64,000 bases of DNA from positions 1-64,000 of IMG/VR virus record IMGVR_UViG_3300043786_000977; one strand, 5' to 3'. A program made the translations under genes and the position numbers. The stretch's first letter is position 1; every line of letters starts with the position of its first letter. Below the pieces are notes generated by a model that saw only the letters and a program-made list of their open reading frames with translations, was not told where the DNA came from and made no database searches. Of the stretch, positions 1 to 64,000 are shown piece after piece.

Positions 1-1687
1 CGAAAAGCGCGGCGGACCTAAGGCAGTAAGTACGTTCCTGAATACGTTAACCAGGAATCCCAAGTACGCCAACGCCGCCCTTACATTTTACCCATCAGTC
101 GAGTCCCTGTACGTGCATCAGTTCGCGCCGGAACTGATGTCGAAGCGTGCCGCGCAGATCCGTGTGACGACGCAGGTTACGGACTATGTCGACGGGGAAG
201 CTAAGAAGCGTTTAGTGCGCGATGGTTTTACGATCGTGGATACACGTCCCGAGGCCAGTAAGAGTGAAGCCTACGACATCGACTATGAGCGTCGTTTCAG
301 TAATCCGGATGCATCAGGTACCTATCAGGTATTGCTCAAGGACGGCCGGACAACCAAGGCCTGGATCTTTATGCCGTCGAACGCGGCCAAGAACGGCGCT
401 GCGGTAGTCGTGGAACAAGACAAGCTGATGTACCGTCTGGCTGAGCCGGGCGCTGTATACGTCCGTGACACGGCTACGGGCGATACGGCTGATGCGTATT
501 CCAAGGCTGTCTCGATCGACGATATGGAAATGAATACGGAATACGTCTTGATCGACGACAAGGGCCACTCGACTGGTCCGGTTGAAGTACGTGCGATTAT
601 TGCGGAAGACGGGAAACGCACTAAGTTACGTGTCAACTGGCATGGTACCTACGATATTGTGAGACGGCCGACCTACGGCCATGATTTCGAGACGTTGCAC
701 AGTCGCGGTTTATCGTGTGCACCTTGTTGTGGTTCCTGTGATGCAGACTACATCGAATTGGCTGACCACAAGGGTTCGATTTCTAAGTCGGGTACCGACA
801 CGCTTATCCTTCCGTCGAACTGGAAGGCTCTAAAGCTGTACGACAAGAACAAGGGTGAAAAGGTGGATTCGTACGAGTCAGAGCGTATACTGCGTGATGC
901 GTTCCAGTTAGGGACACTCGTAGATGTAACCGAGGCGATGACAAAGAACTCGTTCCACAAGTTGACAGTAGCCTCAGACGACCAGGGTCTAGAGTACTAT
1001 TTCCGTGTTAACGACAACTTTGCGACACGGCCGATGGGTTATAAGCAGGCGTACGTGAACCTGGTGACCCGCTTCGGGTTGAGTGTACCGGATGCAGAGA
1101 CTATGCTGACTGAGGCAGCCTCACAGTTCAAGTGTCGGCGTCTCGTCAAGGTCGCACAGATGCCAGGAGGTCAGATGGTAGGCGTGGATATGCCACAACC
1201 CAACGATCCGTCCGCGCAGATGGATCCGAATACGGGTATGCCGATGTACCAGATGCCTTACGAGCAACAGATGACAGGTAGCATGACAGGTATGCCGCCT
1301 ACACCCGACGGGAATCAATTTGGAATCAATATCGGTGGTGAAGCCGAAATGGATTCGGGTGCTCAGAATCTTGCAGCACAGGCGGGTCAACTCGGCCAGA
1401 AACATATCTTCGATCATGCCTCTATCGGCGGTTTGTCAAAGGTGTATGACACTGGTGCCGTGCTTGATTCTTATGTACCTGAGTTGATGCAATCACTTGA
1501 TCGCCTGGGTCGTATCCTCTTCCTGTATTACTGGAAGAACGAGGATTTCGCTGAGCGTTACGGGACTAACGATATCGCTGAAATGGAAGACCTGATTCGC
1601 AGTGTCTTTAAGAGTTTCGGTGAACTGGTACTCCAGTTGCGTAAGAAGGCTATCGACAAGGATGATGCCAATACAGTTGAGATGTGA
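1..1687 (+). CDS. Head-module protein of unknown function, 5'-truncated; carries K-x-A motifs
   Basis: Frame 2 is open from base 2 (EKRGGPKAVSTF...) into the 113..1687 ORF, so the start is outside the window. SKRAA and VKVAQ motifs, a Met/Pro/Gln-rich linker after VKVAQ, and a helical C-terminus. Confidence 0.75.
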   Translation, partial: EKRGGPKAVSTFLNTLTRNPKYANAALTFYPSVESLYVHQFAPELMSKRAAQIRVTTQVTDYVDGEAKKRLVRDGFTIVDTRPEASKSEAYDIDYERRFSNPDASGTYQVLLKDGRTTKAWIFMPSNAAKNGAAVVVEQDKLMYRLAEPGAVYVRDTATGDTADAYSKAVSIDDMEMNTEYVLIDDKGHSTGPVEVRAIIAEDGKRTKLRVNWHGTYDIVRRPTYGHDFETLHSRGLSCAPCCGSCDADYIELADHKGSISKSGTDTLILPSNWKALKLYDKNKGEKVDSYESERILRDAFQLGTLVDVTEAMTKNSFHKLTVASDDQGLEYYFRVNDNFATRPMGYKQAYVNLVTRFGLSVPDAETMLTEAASQFKCRRLVKVAQMPGGQMVGVDMPQPNDPSAQMDPNTGMPMYQMPYEQQMTGSMTGMPPTPDGNQFGINIGGEAEMDSGAQNLAAQAGQLGQKHIFDHASIGGLSKVYDTGAVLDSYVPELMQSLDRLGRILFLYYWKNEDFAERYGTNDIAEMEDLIRSVFKSFGELVLQLRKKAIDKDDANTVEM

Positions 1688-1694
1688 GGGTAAT

Positions 1695-2360
1695 ATGACA
1701 ACATTTGAAGTATATATTTACGGCATGGTTAAGGCGTGCGAAGCACGTGGTGTAGACCCGGTCGAGGTCATAAAGACTGCTGCGCCTTTCAGTACGCCAG
1801 AATGGGAAGCGAAGCAACGGGATGCGGATGCACTTACCCGCGGTTGGAATAACCTAGGGCGCGGTATTTCGACTGCGTGGAATAGTGCGTCATGGCGTGG
1901 TGCCGGGCATGCCCGGGAATGGCAAGACAAAGTACAAAAGAGGGATACGATAGGGGCGGGAAATGACCAGATAGCAGTTGCTATGCGCGACAGAGAGTTC
2001 AGGGAGAACAGGGCTGCACAATTGCGCCAGCTTGCGGAATTGAAAAAGGAACCCAGCACGAATTCGTCATCTACCAGTGGATCTCGTATACCGGGTGGTG
2101 ACATATTCTATGATCCACAATACGGACGTGCTTCGGGTCGGTACGAGTATGCACCGACCCGTCCGTATATGACGCCCATGACTAATCTCGATGGCACTCC
2201 GCGGCCACCACCAGTACAGCGTCCGCCCGTGTCGCCCCTGCCGCCAGCGCAGCCCCCAGCACCAGCGGCACCTACGCCGCCAGCACCAGTGGCACCTACG
2301 CCGCCAGCACCAGCGGCACCTACGCCGCCAACACAGCTGCCTAAACCTGTGGTGCGCTAA
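1695..2360 (+). CDS. Putative internal virion protein with N-terminal leader (YGMVKAC...IKTAA) and Pro-rich tail
   Basis: ATG at 1695 follows a GAGGG RBS just after the upstream stop. The track start at 1602 overlaps the previous gene. Confidence 0.7.
   Translation: MTTFEVYIYGMVKACEARGVDPVEVIKTAAPFSTPEWEAKQRDADALTRGWNNLGRGISTAWNSASWRGAGHAREWQDKVQKRDTIGAGNDQIAVAMRDREFRENRAAQLRQLAELKKEPSTNSSSTSGSRIPGGDIFYDPQYGRASGRYEYAPTRPYMTPMTNLDGTPRPPPVQRPPVSPLPPAQPPAPAAPTPPAPVAPTPPAPAAPTPPTQLPKPVVR
2256..2327 (+). repeat. 3 x 24-bp tandem repeat encoding PAPAAPTP
   Basis: ccagcaccagyggcacctacgccg repeated three times. Confidence 0.9.
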
Positions 2361-2363
2361 TTT

Positions 2364-3341
2364 ATGCAAATTGGTAACACAATCATTACGACACCTGAGG
2401 ATCATCCTACACAGTTTGATCCTGCGTGGCGTAGTGCCGTGGCTGCGGCCTTAGCTGATAACCCAACAGCCGTTATCTCGGCCGATTATATGCAGTATAA
2501 GAGGGATGAGTGGATCAAGGAACATAAGGCGTACCTGATAGCGACGCGCACCCCGAATAGGGTGTTGTCCAAAGATCAGAAGGCGTTACGTCTGGCATCT
2601 CGGTTCTACCAAGGCAATCGGTCGAGTGATGTAAAGTTTAAACTCGAACCTCTTCTACTTACTGCGGTACCAGTCCCTATCATTTCACTGGATATCGGTG
2701 GTGGTCAGGTAGATCCCCAGGTGTTTGAGGCTTATGAGCGGTTATATTTCAACATACGATTGGACGACGGAAGTCTGCATCCTTCATTTCATATCAGGGA
2801 GTATTTTGCAATGCCACAAGGACAACCGAACCCGGAAACCCCAGATGAAGTTTTATGGCGTGTAATCGCAGCCCACATGGGTTATGATGTACTTGTTTCA
2901 ACATGGTTGTGGACAAAAGCGCACGGATTGAGTAAGTTATCTCCCAACGTATTGATGCAGTCGCTATGGACAGCGGCACAGGCGACACAATTTTTGGAGA
3001 TATTCGGAAAACGGGTTAGCCACTTCAACCTGGCAGCGTCTATGAAGTCATGGACCGATCAGGAACGAATGTTACGTGAAGCGGGTACTGTAGGTGTGGA
3101 GCAGAATGGTCAATCACAACTTTTGTTGAAATTCTTGAATCTATGCGCTCCGGAGATATTGCAGGTGGCACGCGATGTTGACGCGAATAAAGTTAGGACT
3201 ACCGAGATACAGAGCCGGCTTCTGTCTCAGCGTAACGTGACGAGTCAGTCAGTAGTTGACCACGGAGCAGATATCGGAATCGAGGGTCTCACGAAGTTGA
3301 TAGAAGGACAATTCAAATCAGGTAAGCAAATGGAGCAATAA
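2364..3341 (+). CDS. Hypothetical protein (head module)
   Basis: 325-aa ORF packed 2-3 bp from both neighbours. Confidence 0.75.
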   Translation: MQIGNTIITTPEDHPTQFDPAWRSAVAAALADNPTAVISADYMQYKRDEWIKEHKAYLIATRTPNRVLSKDQKALRLASRFYQGNRSSDVKFKLEPLLLTAVPVPIISLDIGGGQVDPQVFEAYERLYFNIRLDDGSLHPSFHIREYFAMPQGQPNPETPDEVLWRVIAAHMGYDVLVSTWLWTKAHGLSKLSPNVLMQSLWTAAQATQFLEIFGKRVSHFNLAASMKSWTDQERMLREAGTVGVEQNGQSQLLLKFLNLCAPEILQVARDVDANKVRTTEIQSRLLSQRNVTSQSVVDHGADIGIEGLTKLIEGQFKSGKQMEQ

Positions 3342-3343
3342 CC

Positions 3344-4825
3344 ATGACGACAAACGGACCATTTAAGGATAGACTGATGACGGCGCTGCACTCGGCAGTG
3401 GGCTACTTCAATCAGGACAACGACCCCAATGCTGCAGTGGTGAAGGCAGCCCACGATGCAGATTTTAACGTGGATCAGACAACGCGTCTGGTCGAAATGT
3501 TTAATACGGCACGTACCTTGTATCACTACAAGAACGCGTCAGACAGAACAGCGACCTTCACCCTGGCTGCTGCAGACGAGGTACTACCTATGTTGTTCGC
3601 GGTACCAGTAACTGTTGCAGAGAAGGCCGCGGCAGCGGATTATAGCACATACGAGCAGCGGGAACAGAGTTATCACGAAGCCGATTATATGGCTAAGGCG
3701 GCTGCGAGCATAAACGCACCGGTTGATGCGTCACTGTCTATGCAGGCTGTGGCTGATCAGGCTATGCGTGCGTTGCGTAATCTGCGACAGACGGCCAAGA
3801 TCGCTGAGGATGAGGCACGTATCGCCGGGCATAATGCGGCGCGTACGTTCCAGAAACTCGCTTCATTATTCGCTTACGGTGCAGATCGCCGCGTACTTGA
3901 AGATCGTTATGCACGACTTGTCGTAGGACACAAGGACGGCGAGTGGCAACCTGTGATTGTTAAACTTGGTGAATTCGTGCCCGCCCATAATAAAGCACCT
4001 GAAGCAATGTTCACCAAGTATGCACGGGTGTATGTCATTGACGATCGCGATCTGCACCCACACTTGGAACTTATGAAAGAGGCCCGGGACTGGATGCAGG
4101 CCGAAGCAGAGATGTTGGCTGCGTCCAGCCAGTTTACCAAGGAAGCCGATGACTTCGAACGTGAGTATCTCGTCGAACTATCCAGTTTTTTTCCACTCCC
4201 GGCCGCGCCCGGTCTCGCTTCGTTCATACGGCCTGAACTGATTAAAGCAGCCTTCGTACCGAACCCAGGCGGTGGACAGCAAGGCGGTGGACAGCAAGGC
4301 GGTGGACAGCAAGGCGGTGGAAAGCCAGGCGGTGGTCAGAAAGATAAGCCGGATAAGCCAGAAAGTGATAAACCCAATCGTTGGTTCACGACTGAACCCT
4401 ACGGCCTTGATGCTGTTCCGTCAGCGTTGTCTGACGGCATGAAACTGTCCCCTGGATCAATCAATGTCGAAGTGGAACGTGCATTCACGGAACCGATAGC
4501 ACGTAATAACCAGGCACTGAGCGAACGGTTAAAGAATGTCCAGCGATCCATTATGCTTCAGGACCTAATGGTGAACGATCCAGTATTATCTGAGGAAGCT
4601 CCCGAGGCTGTGGCGCAAGCGTATAGCGCGATGTTGCAGTTGGCCCCGGAGATGGCAGGTAACAAAGAAGTTGCGCGTGCCGTGTTGCGCCAGATGGTAC
4701 ACTCAGTTGCGGTCAGCCCGTACGATGCTGATATCTGGACGAAGCTGGAAGGCAATATCCGTAACCTACGCGGTAAGGGTGCGCCTATACCGCAACAACA
4801 GTCCGCTGGTGGAGGTAAACGATGA
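3344..4825 (+). CDS. K-x-A-rich putative prohead core/internal protein
   Basis: 493 aa, Ala-rich helical, about 11 K-x-A motifs, GGGQQ low-complexity linker after IKAAF. Confidence 0.7.
   Translation: MTTNGPFKDRLMTALHSAVGYFNQDNDPNAAVVKAAHDADFNVDQTTRLVEMFNTARTLYHYKNASDRTATFTLAAADEVLPMLFAVPVTVAEKAAAADYSTYEQREQSYHEADYMAKAAASINAPVDASLSMQAVADQAMRALRNLRQTAKIAEDEARIAGHNAARTFQKLASLFAYGADRRVLEDRYARLVVGHKDGEWQPVIVKLGEFVPAHNKAPEAMFTKYARVYVIDDRDLHPHLELMKEARDWMQAEAEMLAASSQFTKEADDFEREYLVELSSFFPLPAAPGLASFIRPELIKAAFVPNPGGGQQGGGQQGGGQQGGGKPGGGQKDKPDKPESDKPNRWFTTEPYGLDAVPSALSDGMKLSPGSINVEVERAFTEPIARNNQALSERLKNVQRSIMLQDLMVNDPVLSEEAPEAVAQAYSAMLQLAPEMAGNKEVARAVLRQMVHSVAVSPYDADIWTKLEGNIRNLRGKGAPIPQQQSAGGGKR
4268..4339 (+). 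repeat. 15-bp tandem repeat encoding GGGQQ
   Basis: ggcggtggacagcaa x3 plus two degenerate copies. Confidence 0.9.
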
Positions 4826-5178
4826 ACATACGTGTTTTTAAGAAACTGGACAACGGTGTTTACCAGATATCCGTGCATACGATGGATTGGAGTGAGGCTG
4901 ATAAAGCATTGATGGTAAAATACGGAGAACCCACGATAGACCTGGGCGGTTCATTCGTAGGTGAGACTCCGTATCTGGAATACATACTATCCACCAAACT
5001 CGTGCTTATCATGTCTGAATCCCCGTTTACGCAGCGTTTCGATTCCCGCGATGAAATCGATGCAGATGACCGGGCGACGTTGTGGAAGACCACCATAGTC
5101 GAACGTATCACATCTGAGTTGTTGAACTTACGGGCGAATGCTGATACATTTACAGGTGAAGAGGTAACGACCGTATGA
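4822..5178 (+). CDS. Hypothetical protein
   Basis: 118 aa, GGAGG RBS, ATGA overlaps at both ends. Confidence 0.75.
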   Translation: MNIRVFKKLDNGVYQISVHTMDWSEADKALMVKYGEPTIDLGGSFVGETPYLEYILSTKLVLIMSESPFTQRFDSRDEIDADDRATLWKTTIVERITSELLNLRANADTFTGEEVTTV

Positions 5179-5834
5179 TTAAACAAGCAGACATGAATCA
5201 ACTTCTTGCCGGCCTTAAAGATAAGGCATCACGTGGCGGTGCAGATATCAGTAAGTGGTATGCACGCTTGGATCCTGCAATGAAAGCTACGATCCAGCGC
5301 GGGCTTATCGGCGCTGCAGGTGGCGCGGCACTCACAGGCGGTATCGCGGCGGCTACACCACGCGACCCTGAGGATAAGGGCGGGGTAGTGGGACCGGCCC
5401 TGCTTGGTGCGTTGCTGGGCGGCGCTGGTGGTGCCCTGCTCCCGTATGGCGCGAAGATGCTTTCCGGCGGCGCTGGTGCGGGGGACACAAACAAACGGCC
5501 TATGGGTGCACGTGCGTTTGAGACCGTTACTGCGCCACTGGCTTGGCACCCGCTTATGTTCGGAGGCGGTATATATGGTGCCGCTAAGGCACGGCCTATC
5601 ATTTCCGAAGCAATGAAAGCCACGAAAGCATACAGGGCACAAGGTGGTAGTGGGCTGCGTGGTGCAAAAGAAGTCTTGTTCAACGGGTCCCATCCATTCT
5701 GGGCTAAGAAGCAGGTGATGGATGCCGCAGGTAAGGGCTGGTTAAAAGGTTCGCCGCGTGGCCGCTTGGCCATGCTCCCGTTGCTGGCCGGCCTGGGTTA
5801 CGCGGGCGATAAGTATTTGAAGGGGGAATGGTAA
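5175..5834 (+). CDS. Glycine-zipper membrane-type protein starting MIKQA
   Basis: Several GxxxG-rich hydrophobic segments (GLIGAAGGAALTGGIA; ALLGALLGGAGGALL), basic composition. Confidence 0.7.
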   Translation: MIKQADMNQLLAGLKDKASRGGADISKWYARLDPAMKATIQRGLIGAAGGAALTGGIAAATPRDPEDKGGVVGPALLGALLGGAGGALLPYGAKMLSGGAGAGDTNKRPMGARAFETVTAPLAWHPLMFGGGIYGAAKARPIISEAMKATKAYRAQGGSGLRGAKEVLFNGSHPFWAKKQVMDAAGKGWLKGSPRGRLAMLPLLAGLGYAGDKYLKGEW

Positions 5835-7249
5835 TGAGTGGCATGCTTAAACTCATCTACTCGTCAGCATTCGACAGCGGTGTTGACGTAGCAATGCGGA
5901 TCATCGAAGATCCTGCAGCACTGACTAAATCTGCTGGTACCGTATTCGGTCTCGACTACGATAAGCTACGTCCGGACGATCAGCATGTCGGTATCCACGT
6001 GACTGCATTAGGTGCGTTTGAGCGTTACGGTGCGAATCGTAATGGCGACTCATTCCCGAAGTTAGCGTGTGTCAGGTACCACGACACGTTCGTTAAACAC
6101 GGTGCGCTGTTCCGACATCATCGAAACAAGGATCGTGAAAAGAACCTGGGTTCGATTAAAGCGTCGGCTTGGAATCCAGTAATGGATCGTATCGAGTTAT
6201 TCGTTCATGCTAATAAGGAGCGGGCTGCAGATGAACTGACCCGGTTGGAGAAGGAAGGCGAGATACCTTTTTCCATGGCATGCAAAGTCGCGTTCGATCG
6301 TTGCAACCGCTGTAACACAGTACGTAAGAATGGCAGCGATCCACGCCAGTGTGATCACGTCAAGTACGAGTTGGGCAAGATGGCCGACGACGGTACTGTT
6401 ACGTGTACACATAACGATGAACCGGATTTCTTCGACATCAGTTTCGTAGGGCGGCCGGCCGATCGTATTGCGTGGCATCTTAAAGTTGCGGCAGGCGAAC
6501 TGATTGACTCGATAAAATTGGCTGATGCAGAAGGACTGTGGATACCTGATTATATCGCAATCGAGTCTTCAGCAGGGCAGGTTAAGTTAGCGCATTTGAA
6601 GCGCCTGGTCGCAGCACAGCAGATGTACTACGGATGGTTTACAAAACAGGCAGCAATACAAACACCAAAGGACCGCTATTTCTACGAGTTGAGGAAAGCG
6701 GCAGGAGTATCGTTAAGCGATGAAGTATTGACGAAGTTGCGTGAATACGAGCCTGCGGTTACGTTTAATGCTCTCGCACGGGCGGGTGTAATTTTGGACG
6801 TACCGTCATTCTTCAAGTATGCAATGGGTGATACGTATAGCGAAATCGCGTCATTAATCGATACGATAGCAGCGACAGTCCCTGTAGTTCTTGATACGGC
6901 GGTGAAGCAAGGTGACTGTCAGAGATTGTGTAACGACTGCACGTTTGATGTAGCAGCAGATAGGTCTACACAGATACCGAATGGCTTACTTACTAAATTG
7001 GCTGGGGCATCTTTGGTTGGTCCTTGTCGGGATGAACGGATTATCTCCGTTACCCTGGATGGAAATATACCAAAGTTTGCTGTTGACAAAGAACAACGAA
7101 TGGGGTTTAATATACCTGAAATAGTGGTGTTGGCGGAAAAGTATGCCGCCTACAAGTTATCAGCCCTAACGGCTGTGCTTGGATTCCACAAAGATACTGA
7201 TGTAGATTCACTGATAGCTATAACGGCTACACAGAATCTAGTGAGATAG
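5834..7249 (+). CDS. Prohead (capsid maturation) protease with Cys/His zinc-binding insert and K-x-A-rich C-terminal extension
   Basis: NRNGDSF, FRHH...LGSI, FSMACKV.FDRCNRC...CDH and FFDISFV..PAD motifs match HK97/assemblin-fold phage proteases. Lies upstream of scaffold and capsid. TAATG overlap gives start 5834. Confidence 0.7.
   Translation: MSGMLKLIYSSAFDSGVDVAMRIIEDPAALTKSAGTVFGLDYDKLRPDDQHVGIHVTALGAFERYGANRNGDSFPKLACVRYHDTFVKHGALFRHHRNKDREKNLGSIKASAWNPVMDRIELFVHANKERAADELTRLEKEGEIPFSMACKVAFDRCNRCNTVRKNGSDPRQCDHVKYELGKMADDGTVTCTHNDEPDFFDISFVGRPADRIAWHLKVAAGELIDSIKLADAEGLWIPDYIAIESSAGQVKLAHLKRLVAAQQMYYGWFTKQAAIQTPKDRYFYELRKAAGVSLSDEVLTKLREYEPAVTFNALARAGVILDVPSFFKYAMGDTYSEIASLIDTIAATVPVVLDTAVKQGDCQRLCNDCTFDVAADRSTQIPNGLLTKLAGASLVGPCRDERIISVTLDGNIPKFAVDKEQRMGFNIPEIVVLAEKYAAYKLSALTAVLGFHKDTDVDSLIAITATQNLVR
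7083..7111 (+). promoter_or_regulatory. Sigma-70-type promoter inside the 3' end of the protease gene, facing scaffold/capsid genes
   Basis: TTGACA-N17-TTTAAT. Confidence 0.6.
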
Positions 7250-7266
7250 TAACAGGAGCGACGATT

Positions 7267-8502
7267 ATGGCAAATCCAACATTGAAACAGATCCTCGATG
7301 ATACACGTCGGCTGGTAGCGTCGAAGCAGGCTAGCGCGACGAAGGCAGGAGAGATTGCAGGACAGGCGCCGAGTTCAATGCCTGGTTCAGAACATGACAG
7401 TGCGGTACCGGCTGAACACAAGAAGCCAGATGCCGAGACCCGCGACGGTACCATGGTACCCGCGTCTGGTTTAACGACAGCAGGAGCTGGTGATGACAGT
7501 ACGATAACACGCGGTCACGCCCTGGAATCTGACGAGGCGGCAGAGACACCCGTGAAGAAGCCAGCGATTACGGCGGACGCTAACGCAAAGACAGCAGAAG
7601 GTTCGGCGACATTAGCCAACGAAATTCTGTCGCTCGTGCGTTCAGTGCAGAAGACTGCAGCAGCCCCCAAGGTTGTCGAAACCCCCAAGGTTGTCGAAAC
7701 CCCCAAGGTAGCCGCAGCCCCCAAGGTCGTAGCCAAGCAGGTTACAGCGCCTGAGGTCACTGCAACACCGAAGGTCGCGGCAGACGACTTGAACATGGAA
7801 CTGACGACTGACGTTATGGCCAAGATCGCTGCAATCATCCTATCGACGGAAGAGGGTGCACGCGTGACCGAGAAGATCTTGCAAGAACAGGCCGGCGCCG
7901 AGATGGCCCGTGAGACACTTGGTTTCTTGGCAAAGCAGTCGGAACTTGCTGAGAAGCAGGCTGCGTTTGAACAGGGTCAGGCGGACGCCCAGGCAGCGAT
8001 CGATCGGGCGTTGTATGCAGCAGGATTACGTGCGGGACAACAGAAGCAAGCTTTCCGTAAGTTGGGTCAGGCTGCGGCCGACGCCAGCATGGGTGAGCTC
8101 ATGGGTGGCGCAGGCGGCGATGCAGGTGGCGATCCGATGGCGGGCGATCCTGCGGCCGGTGCAGCCGAGGGCGATCCTATGGCCGGCGGAGAAGGTGGAG
8201 AAGGCGGCGAGATCACGATGGAAGACATTGTGGCAGCCCTCGAGTCCATGGTCCAGGATGGTTCGTTAAAGCCTGAAGATGCACAGCAATTGCTGACCGA
8301 ACTCACGAACGGTGCAGGCGGAGACCCGGCGGCCGGTGCAGACCCGATGGCCGGTGCTGCGGGTGCGGAAGGTGCAGACCCGATGGCCGGTGCTGCGGGT
8401 GCGGAAGGTGCAGACCCGATGGCAGGCGCGGAGGGCGCTCCGGCCAATAAGGCAGCGGCCATGCTCGATGTAATTCGCCAGCTGCAGAAATCAAAGGCTT
8501 AA
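7267..8502 (+). CDS. Putative scaffolding/core protein
   Basis: Acidic, Ala/Gly-rich, low complexity, about 9 K-x-A motifs, between protease and capsid genes, AGGAG RBS. Confidence 0.6.
   Translation: MANPTLKQILDDTRRLVASKQASATKAGEIAGQAPSSMPGSEHDSAVPAEHKKPDAETRDGTMVPASGLTTAGAGDDSTITRGHALESDEAAETPVKKPAITADANAKTAEGSATLANEILSLVRSVQKTAAAPKVVETPKVVETPKVAAAPKVVAKQVTAPEVTATPKVAADDLNMELTTDVMAKIAAIILSTEEGARVTEKILQEQAGAEMARETLGFLAKQSELAEKQAAFEQGQADAQAAIDRALYAAGLRAGQQKQAFRKLGQAAADASMGELMGGAGGDAGGDPMAGDPAAGAAEGDPMAGGEGGEGGEITMEDIVAALESMVQDGSLKPEDAQQLLTELTNGAGGDPAAGADPMAGAAGAEGADPMAGAAGAEGADPMAGAEGAPANKAAAMLDVIRQLQKSKA
7666..7737 (+). repeat. 18-bp tandem repeat encoding PKVVET/PKVAAA
   Basis: Four cccaaggt-initiated 18-bp units. 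Confidence 0.8.
8335..8423 (+). repeat. 36-bp tandem repeat encoding GADPMAGAAGAE
   Basis: Two exact copies plus a partial third. Confidence 0.9.
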
Positions 8503-8545
8503 GGCCTGCGGTTCCTGTGGTGGCCCATGTAGTAGGAGGACCGCT

Positions 8546-8902
8546 ATGGATACAGTAACACAAGAATTGTTGGTCAAGACGGCGGCGTACATCGAACGTA
8601 CGCAGCCCTTGCTTGATTCACAAAACGAACAGCGAACAGCATTCACGAAACGAGCAACACAGGCAGCCGGTGTGCTAGCACACCGCGGTATCATTGATAC
8701 GCGCCGTGTCAACGAATTCGTTGACAAGGTAGCAGCAGATCCGACAGCTGTCTGGGAGTTCGTCGAGAAACTGGCAGCAGTAGTGCCAGCGGACACGTGG
8801 GGCGAAGCGGTGCGTCAAAAGGTCGCATCGAGTGGTAAAGTGGATCCATTCGAACGGATATTTTTCGGCATCGGTGCCGAGAGATCCGGAATGGTAGATT
8901 AA
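8546..8902 (+). CDS. Small K-x-A-rich head/core protein
   Basis: 118 aa; 5 of 6 lysines are in K-x-A; AGGAGG RBS. Confidence 0.75.
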   Translation: MDTVTQELLVKTAAYIERTQPLLDSQNEQRTAFTKRATQAAGVLAHRGIIDTRRVNEFVDKVAADPTAVWEFVEKLAAVVPADTWGEAVRQKVASSGKVDPFERIFFGIGAERSGMVD

Positions 8903-8915
8903 CAGGAGAAAGACT

Positions 8916-9458
8916 ATGGCATGGTTTAGTCCAATAAAGGGTGGGTATCCGGGATTGCAACAGATCGATAAGACTCTAGCAGTAGGGTCTGAAGAGACTG
9001 GCATTGTTCGCGGATCGTTGGTGTATGTGGATGGTAGCGGCACGGCGCCCGTGTTTAAGTTAGCGGGTGCAGCGCAGGCTACAGATCCTTCGGCCTATAT
9101 CTATTTCACGCTCGTCGGTCAGGATGATTTCCAGGCTGGCGCGGCGGGAACGATTGGGCAGGGTCCTGCAGGTGGGTCGGCGCGTATTACGGCATTGGCC
9201 GTCGGTCAGCCCATGGAGTTCCAGACAGATCAGTTCGATGCAGAGGGTGACTATGCAGTTGGCACGCTGTTGACAGTCGGCGCCGACGGCAAGTTGACAC
9301 CACAGACTACCGGACAGAACGTTGTAGCGCAGGTTACAGCCGTTCCGTTTGAACGCTGGGTGAATGATGCGGTAGCCGTGGCCGGCCGCCGTACTGGTGC
9401 GTTGCTTGAGGTTATCAACGCCAGTACAATGTGGATTCCGACATTGACCGTGTCGTAA
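8916..9458 (+). CDS. Putative capsid decoration/cement protein
   Basis: 180 aa, beta-rich, with a YAVGTLLTVGADGKL motif typical of decoration proteins; directly upstream of the capsid gene. Confidence 0.55.
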   Translation: MAWFSPIKGGYPGLQQIDKTLAVGSEETGIVRGSLVYVDGSGTAPVFKLAGAAQATDPSAYIYFTLVGQDDFQAGAAGTIGQGPAGGSARITALAVGQPMEFQTDQFDAEGDYAVGTLLTVGADGKLTPQTTGQNVVAQVTAVPFERWVNDAVAVAGRRTGALLEVINASTMWIPTLTVS

Positions 9459-9499
9459 TAGAACGAAATAGGAAATAATCTTTAAGGGAGAATGGACAT

Positions 9500-10456
9500 A
9501 TGGATACGACACAAAACATCCCGACCCCGGTAATGAATGCAAAGATCTTGGAAGCCTTGGATCGTGACAACGTGAAGATGGCCCAGGACGCTTCTACGGA
9601 TTACACCCGTACAGGCATTCGTGAAGAGTCATTCGCGTTTAAGATTCAGCCGCCCGAGAAGGCTACTGATGACATGCTCGATCGCGCTCTCGATGAACGC
9701 TTGCAGATCATCTGGGAGTTGGAACCCGATAGCCCTGGGGCTAAGTGGGTACCGTTGCAGACAGTGCCAGACGGTGAATACATCACCGGTTCGCGGTACA
9801 TCATTCCGTTTGCACGCGTATTGACCCCGAAGTTCGTGAAGGACATCGACGAACTTCGCACCACTCGTCAGGACATTCGCAAGATTCTGACCGACAACTC
9901 CATCAAGGACGCGTTGGGCGAAATCGATAGCAAGTGGATCTCGACGGTTAACTCGATCGTGTTCGACGCGCCTGCAGCGGGCGAAGCGAACAACGAGACA
10001 GGCAAGGTTCAGTGGGTTGACTTTGCGGACGGCATCACACGCGATACCTTCGCCGAAGCCAAGAAGCTATTGCCCCGTGGTAATGCACAGGGTAAGTTCC
10101 GTCTACGCAACTACATCGCGCTGATGAACGATGTATCTGCACAGGACCTGTTGAAGCGTCCTGCAACGGATGTCGGTGACGAGATCGCCGGCGACACGTG
10201 GAAGAACGGTCTGACGACTGATACAATCATGGGCGTGAAGTGCGTCTTCACGATCAAGAGCGATTTGGTCCCGGACAACTACGTGTACTTCTTCGCGGCC
10301 CCAGAGTTCCTGGGCAAGTGTTTCTACCTGACAGACTGGACAATGTACATGAAGAAGGAAGCGTACTTCATCGAGATGTTCAGCTACTGGCTGGGTGGTT
10401 TCGCCTTCGGTAACATCGCCGGTATGGCGTTGGCGCGGTTCAATCAGAACAGCTAA
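9500..10456 (+). CDS. Major capsid protein (HK97-fold, inferred)
   Basis: 318 aa, last in protease-scaffold-decoration order, strong C-ending codon bias, followed by a terminator; VKMAQ near the N-terminus. Confidence 0.7.
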   Translation: MDTTQNIPTPVMNAKILEALDRDNVKMAQDASTDYTRTGIREESFAFKIQPPEKATDDMLDRALDERLQIIWELEPDSPGAKWVPLQTVPDGEYITGSRYIIPFARVLTPKFVKDIDELRTTRQDIRKILTDNSIKDALGEIDSKWISTVNSIVFDAPAAGEANNETGKVQWVDFADGITRDTFAEAKKLLPRGNAQGKFRLRNYIALMNDVSAQDLLKRPATDVGDEIAGDTWKNGLTTDTIMGVKCVFTIKSDLVPDNYVYFFAAPEFLGKCFYLTDWTMYMKKEAYFIEMFSYWLGGFAFGNIAGMALARFNQNS

Positions 10457-10476
10457 CCGAGGTCTGCACACGAAAC

Positions 10477-10514
10477 GGGTGGCCATGGCCAGTAGGGTCT
10501 GGCCACCCTTTTTT
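10477..10514 (+). terminator. Rho-independent terminator after the capsid gene
   Basis: gggtggcca...tggccaccc stem followed by T6. Confidence 0.85.
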
Positions 10515-10533
10515 ATTATCGACGGGAGTGAAT

Positions 10534-10965
10534 ATGAACATGGAACTCAGAGTTTCAGAACACTGGTTGAATGGATTTAACAAGGCCGCAGAGGCCATGG
10601 GTTTGACACCTGAGCAGGTACCCAGCCTATTTAGGCTGGCACAACGACTTGAAACCAGGGCCGCAGATCCTGAGACCTTCGATAAGGGTGCTGAGGCTGT
10701 GCTAAAGATGGAGAAGGTCGCGATCAATATCAAGTCACTGTTACTTTTGGGACTCGGTGGTGGCGCGGCACTGGGTGGGAGTTCGTTGATGGGTTCGTTC
10801 GGCAGATCGATGGAAGATAAGGAGTTCGCTAAACGTATGCGCCAGGCGCGTGAAATCTATTCACGTAACAAGACCCACCAGCTTTCACTAGCTTCGTTGC
10901 CGGGTATGGGAGGCGGACAGCAAGGTGGTTACGGCATGGGCGGTTACGGTCAGTATCCGTACTGA
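10534..10965 (+). CDS. Putative internal virion protein: K-x-A leader plus one glycine-rich hydrophobic segment
   Basis: WLNGFNKAA...EKVA leader then LLLLGLGGGAALGG. Start is uncertain among 10528, 10534 and 10540. Confidence 0.65.
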   Translation: MNMELRVSEHWLNGFNKAAEAMGLTPEQVPSLFRLAQRLETRAADPETFDKGAEAVLKMEKVAINIKSLLLLGLGGGAALGGSSLMGSFGRSMEDKEFAKRMRQAREIYSRNKTHQLSLASLPGMGGGQQGGYGMGGYGQYPY

Positions 10966-10978
10966 GAGGTAGCATACT

Positions 10979-11413
10979 ATGGCAGCCGCTGTTGGTAATG
11001 ATAAATTCCTGACTGATCTCGATGTCCGTATCTGGTTACGCGACAACGATCCGAATGCCAATTTGCTTTTAGCAGATTACGAATTCTCACCCGAAGAAAT
11101 ACGCACAGCGATGACGCTGGCGGCTGACTACTGGAACGAACAACCACCCAACATCGGGTGTTATGACTATACGCATTTTCCATGGCGATCGAATCTGTTA
11201 AAGGGTACTTCAGCTAACCTGCTGTTCATCGCAGCACACCGTTTCCGGCGCAACGCACTCAAGTATAATGCTGGCGGTCTGTCTGTAGGCGATCAGGATA
11301 AGCATAAAGAGTACGATGAAGCAGGAGCGCGTTTATGGGAAGAATTCAAGGTCTGGGTGGCACAGATGAAACGTGCCATTAATATTGAACGTGGTTTTGC
11401 GGTGATATCGTGA
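10979..11413 (+). CDS. Putative head-tail adaptor/neck protein
   Basis: 144 aa, helical, positioned between capsid and tail genes, GAGG RBS. Confidence 0.45.
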   Translation: MAAAVGNDKFLTDLDVRIWLRDNDPNANLLLADYEFSPEEIRTAMTLAADYWNEQPPNIGCYDYTHFPWRSNLLKGTSANLLFIAAHRFRRNALKYNAGGLSVGDQDKHKEYDEAGARLWEEFKVWVAQMKRAINIERGFAVIS

Positions 11414-12183
11414 CGGTACCTTTCACACATGTAATGATCACGCCCAGCTATGCTTCAGGCTTTGCGTATAACTGGGAATTGAGTGGCGGTTTTGTAGATC
11501 CGGTGCCGTGGGAGTTTGTTGTTCAGCAGGCGCCGGCACCTACAGGCCCGTGGACAAGCATATCGCCCAGCACGCGTATGTACCGGTGGGCAGAGCCAGT
11601 ATCACGGCAGATCAATAAGGATGCAGTCCTATATTTCCGTATACAGTTGGTCACACCCAAGGGTACTTACGTATCGAATACCGTGATGCCTTACGGAGAC
11701 TTGAAGAAGCGTGAGTATCTTATAGCCCAGGATATAATGAGGCAGGAGATACTGCACGCACGCACGTTGGCTGGTACCCCGGGACAGATTTGGTTGGTGA
11801 GTACGTTTGGGCCGAGATGCACAGTGTGCGTCGATCCTATAACAGGAGGGGTCCGTGATGCGAATTGCAAGCTATGTTTCGGCACAGGGCGTTTACCAGC
11901 ATATCATGGACCTTACGAGACGTGGTGGACATTTAGTAATCCAACGAAAACAACACAGATGTCCCCAGACGGGTCAGGTACTTTAGAACCGCGGACGTTC
12001 ACTGTGCGCATGATCGGTACACCCATTATGAAGAAGAATGATTTGGTAGTCGACAGCGGTACCGGTAAACGCTATTATGTAGACAACGTTCAAGTTGTTG
12101 CAGAAATCAGGCGTATACCGATCGTGCAGATGTTGACTGTACACGAAGCACCGCTGTCTGATGTAGCCTACAAGGTCGTGTAA
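11410..12183 (+). CDS. Putative head-closure/neck protein with CxxC...CxxC.GTG zinc finger
   Basis: RCTVC...NCKLCFGTG and C-terminal NDLVVD...RYYV beta motif; synteny. Confidence 0.45.
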   Translation: MTVPFTHVMITPSYASGFAYNWELSGGFVDPVPWEFVVQQAPAPTGPWTSISPSTRMYRWAEPVSRQINKDAVLYFRIQLVTPKGTYVSNTVMPYGDLKKREYLIAQDIMRQEILHARTLAGTPGQIWLVSTFGPRCTVCVDPITGGVRDANCKLCFGTGRLPAYHGPYETWWTFSNPTKTTQMSPDGSGTLEPRTFTVRMIGTPIMKKNDLVVDSGTGKRYYVDNVQVVAEIRRIPIVQMLTVHEAPLSDVAYKVV

Positions 12184-12869
12184 TGAGTAATCTTCCAAAT
12201 GACATTCCGGCAAAGGAGTTAATGGATGACCACGCGTATTCCGGTCATGAACTCCTGCGTCATACACGCAAAACACCGACAGTGTTATACGGTATTTTTG
12301 TCGAGCTCGCTCGTCAGTTTTATATGAAAACGGAGAATCATATACTCGGTACGCCGCTTAAATTGTGGTCCCCGGATCCGAAGGAAACTGAGATCTGGAT
12401 TGATACCGAGTATCAATGGGAAGACGAACACCCTGAAAAGCGTCCCGCAATATACGTACAATTATCACCTATCGTTTATGCATCGTTTACGGGGCGCAAG
12501 GATGGACTGACAGGCATGAATACGCGTGACGGTCAATATCACTTTAGCCGCGGAGGCACAGGCACCGTGTCCTTTGTGCATTTGGGCGGCACTGCGAGTG
12601 AAGCGTGTGCGTTGGCTGATTCTACGCTGGACTACTTCGACGCATTTGGTATGGTGATACGTGATGATTTTTGTTTTCTCTCGTTCGAGGTTAAACAAAG
12701 GATACCCAGACGGCTTAGGCCGCAGGAAGCGAAAGAACGTTACGACAGCGTCGTGGCGTGCGAATTTACTTTCCAAGACAAGTGGTCTTTGAAGGTGGAG
12801 TCGAGAAAGATGAAGGCACTATTATTTAGTGCTGGACAACGACTCCTGGATACGACTATAGTACAGTAA
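12183..12869 (+). CDS. Putative tail completion/terminator protein
   Basis: KRPAIYV motif; directly upstream of the sheath gene. Confidence 0.45.
   Translation: MSNLPNDIPAKELMDDHAYSGHELLRHTRKTPTVLYGIFVELARQFYMKTENHILGTPLKLWSPDPKETEIWIDTEYQWEDEHPEKRPAIYVQLSPIVYASFTGRKDGLTGMNTRDGQYHFSRGGTGTVSFVHLGGTASEACALADSTLDYFDAFGMVIRDDFCFLSFEVKQRIPRRLRPQEAKERYDSVVACEFTFQDKWSLKVESRKMKALLFSAGQRLLDTTIVQ
12833..12862 (+). promoter_or_regulatory. Candidate sigma-70-type promoter for sheath/tube
   Basis: TGGACA-N18-TATAGT ending 48 bp before the sheath ATG. Confidence 0.4.
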
Positions 12870-12909
12870 TGATTGGGCCAGAAACCCAGGATAAAAGAAG
12901 GAGCAGAAT

Positions 12910-15900
12910 ATGTCATATACCCTACCGCAAGTGCAGGTGTTTCAGATCTTCCGGCAGTTGCCACAGAACGTAGTCAAGAATTTGAATGCGTTCGTCTTCG
13001 GACCGCATTATCAGTTATTCCGCTACGCTGTAGCAGCTGAGAAAGAACTGATCAGCCTCGGCGCGTACGCTAAGGATGCAGATGTAACCTATCCATGGCC
13101 CAATCAACCTACAAACAGTGTTGTGGACCTTGGCTATGTGAAGCTGTATGCCGAGAACGTATGGGCCGAGTATTTGGCGATCACGGCGGGCAATGAAGCC
13201 CAGATCGTCAGTGAAGAGGAACGCAATAAGGTTCGCGTTGACGATCTTGTTTTGAAGGAAGCAAATGGGTATACCCGTTCCGCGGGCATCCTGCGTGACG
13301 TGGCTGTAGGCGATCGTGTACGTTATTCGTATACCGATCTATACGACGTCGTGCATACAGGTACCACGAAGATTGTGGGACTCGAAGCAGACATGATAGC
13401 CGCGGTCGTCGGCGATGCAGCTGCAAAGGCCTCTAACCAGGCGGACGTGACTGGCACAGCCGATCTCGATTCCGGCGCAACCGCACCTGTAACAACGCCG
13501 GCTGGTGTCATGACACTGAGTGCGGTCTACGCATTGGCAGGTATCGGATCCGATGATCAGTTCCCTGGGTTACTATCTGCGGGTGTGGTTGAAGATACAA
13601 TCACGATCACGATTACCACCGGTGGTGCCAAGGGTACAGCGCGTGCAACCGTGGCCTACGCCTCTGGTATGTACACACGCGAAAACGCGTTGATCGAAAC
13701 TGCGGGGAGCCAGGAAGGCCAGATCTACCTCGGTAACAACGTGTACCTGGAATTCGAAGCGGATTCCGGCGAAGACACCGACTTTGTGGAAGACACCGAG
13801 TTTACAGTCGAATTGGCAGCTGTCTTCACGAAGCCTGATGCCGCGACATTCGGCGTTCCGAGTGCAGATTATACAGGGACAAGCAAGACAACGTACGTGC
13901 TCGAAGTCGTCCGCGGTGGTTTGTTCGATCGCACTGTTACAGTGTCGAAGGGTCTGACCAATGTCGCCGATAAGGTGCTGAAGGTCGGTCCCGGCGATTC
14001 TACTACACCTGACTGGACCACATGGCTGGGTGGTGACTATGATGACGAGTATATCCTACGCTGCACAGGCGCAGGTAGCGTAACCGTTGCCAAGTTCACA
14101 CTGGTATCGCAACGCGGGGATAACGAGAGCACCGTGATGTTCAGTGCTGCTGACACGGATGTAACCGTCGGTAATCGGGGTCTTGTGGCTCAGTTGCCCG
14201 CAGGCACCTACAGCGTAGGCGACTACTGGGTTATCCGTGTCAACGCGTCTCGTCCGCAGATCAAGATCACTGACACGGCAGGAATCGACGCTACGCAGTT
14301 TAAGACTGTGGCTGATGCCACGTTGATGGACATCGGCGCTTACGGTGTGGAATTCACACCGGCAGCCAATTCTAACGCGGAAGGTGGCGTAGATGCCCAG
14401 GGCGGTTTGCGTCGTGGCGATGTATACTACATCACCTGCACACCGGCCGTGGTTGACGCTGTTAAGACGATGGTGTTCGCTGACTCGCTGGCATCTGGAA
14501 TCCCTGCGGGTGTGGATATTGCACTATGGTTGTACATGGTAAAGAACGGCGTCGAAGTTACCGGGAAGCGTACGCAGGTTGCACCTGATTACAACTGGCA
14601 AGGTGACGTCGACGACGGTATTACCGTCTATCAGGATCTCCAGGTCCAGGATGATTCGTGGGCAACAGAAGAGGGTGAGCATCTGTGGTTGGACGTATAC
14701 AGCGCTACGTTGTATGTCGAGTACCGTGCGTTGTTGAACAGCTACACAGACACAATCCATGTGATGACTGATGTCAGTGATGTGGCAACCACATTGGGTA
14801 CCGTGCATCCGGATAACCCGTTGGCGCAAGGCGTGTATAACGCGTTGCTGAACAGCGGTGACCGGGCCGTATACTACATGGGTGTCGTATCTGTGGATGC
14901 TGCGGGTTGGAGCAGAGCCTTGGATAAGGCGACGCTGTCGGAAGACGTCTATGTGTTCGTACCACTAACCCAGGATGCAGCCATGCTTGACCTGGTTAAG
15001 GCACACATCGATACGCTGTCGACGGAGACTGAGAAGCACTGGCGTATCGGCTTCTTCGGCGCGACAACACCTACAGAGGATCCAATTTACACCAAGGTAT
15101 CCAACCCGGCAGGGGAAGACTTCTTGGCTCAGATCGCGTTGGACTCTGAGACCGCCGAATACACGCTGTTGACATTCGTCGACGCAGACGGTGATCCTTC
15201 GACCTATACGGAAGCGTTGGACGACCTGAAGGCCGGCGACAAGGTTCGTATTAACTTCGCTACTGATGCATGGGGCGATGCCACATACGCAGAATTCGAA
15301 GTGGCTACGGTACTCACCAACACGTCGTTGCGGTTGGAAGCAGGACCGGCGAGCGCGATCGATATGCCTACGAAGGTAGAAGTTATTCACCCGTACACGT
15401 TGGCTGAAATGGCCGACGCAGTGGCGGCACAGTCGAACGGGTACTTCAGTCGTCGTATCTATAACGTCTTCCCGTCACAGTTGGGTTCGAACGGTGTGGT
15501 AATGACAGGTGAATTCGGTGCAGCCGCTGTTGCTGGTCTAGCCAGCTCGGTGCCTCCGCAGCAGCCTATCACTAACATCGAAGTCAATGGTTTCGATGAC
15601 CTACCGTTGGTTTACCAGACGTACAATCGCACACAGTTGAACAAGATGGCGGAATACGGTACCATGATCCTCATGCAGGACACTGCAGGTGGGCGGATAT
15701 ACGTACGTCACCAGGTCTCAACCCAGGCGAAGGACGGTAATCTGAATACGACTGAGTTGAGCATCACGAAGAACCTCGACTCGATCTCGTACTTCTTCGC
15801 AGCTATGTTCGCGCCTTATATTGGCCGGTACAATATCACGCCGGAACTGATTGAGGTTCTACGGACACAGTTGGTGGCCGGTCTGAATTACCTAGGCTCG

Positions 15901-16059
15901 TTGACGAGCGTCGGTAATCTGGGGCCGCAACTCAATCTCACGCAGACCGAAATTGTTGAGATGCGCCAGCACCCGTTGCTGGAGGATCATGTGGTAGCTA
16001 CGGTAAACCTTGGAATGCCGAAGCCGTTCAACGTGTTCCAGTTGAAGTTAGTGGTGTAA
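12910..16059 (+). CDS. Contractile tail sheath protein (large, with inserted beta domains)
   Basis: 1049 aa; N-terminal YTLPQVQV; C-terminal ELSITKNLDSIS...YIGRYNIT...PKPFNVFQLKLVV sheath-type motifs. Confidence 0.8.
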   Translation: MSYTLPQVQVFQIFRQLPQNVVKNLNAFVFGPHYQLFRYAVAAEKELISLGAYAKDADVTYPWPNQPTNSVVDLGYVKLYAENVWAEYLAITAGNEAQIVSEEERNKVRVDDLVLKEANGYTRSAGILRDVAVGDRVRYSYTDLYDVVHTGTTKIVGLEADMIAAVVGDAAAKASNQADVTGTADLDSGATAPVTTPAGVMTLSAVYALAGIGSDDQFPGLLSAGVVEDTITITITTGGAKGTARATVAYASGMYTRENALIETAGSQEGQIYLGNNVYLEFEADSGEDTDFVEDTEFTVELAAVFTKPDAATFGVPSADYTGTSKTTYVLEVVRGGLFDRTVTVSKGLTNVADKVLKVGPGDSTTPDWTTWLGGDYDDEYILRCTGAGSVTVAKFTLVSQRGDNESTVMFSAADTDVTVGNRGLVAQLPAGTYSVGDYWVIRVNASRPQIKITDTAGIDATQFKTVADATLMDIGAYGVEFTPAANSNAEGGVDAQGGLRRGDVYYITCTPAVVDAVKTMVFADSLASGIPAGVDIALWLYMVKNGVEVTGKRTQVAPDYNWQGDVDDGITVYQDLQVQDDSWATEEGEHLWLDVYSATLYVEYRALLNSYTDTIHVMTDVSDVATTLGTVHPDNPLAQGVYNALLNSGDRAVYYMGVVSVDAAGWSRALDKATLSEDVYVFVPLTQDAAMLDLVKAHIDTLSTETEKHWRIGFFGATTPTEDPIYTKVSNPAGEDFLAQIALDSETAEYTLLTFVDADGDPSTYTEALDDLKAGDKVRINFATDAWGDATYAEFEVATVLTNTSLRLEAGPASAIDMPTKVEVIHPYTLAEMADAVAAQSNGYFSRRIYNVFPSQLGSNGVVMTGEFGAAAVAGLASSVPPQQPITNIEVNGFDDLPLVYQTYNRTQLNKMAEYGTMILMQDTAGGRIYVRHQVSTQAKDGNLNTTELSITKNLDSISYFFAAMFAPYIGRYNITPELIEVLRTQLVAGLNYLGSLTSVGNLGPQLNLTQTEIVEMRQHPLLEDHVVATVNLGMPKPFNVFQLKLVV

Positions 16060-16066
16060 CAAATAC

Positions 16067-16092
16067 GCGGGTGGTGTATAACCACCACCCGC
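16067..16092 (+). other. Perfect 10-bp GC-rich hairpin between sheath and tube genes
   Basis: gcgggtggtg-tataac-caccacccgc with no U-tract. Confidence 0.7.
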
Positions 16093-16110
16093 TTCACAAA
16101 GGAGAATACT

Positions 16111-16626
16111 ATGGCAGGCACAGATATTTTTGGATACCTTCGGAGTCCTAAACCAGAAGGTGTGTTTTCGAGCGAAGACTCGATGTTAGTCATCGGTTCG
16201 GTGAACGCGACGTCTAAGGCGTACCTCGTCCAGCAATGGAATGTAGAATACCAACAGCAAGTACAGGAGCTATTCGAGATCGGGTCAAACCGACTCTTCT
16301 GGCAGAAGGGTCGTCCAGTCGGTCAGGGTACGATCCAGCGCGTACTGGGTGGTGCGAGCGCGGATTCAGGGACAGCAGATGGTCTATTCCCTGTGGACGC
16401 CTACGATCTGTGTAAGGGTGGCGCTACAATGACGATTAAGGCTGTAGGCGGTCACTGCCGTGATGCCGTGGCTGGCGGTATTAAGCTGAATAGTGGCGTA
16501 CGCATCGAGATGGACGGCGTAGTTATTACGTCGATCGGTTTCTCAATGTCGGTACAGGACGTGAAGCTCATGGAGAATTACAACTGGCGTTTTGGTCACT
16601 TGAAACTGGCCTCAGAGACGGCATAA
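16111..16626 (+). CDS. Tail tube protein
   Basis: 171 aa directly after the sheath; QQVQELFEIGS motif; AAGGAG RBS. Confidence 0.7.
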   Translation: MAGTDIFGYLRSPKPEGVFSSEDSMLVIGSVNATSKAYLVQQWNVEYQQQVQELFEIGSNRLFWQKGRPVGQGTIQRVLGGASADSGTADGLFPVDAYDLCKGGATMTIKAVGGHCRDAVAGGIKLNSGVRIEMDGVVITSIGFSMSVQDVKLMENYNWRFGHLKLASETA

Positions 16627-16688
16627 GTATAGTCCAGCAATAATCTGATCGGCGCTGGGACGAAATACGAAATATTCTCCCACCACTT

Positions 16689-16747
16689 ACCCAGCCCGGA
16701 TGATACGCGGTGACACGCATCTATCGTCTGGGTTGGGTTTATTTTTA
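16689..16747 (+). terminator. Long-stem terminator after the tube gene
   Basis: acccagcccggatgata / tatcgtctgggttgggt 17-bp stem with G-U pairs, then ttattttt. Confidence 0.75.
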
Positions 16748-16760
16748 GGAGTAACGACGA

Positions 16761-19247
16761 ATGTTCAGGATATCGGCAGGTTTGGGTAAAGTATTCGGCC
16801 GCGGATCCGGTCGTTCCAAAGCAATCGCGCAGACAGGTAACACGGGCCAGGACGGCATGGTAGAAGCCTTCCACGGCAGCGAACCCACTTTTGTGATCGG
16901 CACTGTCAGTCGTTCAGGGCCTGAGTGGTACGATCTGACTGTTGTCTGTGGTACCCGGGGTGAGGTCGGCTGTATTCAACTCGCTCCGATCGTCAACAAC
17001 CTATACGGCGCGTCAGTGGGTACATTACCGCCTGAGGGCAGCCGTGTACTCGTCTACATGCCGAATCCACGTCAGCGTTACGGCATTGTGGTCGGCGTCA
17101 TTCCTAACGCTAGCTCGACGCCACAAACCGATGCGACGCGTACGAAGACTGATAAAGTCTTCATGAATTTCTGGGAACTTGAATCCAACGGCAGTGTAGG
17201 CAGTGAACTGGCCTACCATAAACCGATCAGTGATAAGACGTTCATCGCGAAGCGTAACTCGAACGCGTCGCGGGCACCCGATGTGTTACCAGGGATGTAC
17301 GTGATTCAGAACGAACAGCAAGTTGGATTCGCAGTAACGCCACTTGCCGTGACCATGAAGGCCACGAACAGGGCACAGATACGTGTAGGGCTGGTCGACG
17401 ATCAGGTGCGCATTGTATGCGGTCTGATGCAGTATTACAACTCGTTGGGCGTCCTGATGGCGTTCAACGACGGTGGGTATAACACGGAAGAGCGTGGGAT
17501 CACGAGTTATCAAGGCGAGCGTGCCGGCTGCACCGACATCGGGACTGACATCTTTGCCGACGACACGAATACGTCGGTGAAGGATGGGAGCCTGCATACG
17601 CGGTATAAGAACAGCAAAGCGCGGATCATTCCGAAGAAACGGCTCCAGTCGTTTATGGGTTTCCTCGGGGATATGTTCAATTTCTTTATCGCCAAACCGG
17701 ATCCTACATTCAATCCCGAGACGGAAGCGGATGACAATAAGGATCAAGGATTACTGCAGATACATACCGACGCATCCGGCCGTGCGCTCGTCCGGTCTGC
17801 AAACGGTATCTTGTTCCAGCGTTGGGATCGTATACCTATTCCCAAACGGAAACATCAACCATACGATCCGGAAGGGGACAAGGTCGAGGCAGAAGGGCCG
17901 CCGCCACCTAAGACGCCCTTTAACTGGAACACCACCCACAAGTATGCCCGTAACCTGGAACACCGTGACGGCAACGCCTGGCGGTACCTACAGGCTTATT
18001 GGCACCTACACAACCGAGCACAGTCAACGGGGAAGAAGGACTTCTATCTGCCCGAAGAACAAGATCTGAAGGTACCAGACGAACAATACGACGGCCCCGG
18101 CAAGGGTACGGAGAAGTATGCCGAGTACGATAAGCGGCAGGCGTGTATAGCGATCGAGGAGGACGGCAGCATCATACTGCGTGACGCCTGGGGTTCGGAG
18201 ATCCTCATGCGTGGCGGTAACATCATTATCAGCGCCCATGCCCAGGCGGAAGTGCGCTCAGGTAAGAACACTGTGATCCTGGGTGGGCACGACTTGGTGT
18301 TGAAGGGCCGGCAGAGCATAGACATGACAGCCACAGAGAAAGACGTGCGCATCAAGGCGGACGGTAACCTGCACATGTTGGCCGAGGCCCGGAATGGTGG
18401 CGGTGGTGTACTGATCGAAAGCAATTCAGACGGGGATGGCGGAACCTGGGATAAGAAGGGCGAGCAGTCTCGGGGTAAAGGTATTGTGTTGAAGGCGAAG
18501 AACTCCCGGGTCTTTGCACAGGGGCGTAAGGTACATCTATCAGGGGAACGTAGTGTCATGGTTGAGACCTTCGGTGAAGACAGTGGGAAAAATGAAGGTC
18601 GTATCGAACTCAGTTCCACACGCATCAACGCCAACTCCGAGAAACAGACGATTTTAACAAGCGGTGACGAGGCAATGTTCATGCTTACGAAGTCATCTGC
18701 GTACGTCTGCGGCCGTGCAGCTTACTTGATTGCGGGTAAGAGCGCCGGCATCATTAAGAATTCCAAGTTTGCGGTGCCGTTGATGTGGGCGCCGATAGGG
18801 AGTGACCCCTATACCAATATACAACCGTCGATAGAACAAATCCACGACTACCTACAAGCTATAACGTGGTTGGCGCCTTATCAACCGACTGATCGTAAGG
18901 ATGTACGTTTCACCTATCGCACTTCGGCCGAGTATGGTACTGTAAAACCTAGTGAGATATCAGGGGCGACGAAGTTTTATGTGTACGAGGGCTTCTGGTC
19001 TTATATGGCGCGTGCTGGTGACCCGCTAGCGCCTGTGAAACCGGAACCGTGGCCTGAGTATGAGATTGACGGGACGAAGCCTTGGCCGGGCGTAGAAGCC
19101 TGGTCTGGATCGTTCGTGACACTGGACAACGAGGTCAATGTAGAGGCAGCTACAGGGATAGCGAATAAGCGGAGTGGTCTCAAGGACCATGGTGGTACCT
19201 TGACTCCGCATGAGTTCTCCGAATACGCAGTAATACCACACAGTTAA
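16761..19247 (+). CDS. Putative baseplate central spike/hub protein (gp5/VgrG-like)
   Basis: N-terminal LPPEGSRVLV OB-fold-like motif; C-terminal beta-helix-like repeats (DGSIILRDAWGSEILMRGGNIII). Confidence 0.5.
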   Translation: MFRISAGLGKVFGRGSGRSKAIAQTGNTGQDGMVEAFHGSEPTFVIGTVSRSGPEWYDLTVVCGTRGEVGCIQLAPIVNNLYGASVGTLPPEGSRVLVYMPNPRQRYGIVVGVIPNASSTPQTDATRTKTDKVFMNFWELESNGSVGSELAYHKPISDKTFIAKRNSNASRAPDVLPGMYVIQNEQQVGFAVTPLAVTMKATNRAQIRVGLVDDQVRIVCGLMQYYNSLGVLMAFNDGGYNTEERGITSYQGERAGCTDIGTDIFADDTNTSVKDGSLHTRYKNSKARIIPKKRLQSFMGFLGDMFNFFIAKPDPTFNPETEADDNKDQGLLQIHTDASGRALVRSANGILFQRWDRIPIPKRKHQPYDPEGDKVEAEGPPPPKTPFNWNTTHKYARNLEHRDGNAWRYLQAYWHLHNRAQSTGKKDFYLPEEQDLKVPDEQYDGPGKGTEKYAEYDKRQACIAIEEDGSIILRDAWGSEILMRGGNIIISAHAQAEVRSGKNTVILGGHDLVLKGRQSIDMTATEKDVRIKADGNLHMLAEARNGGGGVLIESNSDGDGGTWDKKGEQSRGKGIVLKAKNSRVFAQGRKVHLSGERSVMVETFGEDSGKNEGRIELSSTRINANSEKQTILTSGDEAMFMLTKSSAYVCGRAAYLIAGKSAGIIKNSKFAVPLMWAPIGSDPYTNIQPSIEQIHDYLQAITWLAPYQPTDRKDVRFTYRTSAEYGTVKPSEISGATKFYVYEGFWSYMARAGDPLAPVKPEPWPEYEIDGTKPWPGVEAWSGSFVTLDNEVNVEAATGIANKRSGLKDHGGTLTPHEFSEYAVIPHS

Positions 19248-19258
19248 CGAGGTATAAA

Positions 19259-20038
19259 ATGGAATCACCAATCGAACACAAGTTGAAGGATAGACTACGT
19301 GAAGCGCAGGACAGCGGTAAGCTGTCATTACGCAGCAGTGATCTGGGTAGCGCGAAAGCGACTACATCAGACGCGGGCGCGCCATTGGGTCCGGTAACGA
19401 CCGCGGTACCGCCCCAGGCCAACAACGATCCGTTGATCAATAGAGCAATCCAGTCCGGTGGTCAGGCGTTGACCGAGGCAAACGCCGTCGTGGATGGCGT
19501 CATCAAGGATTCGAATCCTAGTGACATCGCGACCACGATGCTAGGCGACGATATGCAGGTAACAATAACCGACGAGGACCGTAACACCTTTCTCGATGCA
19601 CTCGTCTCCGGTGAACGCTATATCCGCAGGTTCAGTCTCTTTGACGGGCGCGTGAAGGGTAAACTGCGCTGCCGGTCTACGGAAGAGAGCGAGGCGATTG
19701 CGTCCTGGTTTAATCACGGTTTGCGTGAAGCCAAATGGAAGTCACCGCTGGAGTATGCGATCGCACTGCGTAACGGGTTACTCGCTTCACAGGTGCTTGA
19801 GTTGAATGGTGTACGTTACCCTACGTTGGCAACGCCACTTTATCGGACACCAGATCCTGCTGCGCCTGATAAGTATATCGACCCAGGTTGGTTGGCTACG
19901 GCTGCAGTGTGGTCACAGAAACCAGAGCCCGTAGTTGCCGCGATATACGAAGAGTTACGGCGCTTCGAACGTAAATACTGGACGATGGTCTCTAACGCAA
20001 CTGATCAAAATTTCTGGCATCCCGCAGAATCTACTTAA
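19259..20038 (+). CDS. Tail assembly chaperone (gpG-like)
   Basis: Lies two ORFs before the tape measure gene; slippery heptamer near its 3' end. Confidence 0.6.
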   Translation: MESPIEHKLKDRLREAQDSGKLSLRSSDLGSAKATTSDAGAPLGPVTTAVPPQANNDPLINRAIQSGGQALTEANAVVDGVIKDSNPSDIATTMLGDDMQVTITDEDRNTFLDALVSGERYIRRFSLFDGRVKGKLRCRSTEESEAIASWFNHGLREAKWKSPLEYAIALRNGLLASQVLELNGVRYPTLATPLYRTPDPAAPDKYIDPGWLATAAVWSQKPEPVVAAIYEELRRFERKYWTMVSNATDQNFWHPAEST

Positions 20039-20436
20039 CGGTAGCGACTCGTCTGCGGGGTGGGTACCCGATCGACAATAACGAATATCCGCATACGGTC
20101 TTAACGGAAGCGTTGCGGATGGATGTTCTGGAGTCTGAGCATCTGTTGCAGGCCCGGTTAGCCAATACCGTGGCCATGGCCGCATTGCATGCCAGCCCGG
20201 AGGCTGATGTAAGAAAGGGTGCAGAAATAGTCGGGAGGTTGTATACTACAGCGTTGGATTCAATTCCGTATATTCAGACAGGGAGCAGTGAAGGTCAGAC
20301 GCAGGGTACCAATGATCGGGAAGCTGCTATCAATAGATATAAGGAATTGCGCGATACGTTGGAGCAGGAGCGCCAGAAGATAGATCAGGACATGCGGAGT
20401 AAGTCGCAGAAGAAACCAGGTAAATTAGACGTGTGA
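20005..20436 (+). CDS. Frameshift extension of the tail chaperone (gpT-like part of gpGT)
   Basis: The -1 frame is open from 20005 to 20436 (KFLASRRIYLTVATRLRGGYP...) and has no convincing own RBS/start. Confidence 0.65.
   Translation, partial: SKFLASRRIYLTVATRLRGGYPIDNNEYPHTVLTEALRMDVLESEHLLQARLANTVAMAALHASPEADVRKGAEIVGRLYTTALDSIPYIQTGSSEGQTQGTNDREAAINRYKELRDTLEQERQKIDQDMRSKSQKKPGKLDV
20008..20062 (+). promoter_or_regulatory. Programmed -1 ribosomal frameshift signal
   Basis: A_AAT_TTC (X_XXY_YYZ) in the chaperone frame at 20008-20014, followed by hairpin catcccgcaga...tctgcggggtg (20018-20062). Confidence 0.7.
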
Positions 20437-20452
20437 TTGGTGGAAATAAGCA

Positions 20453-23400
20453 ATGAATGAGGGATCTAACAATCAACTAGTGGGGGCCTTAGCACAACTG
20501 CTGGGCGTTGCTGCACCCATATCGGTTATGCCGCGTCTTGGTAATACGATGCATACGGCCGTAACACAACCAGCGGGCCTGCCCGAACAAATACGCGCCA
20601 TGGCAGGTCCGCTGCTGGCCTCCCAGGTACTGGGGATGCGTAACCCGACTACACTCATGCGCGTTGCCCCGGGGCAGGGCGTCGGTGAAGCTTATTACGC
20701 ACATGAGTCGACTACAAAAGCGTGGCAGATGGTACAGAATGAAGCCATGTACAATATGTCCAGGGGATTCGGGAAAGAGTTCAGCCGTACTGCCGAACGC
20801 ATGGGTATTCCGCAGATGCTCGGTATCGATCCTCGAGCGTTCCATGATACTATCAACAAAGGAACATCAACATCAGCAGGTGCCATGCTTGCCTCACAGA
20901 TGATGTCCCTTCCCGGGGTTAATGCACTTATGGGCGGTAATCCGATGGCCGCTTACCAGCAGGTCTTTGCTAAACGGTCGGCGTTCGCCGATCAGTGGGG
21001 TTCTATGGCAAACCCAGCTGACAAAGGTCGCCAGGAGTATGCCCGTCAGATATCGACGGATATAACGAACTCGTTGGAAATGGCGATTCGTGGAACGCCC
21101 GGCGGTGGGTTTGGCTTAAGTCAGAACTTCGGGTTCACCCGTGGAATGCGCGACGAAGACATGGCAGCGGTCATGGTGCGTATGAGTGAGGGCGGTGCCT
21201 TTGGTGATACTGGTTTACGCATGCGGATAGCCCAGGAAGCAGATATGCAGGAAGCCATTGACAATGGGGTGAGTCCTGAGGACGCAGTAGCACGCCACGG
21301 TCCCCGTTACATGCAGGAACAGGAACGTATAACCCAACATGTCGGCACGGCTAATAAAGTATTTGAGACACTGGGTGATATTATGGGTTCGCGTGATATG
21401 GCGCAACTCATGCAGACGATGGACGACCTTACGGGTAGCCAGTGGGAGTCAATGGATCCCCAAACGCTCAGCAAACTGAATGCCAACTTGCGTGATATGC
21501 AGGCAACGGCCCAGGTACTAAACGTAAGCAACACAGAGATGCTCGGGGCGGTACAGTCCATGCAACGGACGATGCAAGGTGCCACAGGGGTCACCGCCAA
21601 CCAGATTGCCATGGGTATGACTGGTGGTGGGTATGGGGATGCAGCCGCAGCGATCAATATGACACAACACGCGTATGCGGTTGCACAGGCGAATGGCGTG
21701 CGCAGTGCGGCTGGGATTGACCGCGTTGCCACGCAGCAGGCCGGGTTAATGGCGATTGGGCTAGACTCAAGCGCGGGCAAATCGGCGCGACTTGTTGAGT
21801 ATCTGAATCAGCAAGGTATGATTGATCCCGAACTGTATAAGCAGGCTGTCGGTGCGCTATCTACAGGGACGCAAGGACAACGCAACGGTATGGTCAATGC
21901 AGTGTTGGAACGTGCTTTCGGTAGTGTTGCCGAAGGTAGAAAGATGATCGACGATCCATACTTTATGCAGATGATGCGTGAGAACACGAGTTCCGAGTCT
22001 GCACAGAGAGCTATGACAACGATTCGTGACGGACAAGCGACTGAATGGGGTCAGCGTGTGCTTACACAACAATGGCGTGGTCTGGGTCGTTATGTTACAG
22101 GTATGCAGAAACAGGCCGGAATGTCTCACGCAGTAGACCCGCAAATTGTTGCCAAAGAATCGTACGAGATAACGAAAGGTTTCCTAGCGCGGCAATCTAT
22201 GGAGGATGTGCCCGACTCAGCAAGACGGTTGGCACAAAAGGTGTATGATGACGCCATTGCCTCCGATAAGACACCACAACAGGCTTACGCAGCAATGCGT
22301 AGTTACATTAAAAGTGACCCCGGTCTGAGTCGGTATGCCCAAGATATTGCAAACGAAGTAAGCATGGCGACCACGGCGCTCGGCGTGACCAATATGAATA
22401 ATCAGTTAACACCTGGTAAGCAATTGGTGACTACGTTGAGCCAACTGAGTAACTGGGACTTCGAGAAACGGCTGACGGATAGTCAGAAACAAGAACTTGG
22501 AGCGATTCGTAAACTAGGCCGGACGGATCCGAACGCGGCAGCACCACAACTAGAGGCTTTCCTAGAACGATCAGAAATTAAGAGTAAGTTAGATACTGAT
22601 GAACAGGACCAGATCAAGGCGCAACGTGACAAGGTCAAACTTGATACCGATAAGACCGTGGCTTTTGCAGGTGCAAAACATGCAGCAATAACACGTATCA
22701 CAGCCGGGTTAGACACGGGTATGAATATCTCTGACATTCAGACTGCAAATACACGCTACGGTGCAGCGCTTGATACTTACATGCAGGATATAAAGGAGAA
22801 TAACAAGGCTCAGGGTGAAGCTAAGTTCAAAGCTACATTAGGCAGTGTCGCAGGTATGTTCGATCCCGCAGAGTTACAGACCGCAGTACAGATGGCAGCT
22901 AGCGGTAATTTAGCGCAACTAGAGGAAGCACGGAAGCGTCAGAGTGTGATCGAAGCGCATGATATGATCAGTGTTGCGGCCGCGGCTAAGGATCGTAATC
23001 TACAAATCGACTTAACGAGGGGCGTCGGTGACAAGGACCGTGCTCAGCTGGCTCCGGAGCGTCTACGCGCACAGACCTACAGTGTGGGACTGTGGAATCA
23101 AAGGATGGCTGATAACCCTGCTTTACAGAATTTACGGAAAACTTTTTCGCAGACAGCCGTAGACTTTGCACAAGGCAAGACGGGCCTTGCTGGTCTGTTT
23201 GGTGTTAGAGAAGGTGCCCCGTTGGTGCAGGATGAGGCGGTAAACAAGGAGCTCGCCGCATACCGTAAGCAGATGGGCCTGGATGAGTTCGAGCAAGGTA
23301 TAGAGGCGGCGCAGAAGAAGACTGGGGCGGCCATTGCCGCGTTTGATGCACTAAAAATGACGGATACTGCTAATGTTGCAATAACTGAGCGTATGCAGCG

Positions 23401-24136
23401 GGACTTCGACGCAGCAGCACAACAAGGTAAACTTAAGACACAGGCGGATTTCGATCAGTTCCTCGCACATGATGCATATAAAGGGGTCAGTGACGAGGCC
23501 AAGAACGCACTCGGCGGGGTGTGGCAAGGGTACAGCGACGAGGGCAAGTTACACGACGAGTACGCGAAACGTATGTCCGATGTCGTGGATACCAAGAATT
23601 TTAAGGCATTCGAGAAACGCCTTACGGCAACCCGCACACGGGAAGCGAGGCAGGCCGCCCGTGAAGTCCAAGATGTCATGACCAATGCCACGGATGCCGG
23701 ACTCGAAGGTTTGTTCGATATTAAGAAAGGTGAACTCAGTAGTAGCCAGCAGAGAGTGTTGGATAAAGCATTACCTGCTTTCGCACCCAAATCATCCGGT
23801 GTGTACAATAGCAAAGAACTCCTGGAGGCAGCCGTACAAGAGTTTACGGATCCGGTGACCGGTAAACCCATGACGCGTGAAGAGGTGGCGGATAAGTACC
23901 GTAAAGGTAAGATGTCCAAGGAGCAATTTGAGGCTTACGGACGTGTAAACGATGTACTAGAATCTGTAGATCGGAAGCGGCGTGACACACGTGAAGCCGC
24001 GGTTGACAAGATGGCCGGTCGTGAACCCGGGCAGGGTAGAGGTGGTCGCGGTGACAGTATTAAAGGTACCCTGCAACTCGTAGATAAGAAGGGTCAACCT
24101 CTCGGTAACGTGAATATGGATGCTGAATATGAATAG
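20453..24136 (+). CDS. Tape measure protein (inferred)
   Basis: 1227 aa, Ala/Gln/Met-rich helical, directly after the chaperone pair. Confidence 0.7.
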   Translation: MNEGSNNQLVGALAQLLGVAAPISVMPRLGNTMHTAVTQPAGLPEQIRAMAGPLLASQVLGMRNPTTLMRVAPGQGVGEAYYAHESTTKAWQMVQNEAMYNMSRGFGKEFSRTAERMGIPQMLGIDPRAFHDTINKGTSTSAGAMLASQMMSLPGVNALMGGNPMAAYQQVFAKRSAFADQWGSMANPADKGRQEYARQISTDITNSLEMAIRGTPGGGFGLSQNFGFTRGMRDEDMAAVMVRMSEGGAFGDTGLRMRIAQEADMQEAIDNGVSPEDAVARHGPRYMQEQERITQHVGTANKVFETLGDIMGSRDMAQLMQTMDDLTGSQWESMDPQTLSKLNANLRDMQATAQVLNVSNTEMLGAVQSMQRTMQGATGVTANQIAMGMTGGGYGDAAAAINMTQHAYAVAQANGVRSAAGIDRVATQQAGLMAIGLDSSAGKSARLVEYLNQQGMIDPELYKQAVGALSTGTQGQRNGMVNAVLERAFGSVAEGRKMIDDPYFMQMMRENTSSESAQRAMTTIRDGQATEWGQRVLTQQWRGLGRYVTGMQKQAGMSHAVDPQIVAKESYEITKGFLARQSMEDVPDSARRLAQKVYDDAIASDKTPQQAYAAMRSYIKSDPGLSRYAQDIANEVSMATTALGVTNMNNQLTPGKQLVTTLSQLSNWDFEKRLTDSQKQELGAIRKLGRTDPNAAAPQLEAFLERSEIKSKLDTDEQDQIKAQRDKVKLDTDKTVAFAGAKHAAITRITAGLDTGMNISDIQTANTRYGAALDTYMQDIKENNKAQGEAKFKATLGSVAGMFDPAELQTAVQMAASGNLAQLEEARKRQSVIEAHDMISVAAAAKDRNLQIDLTRGVGDKDRAQLAPERLRAQTYSVGLWNQRMADNPALQNLRKTFSQTAVDFAQGKTGLAGLFGVREGAPLVQDEAVNKELAAYRKQMGLDEFEQGIEAAQKKTGAAIAAFDALKMTDTANVAITERMQRDFDAAAQQGKLKTQADFDQFLAHDAYKGVSDEAKNALGGVWQGYSDEGKLHDEYAKRMSDVVDTKNFKAFEKRLTATRTREARQAAREVQDVMTNATDAGLEGLFDIKKGELSSSQQRVLDKALPAFAPKSSGVYNSKELLEAAVQEFTDPVTGKPMTREEVADKYRKGKMSKEQFEAYGRVNDVLESVDRKRRDTREAAVDKMAGREPGQGRGGRGDSIKGTLQLVDKKGQPLGNVNMDAEYE

Positions 24137-24145
24137 GAGCCAGTT

Positions 24146-24688
24146 ATGTTAGTGTTTGGTACAGGAACCACATCCCGCGGCTGTCATCGTGAATGGATGC
24201 AGGGCTACGTCATTGGGCGTGGTGCGTTCCTTTCGTTACCTGACGGTCAGATATACCCAACGGTTGCTGGCAGCGGGAGCGGGAGTGGCAGCAGCGGCGT
24301 GGGTCCGTGGGCAGTTGACACGGGCTCAGAGTTCTTCATCACCGGCGTAACGTTCGCACAGAAGGAAAAGTACCATATCGTGCAGTGTTTCAACGATCGC
24401 AACTATACCTATGCATTTGGGCATGATCCGCTAGCCAGTTTGGTTGAAGTACAGTTTACTGTATTCCTGGTTAACGGTGATAATGATTTCGGTTCTGCGG
24501 TTCAAACACTTGTGGCAGCCTATAAGGCGAATCGACTGAGTGCAAGGCCAGAGTACGCTACTCTAACACTTGGCAAACTGTGCGTGCAAGGTTTCGTCGT
24601 AGGTATGCAAACGGGTACCATGGACCCACACTTCCAGACACAGTCATACACCGTATTTTTACTACTTGTCGAGGCCCAAGATGGTTAA
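24146..24688 (+). CDS. Putative tail-tube initiator/baseplate protein
   Basis: 180 aa after the tape measure gene; tube-like beta pattern; AGGAG RBS. Confidence 0.4.
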   Translation: MLVFGTGTTSRGCHREWMQGYVIGRGAFLSLPDGQIYPTVAGSGSGSGSSGVGPWAVDTGSEFFITGVTFAQKEKYHIVQCFNDRNYTYAFGHDPLASLVEVQFTVFLVNGDNDFGSAVQTLVAAYKANRLSARPEYATLTLGKLCVQGFVVGMQTGTMDPHFQTQSYTVFLLLVEAQDG

Positions 24689-25187
24689 TCACATTCGCAC
24701 ACTACTTCTAAATCGCCGAGCTAATGCTGTCACGTCTACGATATTCATTCCGCCTACGTTTCGCCAGATCGTGATACCGAGTCAGTTTGTAGCGTTGGAA
24801 TCAATACTGTATCCAGGCGGTTTGACCGTGACAGAACGTGGCGCCGTGACAGATAACTATGTAACCCTTTTGCATATGGGTGAACTGGAGCCGTACACAT
24901 GTCGCTTCGATGCGCGGGTCACTTATCGTGATACGCCTGATGGGACTTTGATGACATTATGCCGTACAACGGTACCTGATCGTGTAACGATCACGTCGGC
25001 ATTGGCACGACTCAACAGATTACCTCTGGTGACGGGTGCAACACTATTCGCGTGGCCGGAGTATGAACAGGATATGTTGGATTTTGCATCGATATGGAAC
25101 CGCTCGACGGAGGGCGCCTTGCGTCTCGGGGCATTACTGTTGAGTTTCGCATACCAATTAGAACGAGTACGGCGAGGTAACACCTAA
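24681..25187 (+). CDS. Hypothetical protein (baseplate module)
   Basis: ATG at 24681 after GAGG; TAATG coupling to the next gene. Confidence 0.65.
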   Translation: MVNHIRTLLLNRRANAVTSTIFIPPTFRQIVIPSQFVALESILYPGGLTVTERGAVTDNYVTLLHMGELEPYTCRFDARVTYRDTPDGTLMTLCRTTVPDRVTITSALARLNRLPLVTGATLFAWPEYEQDMLDFASIWNRSTEGALRLGALLLSFAYQLERVRRGNT

Positions 25188-27004
25188 TGCCTATACCATC
25201 CACACCGGCTGCAGTACTACGCGACACATATGTGTGTCGTGATATTACACTATCCCTTACCAGAACTGGTGATGGTTGGATGCCACCAGTTGCGTCCGTG
25301 ACTATTGAGTTGACGGAGCAGGCGATCCCGCGTGCATTTCTTACCGTGGATCCGTCACACACTGAGCTGGTTAGCGGTGTCACACCGGCTGGCCTAGGTA
25401 CAATGTATAATTTAAAACAGGATCACGACCGTGCGCAGCAATTTGCATCGGATCCGACTGCGCGGGCTATTGTATCTATTAGTCTGACTAACACTGCCGG
25501 TGGCTTGGAACAAAAAGTAAAACTAGAGGATTGGTTAGTCGTAGCTGTTGGAATTACGGGACTGGCTGCAACAGGTCAGTTTGCGCTGGAAGTCGAACTG
25601 CAACATCCGGTTGGTTTGTTAGATCGTTCGACAGCGGCGTTGGGTAATCAACATGCGGAACCCAAATGGGAACACGCCAACTACGGTAACATTGTTACTG
25701 GATTATCAGAGGCATTAAGTGCCCACGCTAAAGAAGATCGCGTAGGCCCTGTTAACAAGGATACGGCGTGCATCGACGCCGATGGTTCGGTCACTGAAGC
25801 GTACGAAAGAGTCCAGACGAATTTAGAGGCCCAAGCAAAGCTAATACCAGAGTATCTGGAGTGGGTCGACAGTTGGCCTGCGAATGATCCTGGTTATTCA
25901 AAGTGGCCTTTTGAAGACACCTGTTATAAGAATGAATCAGATCTTAAGGACTGTGTGAAATATGCGCTGACTGCTTATTCCCAATCCCTAGAACGGATGA
26001 GCATATGGAACATATTCGCTGGTGCTGTACTCCCTGATTATCAGTTGACTATCATGCCGACATATTGGAAGAAACAACTGCAAGTAACGCCCTATACGCC
26101 CTGGGGTAAGCCGGCGATCGTCATATATGACGACGAGATATCTGATATCAGTTTCCCCGGTGTGGATGCAGCCCCTATAGGCGGTGTTCGTATGAGCTAT
26201 ACCGGGGATCAGGAGTCACCTGATTTAACGTTCTATCGGAAAGACCCAGAATGGGAAAACGCGCAGATATCGACAGAGGTTGTGTATATACCGCCTAGAG
26301 GACGTAAGTGTGAAGAAGCTCTTGGTCGAATACTCCCGGAACGGGCGCCGTCATGGTTCATCACTGCGATGTATTGTGCTGCGGGGAAAACAGGTGACGT
26401 CGAGGGCGCCCACGATACAACAGCACTACAGTCATCCGAGACGAGTGAGGAAGGTGAGAGTCCGAATTCGGGGGCATTACCTCCATTGACTGAGCAACAA
26501 GCAACGGCACTCTACGGAATCTGTAAACAGTATTTCTTGGCCAAGGCGAAGGCGCAAGTAGAGGCTAGTTTCGCTACTCCGTTACTTATCAAGGCCGAAG
26601 GTAGTGCATGGCTTGATAGTGTCAGCACCAGTGGTGGCGGTGGCTGGACTTTACCAGGTTGTGTTGTACGAGTAAAAACGCGTGCGAAGGCCACAAGTAA
26701 CGGGCAGACACCTGAAGTTGTTGTTTTCGATATGTACGTAATGAAGGTGACTCACACGTTGAGCGTGGGTGGACGAACAGCGCGTACAGAGTGGTCAGGG
26801 GGCTATTGTCGTCCGGAGAATGCATTCGATGGGCGCGCTGTTAACGGTACCTGGAATCCGATGTACGATCCGAACCCCACAGGCGCAGATGCTATCGTAG
26901 GTGACGGAGGTTGCGTGCTTGCTGGTGGCGGTGGCGGTGGTGGCGGTCAACAAGGGGGTACCCAACCCCCACAAGGCGGAGCTGTAATACCGATCCTTAT
27001 TTAA
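25187..27004 (+). CDS. Putative baseplate hub protein
   Basis: 605 aa; C-terminal PGCVVRV...MYVMKVTHTL pattern resembles gp27/gpD-type hub proteins; synteny. Confidence 0.4.
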   Translation: MPIPSTPAAVLRDTYVCRDITLSLTRTGDGWMPPVASVTIELTEQAIPRAFLTVDPSHTELVSGVTPAGLGTMYNLKQDHDRAQQFASDPTARAIVSISLTNTAGGLEQKVKLEDWLVVAVGITGLAATGQFALEVELQHPVGLLDRSTAALGNQHAEPKWEHANYGNIVTGLSEALSAHAKEDRVGPVNKDTACIDADGSVTEAYERVQTNLEAQAKLIPEYLEWVDSWPANDPGYSKWPFEDTCYKNESDLKDCVKYALTAYSQSLERMSIWNIFAGAVLPDYQLTIMPTYWKKQLQVTPYTPWGKPAIVIYDDEISDISFPGVDAAPIGGVRMSYTGDQESPDLTFYRKDPEWENAQISTEVVYIPPRGRKCEEALGRILPERAPSWFITAMYCAAGKTGDVEGAHDTTALQSSETSEEGESPNSGALPPLTEQQATALYGICKQYFLAKAKAQVEASFATPLLIKAEGSAWLDSVSTSGGGGWTLPGCVVRVKTRAKATSNGQTPEVVVFDMYVMKVTHTLSVGGRTARTEWSGGYCRPENAFDGRAVNGTWNPMYDPNPTGADAIVGDGGCVLAGGGGGGGGQQGGTQPPQGGAVIPILI

Positions 27005-27022
27005 TTGACGATAGGAGCATTT

Positions 27023-27724
27023 ATGCTTGAATATGACACATGGCAACAATCTCAGACACCTCAAAACCTTGCGCCGCTCATGCAAGCCTTGGATCCCGTG
27101 ATCAACGCTGAGATCCAGCGTTTCACCGGCCCGAAACCACTGCTGCGTGGGCGAGCGCGGGCCTTAGCAGTCAAGGCAATACGCTCGTACGATCCGACAG
27201 CCGGTGCACAATTGAAATCCTGGGTCGTTACCCAACTGCAACCCCTGTCACGTTATACACAGCAACTCAAACCCGTGCACGCGCCTGAGGTAGCCATTCG
27301 TCAGGCAGCTGAGGTGAATAGACAGAGACAGGAACTCAGCGAGGAACTGGGTTACGATCCGAGCTCTGAAGAGTTGGCAGATCAAACAGGATTGTCAGTC
27401 AAACGGATCAATTACGTTCAGAAGATCGTGCGGCCGACGATCGCAGAGGGTAGTATGTCTGAGACGGCCGAAGAGGACAACACGTCCACAGCGCCGGGTG
27501 TGTCTCAGCTGCATAAACTCTCGGTTGTGGAAGAAGCTGTCTTTGATTCGTTAAGTCCACGTGACCAGATGATCTTCGAGTGGAAAACAGGTAAACACGG
27601 TAAAGTGCAGTTAAGCAATCAGGAGATCGCGAAACGCCTGGGCGTAACGCCGGCACTCATAAGCCAACGCAGTCAGCAGATCGCATTACAGATTCAAGCG
27701 TTACATGAGAGAGGGATACTATAA
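27023..27724 (+). CDS. Phage-encoded sigma-70-family RNA polymerase sigma factor (regions 2-4)
   Basis: KAIRSYDPTAGAQLKSWV (region 2), ELSEELGYDPSSEELADQTG (region 3), LSPRDQMIF...SNQEIAKRLGVTPALISQ (region 4 HTH); ATG after AGGAG. Confidence 0.85.
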   Translation: MLEYDTWQQSQTPQNLAPLMQALDPVINAEIQRFTGPKPLLRGRARALAVKAIRSYDPTAGAQLKSWVVTQLQPLSRYTQQLKPVHAPEVAIRQAAEVNRQRQELSEELGYDPSSEELADQTGLSVKRINYVQKIVRPTIAEGSMSETAEEDNTSTAPGVSQLHKLSVVEEAVFDSLSPRDQMIFEWKTGKHGKVQLSNQEIAKRLGVTPALISQRSQQIALQIQALHERGIL

Positions 27725-28107
27725 TGGCCTTCAACAAAGCAATAGGTTGGTTCAAGGCTTATCGACAGAATCGACGTAAGGCATTACGGAACCTGGCCGT
27801 GATGCAATGGTCTACAGCAAATGTCGCGACGTACACCGAGTTGATGCAGGATACCTTCGGTAGTGATACCGAGAATACCGACTGGGACACACGGAAGACC
27901 GGAAACCAATCACACGCCAGCGTACAGAAGGCACGGCTCAAGATTGCATTCCTGGCCGGATGCCGGCATGATCTGCGTAATCAGTTTGCGGTAGCCCGAC
28001 TCCATGAACCTAAGACAATTATCGACTTTGATCGCCACGCGTTTAGTGATACAATCGCTTGCGATTATCGGTTGGCAATGTTAGAACAGGGTGTCGACGA
28101 CACGTAG
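27724..28107 (+). CDS. Hypothetical protein
   Basis: 127 aa, TAATG coupled. Confidence 0.65.
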   Translation: MAFNKAIGWFKAYRQNRRKALRNLAVMQWSTANVATYTELMQDTFGSDTENTDWDTRKTGNQSHASVQKARLKIAFLAGCRHDLRNQFAVARLHEPKTIIDFDRHAFSDTIACDYRLAMLEQGVDDT

Positions 28108-28117
28108 GAGTATTATC

Positions 28118-28612
28118 ATGGGTTTCGTACCAGCTACTGTTGATTATGCATCGCGTCAGGTAGACGTTGAATTGCTGCAGACGATACCGCAGCCCGTCGC
28201 TGAACAACAGGTGTACCTAGGTACTGTAGGGCGCACACCCAAAATTGTGACAGGGATCGAAAAGGTTGTTCAACGGTACGCGTCGCTCTTACTGACGACA
28301 CAAGGCGACGTACGGTTTGACGCCCAAGCTGGTGGTACGATGATTCGGGCGGTCACACAAGGTCTGGTTTCCGATGCAGGTTATCTTACACACCTGTTCA
28401 ATGTAGTTAGTCTGAATACGGTACGCCTGATGCGGCGTGATGACAATGATGAGCGTTTCGGAATACCACCGAATGATGAACGGATCGTAGATGCGTGGTT
28501 AACTAACGTGACTGTTGACTATGATACACTGACCGCGAATTTGACCGTGTTAATCTCAACAGTCGCGGGCGACGCATTCACGTATATCATCCCAGTAAGT
28601 ACAGCGAGGTAA
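28118..28612 (+). CDS. Baseplate wedge protein, gp25/gpW-like
   Basis: VTGIEKVVQR...LLTTQGD..F..GG motif; precedes a J-like gene; ATG 28118 after AGGAG. Confidence 0.6.
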   Translation: MGFVPATVDYASRQVDVELLQTIPQPVAEQQVYLGTVGRTPKIVTGIEKVVQRYASLLLTTQGDVRFDAQAGGTMIRAVTQGLVSDAGYLTHLFNVVSLNTVRLMRRDDNDERFGIPPNDERIVDAWLTNVTVDYDTLTANLTVLISTVAGDAFTYIIPVSTAR

Positions 28613-28614
28613 GT

Positions 28615-30222
28615 ATGGCAGACCAATTGACTTTAGCAGACGTGACCCAAGAACAGTTCGATGTCGCAGAACGGATTGTTATCGATCTATTGCGGTCAGC
28701 CTATCCTACGTTGGATCAACGGCGCGGTACAGTAATCCGTGATACCCTCGTGCGGCCCGATGCATCGCTGACGGCACTGAGCCAGGAACGTGTTGAACGC
28801 CTACGTCGGTTGATTTCGTTGTCAACGATGGCTGAGGACGGTACTGCATCTGTTGAGGATGTAAATAAAATACTGGTTAACTTCAATATGCAAAGACAGA
28901 CGGGGACAGCAAGTACCGGTGTAATCAGAGTGAAGGTAAACGCTGCACGTACTTATACCATTCCTGTCGGTTTCACGTTCGCTGCCCTGACTGGCCTGCG
29001 TTATCGTACCCAGGTATTGACTGTAGTCAAACTGGATGCTACGGAGTCGTTGGGTGAAATACCGTTATTCACTGGTACAGATAACAGTTACTACTTCTTA
29101 TTGCCCGTGACAGCGGACGGTGTTGGTTCAGTGTTCAATATCCCGCAGGGTACCGCCATGGAGCCACGGACTCAGCTTTATGGGTTTGTGTCGGCGGTTG
29201 CATATACCAATTTCTCGGACGGGCACGACGCCGAATCAATAGCGTCAGCGATCTCACGTATTCCGGCAGCGATTTCGCACCGCGGTCTAACCAACAGGAC
29301 TGCGATTGAAGCACAATTACTCGATCGCTTCAACGGTACTGCTATCGTGCTGGAGGCCGTAAGCGTCCTCGGGTATGGCGACGCGGGGCAGTTGCGGGAT
29401 AAGCATAATGTATTTGGTGTTGCTGTAGGTGGTCGTGTCGACGTCTATCCACGCACGTTCGGTCTACCTGTGGTCCGTGTGCTGGAGAAAACCGGAACGC
29501 GTAGTGCGCAAGGTATTTATACGTTCGACATCGACGTGGCGGAAGCACCCGGGTACTACGCTATACGTACGATAACTGATAAAGACAGTGTGGCATTGAG
29601 TTCGTATGCGTACACGGAGAGCAGAGGTGCAAGTGGGTTGGATCAGACCTGGCATGATATTGATGCCGCTGATCCCGTGATTGAGACTGCGTATACTGTT
29701 TTTCAGACGTCAACGATTACACTAACAGAAGTACCAGATAACGCAGCAACACACGTATTTAAGGTGGAACTATACTGTGCCCCGGGCTTGACGGAGCTTC
29801 AGGCCTACATGGACGATCCTGCCGTGCGTAATATCACCGCAGACCTATTGGTGCGTAGTCCGCTAATCTGCTTGGTTACGTGTACCGCGGCACTGTACTA
29901 CGACCTACACACGCCGCTGGATTTAGCTGACCTTCAGCGTAAGATTGCAGCATATATCAATAGTCGCAGCTTCGTTTCACGGCTCACGCGTTCAGAGATC
30001 GTGTCAGTACTACTGGCGAATGGAGTAAAGCGCGTGGACCTGGATAGCGCGGGACTGCGGCTTGAAGGTCGTATTCGTGACGCCTCTGGTGTGTGGCATA
30101 CATTGACTGGGGATAGTCTGGATCTCACCAGTATCCAGGATGCCGATGTATTGCTCGTACCTGAGACGTGTGTCTTCGCAGCTGAGATACAGAACATACA
30201 CTTGGTAGGGGTGGCTGAATAA
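28615..30222 (+). CDS. Baseplate J-like (gp6-like) wedge protein
   Basis: GTVIRDTLVRP, ASTGVIRV, TIPVGFTF, GSVFNIPQG, FSDGHDAES and GGRVDVY motifs. Confidence 0.8.
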   Translation: MADQLTLADVTQEQFDVAERIVIDLLRSAYPTLDQRRGTVIRDTLVRPDASLTALSQERVERLRRLISLSTMAEDGTASVEDVNKILVNFNMQRQTGTASTGVIRVKVNAARTYTIPVGFTFAALTGLRYRTQVLTVVKLDATESLGEIPLFTGTDNSYYFLLPVTADGVGSVFNIPQGTAMEPRTQLYGFVSAVAYTNFSDGHDAESIASAISRIPAAISHRGLTNRTAIEAQLLDRFNGTAIVLEAVSVLGYGDAGQLRDKHNVFGVAVGGRVDVYPRTFGLPVVRVLEKTGTRSAQGIYTFDIDVAEAPGYYAIRTITDKDSVALSSYAYTESRGASGLDQTWHDIDAADPVIETAYTVFQTSTITLTEVPDNAATHVFKVELYCAPGLTELQAYMDDPAVRNITADLLVRSPLICLVTCTAALYYDLHTPLDLADLQRKIAAYINSRSFVSRLTRSEIVSVLLANGVKRVDLDSAGLRLEGRIRDASGVWHTLTGDSLDLTSIQDADVLLVPETCVFAAEIQNIHLVGVAE

Positions 30223-31913
30223 TGCAACCAACTATTCCGGTCCGTAATTTCGTGTCGGATGGCGACACACTGTTTCAATGGATGGGTTCATTGTGGACTA
30301 CGCTCTACAGTGATCCAACATTCCTGCGTCGGCTCCAGCATGGGCGTGCGCTCGGTGCTGCACAGACGTATCTGGATTTAATGGAGGTCGCAGGCCTGTT
30401 GGACCGAAAAGCAGCACCTGTATTTCACCGTGAACGCTGGTATCCGTTAGTGATCCGAAAGTCACAGCAGGGGCAGGGCGATGCTGCGGCACTGACACTG
30501 AACATGGAACCCACACCTGTTTTAGGCCCACAAACTGATCCTGCGTTTCCGCCACGTACCGTATTCCAACTTGGCAGTAATGCAGCTTTTTCGCAGCTCG
30601 TGACATACCCATTAACCGTAACGCCGGCCCGTGTCGTGACGTGTTTAGTTGATAACCTGGTCGCACCGAACGTGCTGTTGATTAAGGACAGAGATTTCGT
30701 GATTCAAAACGGTACGGTCGTACTCTATAAGAAGAACGATCCTTTCGGTGAGGATTCTTCATTCCCGCTAACGGTCGTAACAACAGATACAACCACGGAT
30801 CAAGAGACCGTTTTATGGGCCTGTGACGTATTATTCGATCGTGATTACGTATACGATCACATCGGTTATGTGTTCGGTGTACGGATGAGTTCATCTGATT
30901 ATTTCAAGACACTACTCAACAGCATTTGGGATCTCACAACGTCTGGTGCGTCGCCCCGGTTATTCGCGGCAGCCATGGGCGCGCTCTGTAATGTACCTAC
31001 GGTCTTGACGGCTACGGAGACAGTCGAGACGCTTACGACGGATACCAACGGTGATCAGCTGGTTATCACAGATAAACAGGTTTACCGTATACCGGCCGAC
31101 GCGATACTGCGTACAGGGGTCGTGCCCGGCGCCGTCCTCGAGTACGGGGATTATCTCGATCAGGCTATAAAGATCTATCCAGCTATTTGTGATCCACGTC
31201 CGACGAAGTTGGCAGGTATCATCGAGTACGCGACTGATATACGGCACGATGTTCCGGTTGTCACATTACCCCCGGCCTTCTTTAAGACACCCCTGGCATA
31301 TGGCCTCAGCTTCTCCTGGGAGGCGGTACCGATCTATTGTTCAGGCTCGGATGCCAACGGTAATCCAAAGTTGTGGTTCCCGATCGAAGGTCTTGCAGCG
31401 GATGTCACTGCGTTCTGGGCAGACGTATGGACACGTTGTGAAACACAGGGCGTTTCACTTGAAGCTTGTTTTGATGGGTACTTAGATGATAGAGTACCTT
31501 ATCAGGAAATGGAAGGTACCTGGGGGCATATAGAGCCACTGGCTTTTATGTTGAAGAATCTGATTGGCGCGAATACAGTTATTGTGACACTGGATGTGAC
31601 GCAGTTGCGCACAGGAGCAAGGAAGCAACTAGTCCCGTTATTTGTGGATCTATTACAGGGTACATTACCGGCGTATGTACACCTGTGCTTTGTCGAACGA
31701 CGAACAACACCGGTGGAGCCGTATGAGGCGGGCGATAACGTGCGTGATGGTGTGACCTACACAGGTGCAACCTCAAGTGCGATCAGTGCCAAATACGTGA
31801 GCTTAAGTAGGGCGAGTTTAGGGCAGGTAGGCGGTCCGCATCCCGCACGTTTGACATACAAGGATCGGCCGCCAAGGATACGATGGATTCCAATTTGTAA
31901 GGATCAACTATGA
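30222..31913 (+). CDS. Baseplate wedge protein (gpI/gp7-like, inferred)
   Basis: Follows the J-like gene; LPAYVH C-terminal motif typical of gpI-type proteins. Confidence 0.45.
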   Translation: MQPTIPVRNFVSDGDTLFQWMGSLWTTLYSDPTFLRRLQHGRALGAAQTYLDLMEVAGLLDRKAAPVFHRERWYPLVIRKSQQGQGDAAALTLNMEPTPVLGPQTDPAFPPRTVFQLGSNAAFSQLVTYPLTVTPARVVTCLVDNLVAPNVLLIKDRDFVIQNGTVVLYKKNDPFGEDSSFPLTVVTTDTTTDQETVLWACDVLFDRDYVYDHIGYVFGVRMSSSDYFKTLLNSIWDLTTSGASPRLFAAAMGALCNVPTVLTATETVETLTTDTNGDQLVITDKQVYRIPADAILRTGVVPGAVLEYGDYLDQAIKIYPAICDPRPTKLAGIIEYATDIRHDVPVVTLPPAFFKTPLAYGLSFSWEAVPIYCSGSDANGNPKLWFPIEGLAADVTAFWADVWTRCETQGVSLEACFDGYLDDRVPYQEMEGTWGHIEPLAFMLKNLIGANTVIVTLDVTQLRTGARKQLVPLFVDLLQGTLPAYVHLCFVERRTTPVEPYEAGDNVRDGVTYTGATSSAISAKYVSLSRASLGQVGGPHPARLTYKDRPPRIRWIPICKDQL

Positions 31914-32518
31914 AAAAGATCAAGGACGCACAGAAAGGTATGCGCGGGTTCGTTCGCGGATACTGGTTCAATCCGGTAACGAACGAAATTAGGCATCGTT
32001 TCGAGCATCGAAACCAGTTGTCCTATGCGTGTTCTGACGCGCTGGCACAACTGATGGGTGGGAACGGGGCTTATGCACCTAGGTACATGGGGTTTATCTA
32101 CGGTGAACTAGAGACACCAACAATCGTGGCGCCAACGTCACGCAGTCAGACATGGACTGGTTTGAGTGAGGAATTGGCGGATCCCGGCGTAGTCGGGAAC
32201 ATCCAGATATCACCGATCACGTTGACACCTACCATAACGGTCGACGGGACCGCAGGGTATAGCGGGAACAGTGTGACATATAGCGCGCACACGCGCAGCG
32301 GCGGTTCTGGGAGTTATGGGTTCCCGTTAGTAAGTCCCTATGCCGACGCACTTGCAACGGGTGACTACCTCTACCACGCGATGCTAATCACACGGCTGAC
32401 TACTAGCGGGCTCGTGTATATCCCCATCGCTCGAGTCACACTGGCTGAGGATGATGCCTTCTTGGCAAAGCCAGACGGTTTCGAACTGGCCCTGGATTGG
32501 CAAATATCGTTCTTCTAA
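31910..32518 (+). CDS. Hypothetical baseplate/fibre-attachment protein
   Basis: 202 aa; HRNQL...YMGF...LDWQISF pattern seen in fibre-attachment genes; synteny. Confidence 0.4.
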   Translation: MKKIKDAQKGMRGFVRGYWFNPVTNEIRHRFEHRNQLSYACSDALAQLMGGNGAYAPRYMGFIYGELETPTIVAPTSRSQTWTGLSEELADPGVVGNIQISPITLTPTITVDGTAGYSGNSVTYSAHTRSGGSGSYGFPLVSPYADALATGDYLYHAMLITRLTTSGLVYIPIARVTLAEDDAFLAKPDGFELALDWQISFF

Positions 32519-32530
32519 GTGGAGGTCAAC

Positions 32531-35500
32531 ATGTCACTATGGGTTGCAGTTCATGGGTTACGAGACGGCGTCGATGTTTCGGCAGATACGTTCAATACGC
32601 CGATCTTCGAACTTGCCGAGCGTACGAACTATCTCTATAACCGCTTACAGGACCTGGCTGGACTATCGACTTTCGAGTCAGTACGTCTGTACAACGTCCC
32701 GCTAACCACAACGGGAGCACTAGCTCCCGAGATCAAGGACGTGGTATGTCTCGACAACGAGACCGGGTTGTACGTTAAAGCACAGGCGTCGATGAGTTTG
32801 CTGGACGAGTTCGTCGCCGCCGATTCAGCCTTTGCAATTGGTATCTTGATCAGTAAGACGGGAACAACAGGTACAGTGTTGATTCAAGGGCGCTTGCCGT
32901 TAACCACCAGTGGTGTTGCCTGGACATTGACAGATCTACTGGAGACCGACGAGGTCTTCCGGAATGGGCAGTATTATCTGTCGTCAATCGAACCTGGTAA
33001 ACTGACCTCTACACCGTCCGGACCTCTGATCTATCTCGGTTCCTTCATGCGTAGCGCGACGGACGCCACTAAGGGCGATTATGCCGTACTGAATCCACAG
33101 CATCGCGATACCGGTGAAAGCCACGTGCACCGTAGTTTCAAGTTGTACTCTCAGCCGGCTGGACGTCAATATGTCACGGGTACCACACCTGAGGATAAAC
33201 ATTATGTTATCGGGTTCCGTACCGCGGCCGTAGAAGCTGGGGCCGTGGATCCAGAAGACCGTATACCGCGCCTCGTTTGTGGTGGACGCTGGACGGGTAC
33301 TGCACCCGTCAATTATACGTTCTGGCTGTCCAACGACGGCCTATTGAGTACACCTTCGGAACTCTCGACCGCACCGACCGGTTTCAATGACGCGTATTTG
33401 CACTGGCAGTCGAGCGATCTGACAGAGGGTACCGGCGGACGCGGTGCGACGCGCATATGGTCATTTGAGTCCCCTGTCTCGATTGGTTCTTACGGTACCA
33501 CTGTAAGCCTGGAAAATCCGACGGGCGTCGTACCGCTTGAGGGCGATCAGTGGGATATACTATACGCCGTCGTCACGGACACTCCAGACAAACGTACATG
33601 GACCGTAGAGGTACCGACAGAAACTGTTGGTTGGCGCCCACGTCTGTGGCGTCAATACTTTGCTGATCATCCGGCTGTAGACGGCAAGTTCTCTATGATC
33701 CTTATGGGCGGACCCCACGTGCAGGCCGATAAACGCCTGGCAGATACGATCACAGTCGTGTGTGCAGAAATACACGCGTTTGACATGCTTTATCCTGCTG
33801 TGTGGGATACTACTGTCATTGGTGCGTACACGTTCGAGTACGTTGACGCAGGCGACACTGTAACAGACGGCAATATCGCAGTGCTACGCGCCGGCGACAT
33901 ATACGATCCGACGGGTACGTACGACAACCTGTTAACGGCTATTCGTGCCCTGGATGACAGCACGATAACGCCAGTTATCGACGTGACCGAAGCTACGTTC
34001 CTTGTAGGCACGCCGACATCGACCACCGTGACCCATCGTGGCGTTGTTGCATCAGCATTAACGGCGGGTGAAGGTACGGTGACTGTAGGCGCCGGTGACG
34101 CAGCCTTCCTGGTCTACGACCAGTACAATCACAACCTTGTTGCGAATTACGGTACCCTCTACTGGAACAATGCAGAGTTGTGGCAGTTCGCGGCATTGAC
34201 CAACGGACTGCAGATATTACTCGTGCCTTATGACAGTGACGGTACGGCAAGTACCAGTGCCACTGTTGAGGTCGGTGACTACTGGGCGTGCGACTTGGCT
34301 GATACGGCGCCCGGCGCCAACTTCGTCTATACAGTCGAGATGCATCAATCGTTGGTTGCCTACTACCCACCAATTCCGGCGAAGGTGGCGGCACTGGTAC
34401 TCAACGGTGTCGAGCTGGACAGTGCTGAATTCTTCGGGGACGCTGCAGTCTATAACCTGGCACCTGATTCGATTCACTGGTATTCTGATGCGTATAACAC
34501 GGTACCGTGGGCTACCGATTGGACCAGTATATCTGAACCGGGATCTGAACAACTGCAGCCACGCATGCTCCTGCATTTCGTGCGCGGTACCATCGGCAAT
34601 AGTGGTTACGTGACATCGTTACGCGCCGCACCTGATGCACCGATTCGTGTGCTACAGTGTGGTACTAACGAACCAGGCACAGTCGGCGATCTGATGTTGG
34701 ACCTTGACCTGGAACTGAGTACTCAGGACGCTAATGTCGTTGGTTACCAGGTGGTGAAGGCTACTGACGGCAGTAAACTGCGTCGTGGTCCCGTGGTCGA
34801 GCGTATCCGTGTCGGTGCTGGTTTGACGATGACCCAGTCGGGTAATGCGCCCGCCGGGCAGGGTATTGTGACACTCGGACTGTCGGCAGACGGCAGCGGT
34901 TTCGCCGGTGACTTTGAGGAAGTCGCGCTGGAGAATGCCAAGCAGGAATTGATTGGCATGTTCCCATATATACGGTTGCTCGGTTGGGAAACAGGCGGTA
35001 ACAATACACCTACTGGTTTCACTGCGAAGTTCCGTGTCCCGCATACACTTGATGAAACGGCCACGTACCGTGTTATCATATTTGCAACAATGTTCGGGGA
35101 AGAGGATGTGACGCTCGTAGCAGACATGCAGCTACCGCGTGCAGGATTACAGTTCACGTATTCAGTATTACCTGATGTGTTCGCACTTGCAGGGTCTGAT
35201 GTGAGTGATCCCCGTGGTACAGCATACGGCAACCTACAGGAAAATCTGATCGAACCTGATAACCCGCGAATGGCGGCAGTGGCTATGGGCGACCTAACCA
35301 TGGACCCCGTTTACAAATCATACGATCCTATGCTTCTGCATAACAACCCGTTACTGGCTTCTGTTCCGCGCCGCATGCTCAACGTCTTCGGAAACCCATT
35401 CCCGTCACCCGACGATCTGGAGTTGGATCCGGTTACAACAAGTATGCTCGGCGTGCGCGCAGGTAGTTTAGTTGCTATTCGTATCAGTCGTGCTGATCTC

Positions 35501-35578
35501 CTGGATCCGACTGACGAGTATACGGGCGCGCTCGGGTTCATCAGTTTGAGGTGGTCGTTAATCCGGGTCGAGGAATGA
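32531..35578 (+). CDS. Large tail fibre/baseplate protein
   Basis: N-terminal NTPIFELAERTNYL fibre motif and YYLSSIEPGKLT domain; ATG 32531 after GGAGG. Confidence 0.55.
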   Translation: MSLWVAVHGLRDGVDVSADTFNTPIFELAERTNYLYNRLQDLAGLSTFESVRLYNVPLTTTGALAPEIKDVVCLDNETGLYVKAQASMSLLDEFVAADSAFAIGILISKTGTTGTVLIQGRLPLTTSGVAWTLTDLLETDEVFRNGQYYLSSIEPGKLTSTPSGPLIYLGSFMRSATDATKGDYAVLNPQHRDTGESHVHRSFKLYSQPAGRQYVTGTTPEDKHYVIGFRTAAVEAGAVDPEDRIPRLVCGGRWTGTAPVNYTFWLSNDGLLSTPSELSTAPTGFNDAYLHWQSSDLTEGTGGRGATRIWSFESPVSIGSYGTTVSLENPTGVVPLEGDQWDILYAVVTDTPDKRTWTVEVPTETVGWRPRLWRQYFADHPAVDGKFSMILMGGPHVQADKRLADTITVVCAEIHAFDMLYPAVWDTTVIGAYTFEYVDAGDTVTDGNIAVLRAGDIYDPTGTYDNLLTAIRALDDSTITPVIDVTEATFLVGTPTSTTVTHRGVVASALTAGEGTVTVGAGDAAFLVYDQYNHNLVANYGTLYWNNAELWQFAALTNGLQILLVPYDSDGTASTSATVEVGDYWACDLADTAPGANFVYTVEMHQSLVAYYPPIPAKVAALVLNGVELDSAEFFGDAAVYNLAPDSIHWYSDAYNTVPWATDWTSISEPGSEQLQPRMLLHFVRGTIGNSGYVTSLRAAPDAPIRVLQCGTNEPGTVGDLMLDLDLELSTQDANVVGYQVVKATDGSKLRRGPVVERIRVGAGLTMTQSGNAPAGQGIVTLGLSADGSGFAGDFEEVALENAKQELIGMFPYIRLLGWETGGNNTPTGFTAKFRVPHTLDETATYRVIIFATMFGEEDVTLVADMQLPRAGLQFTYSVLPDVFALAGSDVSDPRGTAYGNLQENLIEPDNPRMAAVAMGDLTMDPVYKSYDPMLLHNNPLLASVPRRMLNVFGNPFPSPDDLELDPVTTSMLGVRAGSLVAIRISRADLLDPTDEYTGALGFISLRWSLIRVEE

Positions 35579-35593
35579 TACCAAAGGGGTTAA

Positions 35594-36508
35594 ATGCCAG
35601 CTATTTTACAACAAGAATGGTTGAATCAGAACGCAGGTCGTGCATATCCTTTTCAGGAGAACGCGACCCGCTACCCGCATGATGTTAACGGGCGCCAGTT
35701 GACATCGCTGGCATTGCCTAACTATGTCATCGTCGATATGATCTTTACGATGCCAGGACCGAGTGACCTACGGATGTACCTGGCACAGTTTGCACGGGCC
35801 GGTAATCTTTTGACCTGTGTCTTCCGTGAGACGGGTACAAACGCCATCGTAACCACGGTAACGTTTGATGCTAATACGCATGTACCAGGTACGGGGTATA
35901 GTCTGGCAGGTACCGCGGATTGGTTTGATGCCCGTGGCTGGTTGACGATCGGTGATCTACGGAAGTTAGCTGCTGACATACCCGAGGGGCTGTATAACTA
36001 CGAACCTGAGCAGACCCTGTTGGAAACGCGGGTTGTACGGCCGGCATTACGGGGTATCCGTAGTCTACGCGTAGTTAATCAGGATAACACGTCTGACTAT
36101 TTGTACGGCCACGTTAAGCTACTGGCAGGGGATAACGTGCGGCTCCAGTACGATCGAGAGCTAAACGGCGTATGGATTAATGCAGAGCCCAATGCGGGGT
36201 ACCGGGAAACATGTGACTGTGAATCACCAGCACAAACGAACCTGGTAAATACGGTCAACGGTATACCCGCCGAACACTTAACCATTGTCGGCGACGGAGA
36301 ATGTGTTGAAGTACGTACTGAAGGTGATAAGATCATCATTTCGGACAAATGCTCGGAACCGTGTTGCGGGTGTCCTGAACTGGAGTTCCTCACTGAGTCC
36401 GTGAAGGTGTTAGATGCAAGCCTGTCGCGGTTGGAATACTATTCGGAACAATTGGCCGAACGCATCTCAACGTTTGTAACTAACTTCGTGTTAACGGTGT
36501 CACGCTAA
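35594..36508 (+). CDS. Tail-associated paralogue 1 (EWLNQNAGRAYPF family)
   Basis: Shared N-terminal motif; CSEPCCGCPEL followed by a coiled coil. Confidence 0.6.
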   Translation: MPAILQQEWLNQNAGRAYPFQENATRYPHDVNGRQLTSLALPNYVIVDMIFTMPGPSDLRMYLAQFARAGNLLTCVFRETGTNAIVTTVTFDANTHVPGTGYSLAGTADWFDARGWLTIGDLRKLAADIPEGLYNYEPEQTLLETRVVRPALRGIRSLRVVNQDNTSDYLYGHVKLLAGDNVRLQYDRELNGVWINAEPNAGYRETCDCESPAQTNLVNTVNGIPAEHLTIVGDGECVEVRTEGDKIIISDKCSEPCCGCPELEFLTESVKVLDASLSRLEYYSEQLAERISTFVTNFVLTVSR

Positions 36509-37821
36509 TGGCAATCCAGGTTGAATATCTTAATTCAAACACAGCGATCGCCTTCCCATTCTGTGAGAACGCGACCGGTTTGAAGCGGTCTGTCGATGAT
36601 CTGTTCGCGATGCCTTTGGATGTTTTCGTTGACGCAGCCTTTGAAGTACCACATGACTTTGCAGCGACCAAGCGCCTCTATCTGATGGGCTGCTATTACG
36701 TGGACGCTGATACGCTCCTGGCATCGATTGGAGATGGCACATCGGCTGTCGTCGATGTGACGATTGTCGCTGCCGGCGTTTTTACTGCTGCGACAGCCGT
36801 GGATAATGGTGTAACGGCACGGTTGGTTGTCGACTCTGTTGCCTTGCGTACGTACTTGGCAGCCATGGAATCACCAATCGCTTACGGGACATCCCTGCCC
36901 TTCGAGCCTGGTACGCAGGCTGTTATTAATCCGCAGGTACTGTCGTTCGCGCTGTATAACAACGGCCCGCTACAACCACCAGAAGAAGGTACGTTGTCTG
37001 GTGATGTGCGCATCTTGAGTGGGTATAATGTCGGGGTCAATATCGACGTTATTGAAGACGATACAGTACCGATCGATATCAATGCACTCCCGGGTCTAGG
37101 TCTAGGTACCTTACCCTGCACAGAAGCTGATCCTCCGTTTACAAACGTACCGCCGGGCATGGTACCCAATAAAGGCAATATTCGGTTTGTGCCTGGAGAA
37201 GAGGGTTGTTACGTCGTGGTCGTTAACCCGACGAGCAATCTGATTCAGATTCAAGGACGGTGTCAGGCGTGCTGTACGTGTGAAGACATGACTGATATGC
37301 TCGGCGTTCTTAATGTGATCGGAACACGTATCCTGGCCGTGCAAACGTTACTGAACAGTGGGCGCGCTACTTATGAAGATGGGGTCACACGGTTCAACAA
37401 GTTTATCTCTACAGACTATACCACAGTGACAATGAAGGCAAATGGGATGCGTGGTTCAGATTGGGATACCGGGGATACCAATCGCGGTTCGCCTAATTGG
37501 GCGCGTGTTGTAATGAGTGTCAACAACCGCCGACCGAACCCTGCCGAGATTACATCGTGGAAGATGACGTTCTATAACCCAGCTGATGTTACTTATGAAG
37601 ACGTCTCGTGGTCGTACGCGGGTACAGGCGGCAAGACAGCGATGGGCGGTGCACTCCCCATACTCGCCGTTGATCGGAGTCTGGCAGTCACGTTACTGGT
37701 AAGTGTGACATTTCAACAGTGGCGGCAGAATCCACGGTGGTCTGCCCTGATTGAGGTCGAGGCGACCGACACGGTGACAGGTGTCAAAGACGTCATGACA
37801 CAGACGTTGGAGTTTTCATGA
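36508..37821 (+). CDS. Tail-associated paralogue 2 (EYLNSNTAIAFPF)
   Basis: Shared motif; CQACCTCED followed by a coiled coil and a beta domain. Confidence 0.6.
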   Translation: MAIQVEYLNSNTAIAFPFCENATGLKRSVDDLFAMPLDVFVDAAFEVPHDFAATKRLYLMGCYYVDADTLLASIGDGTSAVVDVTIVAAGVFTAATAVDNGVTARLVVDSVALRTYLAAMESPIAYGTSLPFEPGTQAVINPQVLSFALYNNGPLQPPEEGTLSGDVRILSGYNVGVNIDVIEDDTVPIDINALPGLGLGTLPCTEADPPFTNVPPGMVPNKGNIRFVPGEEGCYVVVVNPTSNLIQIQGRCQACCTCEDMTDMLGVLNVIGTRILAVQTLLNSGRATYEDGVTRFNKFISTDYTTVTMKANGMRGSDWDTGDTNRGSPNWARVVMSVNNRRPNPAEITSWKMTFYNPADVTYEDVSWSYAGTGGKTAMGGALPILAVDRSLAVTLLVSVTFQQWRQNPRWSALIEVEATDTVTGVKDVMTQTLEFS

Positions 37822-38513
37822 GCGCAAGTTATATCGAGTGGTGTAACGAGAATGAGGGACGTGGTTATCCAATCGCGGAAGCGGCCTCCCGTGTGGACGA
37901 TAACGGTACCCAGTTGCCGAGTGATATCTTGGCTGACCTGGGGTTGCTGTTACCATCAAACTACACGGGGTTGCGGCTTAGTTCATTGTATATCTCGTCC
38001 ACGCTCATATCGTTATCGATCAGTGCTGACGTCGGTGGTTTACTGACAGCAACATTCGCTAAGGCGTCCGTAGTACCCTATACTGCGTATGCGTTGACGC
38101 CGTACCCTGGCGTGGACGATGTTAGTGGTTGGGTGGTGTTCGGTAATTACAAACACCACGGTTCGGTGCCATTGTATGTGCGTTTCACTACCGCGGTACA
38201 GAGTGGTTTAGAGTTACGTACGGTCCGTGTTATACCGCCGCCCGGCGTGAAGCGTTTCCAGCGTGTTAATAATGATCCTAGCATCTACGCTACCGGGATT
38301 GTAGACTTCTTGCCCGGATCACAGTTTGTTGTCGAGGTAGATCCCGACAATCCGCAGAACATCATTGTACGCTTGCACGGGGACGTAAAGTCGCGGTATA
38401 TTGAACCTTGTACACGGCCGGCGGCAGCCGGGACATGTGCGGTACCGCCCTTGAGACGTATAAACGGGGTACCCCCAGATGCAGACGGGGTCATTACATT
38501 GAGGTTCGAATAA
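37818..38513 (+). CDS. Tail-associated paralogue 3 (EWCNENEGRGYPI)
   Basis: Shared motif; C-terminal INGVPPDADGVITL. Confidence 0.6.
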   Translation: MSASYIEWCNENEGRGYPIAEAASRVDDNGTQLPSDILADLGLLLPSNYTGLRLSSLYISSTLISLSISADVGGLLTATFAKASVVPYTAYALTPYPGVDDVSGWVVFGNYKHHGSVPLYVRFTTAVQSGLELRTVRVIPPPGVKRFQRVNNDPSIYATGIVDFLPGSQFVVEVDPDNPQNIIVRLHGDVKSRYIEPCTRPAAAGTCAVPPLRRINGVPPDADGVITLRFE

Positions 38514-39553
38514 TGCCAGTGGTACTATTAACCGAGTATGAGAACCAGAATCAGCGTCGCCATTACCCATTCGTCGATAACGCAACGATGAAGGATGATG
38601 ACGGGATGGCGCTACCCGCTGACTTCTTGGTTGATGCACACCTCTATCCACTGGATCCTATCGGGGGCGTCTACATTGCCAAGATTGAAGGCGGGACGAC
38701 GATTCAGTTTGCAGATACAGCGACGCGTAAGGTCTTTGGTGAGGCTGTCTACACCCCAGGCGCGCCTACTGCAGAGGTTGTGGAGACAGGGCTGTACGGA
38801 CGACAGGTAGGCTTGCTCGTCTTCGGTCCGGGGGTTGCTGATATCATTCGGGGACGTGGACAACGTACCTTTCGACCCGAAGCAACAACACTGACACCGA
38901 CGGCATATACTCCGATCAAACAGGTCGGCGTTCGTGGCGTACGGTTAGCTGACGGTACTCTGATAACAGGTGATATCAGTTTCGAGGGTCGGGACGGTGT
39001 GTTGATAACCAGTCGTATCGACGACGGCAAACATATGCTGCGTTTCGATGTGTTAGGGGTACCGCCGAATATGGAAGATTGCGGTGAAGATCCATTGATC
39101 TGTACCGTTGTCGTTGAACGGGTCCCCGGTAGTTGTTTCGTAACGAGCAAGTATGACGACTACACACTGGCCCTGACAGCAAATGGGTTGACCCTGGATG
39201 ATATCTGTGCAGCAGGCAAGGCACGCCGGCGCCCTAGTGACACGGATCCGTGCGCCGAGCCTGGACCCCCGCCGGTACCTACGCCACCAGGCGACGCAGC
39301 AACACAGCGGTTTGAGATTTGTGATATGCGGGTGGGTACGTTCATGATCGTAACGCCGTCAACGATCGGGAACCGTAATCCGATCTTTGTGAGTCCGTTG
39401 GAGGTTGCGACGATGCCTAATCGCCTGACACTACCCCCGATTACGACCGTAGACGACGCGACGGCCGCGGCTGAACGGTTCCGTTCACCAGAAGTAATGT
39501 CAGGCGGTCTGATTATTGGATTCCAAGGTATTGGAAAGGGCCAATTACCATGA
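38513..39553 (+). CDS. Tail-associated paralogue 4 (EYENQNQRRHYPF)
   Basis: Start at the TAATG overlap (38513) places the motif at the N-terminus, as in its neighbours. Confidence 0.6.
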   Translation: MPVVLLTEYENQNQRRHYPFVDNATMKDDDGMALPADFLVDAHLYPLDPIGGVYIAKIEGGTTIQFADTATRKVFGEAVYTPGAPTAEVVETGLYGRQVGLLVFGPGVADIIRGRGQRTFRPEATTLTPTAYTPIKQVGVRGVRLADGTLITGDISFEGRDGVLITSRIDDGKHMLRFDVLGVPPNMEDCGEDPLICTVVVERVPGSCFVTSKYDDYTLALTANGLTLDDICAAGKARRRPSDTDPCAEPGPPPVPTPPGDAATQRFEICDMRVGTFMIVTPSTIGNRNPIFVSPLEVATMPNRLTLPPITTVDDATAAAERFRSPEVMSGGLIIGFQGIGKGQLP

Positions 39554-40302
39554 TGACACGTACGCCAGAGTGGTTAAACGCAAACCGATACCGCCGGTAC
39601 CCATTCCGTGACGACACGAACTTGACCTGTACCGGGAGCCGGGCGTTGTCGAACGATGTGCTCCTAGATTGTCGCCTGGTCAGTTGTACGCGTGCACAGG
39701 CTGCGTTGTCGTTATTGGATGTTGAAGTTACGACCGGTCAGGCCTCTTTACTGTTTGCTTTCGGTTATGACAATTGCCTGTTCTGTGTGACTGTACCCGC
39801 CGCAGCTAGTTACCCGTATACGGTAACAGGTAGTTCGCTCGGACTGCAGTATACCCTTATCTTCGGCGAGGGCTGTAAGACGTTACTGGCATGGCCTGTG
39901 GGTATGTACAACCTGATAGAGTCGCCAGTCTTGCAGCCGGCCCTTACCGTGGTCCAGGACCGCCATCGTGTCGATACCGTGCGTGCCACGGGTGAAGGAC
40001 AAACAACGTTGTCCGGGCTTGTGTACATCGAACCGGGATATAACTGCGAACCAGTGGTCATGCCCAACAAGATCCGGTTATCGGCTGGTTTAGGTTACGG
40101 TGCAGGTCGTTATTGTAATTCACTCAGCGATGCTGTAAGATCTTGTGCTGAAGCCATCCTTTGGGTAAACGGACAGAACGCAGATGAAGCCGGTAACTTG
40201 CCCCTTGTCGGTGGCCCTGGTGTTGAGGTTGAAAGCCAACCTGATCAGAATCGAGTCGTGATACGTGGTAATACGTTACTAGAACAGACGAAGTGTGGAT
40301 AA
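39550..40302 (+). CDS. Tail-associated paralogue 5 (EWLNANRYRRYPF)
   Basis: Shared motif; C-terminal VNGQNADEAGNLPL. Confidence 0.6.
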   Translation: MMTRTPEWLNANRYRRYPFRDDTNLTCTGSRALSNDVLLDCRLVSCTRAQAALSLLDVEVTTGQASLLFAFGYDNCLFCVTVPAAASYPYTVTGSSLGLQYTLIFGEGCKTLLAWPVGMYNLIESPVLQPALTVVQDRHRVDTVRATGEGQTTLSGLVYIEPGYNCEPVVMPNKIRLSAGLGYGAGRYCNSLSDAVRSCAEAILWVNGQNADEAGNLPLVGGPGVEVESQPDQNRVVIRGNTLLEQTKCG

Positions 40303-42898
40303 TATGCGTGATCCTTTTCAAATGTCAGGTGATTGCCCGGTACTGGTCGTCGATCTCGGTATCCTGGAGAATCTGCCGATTTGCAGTATTCCTGGGTTCA
40401 CGAGTCCAACACACGCGATTCGGTTACCCGAACTAAACCCACCAGATATTGCAGCGCCGGATATCTGTTTCTGTATTAGTGTGGACGTACAAACCTCGAA
40501 GAACTATTTGGTTAATTCCTTCAGTGGACGCTGGTCACGTAAGACTGATGACTGTTGCGACGCGCAGTACAACCTGTCACTCAATCTAGATGTACCCTGT
40601 ATGCCGTTGAGCGTAGCAGCATCCCAAGCTGTCAAGATCACAACTGACACAGTGCCATATTTGAACGTCACACTCGGCAAGACTGCCACTGCCCCGGAGT
40701 GCGCCCTGAGTTTGTTCGTTTCGCTCGACATCCCTTGCATGCCCTTGAGTGTCAGGGTTTCCCATACAGTTGCGTTGAAAGATACCGCCGTACCACATCT
40801 TAAGGTTGACTTTGGCAAGACGGGTACTGCTTCTGTATGTGCTTTAAGCCTGTTCGTCTCTCTTGACATTCCGTGTATGCCCCTGAGTGTCAGGGTTTCC
40901 CATACAGTTGCGTTGAAAGACACCACCGTACCACATCTGCGGGTAGACTTCGGTAAGACCGCAACTGCCTCTGAGTGTGCTTTAAGCTTGTTTGTCTCGT
41001 TGGATATACCTTGCATGCCCTTGAGCGTCAGGGTATCGAAGACTGTCGCACTGACAGACGACATAGAACCACACCTCCGGGTGGACTTCGGGAAAACAGG
41101 CACTGCGTCGGAATGTGCGTTGAGTTTGTTTGTCTCGTTGGATATACCTTGCATGCCCTTGAGCGTTAGGGTCTCGAAGACCGTTGCGTTAACAGATGAC
41201 GCGGCGCCACATCTTAAGGTTGACTTCGGCAAGACTGGAACAGCTTCTGAATGTGCTCTGAGTTTGTTTGTCTCGCTCGACATTCCGTGTATGCCTTTAA
41301 GCGTCAAGGTCTCACATAATGTGGCGTTGACAGACGACGTAGAACCACATCTGCGGGTAGACTTCGGCAAGACTGGTACTGCCTCGGAGTGCGCGCTGAG
41401 TTTGTTTATTTCCCTAGACATCCCTTGTATGCCTTTAAGCGTCAGGGTATCGCACACCGTCGCATTGAAAGATACCGACGAGCCGCACCTACGTGTAGAC
41501 TTCGGTAAGACCGCAACTGCCTCAGAGTGTGCGCTGAGTTTGTTTATCTCCCTAGACATCCCCTGCATGCCTCTGAGCGTCAAGGTCTCACATAATGTGG
41601 CGTTGACAGACGACGTAGAACCGCATCTTCGGATTGACTTCGGGAAAACCGGAACAGCCTCTGAATGTGCGCTTAGTCTGTTCGTCTCGCTCGACATTCC
41701 GTGTATGCCCCTGAGCGTCCGGGTCTCGAAGACCGTCGTACTGACGGATGCCGTCGAACCGCACCTCCGGGTAGACTTCGGGAAGACCGGAACAGCTTCC
41801 GAATGTGCTCTCAGCCTGTTCGTCTCTCTCGACATTCCGTGTATGCCTTTAAGTGTCAGGGTCTCCCACACTATAGGGTTAACAGACGACGCAGAACCGC
41901 ACCTCCGGGTAGACTTCGGGAAGACCGGAACAGCTTCCGAATGTGCTCTCAGCCTGTTCGTCTCTCTCGACATTCCGTGTATGCCGCTGAGTGTCAGGGT
42001 ATCGAAGACTGTCACGTTGACCAATGACACCGAACCGCATCTGCAGGTAGACTTCGGGAAAACAGGTACTGCCTCGGAGTGCACGTTGAGCCTGTTCATT
42101 TCCCTAGACATACCCTGTATGCCCTTGAGTGTTACCGTATCACACACTGTTGCGTTGACCAATGACACTGAACCGCACCTACGGGTGGACTTCGGTAAAA
42201 CAGGTACTGCCTCGGAGTGTAAGTTGAGTCTGTTCGTCTCGCTCGACATCCCTTGCATGCCGTTGAGTATTACAGCAGATCAGGCCGTACAGATTACGAA
42301 CAGTGTAGCACCGTATTTGAACGTCGCACTCGGTAAGACTGGAACTGCTTCTGACTGCACGTTGAGTTTGTTCGTCTCGCTTGATATACCCTGTATGCCG
42401 TTCAGCATCGGTCCCGCGTGGGATCAGACAGATGTCCCGTTCGGTAGCAACGGCCTATTCAACATTAACCTCCAATTGGTTAAGACCAATAAGCAACTGC
42501 GCATATCTGGTACCCTGGGTATTACCGAGGACGACTGTTGCACGCCAACCCCATGGGCGCCCTCAATCATCGGCAGTACCCTTACTATTGCCAACCCTAT
42601 CTACCTCCGTTCGCCGAAATATTTTGTCCCTGCAGATCTTACCTATAGTTTGGTGGTGAGTGATGGTGCTGGCGATTACTACTGTGGCGTCAAGATCAAT
42701 GTCATTAACGGCACTATCGATCCCACGCTTCTCATATCCAAGACGCTTTCTGACGTCGTCTACACTAGTCTCGCTGCGGCTCACGCTGACGCCGACTACA
42801 TGCGACTGCTCGTCTGTGTCGTTACTTACGATGCAGTAAACTTTACAATTAAACTACGCTGCATCAACAGCGTACCGGAGTTGGGTAACTACGCTTAA
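40295..42898 (+). CDS. Cys-containing repeat protein, putative fibre shaft
   Basis: 867 aa with 13 tandem 46-aa units; start at 40295 (GTG) or 40304 (ATG). Confidence 0.7.
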   Translation: MDNMRDPFQMSGDCPVLVVDLGILENLPICSIPGFTSPTHAIRLPELNPPDIAAPDICFCISVDVQTSKNYLVNSFSGRWSRKTDDCCDAQYNLSLNLDVPCMPLSVAASQAVKITTDTVPYLNVTLGKTATAPECALSLFVSLDIPCMPLSVRVSHTVALKDTAVPHLKVDFGKTGTASVCALSLFVSLDIPCMPLSVRVSHTVALKDTTVPHLRVDFGKTATASECALSLFVSLDIPCMPLSVRVSKTVALTDDIEPHLRVDFGKTGTASECALSLFVSLDIPCMPLSVRVSKTVALTDDAAPHLKVDFGKTGTASECALSLFVSLDIPCMPLSVKVSHNVALTDDVEPHLRVDFGKTGTASECALSLFISLDIPCMPLSVRVSHTVALKDTDEPHLRVDFGKTATASECALSLFISLDIPCMPLSVKVSHNVALTDDVEPHLRIDFGKTGTASECALSLFVSLDIPCMPLSVRVSKTVVLTDAVEPHLRVDFGKTGTASECALSLFVSLDIPCMPLSVRVSHTIGLTDDAEPHLRVDFGKTGTASECALSLFVSLDIPCMPLSVRVSKTVTLTNDTEPHLQVDFGKTGTASECTLSLFISLDIPCMPLSVTVSHTVALTNDTEPHLRVDFGKTGTASECKLSLFVSLDIPCMPLSITADQAVQITNSVAPYLNVALGKTGTASDCTLSLFVSLDIPCMPFSIGPAWDQTDVPFGSNGLFNINLQLVKTNKQLRISGTLGITEDDCCTPTPWAPSIIGSTLTIANPIYLRSPKYFVPADLTYSLVVSDGAGDYYCGVKINVINGTIDPTLLISKTLSDVVYTSLAAAHADADYMRLLVCVVTYDAVNFTIKLRCINSVPELGNYA
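40586..42400 (+). repeat. 13 full plus 1 partial tandem 138-bp coding repeats
   Basis: Unit LDIPCMPLSVRVSxTVALxDxxEPHLRVDFGKTGTASECALSLFVS; variation is mostly synonymous. Confidence 0.95.
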
Positions 42899-42910
42899 CA
42901 AGGGGATATT

Positions 42911-44818
42911 ATGACTGTTCGACAATATGCCGCAAGTGTGGTGATCAGTGCGGGTATCGCAATAACTGGCGTTATGTGGTATCAGAACCGTATGCCTTAT
43001 ATAGCTGGTGAGGATATTGCGGCACTAACTGCTGATGCCTATACTGTGCGTAGTGTTGTGATAAGCCCTGCTATTCGACAAGGTTATATGAGAGATGCAT
43101 GGACATACGGGAATGAAGATTATTGGTATCCCGGTGCTCCCGGTACTTGGGACTGGGTTTACAAACAGGTAGGCGAGACAACTATTACTGTGTTCAGAGC
43201 GTCATCTGATATTCAGAATTTATGTGCATTGGTGCAAGATTGTTTCATAGACGCAGATGCACCGGGCGCCCTTTTGGGAGGGACTTATCAGCGTTATTAT
43301 CTAGACCCCCGTTGCCTAAGCGGGGCGGCTGACGAATTGACAATGAAAATAACCCCACAATGGTCTAACACCCCAACATATACGTTATACATACCCGCCG
43401 GGAATTATAAGACAAACATAGTATTTTCAGGGACTATAACCAACATTGATGCTGATGGCGTAACACTATTAGATAGGATGACTACAGGGACTAATAAGTT
43501 TGGTGCACCGTCCGTTTATCTTTTTAGCGCCGCAGTAAATACGCCAATAAGCAGACTAGGCAGTATTTACAGGACGCCTCCACCCGTTTGGCCAGATATG
43601 ACGAGGTTTGATGGAAGGCAGAACTACACCGCATTTACAAACCGCCTGAATGGTTGCGCATCGTGGTGGACGTATGCAGGTATCTCACCTATATCCTATA
43701 TGCTGGAGCCACTCGAAGTATTGCGAGTTACTGATTGTAATCCTGTAAATCTGTCCTACGCATATATTGACTGGCGCAGTTACGAACTAGGGAAGAGTCC
43801 AGATAAAACGTTTACAGACCCCGGGGTTGGTGTCAGTGTGCGTCCAACTGCGTTTATAACGACAAACGGACTCAATGTTATCAGAAAAGTTCTGACGAAT
43901 ATGGTTAGAACTGTTGAATTCTCGCCAGTGTGTGTTGGCACAAATATAACATTCACGCATACAGCAACATACGGTGTAGAGTCTACCAATGGGTTTAGTA
44001 ATTCAGACCCAATCAACTACATTCCATTGGTGACTAATACACTTACTGCAAGCACAAATGCGTTGACTACCACGCTAACTGGGTATCAATTTTATTCTGC
44101 GGAGGAACGGTTATACAATCGACTTTACAAATATCCGTGGGCACCGACAAATTATGTGAGTTCTGCAGATTCGTCTGTGATCTGGACGCATTATAGTTTC
44201 TCACCTACTAATATCCCAATCTCGATGTATACGAACGGATTTGTTAAACGTGTTAGATTTTATGTTACCTGTGACTCGACTACTCCGATGCTCTGGTATC
44301 CACGGCTTAGTGTGTATTCCGACGCTGAAGTTACTTTAACTGGATTAACAGCGTATACCCGTGCAAGGCTGAACGAATACGAGTCCTATACTAATGACTA
44401 TCCGATAGTTGTAAATAATATGTTGGCTGATATAATGCCTGTTGGTGTCCCTAGTGACAATTACCGTTCTTGGGTATGGGTTACAGCTTTGAGTAATAGG
44501 GGGAAAAGTTTTGACAACTTCGCAACCAACCAGATATGGAACCTAATTGGTGATACGACTAACACACTGACAACCCCTGTATTTACGTTTACTAATGGGA
44601 AGTCCCAACTAGGTGATGTATCATTCAGAACGCCTACACAAATGGTAGAGGCGACAGGCCCAGAGATTGATCTTAAGTATCTAAAGGCTTATTGGCTATA
44701 CCACAAAATGCAAATAATGAAGACTATGATGGTAGTTGACTGGAATATCCCATTAATGAGCAATGGGGGCACGAATGTGTATACCCCTGCGTGGGCTACA
44801 ACCAACTCGGTGCCCTGA
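42911..44818 (+). CDS. T-N-rich, aromatic-rich protein with N-terminal hydrophobic segment (putative exported or receptor-binding protein)
   Basis: 635 aa; AASVVISAGIAITGVMWY at the N-terminus; about 19 TN dipeptides; visibly more AT-rich than flanking genes. Confidence 0.6.
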   Translation: MTVRQYAASVVISAGIAITGVMWYQNRMPYIAGEDIAALTADAYTVRSVVISPAIRQGYMRDAWTYGNEDYWYPGAPGTWDWVYKQVGETTITVFRASSDIQNLCALVQDCFIDADAPGALLGGTYQRYYLDPRCLSGAADELTMKITPQWSNTPTYTLYIPAGNYKTNIVFSGTITNIDADGVTLLDRMTTGTNKFGAPSVYLFSAAVNTPISRLGSIYRTPPPVWPDMTRFDGRQNYTAFTNRLNGCASWWTYAGISPISYMLEPLEVLRVTDCNPVNLSYAYIDWRSYELGKSPDKTFTDPGVGVSVRPTAFITTNGLNVIRKVLTNMVRTVEFSPVCVGTNITFTHTATYGVESTNGFSNSDPINYIPLVTNTLTASTNALTTTLTGYQFYSAEERLYNRLYKYPWAPTNYVSSADSSVIWTHYSFSPTNIPISMYTNGFVKRVRFYVTCDSTTPMLWYPRLSVYSDAEVTLTGLTAYTRARLNEYESYTNDYPIVVNNMLADIMPVGVPSDNYRSWVWVTALSNRGKSFDNFATNQIWNLIGDTTNTLTTPVFTFTNGKSQLGDVSFRTPTQMVEATGPEIDLKYLKAYWLYHKMQIMKTMMVVDWNIPLMSNGGTNVYTPAWATTNSVP

Positions 44819-44824
44819 ATGCGG

Positions 44825-44852
44825 TTGCAAGATCCAGAGAATCATGTATAAT
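44825..44852 (+). promoter_or_regulatory. Candidate sigma-70-type promoter
   Basis: TTGCAA-N16-TATAAT in the intergenic gap. Confidence 0.5.
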
Positions 44853-44875
44853 TAGAGTCGTAACTAGGAGACTTG

Positions 44876-45274
44876 ATGAGTGCAACACTGACAGTTGAGT
44901 ATCATAAATCATCAGAACAAAAGTCGTTGTTCGGCTTTGCTCTGCGTGTTGTCGTTACCAATGCAGTCGATATGCCTGCAGAGGTCTTCATCTTCCAACG
45001 TGGTGCCACGCCGGCACCCGCTATTGGTGAAACCGTGCGCGACGGGTTCGTTGCCATCGCCGATCCTGTTGATCTGGAGGAGTTACCTGTGGGCGCCCCG
45101 GACCTGGCGAATGAGATTCCCTACTATCGGCTAGCGGAAGTCACACTGGCATTCCGCAGTATGCTCGATCTGGAAGACACGCGACAGTTGATCGCTAACG
45201 ATCTACAGATGCTTGTGCATTCGCTACAGGCAATGGATACATTTGAACTGACTGATACTGTAACGTACGAATGA
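44876..45274 (+). CDS. Hypothetical protein
   Basis: AGGAG RBS, 132 aa. Confidence 0.7.
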   Translation: MSATLTVEYHKSSEQKSLFGFALRVVVTNAVDMPAEVFIFQRGATPAPAIGETVRDGFVAIADPVDLEELPVGAPDLANEIPYYRLAEVTLAFRSMLDLEDTRQLIANDLQMLVHSLQAMDTFELTDTVTYE

Positions 45275-45281
45275 GGTACCC

Positions 45282-45617
45282 ATGTCGACTGAAGTTACTG
45301 CCGTGAGACCTACGATATTGAGTCAGAGCCACGTGAGTCGTGCGATAAGCGATTCACGCTTCTACGAACTGCTGCCTGAGTTTCGCAGTCTACAGGTCAA
45401 ACTCCAGACTATGAAGGTCAATCTGTCAGCATCAGGTGGTTGCGGTGGTTGCCGTCAAAGACGGGCAGTCTCCAATCTATTCAACGATTTCCTAACAATC
45501 GCGTTTGCATTGAGCGATGACGGGAAGGCGCGGCTCAAGACGTACCTTGGAGCGCAGCAGCTAATGGTCAATCGTACGGATCCCGTAACACGACAAGTAC
45601 AACTACGTACTCTGTAG
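45282..45617 (+). CDS. Hypothetical protein with CxxC (GCGGC)
   Basis: GAGG RBS, 111 aa. Confidence 0.7.
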   Translation: MSTEVTAVRPTILSQSHVSRAISDSRFYELLPEFRSLQVKLQTMKVNLSASGGCGGCRQRRAVSNLFNDFLTIAFALSDDGKARLKTYLGAQQLMVNRTDPVTRQVQLRTL

Positions 45618-45625
45618 GAGGTTTC

Positions 45626-46618
45626 ATGAATACAAGTGATCGCATACCACTGATCCCGCCCACGCGGGTTAAGATTGCCGTCTCGATTCTGTCCGAGACA
45701 CAAGACTATAATCACCGTCTAATGAACATTCCGGCGATGTGGCGTAGTACACGCGGCGCTGGCGTCAAGGTCGCTATTCTGGATACAGGTCTGCCTAAGC
45801 ATGTCGATCTGTTACCCTCCGGTGGTAAGAGTTTTATTGAAGGGTATCTGCTCGATACAAACGGGCATAGTACACACTGCGGTGGTATTATCGCAGCAAC
45901 CGCCAATAACAATATGGGTGTGATGGGCATTGCACCGGACGTTGAAGACTGGTACGGGGCAGTCCTGGATGGTGATGGTCAAGGTAGTATTGATTCCATT
46001 ATCAACGGCATTCGGTGGGCTGTAGACGTTGTTGGCGCCGACATCATCAGTATGAGTCTAGGTATACCGGCCAATGCACGCTACGAACGAGCACTGGAAG
46101 CAGTGTGCCAGTATGCTGTGAACCAGGGCGTCGCAATATTTGCCGCGGCTGGCAACGAGTACGGTGCTGTGGGTCAGCCCGCGCAATACGATTGCGTATA
46201 CGCGGTTGCCGCAATCGATAAGAACTTCACACCAGCAGATTTCTCGAATCGGGGACAGTCAGTCGACTTTGCGGCCGGCGGTGTAGACGTCTTTTCGACC
46301 TACCTTAACGATACGTACGCCAAGTTGAGTGGTACGTCTATGGCTACTCCTGCACTCGTGGGTGTCGCAGCACTCATTCTCAGCGACGCCAGGCAGGGCG
46401 CACAGCCCCGTAAACTGACACCGGCTGAGTTGGGCGCCAAACTACGGAAGATAGCATTTGACGTCGGGCCTGCTGGCGTAGACGATGCGACAGGTATCGG
46501 AATTCCTGTCTTCCAGTCGTCAGGTACCGAACCCGTCGTACCACCTGTGGTAGTCCCGGGCTATCCGACTCACCGGCCCTGGTGGCAATACCTGTGGCCT
46601 GGTTATTGGTGTCTCTGA
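45626..46618 (+). CDS. Subtilisin-family (S8) serine protease
   Basis: Catalytic motifs VAILDTG, NGHSTHCGG and SGTSMATP; oxyanion AAAGN; AGGAGG RBS. Confidence 0.92.
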   Translation: MNTSDRIPLIPPTRVKIAVSILSETQDYNHRLMNIPAMWRSTRGAGVKVAILDTGLPKHVDLLPSGGKSFIEGYLLDTNGHSTHCGGIIAATANNNMGVMGIAPDVEDWYGAVLDGDGQGSIDSIINGIRWAVDVVGADIISMSLGIPANARYERALEAVCQYAVNQGVAIFAAAGNEYGAVGQPAQYDCVYAVAAIDKNFTPADFSNRGQSVDFAAGGVDVFSTYLNDTYAKLSGTSMATPALVGVAALILSDARQGAQPRKLTPAELGAKLRKIAFDVGPAGVDDATGIGIPVFQSSGTEPVVPPVVVPGYPTHRPWWQYLWPGYWCL

Positions 46619-46626
46619 GAAGGTAC

Positions 46627-46655
46627 TTGACACAAGTGCGACATTATGTCACAGT
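46627..46655 (+). promoter_or_regulatory. Candidate promoter with overlapping palindromic operator
   Basis: TTGACA-N17-CACAGT with extended TG; inverted repeat tgcgacat-t-atgtcaca at 46637-46653. Confidence 0.4.
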
Positions 46656-46660
46656 ACATA

Positions 46661-46765
46661 ACCAGATGAAAGCCGCGAAGGATCTTCCGGCCGAGTCTGG
46701 TCTTGCCCGAGGCCTGATACTCCTTCTTGCGAGGGGTGGTAGTAACCCTGCCACCCCTTCTTAAT
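46661..46765 (+). ncRNA. Candidate small structured RNA (about 100 nt)
   Basis: Long hairpin accaga..gccg..gaag/cttc..cggc..tctggt at the expected start site, ending in a terminator-like hairpin. Confidence 0.3.
46731..46765 (+). terminator. Terminator-like hairpin
   Basis: gaggggtggtag-taacc-ctgccaccccttc then ttaatt. Confidence 0.6.
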
Positions 46766-46839
46766 TCCCTGGGTGTTTGTGTTATAACATAATAGTTGAT
46801 CAGGGTATTTAGTATCTAAACGTAACAGGGAGGAATCAA

Positions 46840-47205
46840 ATGGGTATCGGCAGTGTGTTCCGCGGGTTGTCGAAATTCTTCAACGCACAGCATCGGCGCG
46901 CAGTGACTGGGCCGGAGGCACGGTATCTGCCCGCATCCGAGCCTCAACCGGCGCTGCCCGCGCATCTGGTGTCGCAGGTCGCACCAGAAGATGGTGCGCC
47001 GCCGCTCGCCGCGCAACAGGAGGCTGCGACGCCTGTCAAGAAGCGGCACTCGGGCCGGCGGAGCGCGAAGGGCGTACAGACCCTCCGCGGCTGGTTCAGC
47101 CCGTTCGACGTGTTCATTGCACACAAGATGGGCATGCGTAAGGACGCCATCCGTGCTCTCTGGGGAGAGCAGGCTGCCGGGTGGGCAACGAGTGGTGGAC
47201 GATAA
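46840..47205 (+). CDS. Small basic hypothetical protein, GC-rich gene
   Basis: GGGAGG RBS, 121 aa, flanked by non-coding structured regions. Confidence 0.6.
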   Translation: MGIGSVFRGLSKFFNAQHRRAVTGPEARYLPASEPQPALPAHLVSQVAPEDGAPPLAAQQEAATPVKKRHSGRRSAKGVQTLRGWFSPFDVFIAHKMGMRKDAIRALWGEQAAGWATSGGR

Positions 47206-47298
47206 CGACGTGTATCTGGCTCACGCGTTAACCGATAAGCTGTGGACACGATCTGCAACGACTTACCGGGGGCTGGGGGCTGCTCCGCTGCATGAGTA

Positions 47299-47390
47299 CC
47301 CGAAATAAAATCGGGGCTGTGCACTCGACAGCAAGCGCTGACCTCTTCGGGGGTTAGTGCGGGAGAATCCCCGCGTGGGAATTCTCTTTA
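47299..47390 (+). other. Cluster of four consecutive hairpins, including a cUUCGg tetraloop stem
   Basis: cccga/tcggg; gctgt/acagc; gcgctgacctc-ttcg-ggggttagtgc; gagaatccc/gggaattctc followed by ttt. Confidence 0.55.
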
Positions 47391-47394
47391 GCTA

Positions 47395-47424
47395 TTGCAG
47401 TCGTATGGCACGATAAGCTATACT
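47395..47424 (+). promoter_or_regulatory. Candidate sigma-70-type promoter
   Basis: TTGCAG-N18-TATACT ending 24 bp before ATG 47448. Confidence 0.5.
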
Positions 47425-47447
47425 AGGTTTGAAAGTGGAGGTGTGTT

Positions 47448-47888
47448 ATGTTTTTACCCATAAGACCGATAGGCGTGAACACGCCGAATCCGGAGGATCG
47501 CATGCCGATATGGCAGGTGATCAATGGTGATGATTGGTCGCTTAACACACGGGTCTATATTCCACCTGCACTAACCACACCCGCAACGCCAGACAACAGT
47601 CGTGTGATCTTTGTCTTGGCCCAGGATCGTTTTAGCAAGACACCTATCTGGACCGCCCGTTGGTTGGACGGTATTCTTGAAGCAGACAAAATCAATCATC
47701 CCGGTTTGATCAGCGTACGTATCCCAGATGATATTACGAGTACACTGCGGCGTGGTGCGTACGCCTTTTCGCTGACTGTGGCAGACAGTTTCGGACGGCA
47801 CACGGTGACAGTGTTGACTGGCGCCATTCAAGTGGAATACGAGCCCACGTCACCTTTGCATAACATCCCGTATAGGAGAGATTCATGA
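47448..47888 (+). CDS. Hypothetical beta-rich (Ig-like?) protein
   Basis: GGAGG RBS; GDDW...GLISVRIP..T..L..GAY.F pattern. Confidence 0.6.
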   Translation: MFLPIRPIGVNTPNPEDRMPIWQVINGDDWSLNTRVYIPPALTTPATPDNSRVIFVLAQDRFSKTPIWTARWLDGILEADKINHPGLISVRIPDDITSTLRRGAYAFSLTVADSFGRHTVTVLTGAIQVEYEPTSPLHNIPYRRDS

Positions 47889-48883
47889 GTGATAAGGTAG
47901 CCCAGGAAATTGAACAAAAAAGGAAGGCGCCACCACGCCATAAACCGCGGGATGTAGCCTATCCTGATTATAACAAGTCACTCGTCACTCAACGGCATCG
48001 ATCACCGTTACGCGCTGGTGGGGAGCGTGCTGCTCAGACCGGTTTAACAGGGGCGGTACTCGGTGCACTCATCGCTCGCATTATGAGCAACAAGCCTCAG
48101 AATGTGGTTGGCGGTGCATTGGCTGGTGGTGCGTTGGGTGCAGTCCCGGGATTCGTTTCAGGTGCACGGGAAGCGAACAGTGAGAACAGTCGACTCCTCT
48201 TCCTACGTCGGCGCATGGGGATCAACGAACCAGGTGAACTGGATGCCCTGTTACAACATCCCGAGCTCATGCCATCGTTGAGTCAGAAGAAGGCCGCTGC
48301 ACCCAGCGCTATTTTGCAGGCTTTACAGAAGTTGCATCCGGTCAATAAAGGGTTGTTAACAGCAGGTGCTGCTGGTTTAGGCTGGGTCGGCGGTACGGAG
48401 GGTACATCGCGACTGGTGGGTTATCACGATGACCCGAGTGCACGGCATGTAGGCGGTTATGTCAATGCCGCGCAGGCGGCAGGGATCGTCGCGGCTATCT
48501 TGAGTAAGAAACCGCAGGCCCTTCATTTTCTAAAGAAACCAGGAACCTTAGCAGGTATGGCAAGTATGGAAGTAATTCCTGCAGGACTACGTTCCATGAA
48601 CCGTATGTCAGATGCTTCAGCAGCACAAGCAACGGGTCAGGTTTCACCGTCGATCTCTCGTGTCTTGAATACGTCTACTGCCCGGGGCGCAGGAATCGGC
48701 GCCGGTGCTGCAGGGTTGGCTGCCATTGTCTCTGGACTCTCAAGGTCCAAGCGTGACAAAGAGATCCAAGAGGGCCACGGCCGCGCTGGAATGGTCACCA
48801 GTGACTTCCTTAAATACTTGTTGCCTGCCATGATCGGTGGCGGTGTCGTCGGTTCTTTAACTGGGAAAAAGCCTTCTGCATAA
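47885..48883 (+). CDS. Glycine-zipper membrane-type protein with K-x-A motifs
   Basis: MSDKVAQ start, internal QKKAAA, about six GxxxG hydrophobic segments. Confidence 0.65.
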   Translation: MSDKVAQEIEQKRKAPPRHKPRDVAYPDYNKSLVTQRHRSPLRAGGERAAQTGLTGAVLGALIARIMSNKPQNVVGGALAGGALGAVPGFVSGAREANSENSRLLFLRRRMGINEPGELDALLQHPELMPSLSQKKAAAPSAILQALQKLHPVNKGLLTAGAAGLGWVGGTEGTSRLVGYHDDPSARHVGGYVNAAQAAGIVAAILSKKPQALHFLKKPGTLAGMASMEVIPAGLRSMNRMSDASAAQATGQVSPSISRVLNTSTARGAGIGAGAAGLAAIVSGLSRSKRDKEIQEGHGRAGMVTSDFLKYLLPAMIGGGVVGSLTGKKPSA

Positions 48884-49419
48884 TGAAAGAACTCATCATA
48901 CCGCAGCCAGCAAACGGTCGTTTCGGGTTTCCTGAATGGGGTTCACACATCCCCGTTATCACGAAAGTCCTGGACCGTCTCCAACCCAAGACCATTCTGG
49001 AATTGGGTAGTGGTGATCATTCTACAATCGTGTTTCATAGTTACGTGACCGGTGTCCCCGGCCGTTCATTGGTGACTCTGGATAATGATCTGACGTGGAT
49101 TGAGGGATTAGCGTGGCAACGGAACGCACAGCATGAAATACGTTATGTACCTGACTGGGATCCAAAGCATCACGATGGTTACTATGATCTGATCTTCATT
49201 GACCAGGCCCCCGAAGAAACACGTTGGCAGATATCGTTAGAGTGGGCGGCAACGCACTGTACCGTGGCAATGGTACATGACGAAAACTACGTAGATCGTT
49301 ACGGTCACCTTTATCCACTTTTCGCTTCCCGTGTCAACTATGGTGCCTACAAGTTCCATACCGGTGTCTTTGGGCGCGAAATCGATGTGACCGAATGGTG
49401 GCCTGACGGGGGCATCTGA
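48883..49419 (+). CDS. Class I SAM-dependent methyltransferase-like protein
   Basis: ILELGSG motif I, YDLIFID and VHD motifs. Confidence 0.7.
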   Translation: MKELIIPQPANGRFGFPEWGSHIPVITKVLDRLQPKTILELGSGDHSTIVFHSYVTGVPGRSLVTLDNDLTWIEGLAWQRNAQHEIRYVPDWDPKHHDGYYDLIFIDQAPEETRWQISLEWAATHCTVAMVHDENYVDRYGHLYPLFASRVNYGAYKFHTGVFGREIDVTEWWPDGGI

Positions 49420-50522
49420 TGAATCCGACACCGGATTATCTTGTCGTCGGCGCCGGTCCCTCCGGTTGTGTTATTGCGGAACGGCTGGCCGGCCGCGGCT
49501 GTTCTGTATGTCTGGTTGATAAACGAGACCATATCGGGGGTAACTGTCACGATGCGTATGACGATGCAGGCATCTTGGTGCACAGGTACGGGCCACACTA
49601 CTTCCGTACAAACGATGATGCGTTGCTGCAGTACCTATCTCAATTCACCGGTTGGTTACCTGCACAGTATATCGTGCAGAGCAAAGTAGGTGAGATATAC
49701 TATCCGCTGCCGATCAACCTGACGACATTGGAGATGTTCTTCAACCGAACGTTTGACGAGACGTCTGCCCGTGAATTCATTAAGTCCCGTTGTGAACCCA
49801 TAGCACAACCGACGAATGCGGAAGAGTACGTGCTGGCCAACATGGGCCGGGAACTCTATGAGACATTCTACCGGCCGTACACATTGAAACAATGGGGTTG
49901 TTCACCGCGGGAAATTGATGTCGCCGTATGTGGGCGGGTACCTATACGGTTCAACCGTGATTGCCGTTACGTGACACACAGGCATCAGTGTATGCCGGCC
50001 GACGGATACACGGCTCTGTTTACCCGTATGGTGACAGCGCGTGGTATCGTGGTACATTTGAACACGGATTACACGGCCATCAAAGAGTACTGCAAACCGA
50101 AGATTGCAACCGTGTATACCGGGCCTGTAGACACATATTTCGGTCACTGTTACGGTGCGTTACCGTGGCGTTCATTACGTTTCGAACCGCGGTATTATGC
50201 CACGGTTTTTAAGCAACCCTGTGTCCAGGTCAACTATCCGGATGAACAACCCTTTACACGTTCCGTCGAGATCAAACATGTCACGGGACAGGTACATCCC
50301 GCGACGACTGTGATATACGAGTACCCGGTAGCGACGGGTGAGCCTTACTATCCGGTACCCTCACAGGCATCGCGTGAACAGTATGCCCGGTATCAGGAAC
50401 TAGCAGAGCGTGAGACTGCACTACACCGTGTTCATTTTATCGGTCGCCTGGCCCAGTATACCTATATTGACATGGACCAGGCGATACTGGCTGCACTTAA
50501 AGCAGCGGACACGCTCATTTAA
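49419..50522 (+). CDS. glf: UDP-galactopyranose mutase
   Basis: VVGAGPSG FAD motif, RDHIGGNCHD, HRYGPHYFRT, YTLKQWG, LPWRSLRF, EPYYPV and GRLAQYTYIDMDQ. Confidence 0.93.
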   Translation: MNPTPDYLVVGAGPSGCVIAERLAGRGCSVCLVDKRDHIGGNCHDAYDDAGILVHRYGPHYFRTNDDALLQYLSQFTGWLPAQYIVQSKVGEIYYPLPINLTTLEMFFNRTFDETSAREFIKSRCEPIAQPTNAEEYVLANMGRELYETFYRPYTLKQWGCSPREIDVAVCGRVPIRFNRDCRYVTHRHQCMPADGYTALFTRMVTARGIVVHLNTDYTAIKEYCKPKIATVYTGPVDTYFGHCYGALPWRSLRFEPRYYATVFKQPCVQVNYPDEQPFTRSVEIKHVTGQVHPATTVIYEYPVATGEPYYPVPSQASREQYARYQELAERETALHRVHFIGRLAQYTYIDMDQAILAALKAADTLI

Positions 50523-52029
50523 GCCAGCTGTTCGCCAGCGAGTTACCGAGGTCCAGTACCACTTTGCCTGTGGCCTGGGCCAGCCGCACAGCAAGGCCTT
50601 TACCTGGCGCCCCTCCACTGAGAAGCACAAGGCCCGCGTGGTGCTGCTCTACGACGTCTGTGATGCGCTTGTGATCACGCCAGCCAGTCATTACCACGCC
50701 TGTAATGTCAGGGTGCTTATAACGCTTTTGCAGACTCGTGGCTAACCGTTCAGCGTCACCGTGTAGAATGAGCACACCACCCTGGTTGAGCACAGGACCC
50801 ACACGTCCTGTCGCCTGCCACAGTTCAGGGTAAAACTGATCAATGAAACGATCACGTTCAGGGAAGTACGGGTGTACCAGGAAATCGGCCCAGAAGATAC
50901 CCGAGATTGTGCAGGCCAGGAAGTCCGCATGGTTGCCGGCCCAGAGCAGATCACTACCCAACGCCTTCAAATCACAATCAACCAATCCGATACGTTTCAA
51001 GTAGGCCGGGTCTTTAAGGAAATGCTTAGGTGCTTCCTCACCGCGACTGTAGGCAATAATCGCCCGTTCACCGTCCGACATACGTACCACCGATGTCGGT
51101 ACTTTGTGTTTAAGGCGGTGTACGATCATGGCGGCTAATGCGTCGGATGAAAGTATCTTGTTGCAGAAGGCTTCGGTTTCGGCTGACAAGACGATTTTAC
51201 TGAAGTCCGGTCCTTGAACCTGTGGTATTTGTGCCCGTGGTTTTTGTACCTGCTGCTTTATTACGGTTGCTTTTGCCACAACGGGTACTGCGGGTAGACT
51301 CGGGATCGTCCACTTAGGCCACGCCTTCAACTTCTTATCTGACTCTCTGATATAATTCGCACGTCGGTGTAACGGATCCTTTATCCATTCTTTGGGATTT
51401 GGCAGTATCCATTTGTTAGCGCCACGCAAACGGATTAACGGGGTATGTGTGCGTTGCGCCCATACCGCGATATCTTCGTCGTCGCCTGAATGGATTGGCC
51501 CAGTACAAACGTCACGGGTTAAACCGAGCGCCTGTGGGTACGAGGCCATTACACCCGCACCGAGAATGTGTACACCGATATCGCGACTGATAGCATGATC
51601 GTAACCGTACAGGACGCGATTATCTTTCGCCAAGTTACGTGCGGGCATCGGTGCACCATTGCGTATACGATAAACACCACCATGTAGACCTACGATCGCT
51701 TTACGCTGGTAACGGTCAACGGCCTCGACAAGGTATTTAGCGTAGTCTGGTGGGTAGAGTATATCATCATCAACGGATAGATAATAACCGGCTTCGGCGC
51801 CTAACCAATGGAACTTACCGTGACTACCGACATCGGGCGCCGTGCACTCGGGGCCGGCCAGGATCACATCAAGTTTGGCGTCGTTTGGTAGCTCAGGCGG
51901 TCGTTCCGAATACCCGTTCAGATATAAACGCAGTACGTCGCATTGGGGTAGTAGGTCAGCAACTGCACGCAACATACCTGCTTTACGAGGCGGAAACGAC
52001 GCCATGGCAACAATGATTGGATCACTCAT
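50515..52029 (-). CDS. Two-domain glycosyltransferase: GT-A (GT2-like) plus GT-D-fold-like domain
   Basis: ASFPPR...YLSVDDDILYPPDY (DxD) in the N-half; SVVRMSDGE and GKVVLDLG in the C-half. Confidence 0.75.
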   Translation of the reverse strand: MSDPIIVAMASFPPRKAGMLRAVADLLPQCDVLRLYLNGYSERPPELPNDAKLDVILAGPECTAPDVGSHGKFHWLGAEAGYYLSVDDDILYPPDYAKYLVEAVDRYQRKAIVGLHGGVYRIRNGAPMPARNLAKDNRVLYGYDHAISRDIGVHILGAGVMASYPQALGLTRDVCTGPIHSGDDEDIAVWAQRTHTPLIRLRGANKWILPNPKEWIKDPLHRRANYIRESDKKLKAWPKWTIPSLPAVPVVAKATVIKQQVQKPRAQIPQVQGPDFSKIVLSAETEAFCNKILSSDALAAMIVHRLKHKVPTSVVRMSDGERAIIAYSRGEEAPKHFLKDPAYLKRIGLVDCDLKALGSDLLWAGNHADFLACTISGIFWADFLVHPYFPERDRFIDQFYPELWQATGRVGPVLNQGGVLILHGDAERLATSLQKRYKHPDITGVVMTGWRDHKRITDVVEQHHAGLVLLSGGAPGKGLAVRLAQATGKVVLDLGNSLANSWLK

Positions 52030-52059
52030 TCACTCACTCCATTCGTAGTATAAAGATTT

Positions 52060-54846
52060 CTACGCTATATTGCGTAACGGTATTATCCTGTCAGCTGCCA
52101 CAACCCGCGGAAGCCAGAGCAGTTTCCGTTCGATCTGTGTATTCCATGTTTCCTTACGGATGATCCAGCAACGGTTCTTATCGACTTCGAGTTCTTCAGG
52201 ACCGTCAACGAGCAAGTTACGCTCCTTCAGTTCCTGCGTCAAGCCTTTGACGTCAAATGATAACTGCGCCGTCAGTTCCTTGTTCATACGATTTACGACT
52301 GCATGACTGATGATGACGTAATCATCCAATACGAAGATGTGTTGGTTACGAGCCGTGAAGCTGGTGGCAGTCGGCATCGCATTGTAGACGGTACAGATGA
52401 TAGGTGACTTGAATGACGCAAAGATGATTCGGTGCAGACTATCGAAGAACGAGTTAACGCCTGCGCCCATGTTATAGTAACTGTGTTTCATGATCTGCTG
52501 CATCATAGGCTGTGTGTCTAGTCCGAGCATAGTACAGATTGCACTGTAGGTACTCCAGGCCGGGTGCTGGCCGGTAGCATATACGTCAGTCGTTTTTGCG
52601 TGCACGATATACTCAAGTACGAAGGACGCAAACGACTCACGCAACTCAGCCAACGCTGCGGGATCGATGACACTCGTGGGTTCTGGTTTATCCGACACTG
52701 GTAATATGTAGGTCGTCCTCAGATCGCCGCCGTACATACCCGCCGTACTGCCGTCGGTTAGGGCGACCAGACTTATGGGACTGTTGAGGATCACTTGTTG
52801 CATACGGTCGCCACGCAGCGGAGGCAGGCAACCAATGAGGGGTAACGTACCTAGTTGTTCGTAAGCCTCAAGACTCTTGATTGGATTGGCAGGATCGATA
52901 ACGGGGATGAAATCATTGTCCGAGAAGAAGGCGCTGAGTTGACGGAATAACGGTTGCCATATACCAGCTTCCGACTCTACATAGAAAAGGTGACGTGGGC
53001 GTTGGTTATGTCCATGCTTCGCGTGGTGTAGTTCCTGTGTCATTTGGTGTACGACGTGCAGCAAACCACTGGTGAATGCTGCCACGTACATATTGTCACA
53101 ACTCTGCAACAGGTAGCGGTAGGGCTCCACCGCGCTTATTACGCTTTGCCCGGGGATTCCAGAGTATACTTGTGTTGCTGCAGCCGGCAACGTATGGATC
53201 TGTTTTTGTGGTGCAATGACAAGTTGATCCGTTCTGATGACAAAATTCGGTAAGTGTAGATCGTGGGCCTGGTCACAGCCCAGTCGTTGAACCTCACGAT
53301 GGAGTTCGCACTTTTCACCCAATTTACATAGGATGTCACGCCAGTCGTAACCCGGGTGCTCGTAGAACGCAATATACGGGGCTTGATTGCGTTCGCCGAA
53401 TGCACGGATGACGTGACGTTGTAATTCCTTTGCCTTGCCCCATATCGGTTCTGGTATACGTACGACTAACGGTAATGTGGCAGTATCTGTAGGTGTCACC
53501 GTGACGATGAGTTCTTCCTCACCTGTGTATGTACGGATTTTATGGTTAACAGTGATGCCGACGTTGCACAAGACTGATTCGTTACCTCGACGATCGAGTG
53601 CTTTGAGTGCCGTAGTCGTGCGATAGAGTCCGCATCCGTTTCCGAGGATCAGGCGATTTGTGGATTCGGCAACAGCTGTTTGTAGAATCTCTAGCCCTTC
53701 TTTCGAGATCTTCAGACGTTGTGCTGCGCTTATTAGTTCTAGACGTACATTGTCAGGTAACGTAACGGAGTAGAATGCCTTGTATACCTCTTCGGTACCG
53801 TTATGACTTAAAAGGCGATCCATTGTTCGGAGTGTCCACGTGTCTAATGCGAGTGTGCCATCCGCACTACTCAGACGATGCCTAAGCTGTTCCGCTGTAA
53901 TCTGTGTAGCGTCGTGGGCCTCCCACACCTTGATCCGTGGTTGTAGGGCGGCGCCACTTACGTAATGCTGGACGGCTAGTGTTTGCAGTGCGTTGAACAG
54001 CGTGAGAGGCTGTGCCTGCGTAGCTAGTAGAAAAAGAATGTCCAATGAGGCGAAACGTTCAGGCAGCGGGAACCCGGCTAGCGCGATGATGGGTGGTCGC
54101 TTACTGGATTCGGCCGTGTAGGTCCCATATAGTAAACTGGCTGCATGTGGATCGAATGTCGCGATCACGGAACGTGGCATATCATCGAACCGCTCCATGT
54201 AGACACCGATATCGTCCCGCGTAATCGTTATCGTTGTAGTCGTCAGTGGTGATGCTGCATCTTCCACGCGAATATGGGTGACCTCGCCGTTGTACGTGAA
54301 TGGGTAGATGATATGATTCGTGCGTTGGTACTTGGTCTTGTTAAATTCCTGGAACGGTCGTGGAATCTCGTCACCCCGAACGAGCAAGCCGATCTCGGGC
54401 GGTAGGACTCGTAGGTTATTCTGCGACAGGCCGGCACGCAGTTGTAACTTATTGGGTGTTTGGCGACAGGCTTGTTGGCATTGGCTTACGTACGCCTGGA
54501 TACGACTTTGTGTGGTGCGCCCTTCCGTATAGGCGGCAGCCTCGCTATCCAATAAGGGTTCTGTCAACAGGTGAGCGTAGGTGCCGCCTGGACGGAATTG
54601 GGCTACGGCTTCTGTAATCGTGAGGCGTTTTACCGCACTGAGTAGACTGACTGCGTCACCATAGAAGCGACAGGCAGGGTCCGCACACTCGAAGAACGTA
54701 TTACCCGTATACGGATTGGCATGAACACGCAAGGTGTCGGCCGCACTAGCGTGCAGGGGACAGCTATACTTGGCGTTGACATTATCCCCCGGATGGGGTA
54801 ATGTACATCCTAAAGCAGATAAGAAGTTGTGGTTATGCAGTTGCAT
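52060..54846 (-). CDS. Primase-like protein with N-terminal CHC2-type zinc finger, apparently degenerate
   Basis: CPLH...FECADPACRFYGDAVSLL...LTITEAV zinc-binding domain; no clear TOPRIM acidic motifs or Walker A. Confidence 0.5.
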   Translation of the reverse strand: MQLHNHNFLSALGCTLPHPGDNVNAKYSCPLHASAADTLRVHANPYTGNTFFECADPACRFYGDAVSLLSAVKRLTITEAVAQFRPGGTYAHLLTEPLLDSEAAAYTEGRTTQSRIQAYVSQCQQACRQTPNKLQLRAGLSQNNLRVLPPEIGLLVRGDEIPRPFQEFNKTKYQRTNHIIYPFTYNGEVTHIRVEDAASPLTTTTITITRDDIGVYMERFDDMPRSVIATFDPHAASLLYGTYTAESSKRPPIIALAGFPLPERFASLDILFLLATQAQPLTLFNALQTLAVQHYVSGAALQPRIKVWEAHDATQITAEQLRHRLSSADGTLALDTWTLRTMDRLLSHNGTEEVYKAFYSVTLPDNVRLELISAAQRLKISKEGLEILQTAVAESTNRLILGNGCGLYRTTTALKALDRRGNESVLCNVGITVNHKIRTYTGEEELIVTVTPTDTATLPLVVRIPEPIWGKAKELQRHVIRAFGERNQAPYIAFYEHPGYDWRDILCKLGEKCELHREVQRLGCDQAHDLHLPNFVIRTDQLVIAPQKQIHTLPAAATQVYSGIPGQSVISAVEPYRYLLQSCDNMYVAAFTSGLLHVVHQMTQELHHAKHGHNQRPRHLFYVESEAGIWQPLFRQLSAFFSDNDFIPVIDPANPIKSLEAYEQLGTLPLIGCLPPLRGDRMQQVILNSPISLVALTDGSTAGMYGGDLRTTYILPVSDKPEPTSVIDPAALAELRESFASFVLEYIVHAKTTDVYATGQHPAWSTYSAICTMLGLDTQPMMQQIMKHSYYNMGAGVNSFFDSLHRIIFASFKSPIICTVYNAMPTATSFTARNQHIFVLDDYVIISHAVVNRMNKELTAQLSFDVKGLTQELKERNLLVDGPEELEVDKNRCWIIRKETWNTQIERKLLWLPRVVAADRIIPLRNIA

Positions 54847-54869
54847 TTCAGTTCGATATGCTCCATACT
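54841..54869 (+). promoter_or_regulatory. Candidate sigma-70-type promoter in the divergent gap
   Basis: TTGCAT-N17-CATACT. Confidence 0.45.
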
Positions 54870-54904
54870 ACACATGTTGGAGTCTGAAAGTAAAGGAGAT
54901 TTCT

Positions 54905-55957
54905 ATGGATATAATTCATGACCTTAGTCACCGCACCTGGTACCACATCGGCACGCAGCACGCGGCGTTGATTCCGTCCTATGTCTTGGATGCCACACTG
55001 CCTGAGAAAACGGCGGCAGACGCGCTTCCAGACCGAGCGTACGCTGACGATGTCAGACGCTTGTTCCCGATCGTAACACCGGTTGATACTTGGTTGTCTG
55101 CAGCTTATTTTGCTAAACATGCTGAAGAAGTATACACATCTGCGCTGCGAAGTCACGTAGAATCGCGTATCAAGGAAGCTGCGGCTGTTTTCGGTATTGC
55201 TGATGATGTGGCAACAATCATGACCGCTATACGGCAAGTACCCGAGGTGAAACAGGCTTCGGATAGTGGCTACGGTTGGGTGAATGGTACAGAGCGTAAG
55301 TACCCCATGTTCGACGCCAAGGGGGTCCATAAGGCTGCTGAGTACTTCATGGAGAATCGGTATCAATACCCGCCGGCGATGCGTAAGACAATTGCAGCAG
55401 CCATCATGCGTAAGGCCGGTGAATACAAGGTCGATGTACCCACGTCTATTCGTAAGGAAGCAGGACACGGGATGCCGCGGCGTGACACGTTGATGGCGGA
55501 ACTGCTGGCTCGTGCCCAGATGACTAAGGACGCCGAGATCAGCGCGGCCATTGCCAATCTCAATGAAATAATCCCCAACGTGGACATGGCTGAATTGGGT
55601 GGGGTGCTGGATAAGTTCGCGGAAATCGTCGATGCTTTAGATAACGCAGAGAACCTGCGTTGCGGTTACGGTAAACGACTCCTGGCACCGGCCGAATTCA
55701 TTTATGACCTAGATCCCAAGGAGGCTCAAGCCCTAGCTGAAGATTCTGTGGAATTGAATCATTGGGTCTTTAGCATCACCAAGCTTGCAGCACTATCCCC
55801 GGACATATACAGTGGTGTACTCGGGGACGATTTTGCAATACGGATTAAAGCCGCGGACGGCAAGATCGATAAGACAAAACTGGCCGACGAGCTATTTTCT
55901 CTGCCGCGTCCGGATCGTGCAGCGTTGGAATCGCATTTAAAAACCGTGTTTTCGTGA
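54905..55957 (+). CDS. K-x-A-rich helical protein, putative head core protein
   Basis: ATG 54905 after AAGGAG; 12 of 21 lysines are in K-x-A. Confidence 0.7.
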   Translation: MDIIHDLSHRTWYHIGTQHAALIPSYVLDATLPEKTAADALPDRAYADDVRRLFPIVTPVDTWLSAAYFAKHAEEVYTSALRSHVESRIKEAAAVFGIADDVATIMTAIRQVPEVKQASDSGYGWVNGTERKYPMFDAKGVHKAAEYFMENRYQYPPAMRKTIAAAIMRKAGEYKVDVPTSIRKEAGHGMPRRDTLMAELLARAQMTKDAEISAAIANLNEIIPNVDMAELGGVLDKFAEIVDALDNAENLRCGYGKRLLAPAEFIYDLDPKEAQALAEDSVELNHWVFSITKLAALSPDIYSGVLGDDFAIRIKAADGKIDKTKLADELFSLPRPDRAALESHLKTVFS

Positions 55958-56013
55958 GGCGTCAACGATAGCGATACATTCAGCCGAATATTGTCGAACA
56001 CAGTGGGAGGATC

Positions 56014-56670
56014 GTGGTGAATCTAAGTTATCCCCGCCAACAAGCACTACAGTCCCCTGAGACACTAGCCACAGTCATTCACACGATCTTGCGTGAACAG
56101 TACGGTGAAGAGGTGTATGACTGGGACCCGGTAACAGTCTACCTGGAGACACAGGCAGATTTCCGTGCAGATATGTGTTCGGAGGCGATCGATCGCTGGT
56201 GTGCCATTCAGGTGGTTATGACCAGCGACGCGTTCTTCAAGCGTTTAGATGCCTTCCTGGGTATCTGTAACACAATAGCGGATGGTCAGCCCTTCTTCGG
56301 TACATTCGACCCTGTAACAGTGGAGGAGGCTGCCTGGACGATCGCAGAGGTCGCGTTCAATCGGGAACTGCTCCCATTCTCATATGCTATCAAGCAGTAT
56401 CTGCGGACGATACTGAAACAAGAGGGTTACACAGAATCGACATACCCTGCAATCTTTGCAGAGGTCTTTGATAAACAACCTGACGGCGACACCGTGCGCG
56501 CCGGTCTGGCTGCTGTAAACAATAATACAAACCTCGATACGTACCTGGACGACCAGATAGCCGACATGGTCTCCCAGTTCAACCGTATACCCGATTTGAA
56601 GGGTATGGATGACATCATCCTTCGACGGGGCTTAGAAGAAGCACTACAGTCGGCAGGAGAGAAGAAATGA
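56014..56670 (+). CDS. Hypothetical acidic protein
   Basis: GGGAGG RBS, GTG start (56014 or 56017). Confidence 0.7.
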   Translation: MVNLSYPRQQALQSPETLATVIHTILREQYGEEVYDWDPVTVYLETQADFRADMCSEAIDRWCAIQVVMTSDAFFKRLDAFLGICNTIADGQPFFGTFDPVTVEEAAWTIAEVAFNRELLPFSYAIKQYLRTILKQEGYTESTYPAIFAEVFDKQPDGDTVRAGLAAVNNNTNLDTYLDDQIADMVSQFNRIPDLKGMDDIILRRGLEEALQSAGEKK

Positions 56671-56972
56671 GATCAGCATTACTAACAGTGGAGTTCTGGG
56701 TGACGATGGTAACGAACGTCGTCGGTTTAGTTGTCCTGTTCGGTGGACTATCCGCGGATAAAGCAGATTCGCTGAAGTCGACCCTGACAGTGATCATAGG
56801 TGCCGTACTACCGCTGGTCGCGTCGACAGTATACGCCAAGTCGCGTAGTGATCTGAAACGCACAATTGCAGATGCAACACTTTATCGTCTAACGCCTACG
56901 GATGCAGACGGTAAGGTACGCACTGCTTCAGTGGACGACGCGACAGCTGTTTTAAAACGTCTGGGCATCTAA
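56667..56972 (+). CDS. Holin-like small membrane protein
   Basis: 101 aa, two hydrophobic helices, TVEFW N-terminal motif, charged C-terminal tail. Confidence 0.45.
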   Translation: MRSALLTVEFWVTMVTNVVGLVVLFGGLSADKADSLKSTLTVIIGAVLPLVASTVYAKSRSDLKRTIADATLYRLTPTDADGKVRTASVDDATAVLKRLGI

Positions 56973-58708
56973 TGACCAACGTACGTCCAGAAAAACCGAC
57001 AGGCCCCGGTAATCGGGGTCTGTCGACTACCGTTACCCGTGAGCTCGGAACCAAGACCGGTGCTTATGCAGGGCTTGTCAAGATCGCACAAGGAGTGTTA
57101 GGCGCTGTCCGAAGCGGGGTGCTTTCGCCTTTGTCTAAAGCCAGAAGTATTACGAGTGTAGGTAACGCGGTCACCCAAGGTCTGCCCAGTTCTACTTCAA
57201 ATAGTCTGCCAGGACGCGCCATCGAGACTGCGGATACGGTACTAGGCACTACTGCAAGTGGTGTCGGTTTGACCGGTTACGGTGCTGAGTTGACGGGTGC
57301 TGCACTTCGGGGAATACCTCTTGCCGCTAACACGGTGGCGACTACAAAAGGCATAGCGGGAGCCGCGGGTCGTGTTGCCGTACCCTTGGCGCTCGCAGGG
57401 CATGCGATTGATACAGCCCGCTTAATTAACGATCCACGGGGAGTGACTGATGCGGCTGCCGCCAATATTCAGGATTACGGTGACAGCTTCGGCAGTGCGA
57501 TGAAAGCAGTTGGGCATAATACGCTGCAAGCAGTAGGCTCATCTATTCCAACAATCGCAGCTACAGTTCGTGGTGTAGGCGAATTAGGTTCACAACTCGT
57601 GGAAAACAGACGCCTCGCTGCTCGAGATCGACAGCTTGCACCGCGGTATCGTATACTTCAATTACAACAACAGCAACGGCAACGGTTAAAACAACTGCAG
57701 CCACCACAACAGGCCGGGACGTTCGTACAGAAGACTAGTATGTTCTCAGGCCTCGTCAAGATCGCCCAGCAGAACTTTGCTCCAGGTATCGTCGACAAGG
57801 CAGTCTACGGCGATGTGTTGGGTACCCTGAAACCCGGCGACATCACTGACTTCGTATTGCAACACCACAGTACAGTACGTAACCCCAAGTATCCACATTA
57901 CGACATGCGTCTAGGTACCAAGGATACGAATCTTTTCAGTTGGGCCATACCCAAGGCAGAATTGCCGCGTCCAGGCACATCCAAGATGCCGATCCCGCAG
58001 ACTCAATTGCATACGTACCAGTACGGTAGCTTCGAAGGTAAGATCCCACACGGATATGGCGCCGGCGTAGTAAGAATGGCCGACAAGGGTAAGGCAGTCA
58101 TCACCCGTGTCACGCCAAACACGCTCCATTTTACCCTGGGGCATACCAAGGTACCTACACGTTACGTGCTTGTCCATATCGGTGGACGGGACGGTAAGAT
58201 GTGGCAGTTAATCGCGAAACCCGAACCAGGTAAGGTACCGGGCGCGGACGAGGAACCCATCTACGCACGGATAAACGCCGTCGACCAGGACGATGCGATC
58301 CAACAGGCAACCCAGGTCCAGGCGAAAATTGACAAGGCTGCGTCGCTTATTCCGTTGCGCTTCATCAACAAGAAGGGCGGGGTGAAAGCATCAGCGGCTG
58401 TTGAGATTGCAGATACCGCTGAACTGCGTCGCATTGGTTTATCCAAACGTGCATCGCTACCTGCCAATCACGGTATGTTCTTCGATAAGGTCGGTGCCTT
58501 CTGGATGAAGGATGTTCACTTTCCTTTAGACTTGGTATTTGTCGATCGACATGGTACGGTACTCGAGAAGCACGCGATGCCAGTAGACAAGGGCGGACGT
58601 AAGTTATATAGACCATCTAGCGCTGACGTTGCGCATGCGATTGAACTCCCGCACGGTTGGTGTGACCGTTATGGGATAACGACGGGTGACATTGTAAAGG
58701 CGGGTTAA
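56972..58708 (+). CDS. Multidomain protein: Gly/Ala hydrophobic domain, LigD-type DNA 3'-phosphoesterase domain and DUF192 domain
   Basis: FVLQHH..HYDMRL..LFSWAIPK..H...Y..FEG.IP.GYGAGVV...DKG (LigD PE); VEIADT...GL..R..LP...GMFF...FWMKDVHFPLDLVF...IELP.G (DUF192). Confidence 0.85.
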   Translation: MTNVRPEKPTGPGNRGLSTTVTRELGTKTGAYAGLVKIAQGVLGAVRSGVLSPLSKARSITSVGNAVTQGLPSSTSNSLPGRAIETADTVLGTTASGVGLTGYGAELTGAALRGIPLAANTVATTKGIAGAAGRVAVPLALAGHAIDTARLINDPRGVTDAAAANIQDYGDSFGSAMKAVGHNTLQAVGSSIPTIAATVRGVGELGSQLVENRRLAARDRQLAPRYRILQLQQQQRQRLKQLQPPQQAGTFVQKTSMFSGLVKIAQQNFAPGIVDKAVYGDVLGTLKPGDITDFVLQHHSTVRNPKYPHYDMRLGTKDTNLFSWAIPKAELPRPGTSKMPIPQTQLHTYQYGSFEGKIPHGYGAGVVRMADKGKAVITRVTPNTLHFTLGHTKVPTRYVLVHIGGRDGKMWQLIAKPEPGKVPGADEEPIYARINAVDQDDAIQQATQVQAKIDKAASLIPLRFINKKGGVKASAAVEIADTAELRRIGLSKRASLPANHGMFFDKVGAFWMKDVHFPLDLVFVDRHGTVLEKHAMPVDKGGRKLYRPSSADVAHAIELPHGWCDRYGITTGDIVKAG

Positions 58709-58773
58709 TAACGTTGCTATTAACGTTATAACTGATTGTGTATACACACCGCCATTTTAAGGTGGAGGATACG

Positions 58774-61700
58774 ATGCGATTTTTAGGTATAGTACTTGTA
58801 GCATTACTTGGTTTGATCCCGGTATCTCACGGGCAGAACGCTACGCTTGCTCAACTCGGTGCCCGTGGTGTAACCGAGGTTGGCGGGTCCAGCATATACG
58901 CCCATTATATGCTACGTCTCGGACCTGACGGGCGTATCACAATGGCCGTGTTACCTGCTGGTCTCGGCGTACCTGTTCCTGGGTCACAGATCGCTTATCT
59001 CGATCCTGTCACCGGTGTCGATGATCCGTTGCGTGTAGGCGGACCGACAACGCCTTACAAGACGTTAAATTACGCTACGACCACGTACCCGAGTAACGCC
59101 GTGTCCGGAGTCATTTACGTTTTGGCACCAGGTACATATGCATCTACCCTGATTGATACGACAACTACTACGGGTAGACGCACGCTTACGTTGTTAGGTT
59201 ATGAGACCCGACGTACGTATATACCAGAGGTGAAGTACTACGGAAGCAGCGGCGGTGACGTGACCGTCACGTTACACGGTGTGCATGTTGGTAAACTCTG
59301 GCAAGCCAACAACAAAGCGATGACGGTATACCTGACCGGGAATGCCCGGATTGATTCGTTGGAAATGAACGGTGCCAAGCCCTGTACTGTGTATCGTGAA
59401 TCCGGGACTGTCATTGGATCATTCACAGGGTCATTGATGTACACGAACCAATGGCTCGACACAGCGACGCAGATGGGGTATACGCCGACCAATACGGCGC
59501 ACTGGTATGGTAGTGAGCCTCTGACGATTGCAGACGCGTTACACGCGCTGGCCGGCCGGTGCCCTGTTCCGTACGGGACGGTACCTGGCGATATGTTGAC
59601 CTGGGATGGATCCAACTGGGTACGTGTTGCGAACGGTACTACAAACGATTTCCTCATCGGAGGCACCATGCCGTCATTCCAACCGCGTTATATCTGGCCT
59701 GGCACTTCGGCTGGCGCTGTACCTTATTGGGATATCGGGACAACCAACTGGTTATCAGTCACGGGTACCACGAATAGCCAACATGTCCTGTTCGGTGGTG
59801 TGACACCGGCTTTCGGTAGGTTACAGGCGACACATATGGATTACATCAACGGTACGACAACCACGGTACATGCTGTACTTGGTGATTATGCAGTACGCCT
59901 TAATAACCTGGAACTTGTCAGTAACCTGGTCGTATGGGCCGCGAACAGCTGGAGCAATAGTGCTGCCCGCGGCATTACAAATAATCAGGTTGCATTATGG
60001 GATTGGGCCGCGAACAGCTGGAGCAATAGTCCCGCATTCGGAATCACGAGCAACAACATCACGTTATGGACAACCGCGGCAACAAATTGGGTCGGTAGTG
60101 CTGCTTTTGGTATCACGTTAGAGGATACGGGTCGCTGGAACACGTACATGACCAACAGTATACCGATACGTTACTTACGCCGTGAGGGCGCTCTGTTAGG
60201 TCAAACCATAGTCTTCGACGGTACCAACTGGGTTTCTGCCGTCGCGGATTGGTGGATCACGAACGGTCCGGAACGTATGGTAACAGTCGAGGGGTATACC
60301 AACACAGTTGACAAAGCCTTCTTGACTGATGGAACACGACCGATGACAGCTCGAATTCCAATCTTCGTGGATGATGGCGTTGCTGCCATCTCAATCGGGG
60401 CGTGGCAAGGTACAAGTTACGTTTACAACGTATTCGGTGAACTCTATTTGCGAGATAACACAAGGCCCGGTTATAGAATTACCACAGCTAAAGAGTTGGA
60501 CGATTATGCGCGAACCAATTACGTGACAGACATCGTGGTCGCTTCCACCAACCCAATCCCTAACTGGATTATATCTTCCACCAACCCAATCCCTAACTGG
60601 ATTATATCTTCCACCAACCCAATCCCTAGCTGGATCATGTCCGCTACCAACCCCATCCCCTCGTGGATAGCCTCTGCGACCAGCCCCATTCCTAGTTGGA
60701 TCACAGCCTCCACCTCAGGTCTCGTGAGAGCGACCATTACAAATGGTCTTGCTTCCACCAATTACGTGATTGCGTCAACTAACCCTATTCCCTTATGGAT
60801 AACTTCTGCTACAAACCCGATCCCTAGCTGGATAACTTCTGCAACAAACCCCATTCCTAGCTGGATCATATCCGCCACAAACCCTATCCCTAGCTGGATA
60901 ACTGCTTCGACATCAGGTCTTGTTAGAGCAACAATCACGAACGGGCTGGCTTCAACCAATTACGTGATTGCTGCAACCAACCCTATCCCTGGCTGGATAA
61001 CTTCTGCAACCAACCCTATCCCTGGCTGGATAACTTCTGCGACCAACCCTATCCCTAGCTGGATAACCTCTGCAACTTCGGGTCTCGTAAGAGCAACAAT
61101 CACGAACGGGCTGGCTTCCACCAATTACGTGATCGCTGCAACCAATGGACTTGTAACGAAGACTATTACTAACGGCCTTGCTTCGATCTCGTATGTGAAC
61201 GGTGTTACAAGTGGCATACCTGCAATGATAACTGCTGCTACTAACAGTCTTGTAACAAAGGCTATCACGAATGGTTTGGCCTCTATCGACTACGTGACTG
61301 GAGCAATCTCCGGTATCCCTATTTATGCAACAGGGAACAATATCTATGTGGACAATCAGAGAACAGATCCATTCACACCAGACGGCACAATCATGCGTCC
61401 GTATGCAACAGTGTCCGCAGCTATGGCCGTAATCGGCAGTTCACAACCGGCAGACTGGGAGAATGTCACGCTCCGTTTCTACGCCGTGAAGGTGATGCCT
61501 GGAACATACGTCGAAGATGTGACGGTCCCGTGGAAGCCTTTCGTTTCAATAGACCTGTCATCTGCGGTCATTGTGGGTAACATTACTCGTTCAATTCCCG
61601 ACGGCGACTTTTCTACCAGGGTCTCGACTCTGGTTATCAAGGGTGATTCGTTACGTCCCGCATATCTGGACGGACAGCATACGGTGATTGGTATTGCTGG

Positions 61701-62895
61701 TAAGGTCATATTTGAAGCGGCTTCGTCGAGTCTTGGAATGTCTCCTTTCCACGAACTACATGTAATTGATGCCGGTATATCGGGAGGAGTTGAGTACAAG
61801 GGAACCAGCAATACAAACTCTGGTCAATCTGGACACATCTTCTTGCGTGATTCACAAGTGGGTACGATCCAATCCATAGAAGGTTGGGCTGGCGTTACTC
61901 TGTTCTCATACGGCTGGGGTGGTGGTCATACAGGCGGTGGATACGCAGGTAGTGGCATAGGTTCACTGATCGGTAGCGTTCTGCCTTATAATCTTCAATC
62001 GACGATGATCAGCGGCGGCATGAACCTCACAGACGCTTATCCCGGAACCAGTCCAGAGATGTTGTGGCACAACGTCAGATTTGAAACTAATTTCATATAT
62101 GTCGTTACCAATGTTACTTATGGAGTTAAACTCGATACAGCCTCTTACAATTCTTGGCTAGAAGCATCGTTGCCGTCTGAGCGTGGAGTTTGGACCACCG
62201 ACGGTAAGATGGTGCTGACTGATTACGGTTCAGGGTCGTTTGGTAATGCCACGAATATGTTCCGTGGTGTCGGCACAACGGGAGCAGTGACCAGCGTATC
62301 TGCGGACACCAACAAGTACCTGAGGGGTGATGGTAACTGGATAGCAGTTCCGATGGGTCCTGCTGGAACTAACGGAGTTAATGGAACTAACGGCTCTAAC
62401 GGTGTGGCCTTCGTGACTATTTCCAATGTGGTAACACTCGCCTCCGGCTCTTCTGCTTATGTGAGCAACGTGGTGGTCGGAACCACGAACCGCCTGACGT
62501 TCGGCATCCCTGCCGGTAGGGATGGTGTAATTACTAACAGCGGGTACATGGCCATCACCAACTGGCCGACCGCTGCTGGCATCACCAACATCATCACCTT
62601 GGTTCCCGGGTACACCATCTATAACTTAACCGTTACAAATCAACCAACGGTGATTAATTTTGCTTTTTCTAATTCACCAATAGCGAGTCAGGCAGTCAAC
62701 TTCGAGTTGGTCTTGAAGCAGACAACCACCAACACGTATATCTATTTACCAGGAACGAATCGGGTGTATTACTTCTCGACCCCCACCACCAACGCAACGG
62801 TAGCAAACCAAAGGCATTACTCAAGCTGGCGTGTGTGGATGGAAGGCTCAACCACAAATATCTTCTGCAACCAATGGCTGACGAGGAACCCATGA
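58774..62895 (+). CDS. Large T-N-rich fibre/adhesin-like protein with Sec-type signal peptide
   Basis: ATG 58774 after GGAGG; MRFLGIVLVALLGLIPVSHG|Q; GDMLTWDGSNW and KYLRGDGNW fibre motifs; two GxxxxPYxT beta-helix-entry motifs; short collagen-like GxN run. Confidence 0.75.
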   Translation: MRFLGIVLVALLGLIPVSHGQNATLAQLGARGVTEVGGSSIYAHYMLRLGPDGRITMAVLPAGLGVPVPGSQIAYLDPVTGVDDPLRVGGPTTPYKTLNYATTTYPSNAVSGVIYVLAPGTYASTLIDTTTTTGRRTLTLLGYETRRTYIPEVKYYGSSGGDVTVTLHGVHVGKLWQANNKAMTVYLTGNARIDSLEMNGAKPCTVYRESGTVIGSFTGSLMYTNQWLDTATQMGYTPTNTAHWYGSEPLTIADALHALAGRCPVPYGTVPGDMLTWDGSNWVRVANGTTNDFLIGGTMPSFQPRYIWPGTSAGAVPYWDIGTTNWLSVTGTTNSQHVLFGGVTPAFGRLQATHMDYINGTTTTVHAVLGDYAVRLNNLELVSNLVVWAANSWSNSAARGITNNQVALWDWAANSWSNSPAFGITSNNITLWTTAATNWVGSAAFGITLEDTGRWNTYMTNSIPIRYLRREGALLGQTIVFDGTNWVSAVADWWITNGPERMVTVEGYTNTVDKAFLTDGTRPMTARIPIFVDDGVAAISIGAWQGTSYVYNVFGELYLRDNTRPGYRITTAKELDDYARTNYVTDIVVASTNPIPNWIISSTNPIPNWIISSTNPIPSWIMSATNPIPSWIASATSPIPSWITASTSGLVRATITNGLASTNYVIASTNPIPLWITSATNPIPSWITSATNPIPSWIISATNPIPSWITASTSGLVRATITNGLASTNYVIAATNPIPGWITSATNPIPGWITSATNPIPSWITSATSGLVRATITNGLASTNYVIAATNGLVTKTITNGLASISYVNGVTSGIPAMITAATNSLVTKAITNGLASIDYVTGAISGIPIYATGNNIYVDNQRTDPFTPDGTIMRPYATVSAAMAVIGSSQPADWENVTLRFYAVKVMPGTYVEDVTVPWKPFVSIDLSSAVIVGNITRSIPDGDFSTRVSTLVIKGDSLRPAYLDGQHTVIGIAGKVIFEAASSSLGMSPFHELHVIDAGISGGVEYKGTSNTNSGQSGHIFLRDSQVGTIQSIEGWAGVTLFSYGWGGGHTGGGYAGSGIGSLIGSVLPYNLQSTMISGGMNLTDAYPGTSPEMLWHNVRFETNFIYVVTNVTYGVKLDTASYNSWLEASLPSERGVWTTDGKMVLTDYGSGSFGNATNMFRGVGTTGAVTSVSADTNKYLRGDGNWIAVPMGPAGTNGVNGTNGSNGVAFVTISNVVTLASGSSAYVSNVVVGTTNRLTFGIPAGRDGVITNSGYMAITNWPTAAGITNIITLVPGYTIYNLTVTNQPTVINFAFSNSPIASQAVNFELVLKQTTTNTYIYLPGTNRVYYFSTPTTNATVANQRHYSSWRVWMEGSTTNIFCNQWLTRNP
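60541..61143 (+). repeat. 33-bp coding repeats (S/A-TNPIPSWITS) punctuated by three GLVRATITNGLASTNYV units
   Basis: About 12 copies of the 11-aa unit in three blocks. Confidence 0.9.
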
Positions 62896-64000
62896 TAAAG
62901 AAATTCATAGCTCTGGCTTGTTTAACTGCATCTTCGGTGATGGCTGGTTTGCCGTTTAGTCTCGATCCGTTTGGACGGTTGGGCACTTCGGCTTATGTCG
63001 GTGCTACTGGTGGAAGTATCTCGTATAGTTATACAAATGGCACTTACTACAAGATTCACACTTTCACAAGCTCTGGAACTCTGACAGTTACTTCGGGCGG
63101 AACTGTTGATGCTTTGGTCGTGGCCGGCGGTGGAGGTAGTGGGGAAAACGGTGGAGGTGGAGGTGGTGCTGGAGGTTTGGTCTATACTACTACAAATGTC
63201 GTGATGCAGAACTACACCGTAACTGTTGGAGCAGGAGGATTGGTAAACCAGAATGGTAATCAATCTGCATTTGCTTCAATTGCTGCTATTGGCGGTGGTA
63301 GGGGTGGTGGTTTGAATGGTTATGGTGTTAGTGGCGGATCAGGCGGTGGTGGCGGTTCAGCTTACCAGAACACAAATAATTTTATTGGAGGATCAGGATC
63401 GCAAGGAAGCAGTGGCGGAAATGGCAGAATGGGACAATCATCTGCGTCTCAAATCGCAGGTGGAGGCGGAGGAGGTTTCAACAGCGCTGGACTAACACCA
63501 ACAACTGCTCAAGGTGGAAGAGGAGGAGATGGGACAAACTATGTTATAAGTGGTGCCAATGTTTATTATGCGGGTGGTGGTGGTGGTGGTTCTGGCACTG
63601 CAGTTGGAACTGCGGGAGTGGGCGGAGGAGGAACTGGCGGAGGAGGACTGACTAAACCAACTGCAGGCGTGAATGGTACAGGTGGTGGAGCCGGAGGTGG
63701 TGGTAATCCATGGGTAGCTGGAACCAACGGCGGCTCCGGCATAGTCATCGTAAGGTATCCACTTTCAACTCCATCGTATGTGTTCCCATCCGAAATCTCA
63801 GGACTAACTCTATGGCTAGACTCGGCGGATGCAACGACATTAACCACTTCTGGAATTAATGTGACTGAGTGGCGTGACAAATCGGCTACGGCGGCTATCT
63901 TCTCACCCGTAGCGCCTTATTACCCGACCAAGGACGCAAACTTGATCAACAACATAAGTCCGATACTTTTTTACACGGACAATGCGCACCAGATAAAATT
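62892..64000 (+). CDS. Signal-peptide-bearing glycine-rich fibre-domain protein followed by a LamG/ConA-like domain start; 3'-truncated and absent from the ORF track
   Basis: ATGA overlap; MIKKFIALACLTASSVMA|G; IHTFTSSGT..LVVAGGGG..GGSGIVIVRY glycine-rich domain; LWLDSAD...VTEWRDKS; open to the window end. Confidence 0.8.
   Translation, partial: MIKKFIALACLTASSVMAGLPFSLDPFGRLGTSAYVGATGGSISYSYTNGTYYKIHTFTSSGTLTVTSGGTVDALVVAGGGGSGENGGGGGGAGGLVYTTTNVVMQNYTVTVGAGGLVNQNGNQSAFASIAAIGGGRGGGLNGYGVSGGSGGGGGSAYQNTNNFIGGSGSQGSSGGNGRMGQSSASQIAGGGGGGFNSAGLTPTTAQGGRGGDGTNYVISGANVYYAGGGGGGSGTAVGTAGVGGGGTGGGGLTKPTAGVNGTGGGAGGGGNPWVAGTNGGSGIVIVRYPLSTPSYVFPSEISGLTLWLDSADATTLTTSGINVTEWRDKSATAAIFSPVAPYYPTKDANLINNISPILFYTDNAHQIK

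What the first reader, a model, noticed from the sequence alone, without database searches (positions are those of the whole stretch)
58774..64000. Phage fibre-like proteins with Sec signal peptides and extreme T-N enrichment
Seen: two coupled genes start with classical signal peptides yet contain phage fibre motifs (GDMLTWDGSNW, YLRGDGNW, collagen-like GxN, glycine-rich domain, LamG-like start). 58774..62895 has about 49 TN dipeptides plus many SN. Many are T-N-P, so they are not canonical N-x-S/T sequons. Known: tailed-phage fibres normally fold in the cytoplasm without signal peptides. Inference: these proteins are exported to the periplasm or surface, possibly modified at [T/S]-N by a host system, and then join virions at lysis or decorate the infected cell. 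From memory, T-N-rich exported proteins are common in Verrucomicrobiota/Kiritimatiellota, which would hint at the host; this needs verification.
Basis: partly seen in the sequence, partly recalled or inferred. Interest (0 to 1): 0.75.

Follow-up and report, generated by a model that had tools for sequence, protein, structure and literature searches.

The report
Exported fibre-like proteins of a jumbo phage
A 209-kb freshwater phage makes tail-fibre-type proteins that start with classical secretion signals and share an odd Thr-Asn-rich style with secreted proteins of Verrucomicrobiota, so they probably work in the infected cell's envelope.

Summary
Gene 1 (58774-62895, 1373 aa) and gene 2 (62892-64433, 513 aa) overlap at ATGA. 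Both have Shine-Dalgarno sites and classical n-h-c signal peptides.

Gene 1 has exactly 49 Thr-Asn dipeptides against 12.8 expected (z 11). The excess persists outside its 11-residue tandem repeats. Gene 2 is not enriched.

A profile search found 91 relatives of gene 1's N-terminal right-handed beta-helix module:
- 46 carry signal peptides and 4 carry lipoprotein signals, placed directly before a conserved motif. Their TN observed/expected ratio is about 2.8-3.1.
- About 16 lack a signal. They sit in ordinary tail-fibre modules and show no TN excess (0.82).

Signal-bearing members lie after a DUF192 gene, inside cassettes of further exported proteins, in related large phages.

In my sampling, TN is enriched 1.8-fold in signal-bearing proteins of Verrucomicrobiota. 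It is not enriched in Bacteroidota, Acidobacteriota or Elusimicrobiota.

I found no evidence for modification at TN. N-x-S/T sequons occur at chance level, and TN sits before beta-strands, often followed by Trp.

Whether the exported fibres stay on the cell envelope, which I favour, or join virions at lysis is unresolved.

The parts
58759..58769 (+). Shine-Dalgarno AAGGTGGAGGA, 4 nt upstream of the ATG of gene 1
   Evidence: Sequence printed. GGAG is 8.6-fold enriched upstream of this phage's starts.
58774..58833 (+). Gene 1 signal peptide (residues 1-20, MRFLGIVLVALLGLIPVSHG). Predicted SPase I cut before Gln21.
   Evidence: The homologue P0002 has a different but equally signal-like N-terminus, and alignment identity starts at GQN. 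The public gene call P0001 misses it by starting at GTG 59230.
58834..60141 (+). Conserved family module (residues 21-456). It comprises the mature N-terminal motif QN..LAQLGA.GVTE, a right-handed beta-helix (about 66-229), GD.L.W.G.NW-type strands, and Trp-rich 23-residue repeats (59935-60141).
   Evidence: 44% identity to P0002 over 460 aa. Profile search gave 91 hits. AF2 pLDDT is above 90 for about 70-260. VIA-align Z is 9.9 to ChiW and to the Agrobacterium phage 7-7-1 tail fibre, and Z 8.5 to CBA120 TSP3. TRF finds period 69 at 59935-60069.
60532..61311 (+). Tandem-repeat region (residues 587-846). About 13 copies of an 11-residue unit [AS]TNPIP[SNG]WI[TI]S are interleaved with GLVRATITNGLASTNYVIA spacers. 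The region holds 21 of the 49 TN.
   Evidence: TRF finds period 33 and higher-order periods 165/198 at 60542-61145. Low-coverage assemblies break here.
61312..62895 (+). Orphan C-terminal region of gene 1 (residues 847-1373) plus the stop codon. It contains a second beta-helix-like start motif (MRPYATV...MPGTYVEDV), a Gly-rich patch, YLRGDGNW, and a collagen-like Gly-x-y x6 run at 62356-62409.
   Evidence: No homologue among 5.8 billion proteins apart from itself. No Pfam hit. Single-sequence AF2 failed, pLDDT 32.6. TN is 16 vs 4.4.
62892..64000 (+). Gene 2 (continues to 64433 outside the window, 513 aa). Signal peptide residues 1-18 (62892-62945). Gly_rich_2 domain residues 60-289 (63069-63758). 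Unassigned C-terminal part.
   Evidence: phrog_2295 at 1.4e-45. There are 2228 homologues, including signal-peptide, prepilin, T9SS-tail and signal-less phage-fibre forms.
56972..58708 (+). LigD_N (3'-phosphoesterase) - DUF192 fusion protein. It is the conserved upstream neighbour of every signal-bearing family member whose context I inspected.
   Evidence: Pfam. Synteny in L001-L006 and L008.
42911..44818 (+). Unrelated 635-aa protein at the end of the baseplate module. It has an N-terminal hydrophobic anchor (AASVVISAGIAITGVMWY) and the same TN excess (19 vs 5.3).
   Evidence: No similarity to gene 1.
44873..45617 (+). Pair of small genes (133 aa and 111 aa). In signal-less relatives this pair directly precedes the family fibre. 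Here the next slot holds an S8 subtilase (45626-46618).
   Evidence: Subtilase Pfam hit 9.6e-43.

Best explanation
SHOWN
- The window is the first 64 kb of a complete 208.9-kb jumbo myovirus from lake water.
- Genes 1 and 2 are the first two of four consecutive genes (58774-66507) whose products begin with Sec/SPase-I-type signal peptides.
- Gene 1 belongs to a phage fibre family. The family shares an N-terminal module: a conserved motif followed by a short right-handed beta-helix. Its C-terminal parts are freely exchanged.
- In one branch of the family the protein has no signal and sits in the tail-fibre module. In the branch to which gene 1 belongs it carries a signal peptide, or in four cases a lipoprotein signal, placed so that cleavage exposes the same conserved N-terminus.
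- In that branch the gene has moved to a cassette of exported proteins downstream of a DUF192 gene.
- The Thr-Asn excess goes with the export signal inside the family. It matches a bias I measured in signal-bearing proteins of Verrucomicrobiota.

INFERRED
- The host is a Verrucomicrobiota (PVC) bacterium.
- The pre-proteins are translocated by Sec and cleaved. Gene 1 then begins with Gln21.
- They act in the periplasm or on the surface of the infected cell, as fibre-like binding proteins anchored or docked by the conserved N-terminal module, with the variable C-terminal part exposed.
- The most likely role is binding or occupying host surface structures. That could mean receptor masking or superinfection exclusion, protecting progeny from debris, or adhesion.
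- TN is a structural idiom of this export-adapted beta-rich protein style (turn-Thr-Asn-strand, often TN-Trp), not a modification site.
For: Genome and phage nature:
- One contig with a 127-bp end overlap.
- IMG/VR record with direct terminal repeats, CheckV 100% complete.
- Tail sheath and baseplate J hits. Large terminase at 66678-68549 on the minus strand.
- Lake and freshwater runs from 2016-2024 hold the sequence. Contigs from other runs match with zero differences.

Start and signals:
- Shine-Dalgarno sites sit before both ATGs.
- There are four signal-bearing genes in a row.

Family:
- 91 profile hits, with the module always at the extreme N-terminus.
- N-termini were listed.
- 46 signal-peptide members, 4 lipobox members and 17 without a signal (one of these is a missed signal peptide). 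TN O/E is 2.84, 3.12 and 1.23 respectively, or 0.82 for the 16 truly signal-less.

Contexts:
- Signal-bearing members lie directly after DUF192 in L001-L006 and L008.
- They are followed by more signal-peptide or lipoprotein genes, including a PATR protein.
- Signal-less members sit at the end of a baseplate/fibre module of related 143-176-kb phages.
- This phage has no second family member.

Fold: beta-helix, Z 9.9.

Host idiom:
- Verrucomicrobiota signal-bearing proteins have TN 378 vs 204.5 (O/E 1.85) and NT O/E 0.94. Signal-less proteins have TN O/E 0.94.
- TN is their most enriched dipeptide after MK.
- Bacteroidota give 0.91 and 0.89. Acidobacteriota give 0.34 and Elusimicrobiota 0.66.
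- Trp follows TN more often than expected in both the family and the Verrucomicrobiota signal-bearing proteins.
- The phage uses Shine-Dalgarno sites strongly, unlike the Bacteroidota sample.

Precedent: phage proteins that adopt the host's export idiom are described for Porphyromonas gingivalis phages (PMC10367356).
Against: - No signal-peptide predictor was available. The calls rest on inspection and a crude hydrophobicity rule, and cleavage is untested.
- The conserved N-terminal motif is kept as strictly in signal-bearing members as in the signal-less virion fibres. The phage has no signal-less copy. Both facts fit a protein that still docks to the virion.
- Gene 2's domain family is also found in ordinary phage fibres.
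- Host evidence is indirect. There is no CRISPR, tRNA or prophage link.
- Only four phyla were sampled. Four of the ten Verrucomicrobiota genomes show no TN excess.
- Gln at +1 in 30 of 36 family members recalls the Bacteroidetes Q-rule.
- The specific envelope role (masking, adhesion) has no direct evidence.
Confidence: 0.45

Rival explanations
1. These are true virion fibres that take a detour. They are exported and cleaved, fold in the periplasm, and dock through the conserved N-terminal motif onto finished particles when lysis mixes the compartments.
For: - Signal-less relatives are encoded in the tail-fibre module, with the motif at residues 6-12. Cleavage of the signal-bearing forms would expose the equivalent N-terminus.
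- The motif is nearly invariant in both groups.
- This phage has no signal-less copy, yet it keeps the baseplate module and the two small genes that precede the fibre elsewhere.
- Both fibre-type proteins of the cassette carry signals: the fibre and the Gly_rich_2 protein, also in L005.
Against: - Four members are lipoproteins, including one in the same position after DUF192 (L008). Lipid anchoring does not fit release onto virions.
- The cassette also holds exported proteins that are not fibre-like, and lipoproteins.
- I know of no tailed phage with Sec-exported fibres (my own knowledge; searches found none).
- The docking test by complex prediction gave no answer.
Confidence: 0.3
2. The hydrophobic N-termini are not working export signals. 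The proteins are ordinary cytoplasmic fibres, and the hydrophobic segment is a structural or assembly element.
For: - The public gene caller did not even include the segment.
- No experimental or dedicated-predictor evidence for export exists.
- The protein at 42911-44818 in the tail module has a less signal-like hydrophobic N-terminus.
Against: - The Shine-Dalgarno site fixes the start at 58774.
- The n-h-c architecture with small -3/-1 residues recurs in 46 divergent members while the sequence itself drifts.
- Lipobox variants, each with a linker of about 30 residues, exist.
- Signal-less homologues show the segment is dispensable for the fold.
Confidence: 0.07
3. The TN excess marks sites of a post-translational modification, for example glycosylation by a host or phage enzyme, applied to exported proteins.
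For: - TN enrichment tracks export in the family and in Verrucomicrobiota.
- The phage encodes a UDP-galactopyranose mutase and a GT-D-like glycosyltransferase 7-9 kb upstream.
Against: - No known bacterial glycosylation motif is T-N (my own knowledge).
- N-x-S/T sequons are at chance level (O/E 1.02-1.06).
- 11 of the TN are followed by Pro.
- In the confident part of the model, TN lies at the turn just before a strand.
- The flanking preference is Trp/Val/Ile, typical of a structural repeat.
- No glycosyltransferase lies in the cassette itself.
Confidence: 0.1
4. The host is a Bacteroidota bacterium, and Gln after the cleavage site reflects the Bacteroidetes Q-rule.
For: - 30 of 36 signal-bearing family members have a small residue followed by Gln just before the motif.
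- 5 of 12 other signal-bearing proteins in these phages also have Gln at +1.
- The Q-rule is described as specific to Bacteroidetes (PMC5837995).
Against: - Only 2 of 7 signal-like proteins of this phage have Gln at +1.
- The phage uses Shine-Dalgarno sites heavily: 56% of starts against a 12% background. The Bacteroidota sample barely exceeds background.
- There is no TN excess in 20 Bacteroidota genomes.
- No T9SS C-terminal domain was found.
- A PATR-repeat protein sits in a sister phage's cassette.
- The profile gives 9 weak hits in 401 Verrucomicrobiota genomes against 1 in 401 Bacteroidota genomes.
Confidence: 0.08

Closest known systems
Beta-helix tail fibres and tailspikes of tailed phages (Agrobacterium phage 7-7-1 fibres 9rkv; CBA120 TSP1-3; Acinetobacter phage Fri1 gp49)
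   Same: - Right-handed parallel beta-helix in the conserved module (Z 7.5-9.9).
- Conserved N-terminal part with exchangeable C-terminal parts.
- Signal-less family members lie in tail-fibre modules.
   Different: - Those proteins have no signal peptide and assemble in the cytoplasm.
- Gene 1 carries one and lies outside the tail module.
- No sequence-level match to any solved structure.
Exported proteins of Porphyromonas gingivalis phages that obey the host's Q-rule (PMC10367356)
   Same: Phage genes with Sec signal peptides that copy a phylum-specific feature of host exported proteins. The authors read them as a means to alter the host envelope.
   Different: - Those are unnamed proteins of temperate siphoviruses, and the idiom is one residue at +1.
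- Here the proteins are fibre-family members of up to 2309 aa in the family.
- Here the idiom is a dipeptide bias along the whole chain.
Phage superinfection-exclusion and receptor-blocking envelope proteins (T5 Llp lipoprotein, Cor; my own knowledge)
   Same: A phage-encoded, Sec-exported (in some family members lipidated) protein that acts at the infected cell's envelope. This is the proposed way of working.
   Different: - Llp and Cor are small single-domain lipoproteins with no fibre ancestry.
- No receptor binding has been shown here.
Large exported beta-rich proteins of Verrucomicrobiota (PATR-repeat and related)
   Same: - Signal peptide, high Thr/Asn content and TN excess with Trp after TN.
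- Weak profile hits to the beta-helix start in 9 of 401 genomes.
- A PATR protein lies in a sister phage's cassette.
   Different: The conserved N-terminal motif and module were not found in any of the 802 bacterial genomes searched. All family contexts I inspected are phage contigs.
Inovirus receptor-binding protein g3p (my own knowledge)
   Same: A viral receptor-binding protein made with a cleavable Sec signal peptide.
   Different: Filamentous phages assemble at the membrane. This phage has a contractile tail and a terminase-packaged head, both built in the cytoplasm.

Membership tests
Sec / signal peptidase I signal peptide | Basic n-region, hydrophobic h-region of 7-15 residues, and a c-region with small residues at -3 and -1 | tested here: met
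   Gene 1: MR / FLGIVLVALLGLIPV / SHG. Gene 2: MIKK / FIALACLTASSV / MA. The same architecture occurs in 46 family members. This rests on inspection and a simple rule, not on SignalP.
Sec / signal peptidase I signal peptide | Actual translocation and cleavage | not testable with these tools
   Needs reporter fusions or N-terminal mass spectrometry.
Lipoprotein (signal peptidase II) signal | Lipobox L-[AS]-[GA]-C at the end of the h-region | tested here: not met
   Gene 1 has no Cys in the signal. In gene 2 the Cys sits inside the h-region without a lipobox. Four relatives (P0005, P0021, P0035, P0045) do have ...GGC, TGC, TGC, TGC followed by a linker.
Phage tail fibre / tailspike | Beta-helical or fibrous fold | tested here: met
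   Residues 66-229 form a right-handed beta-helix, with Z 9.9 to a phage tail fibre and to ChiW. Foldseek alone was weak, E >= 0.03.
Phage tail fibre / tailspike | Encoded in the tail/baseplate module | tested here: not met
   Gene 1 lies 14 kb downstream of the module, between a DUF192 gene and the terminase. Signal-less relatives do lie in the module.
Phage tail fibre / tailspike | Component of the virion; trimer docked to the baseplate | tested here: inconclusive
   Complex prediction of three copies with the two small conserved proteins gave no answer. Virion proteomics is not available.
Pfam Gly_rich_2 (PF21722) | Score above the gathering cut-off | tested here: met
   Gene 2 residues 60-289 score 54.3 bits against 24.3.
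LamG / Laminin_G_3 domain (gene 2 C-terminus) | Pfam or pairwise match | tested here: not met
   No Pfam family at E<=1 for residues 290-513. No BLAST match to the LamG-bearing P0104. Only a short end motif looks similar by eye.
DUF2793 (PF10983) phage fibre domain | Pfam match | tested here: not met
   No hit in gene 1. Its homologue P0002 has the domain at residues 819-885, in its non-homologous C-terminal part.
N-glycosylation substrate | Excess of N-x-S/T sequons | tested here: not met
   O/E is 1.02 in the family and 1.05 in Verrucomicrobiota signal-bearing proteins. Gene 1 has 13 sequons.
Bacteroidetes Q-rule substrate | Gln at +1 as a general property of the organism's exported proteins | tested here: inconclusive
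   Gene 1 and most family members have Gln at +1. Only 2 of 7 signal-like proteins of this phage do. Shine-Dalgarno use and TN statistics argue against a Bacteroidota host.
T9SS cargo | C-terminal sorting domain (Por_Secre_tail) | tested here: not met
   No Pfam hit in gene 1 or gene 2.
Diversity-generating retroelement target | Reverse transcriptase in the genome | tested here: not met
   No RVT_1 match in the whole phage genome, and the control genomes rang.

The most novel reading that the evidence does not exclude
A whole clade of freshwater jumbo myoviruses sends its distal tail fibres through the host Sec pathway. The fibres would mature in the periplasm in the compositional style of the host's own secreted proteins and be mounted on cytoplasmically built particles only at lysis. 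That would be a two-compartment assembly route not known for tailed phages.
Probability: 0.25. Interest if true: 0.85.

Novelty: new variant of a known kind. Interest (0 to 1): 0.62.

Why it matters
Tailed-phage fibres are taken to be cytoplasmic proteins. Here a fibre family has a large branch with secretion or lipoprotein signals fitted precisely onto its conserved N-terminus.

Either outcome would be new:
- Phages redeploy receptor-binding-type proteins to the infected cell's envelope. That would be a new kind of surface remodelling or exclusion device.
- Virion assembly can span two cell compartments.

The Thr-Asn bias gives a cheap, alignment-free marker that ties uncultured phages to Verrucomicrobiota-like hosts. 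It also points to an unexplained rule in how that phylum builds its exported proteins.

There is a practical lesson too. The public gene call for this protein starts 152 codons too late, so automated annotation hides the signal.

Tried and rejected
- Close relatives in cultured phages and IMG/VR: none found. The only hits were low-complexity matches to tape-measure genes.
- Sequence search of solved structures with gene 1 and two tail-module proteins: nothing.
- Search with the C-terminal 528 residues of gene 1: only itself. Its single-sequence AF2 model was useless, pLDDT 32.6.
- ESM Atlas look-alikes: only weak viral fibre/pectate-lyase/collagen leads, scores 0.83-0.86.
- Host from the UDP-galactopyranose mutase: no pattern hits, and about 50% best identity in both Verrucomicrobiota and Bacteroidota, so uninformative.
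- Terminase relatives are distant, 28.7% identity to a Salmonella phage, so no host inference is possible.
- Family alignments were too divergent for back-translated genome scans. No 'relatives' can be drawn for a virus record.
- DGR idea (Asn-rich template): rejected, no reverse transcriptase.
- DNA-level cause of TN: rejected, all eight codon pairs are used.
- Paralogy between the exported proteins and tail-module proteins, as expected for a receptor-mask copy: none found.
- Promoter and terminator scan: counts at chance level.
- tRNAs in the window: none.
- Complex prediction: no answer.
- Literature searches found no report of Sec-signal tail fibres or of a TN bias.

Full report
**What the sequence is**

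The window is the first 64 kb of a single 208,908-bp contig. Its ends overlap by 127 bp. IMG/VR classes it as having direct terminal repeats, and CheckV rates it complete.

It encodes a tail sheath (12910-16059), a baseplate J protein (28615-30222) and a large terminase (66678-68549, minus strand). It is therefore a jumbo myovirus.

Public runs that hold it are lake and freshwater metagenomes from 2016 to 2024. Contigs from four other runs match 58700-64000 without a single difference. The genes are real and stable.

No cultured phage is close. The best terminase identity is 28.7%.

**Checking the observation**

Gene 1:
- The ORF spans 58738..62895.
- The start is ATG 58774, four bases after the Shine-Dalgarno AAGGTGGAGGA.
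- The product (1373 aa) begins MRFLGIVLVALLGLIPVSHG|QNATLAQ.

Gene 2:
- It starts at 62892 inside ATGA, overlapping gene 1's stop, with GAGGA upstream.
- It ends at 64433, outside the window.
- It begins MIKKFIALACLTASSVMA|GLPF.

Both N-termini have the basic, hydrophobic and small-residue layout of Sec/SPase I signals. The public gene call for gene 1 starts at an internal GTG, 152 codons downstream, and so hides the signal.

The glycine-rich part is Pfam Gly_rich_2. The 'LamG-like' end of gene 2 could not be confirmed.

**The Thr-Asn bias**

- Gene 1 has 49 TN. Shuffling its own residues gives 12.8 +/- 3.2, with a maximum of 25 in 5000 shuffles.
- NT occurs 6 times, and half of all Asn residues follow a Thr.
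- An 11-residue tandem repeat ([AS]TNPIP[SNG]WI[TI]S, about 13 copies) contributes 21 of the 49. The flanking parts are still enriched: 12 vs 4.6 and 16 vs 4.4.
- All eight codon pairs are used, so selection acts on the protein.
- Gene 2 is not enriched (5 vs 3.1).
- The unrelated protein at 42911-44818 has an N-terminal hydrophobic anchor and is enriched (19 vs 5.3).
- Together these two proteins hold 68 of the phage's 205 TN in 3% of its residues.

**A family, and a natural experiment**

Among 5.8 billion proteins, only one full-length-range relative of gene 1 turned up. This is P0002, 44% identical over the first 460 residues and then unrelated. It has a different but equally signal-like N-terminus. 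Identity begins exactly at G-Q-N.

A profile of the shared part found 91 proteins, and the module always sits at the extreme N-terminus. I scored the 67 that include the N-terminal motif:

| Group | Members | TN O/E |
|---|---|---|
| Signal peptide | 46 | 2.84 |
| Lipoprotein signal plus linker | 4 | 3.12 |
| No signal | 17 | 1.23 |

One of the 17 is a signal peptide my rule missed. The other 16 have TN O/E of 0.82. NT is at expectation in all groups. In the family as a whole, TN is the most over-represented dipeptide (2.95), followed by NW (2.37).

**Genomic contexts**

Every signal-bearing member I could place lies directly downstream of a DUF192 gene, alone or fused to LigD_N, on phage-like contigs. 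This covers the window, L001-L006 and L008.

It is followed by further genes with signal peptides or lipoboxes. These include a Gly_rich_2 protein in L005 and a PATR-repeat protein in L006. In the window phage, four signal-bearing genes run from 58774 to 66507.

Signal-less members sit at the end of a baseplate/fibre module of 143-176-kb phages, right after a conserved pair of small genes. The gene-size pattern of that module matches 32519-40302 of the window. One such contig also carries the 879(-)/348/217/DUF192 block, so these are related phages.

The window phage keeps the small-gene pair (44873-45617). The next slot holds an S8 subtilase. The signal-bearing gene 1 is its only family member.

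The simplest reading is that a virion fibre gene acquired a signal and moved into a cassette of exported proteins, or the reverse.

**Fold**

With the family alignment, AF2 models residues about 70-260 at pLDDT above 90. An aligner that does not depend on Foldseek places residues 66-229 on right-handed beta-helices:
- Z 9.9 to chitinase ChiW and to the Agrobacterium phage 7-7-1 tail fibre
- Z 8-9 to pectin methylesterases, pectate lyases and CBA120 tailspikes

In the confident part of the model, the TN pairs (GTTN-DFLI, GTTN-WLSV) lie just before strands.

**Host and the meaning of TN**

I extracted ORFs from stretches of named genomes and split them with the same crude signal rule.

| Sample | Signal-bearing TN O/E | Signal-less TN O/E |
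|---|---|---|
| 9 Verrucomicrobiota genomes (incl. Akkermansia, one Lentisphaerae) | 1.85 (378 vs 204.5; NT 0.94) | 0.94 |
| A tenth genome of the phylum (second Lentisphaerae) | 1.06 | 0.98 |
| 20 Bacteroidota genomes | 0.91 and 0.89 | 0.92 and 0.92 |
| Acidobacteriota | 0.34 | 1.17 |
| Elusimicrobiota | 0.66 | 1.01 |

Six of the ten Verrucomicrobiota genomes have a signal-bearing O/E of at least 1.58.

Trp is over-represented right after TN both in the family (3.9-fold) and in the Verrucomicrobiota signal-bearing proteins (2.0-fold). N-x-S/T sequons are at chance everywhere.

The phage relies on Shine-Dalgarno sites: 56% of starts against a 12% background. That does not fit the Bacteroidota sample. 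It offsets the one pro-Bacteroidota hint, Gln at +1 in most family members.

Other phyla remain untested, and there is no direct host link.

**How it most likely works**

Export is the well-supported step. What the exported proteins then do is inference.

I favour action at the envelope of the infected cell, for four reasons:
- Positional orthologues can be lipoproteins.
- The cassette also encodes exported proteins that are not fibre-like.
- The gene has left the tail module.
- Phage proteins that imitate the host's export idiom to alter the envelope have a precedent (PMC10367356).

The main rival is that the fibres are exported, mature in the periplasm and dock on particles at lysis. The strictly conserved N-terminal motif and the lack of a signal-less copy keep it alive. 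A complex prediction meant to probe docking gave no answer.

Modification at TN has no support.

**Novelty**

Exported phage proteins and beta-helix fibres are both known. A fibre family with a large signal-bearing branch, a conserved exported cassette in jumbo phages, and a dipeptide idiom shared with one host phylum were not found in the literature I could search.

I rate it a new variant of a known kind.

Noticed in passing
window 56667-56972: A 101-aa protein with two hydrophobic helices (holin-like) lies immediately upstream of the LigD_N-DUF192 gene. The exported cassette may therefore sit next to a lysis function.
   Followed up: no
window 56972-58708; L001 3726-6980; L006 5705-9591: A DUF192 domain is fused to, or adjacent to, a LigD 3'-phosphoesterase domain. 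In L001 the fusion also carries HD and ligase-OB-like parts. This is the conserved upstream neighbour of the signal-bearing fibres. Its role is unknown.
   Followed up: partly
window 45626-46618, 49419-50522, 50515-52029(-): S8 subtilase, UDP-galactopyranose mutase and a GT-D-like glycosyltransferase lie between the tail module and the cassette. The mutase is about 50% identical to bacterial ones in two phyla, so it gives no host signal.
   Followed up: partly
window 52060-54846(-): A 928-aa protein with an N-terminal Cys/His-rich zinc-finger-like segment and no Pfam or PHROG hit. Proteins of similar size (904, 944 and 879 aa) occupy the same position and strand in related phage contigs (L002, L006, the P0072 contig); I did not compare their sequences.
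   Followed up: no
window 42911-44818: An unrelated 635-aa protein at the end of the baseplate module has an N-terminal membrane-anchor-like helix and the same TN excess (19 vs 5.3). This is a second, independent case of the idiom in this phage.
   Followed up: partly
L017 8551-10507 (genome 64551-66507): Genes 3 and 4 of the cassette also have signal peptides. Gene 4 carries about seven tandem 16-residue repeats (KAVADAPVYxSAxTGS).
   Followed up: no
window 59230 (P0001): The public protein record for gene 1 starts at an internal GTG and lacks the first 152 residues, including the signal peptide and the conserved motif.
   Followed up: yes
window 40504-42258(-): A 584-aa antisense ORF lies wholly inside the 867-aa gene at 40295-42898. 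It is probably spurious but is unusually long.
   Followed up: no
genome 160-178 kb (L013-L014): A cluster of small genes with signal-peptide or lipoprotein-like N-termini, for example 161939, 162965, 169824, 174940 and 177452. The 129-aa product of 174940 is also TN-rich (4 vs 0.8).
   Followed up: no
L001 10719-12233: The gene after the fibre in the closest relative is not a Gly_rich_2 protein. It is a signal-bearing 504-aa protein that opens with a W..G..NW.P...D.v motif. I recall that motif from Verrucomicrobiota/Planctomycetota exported proteins; this is from memory and was not tested.
   Followed up: no
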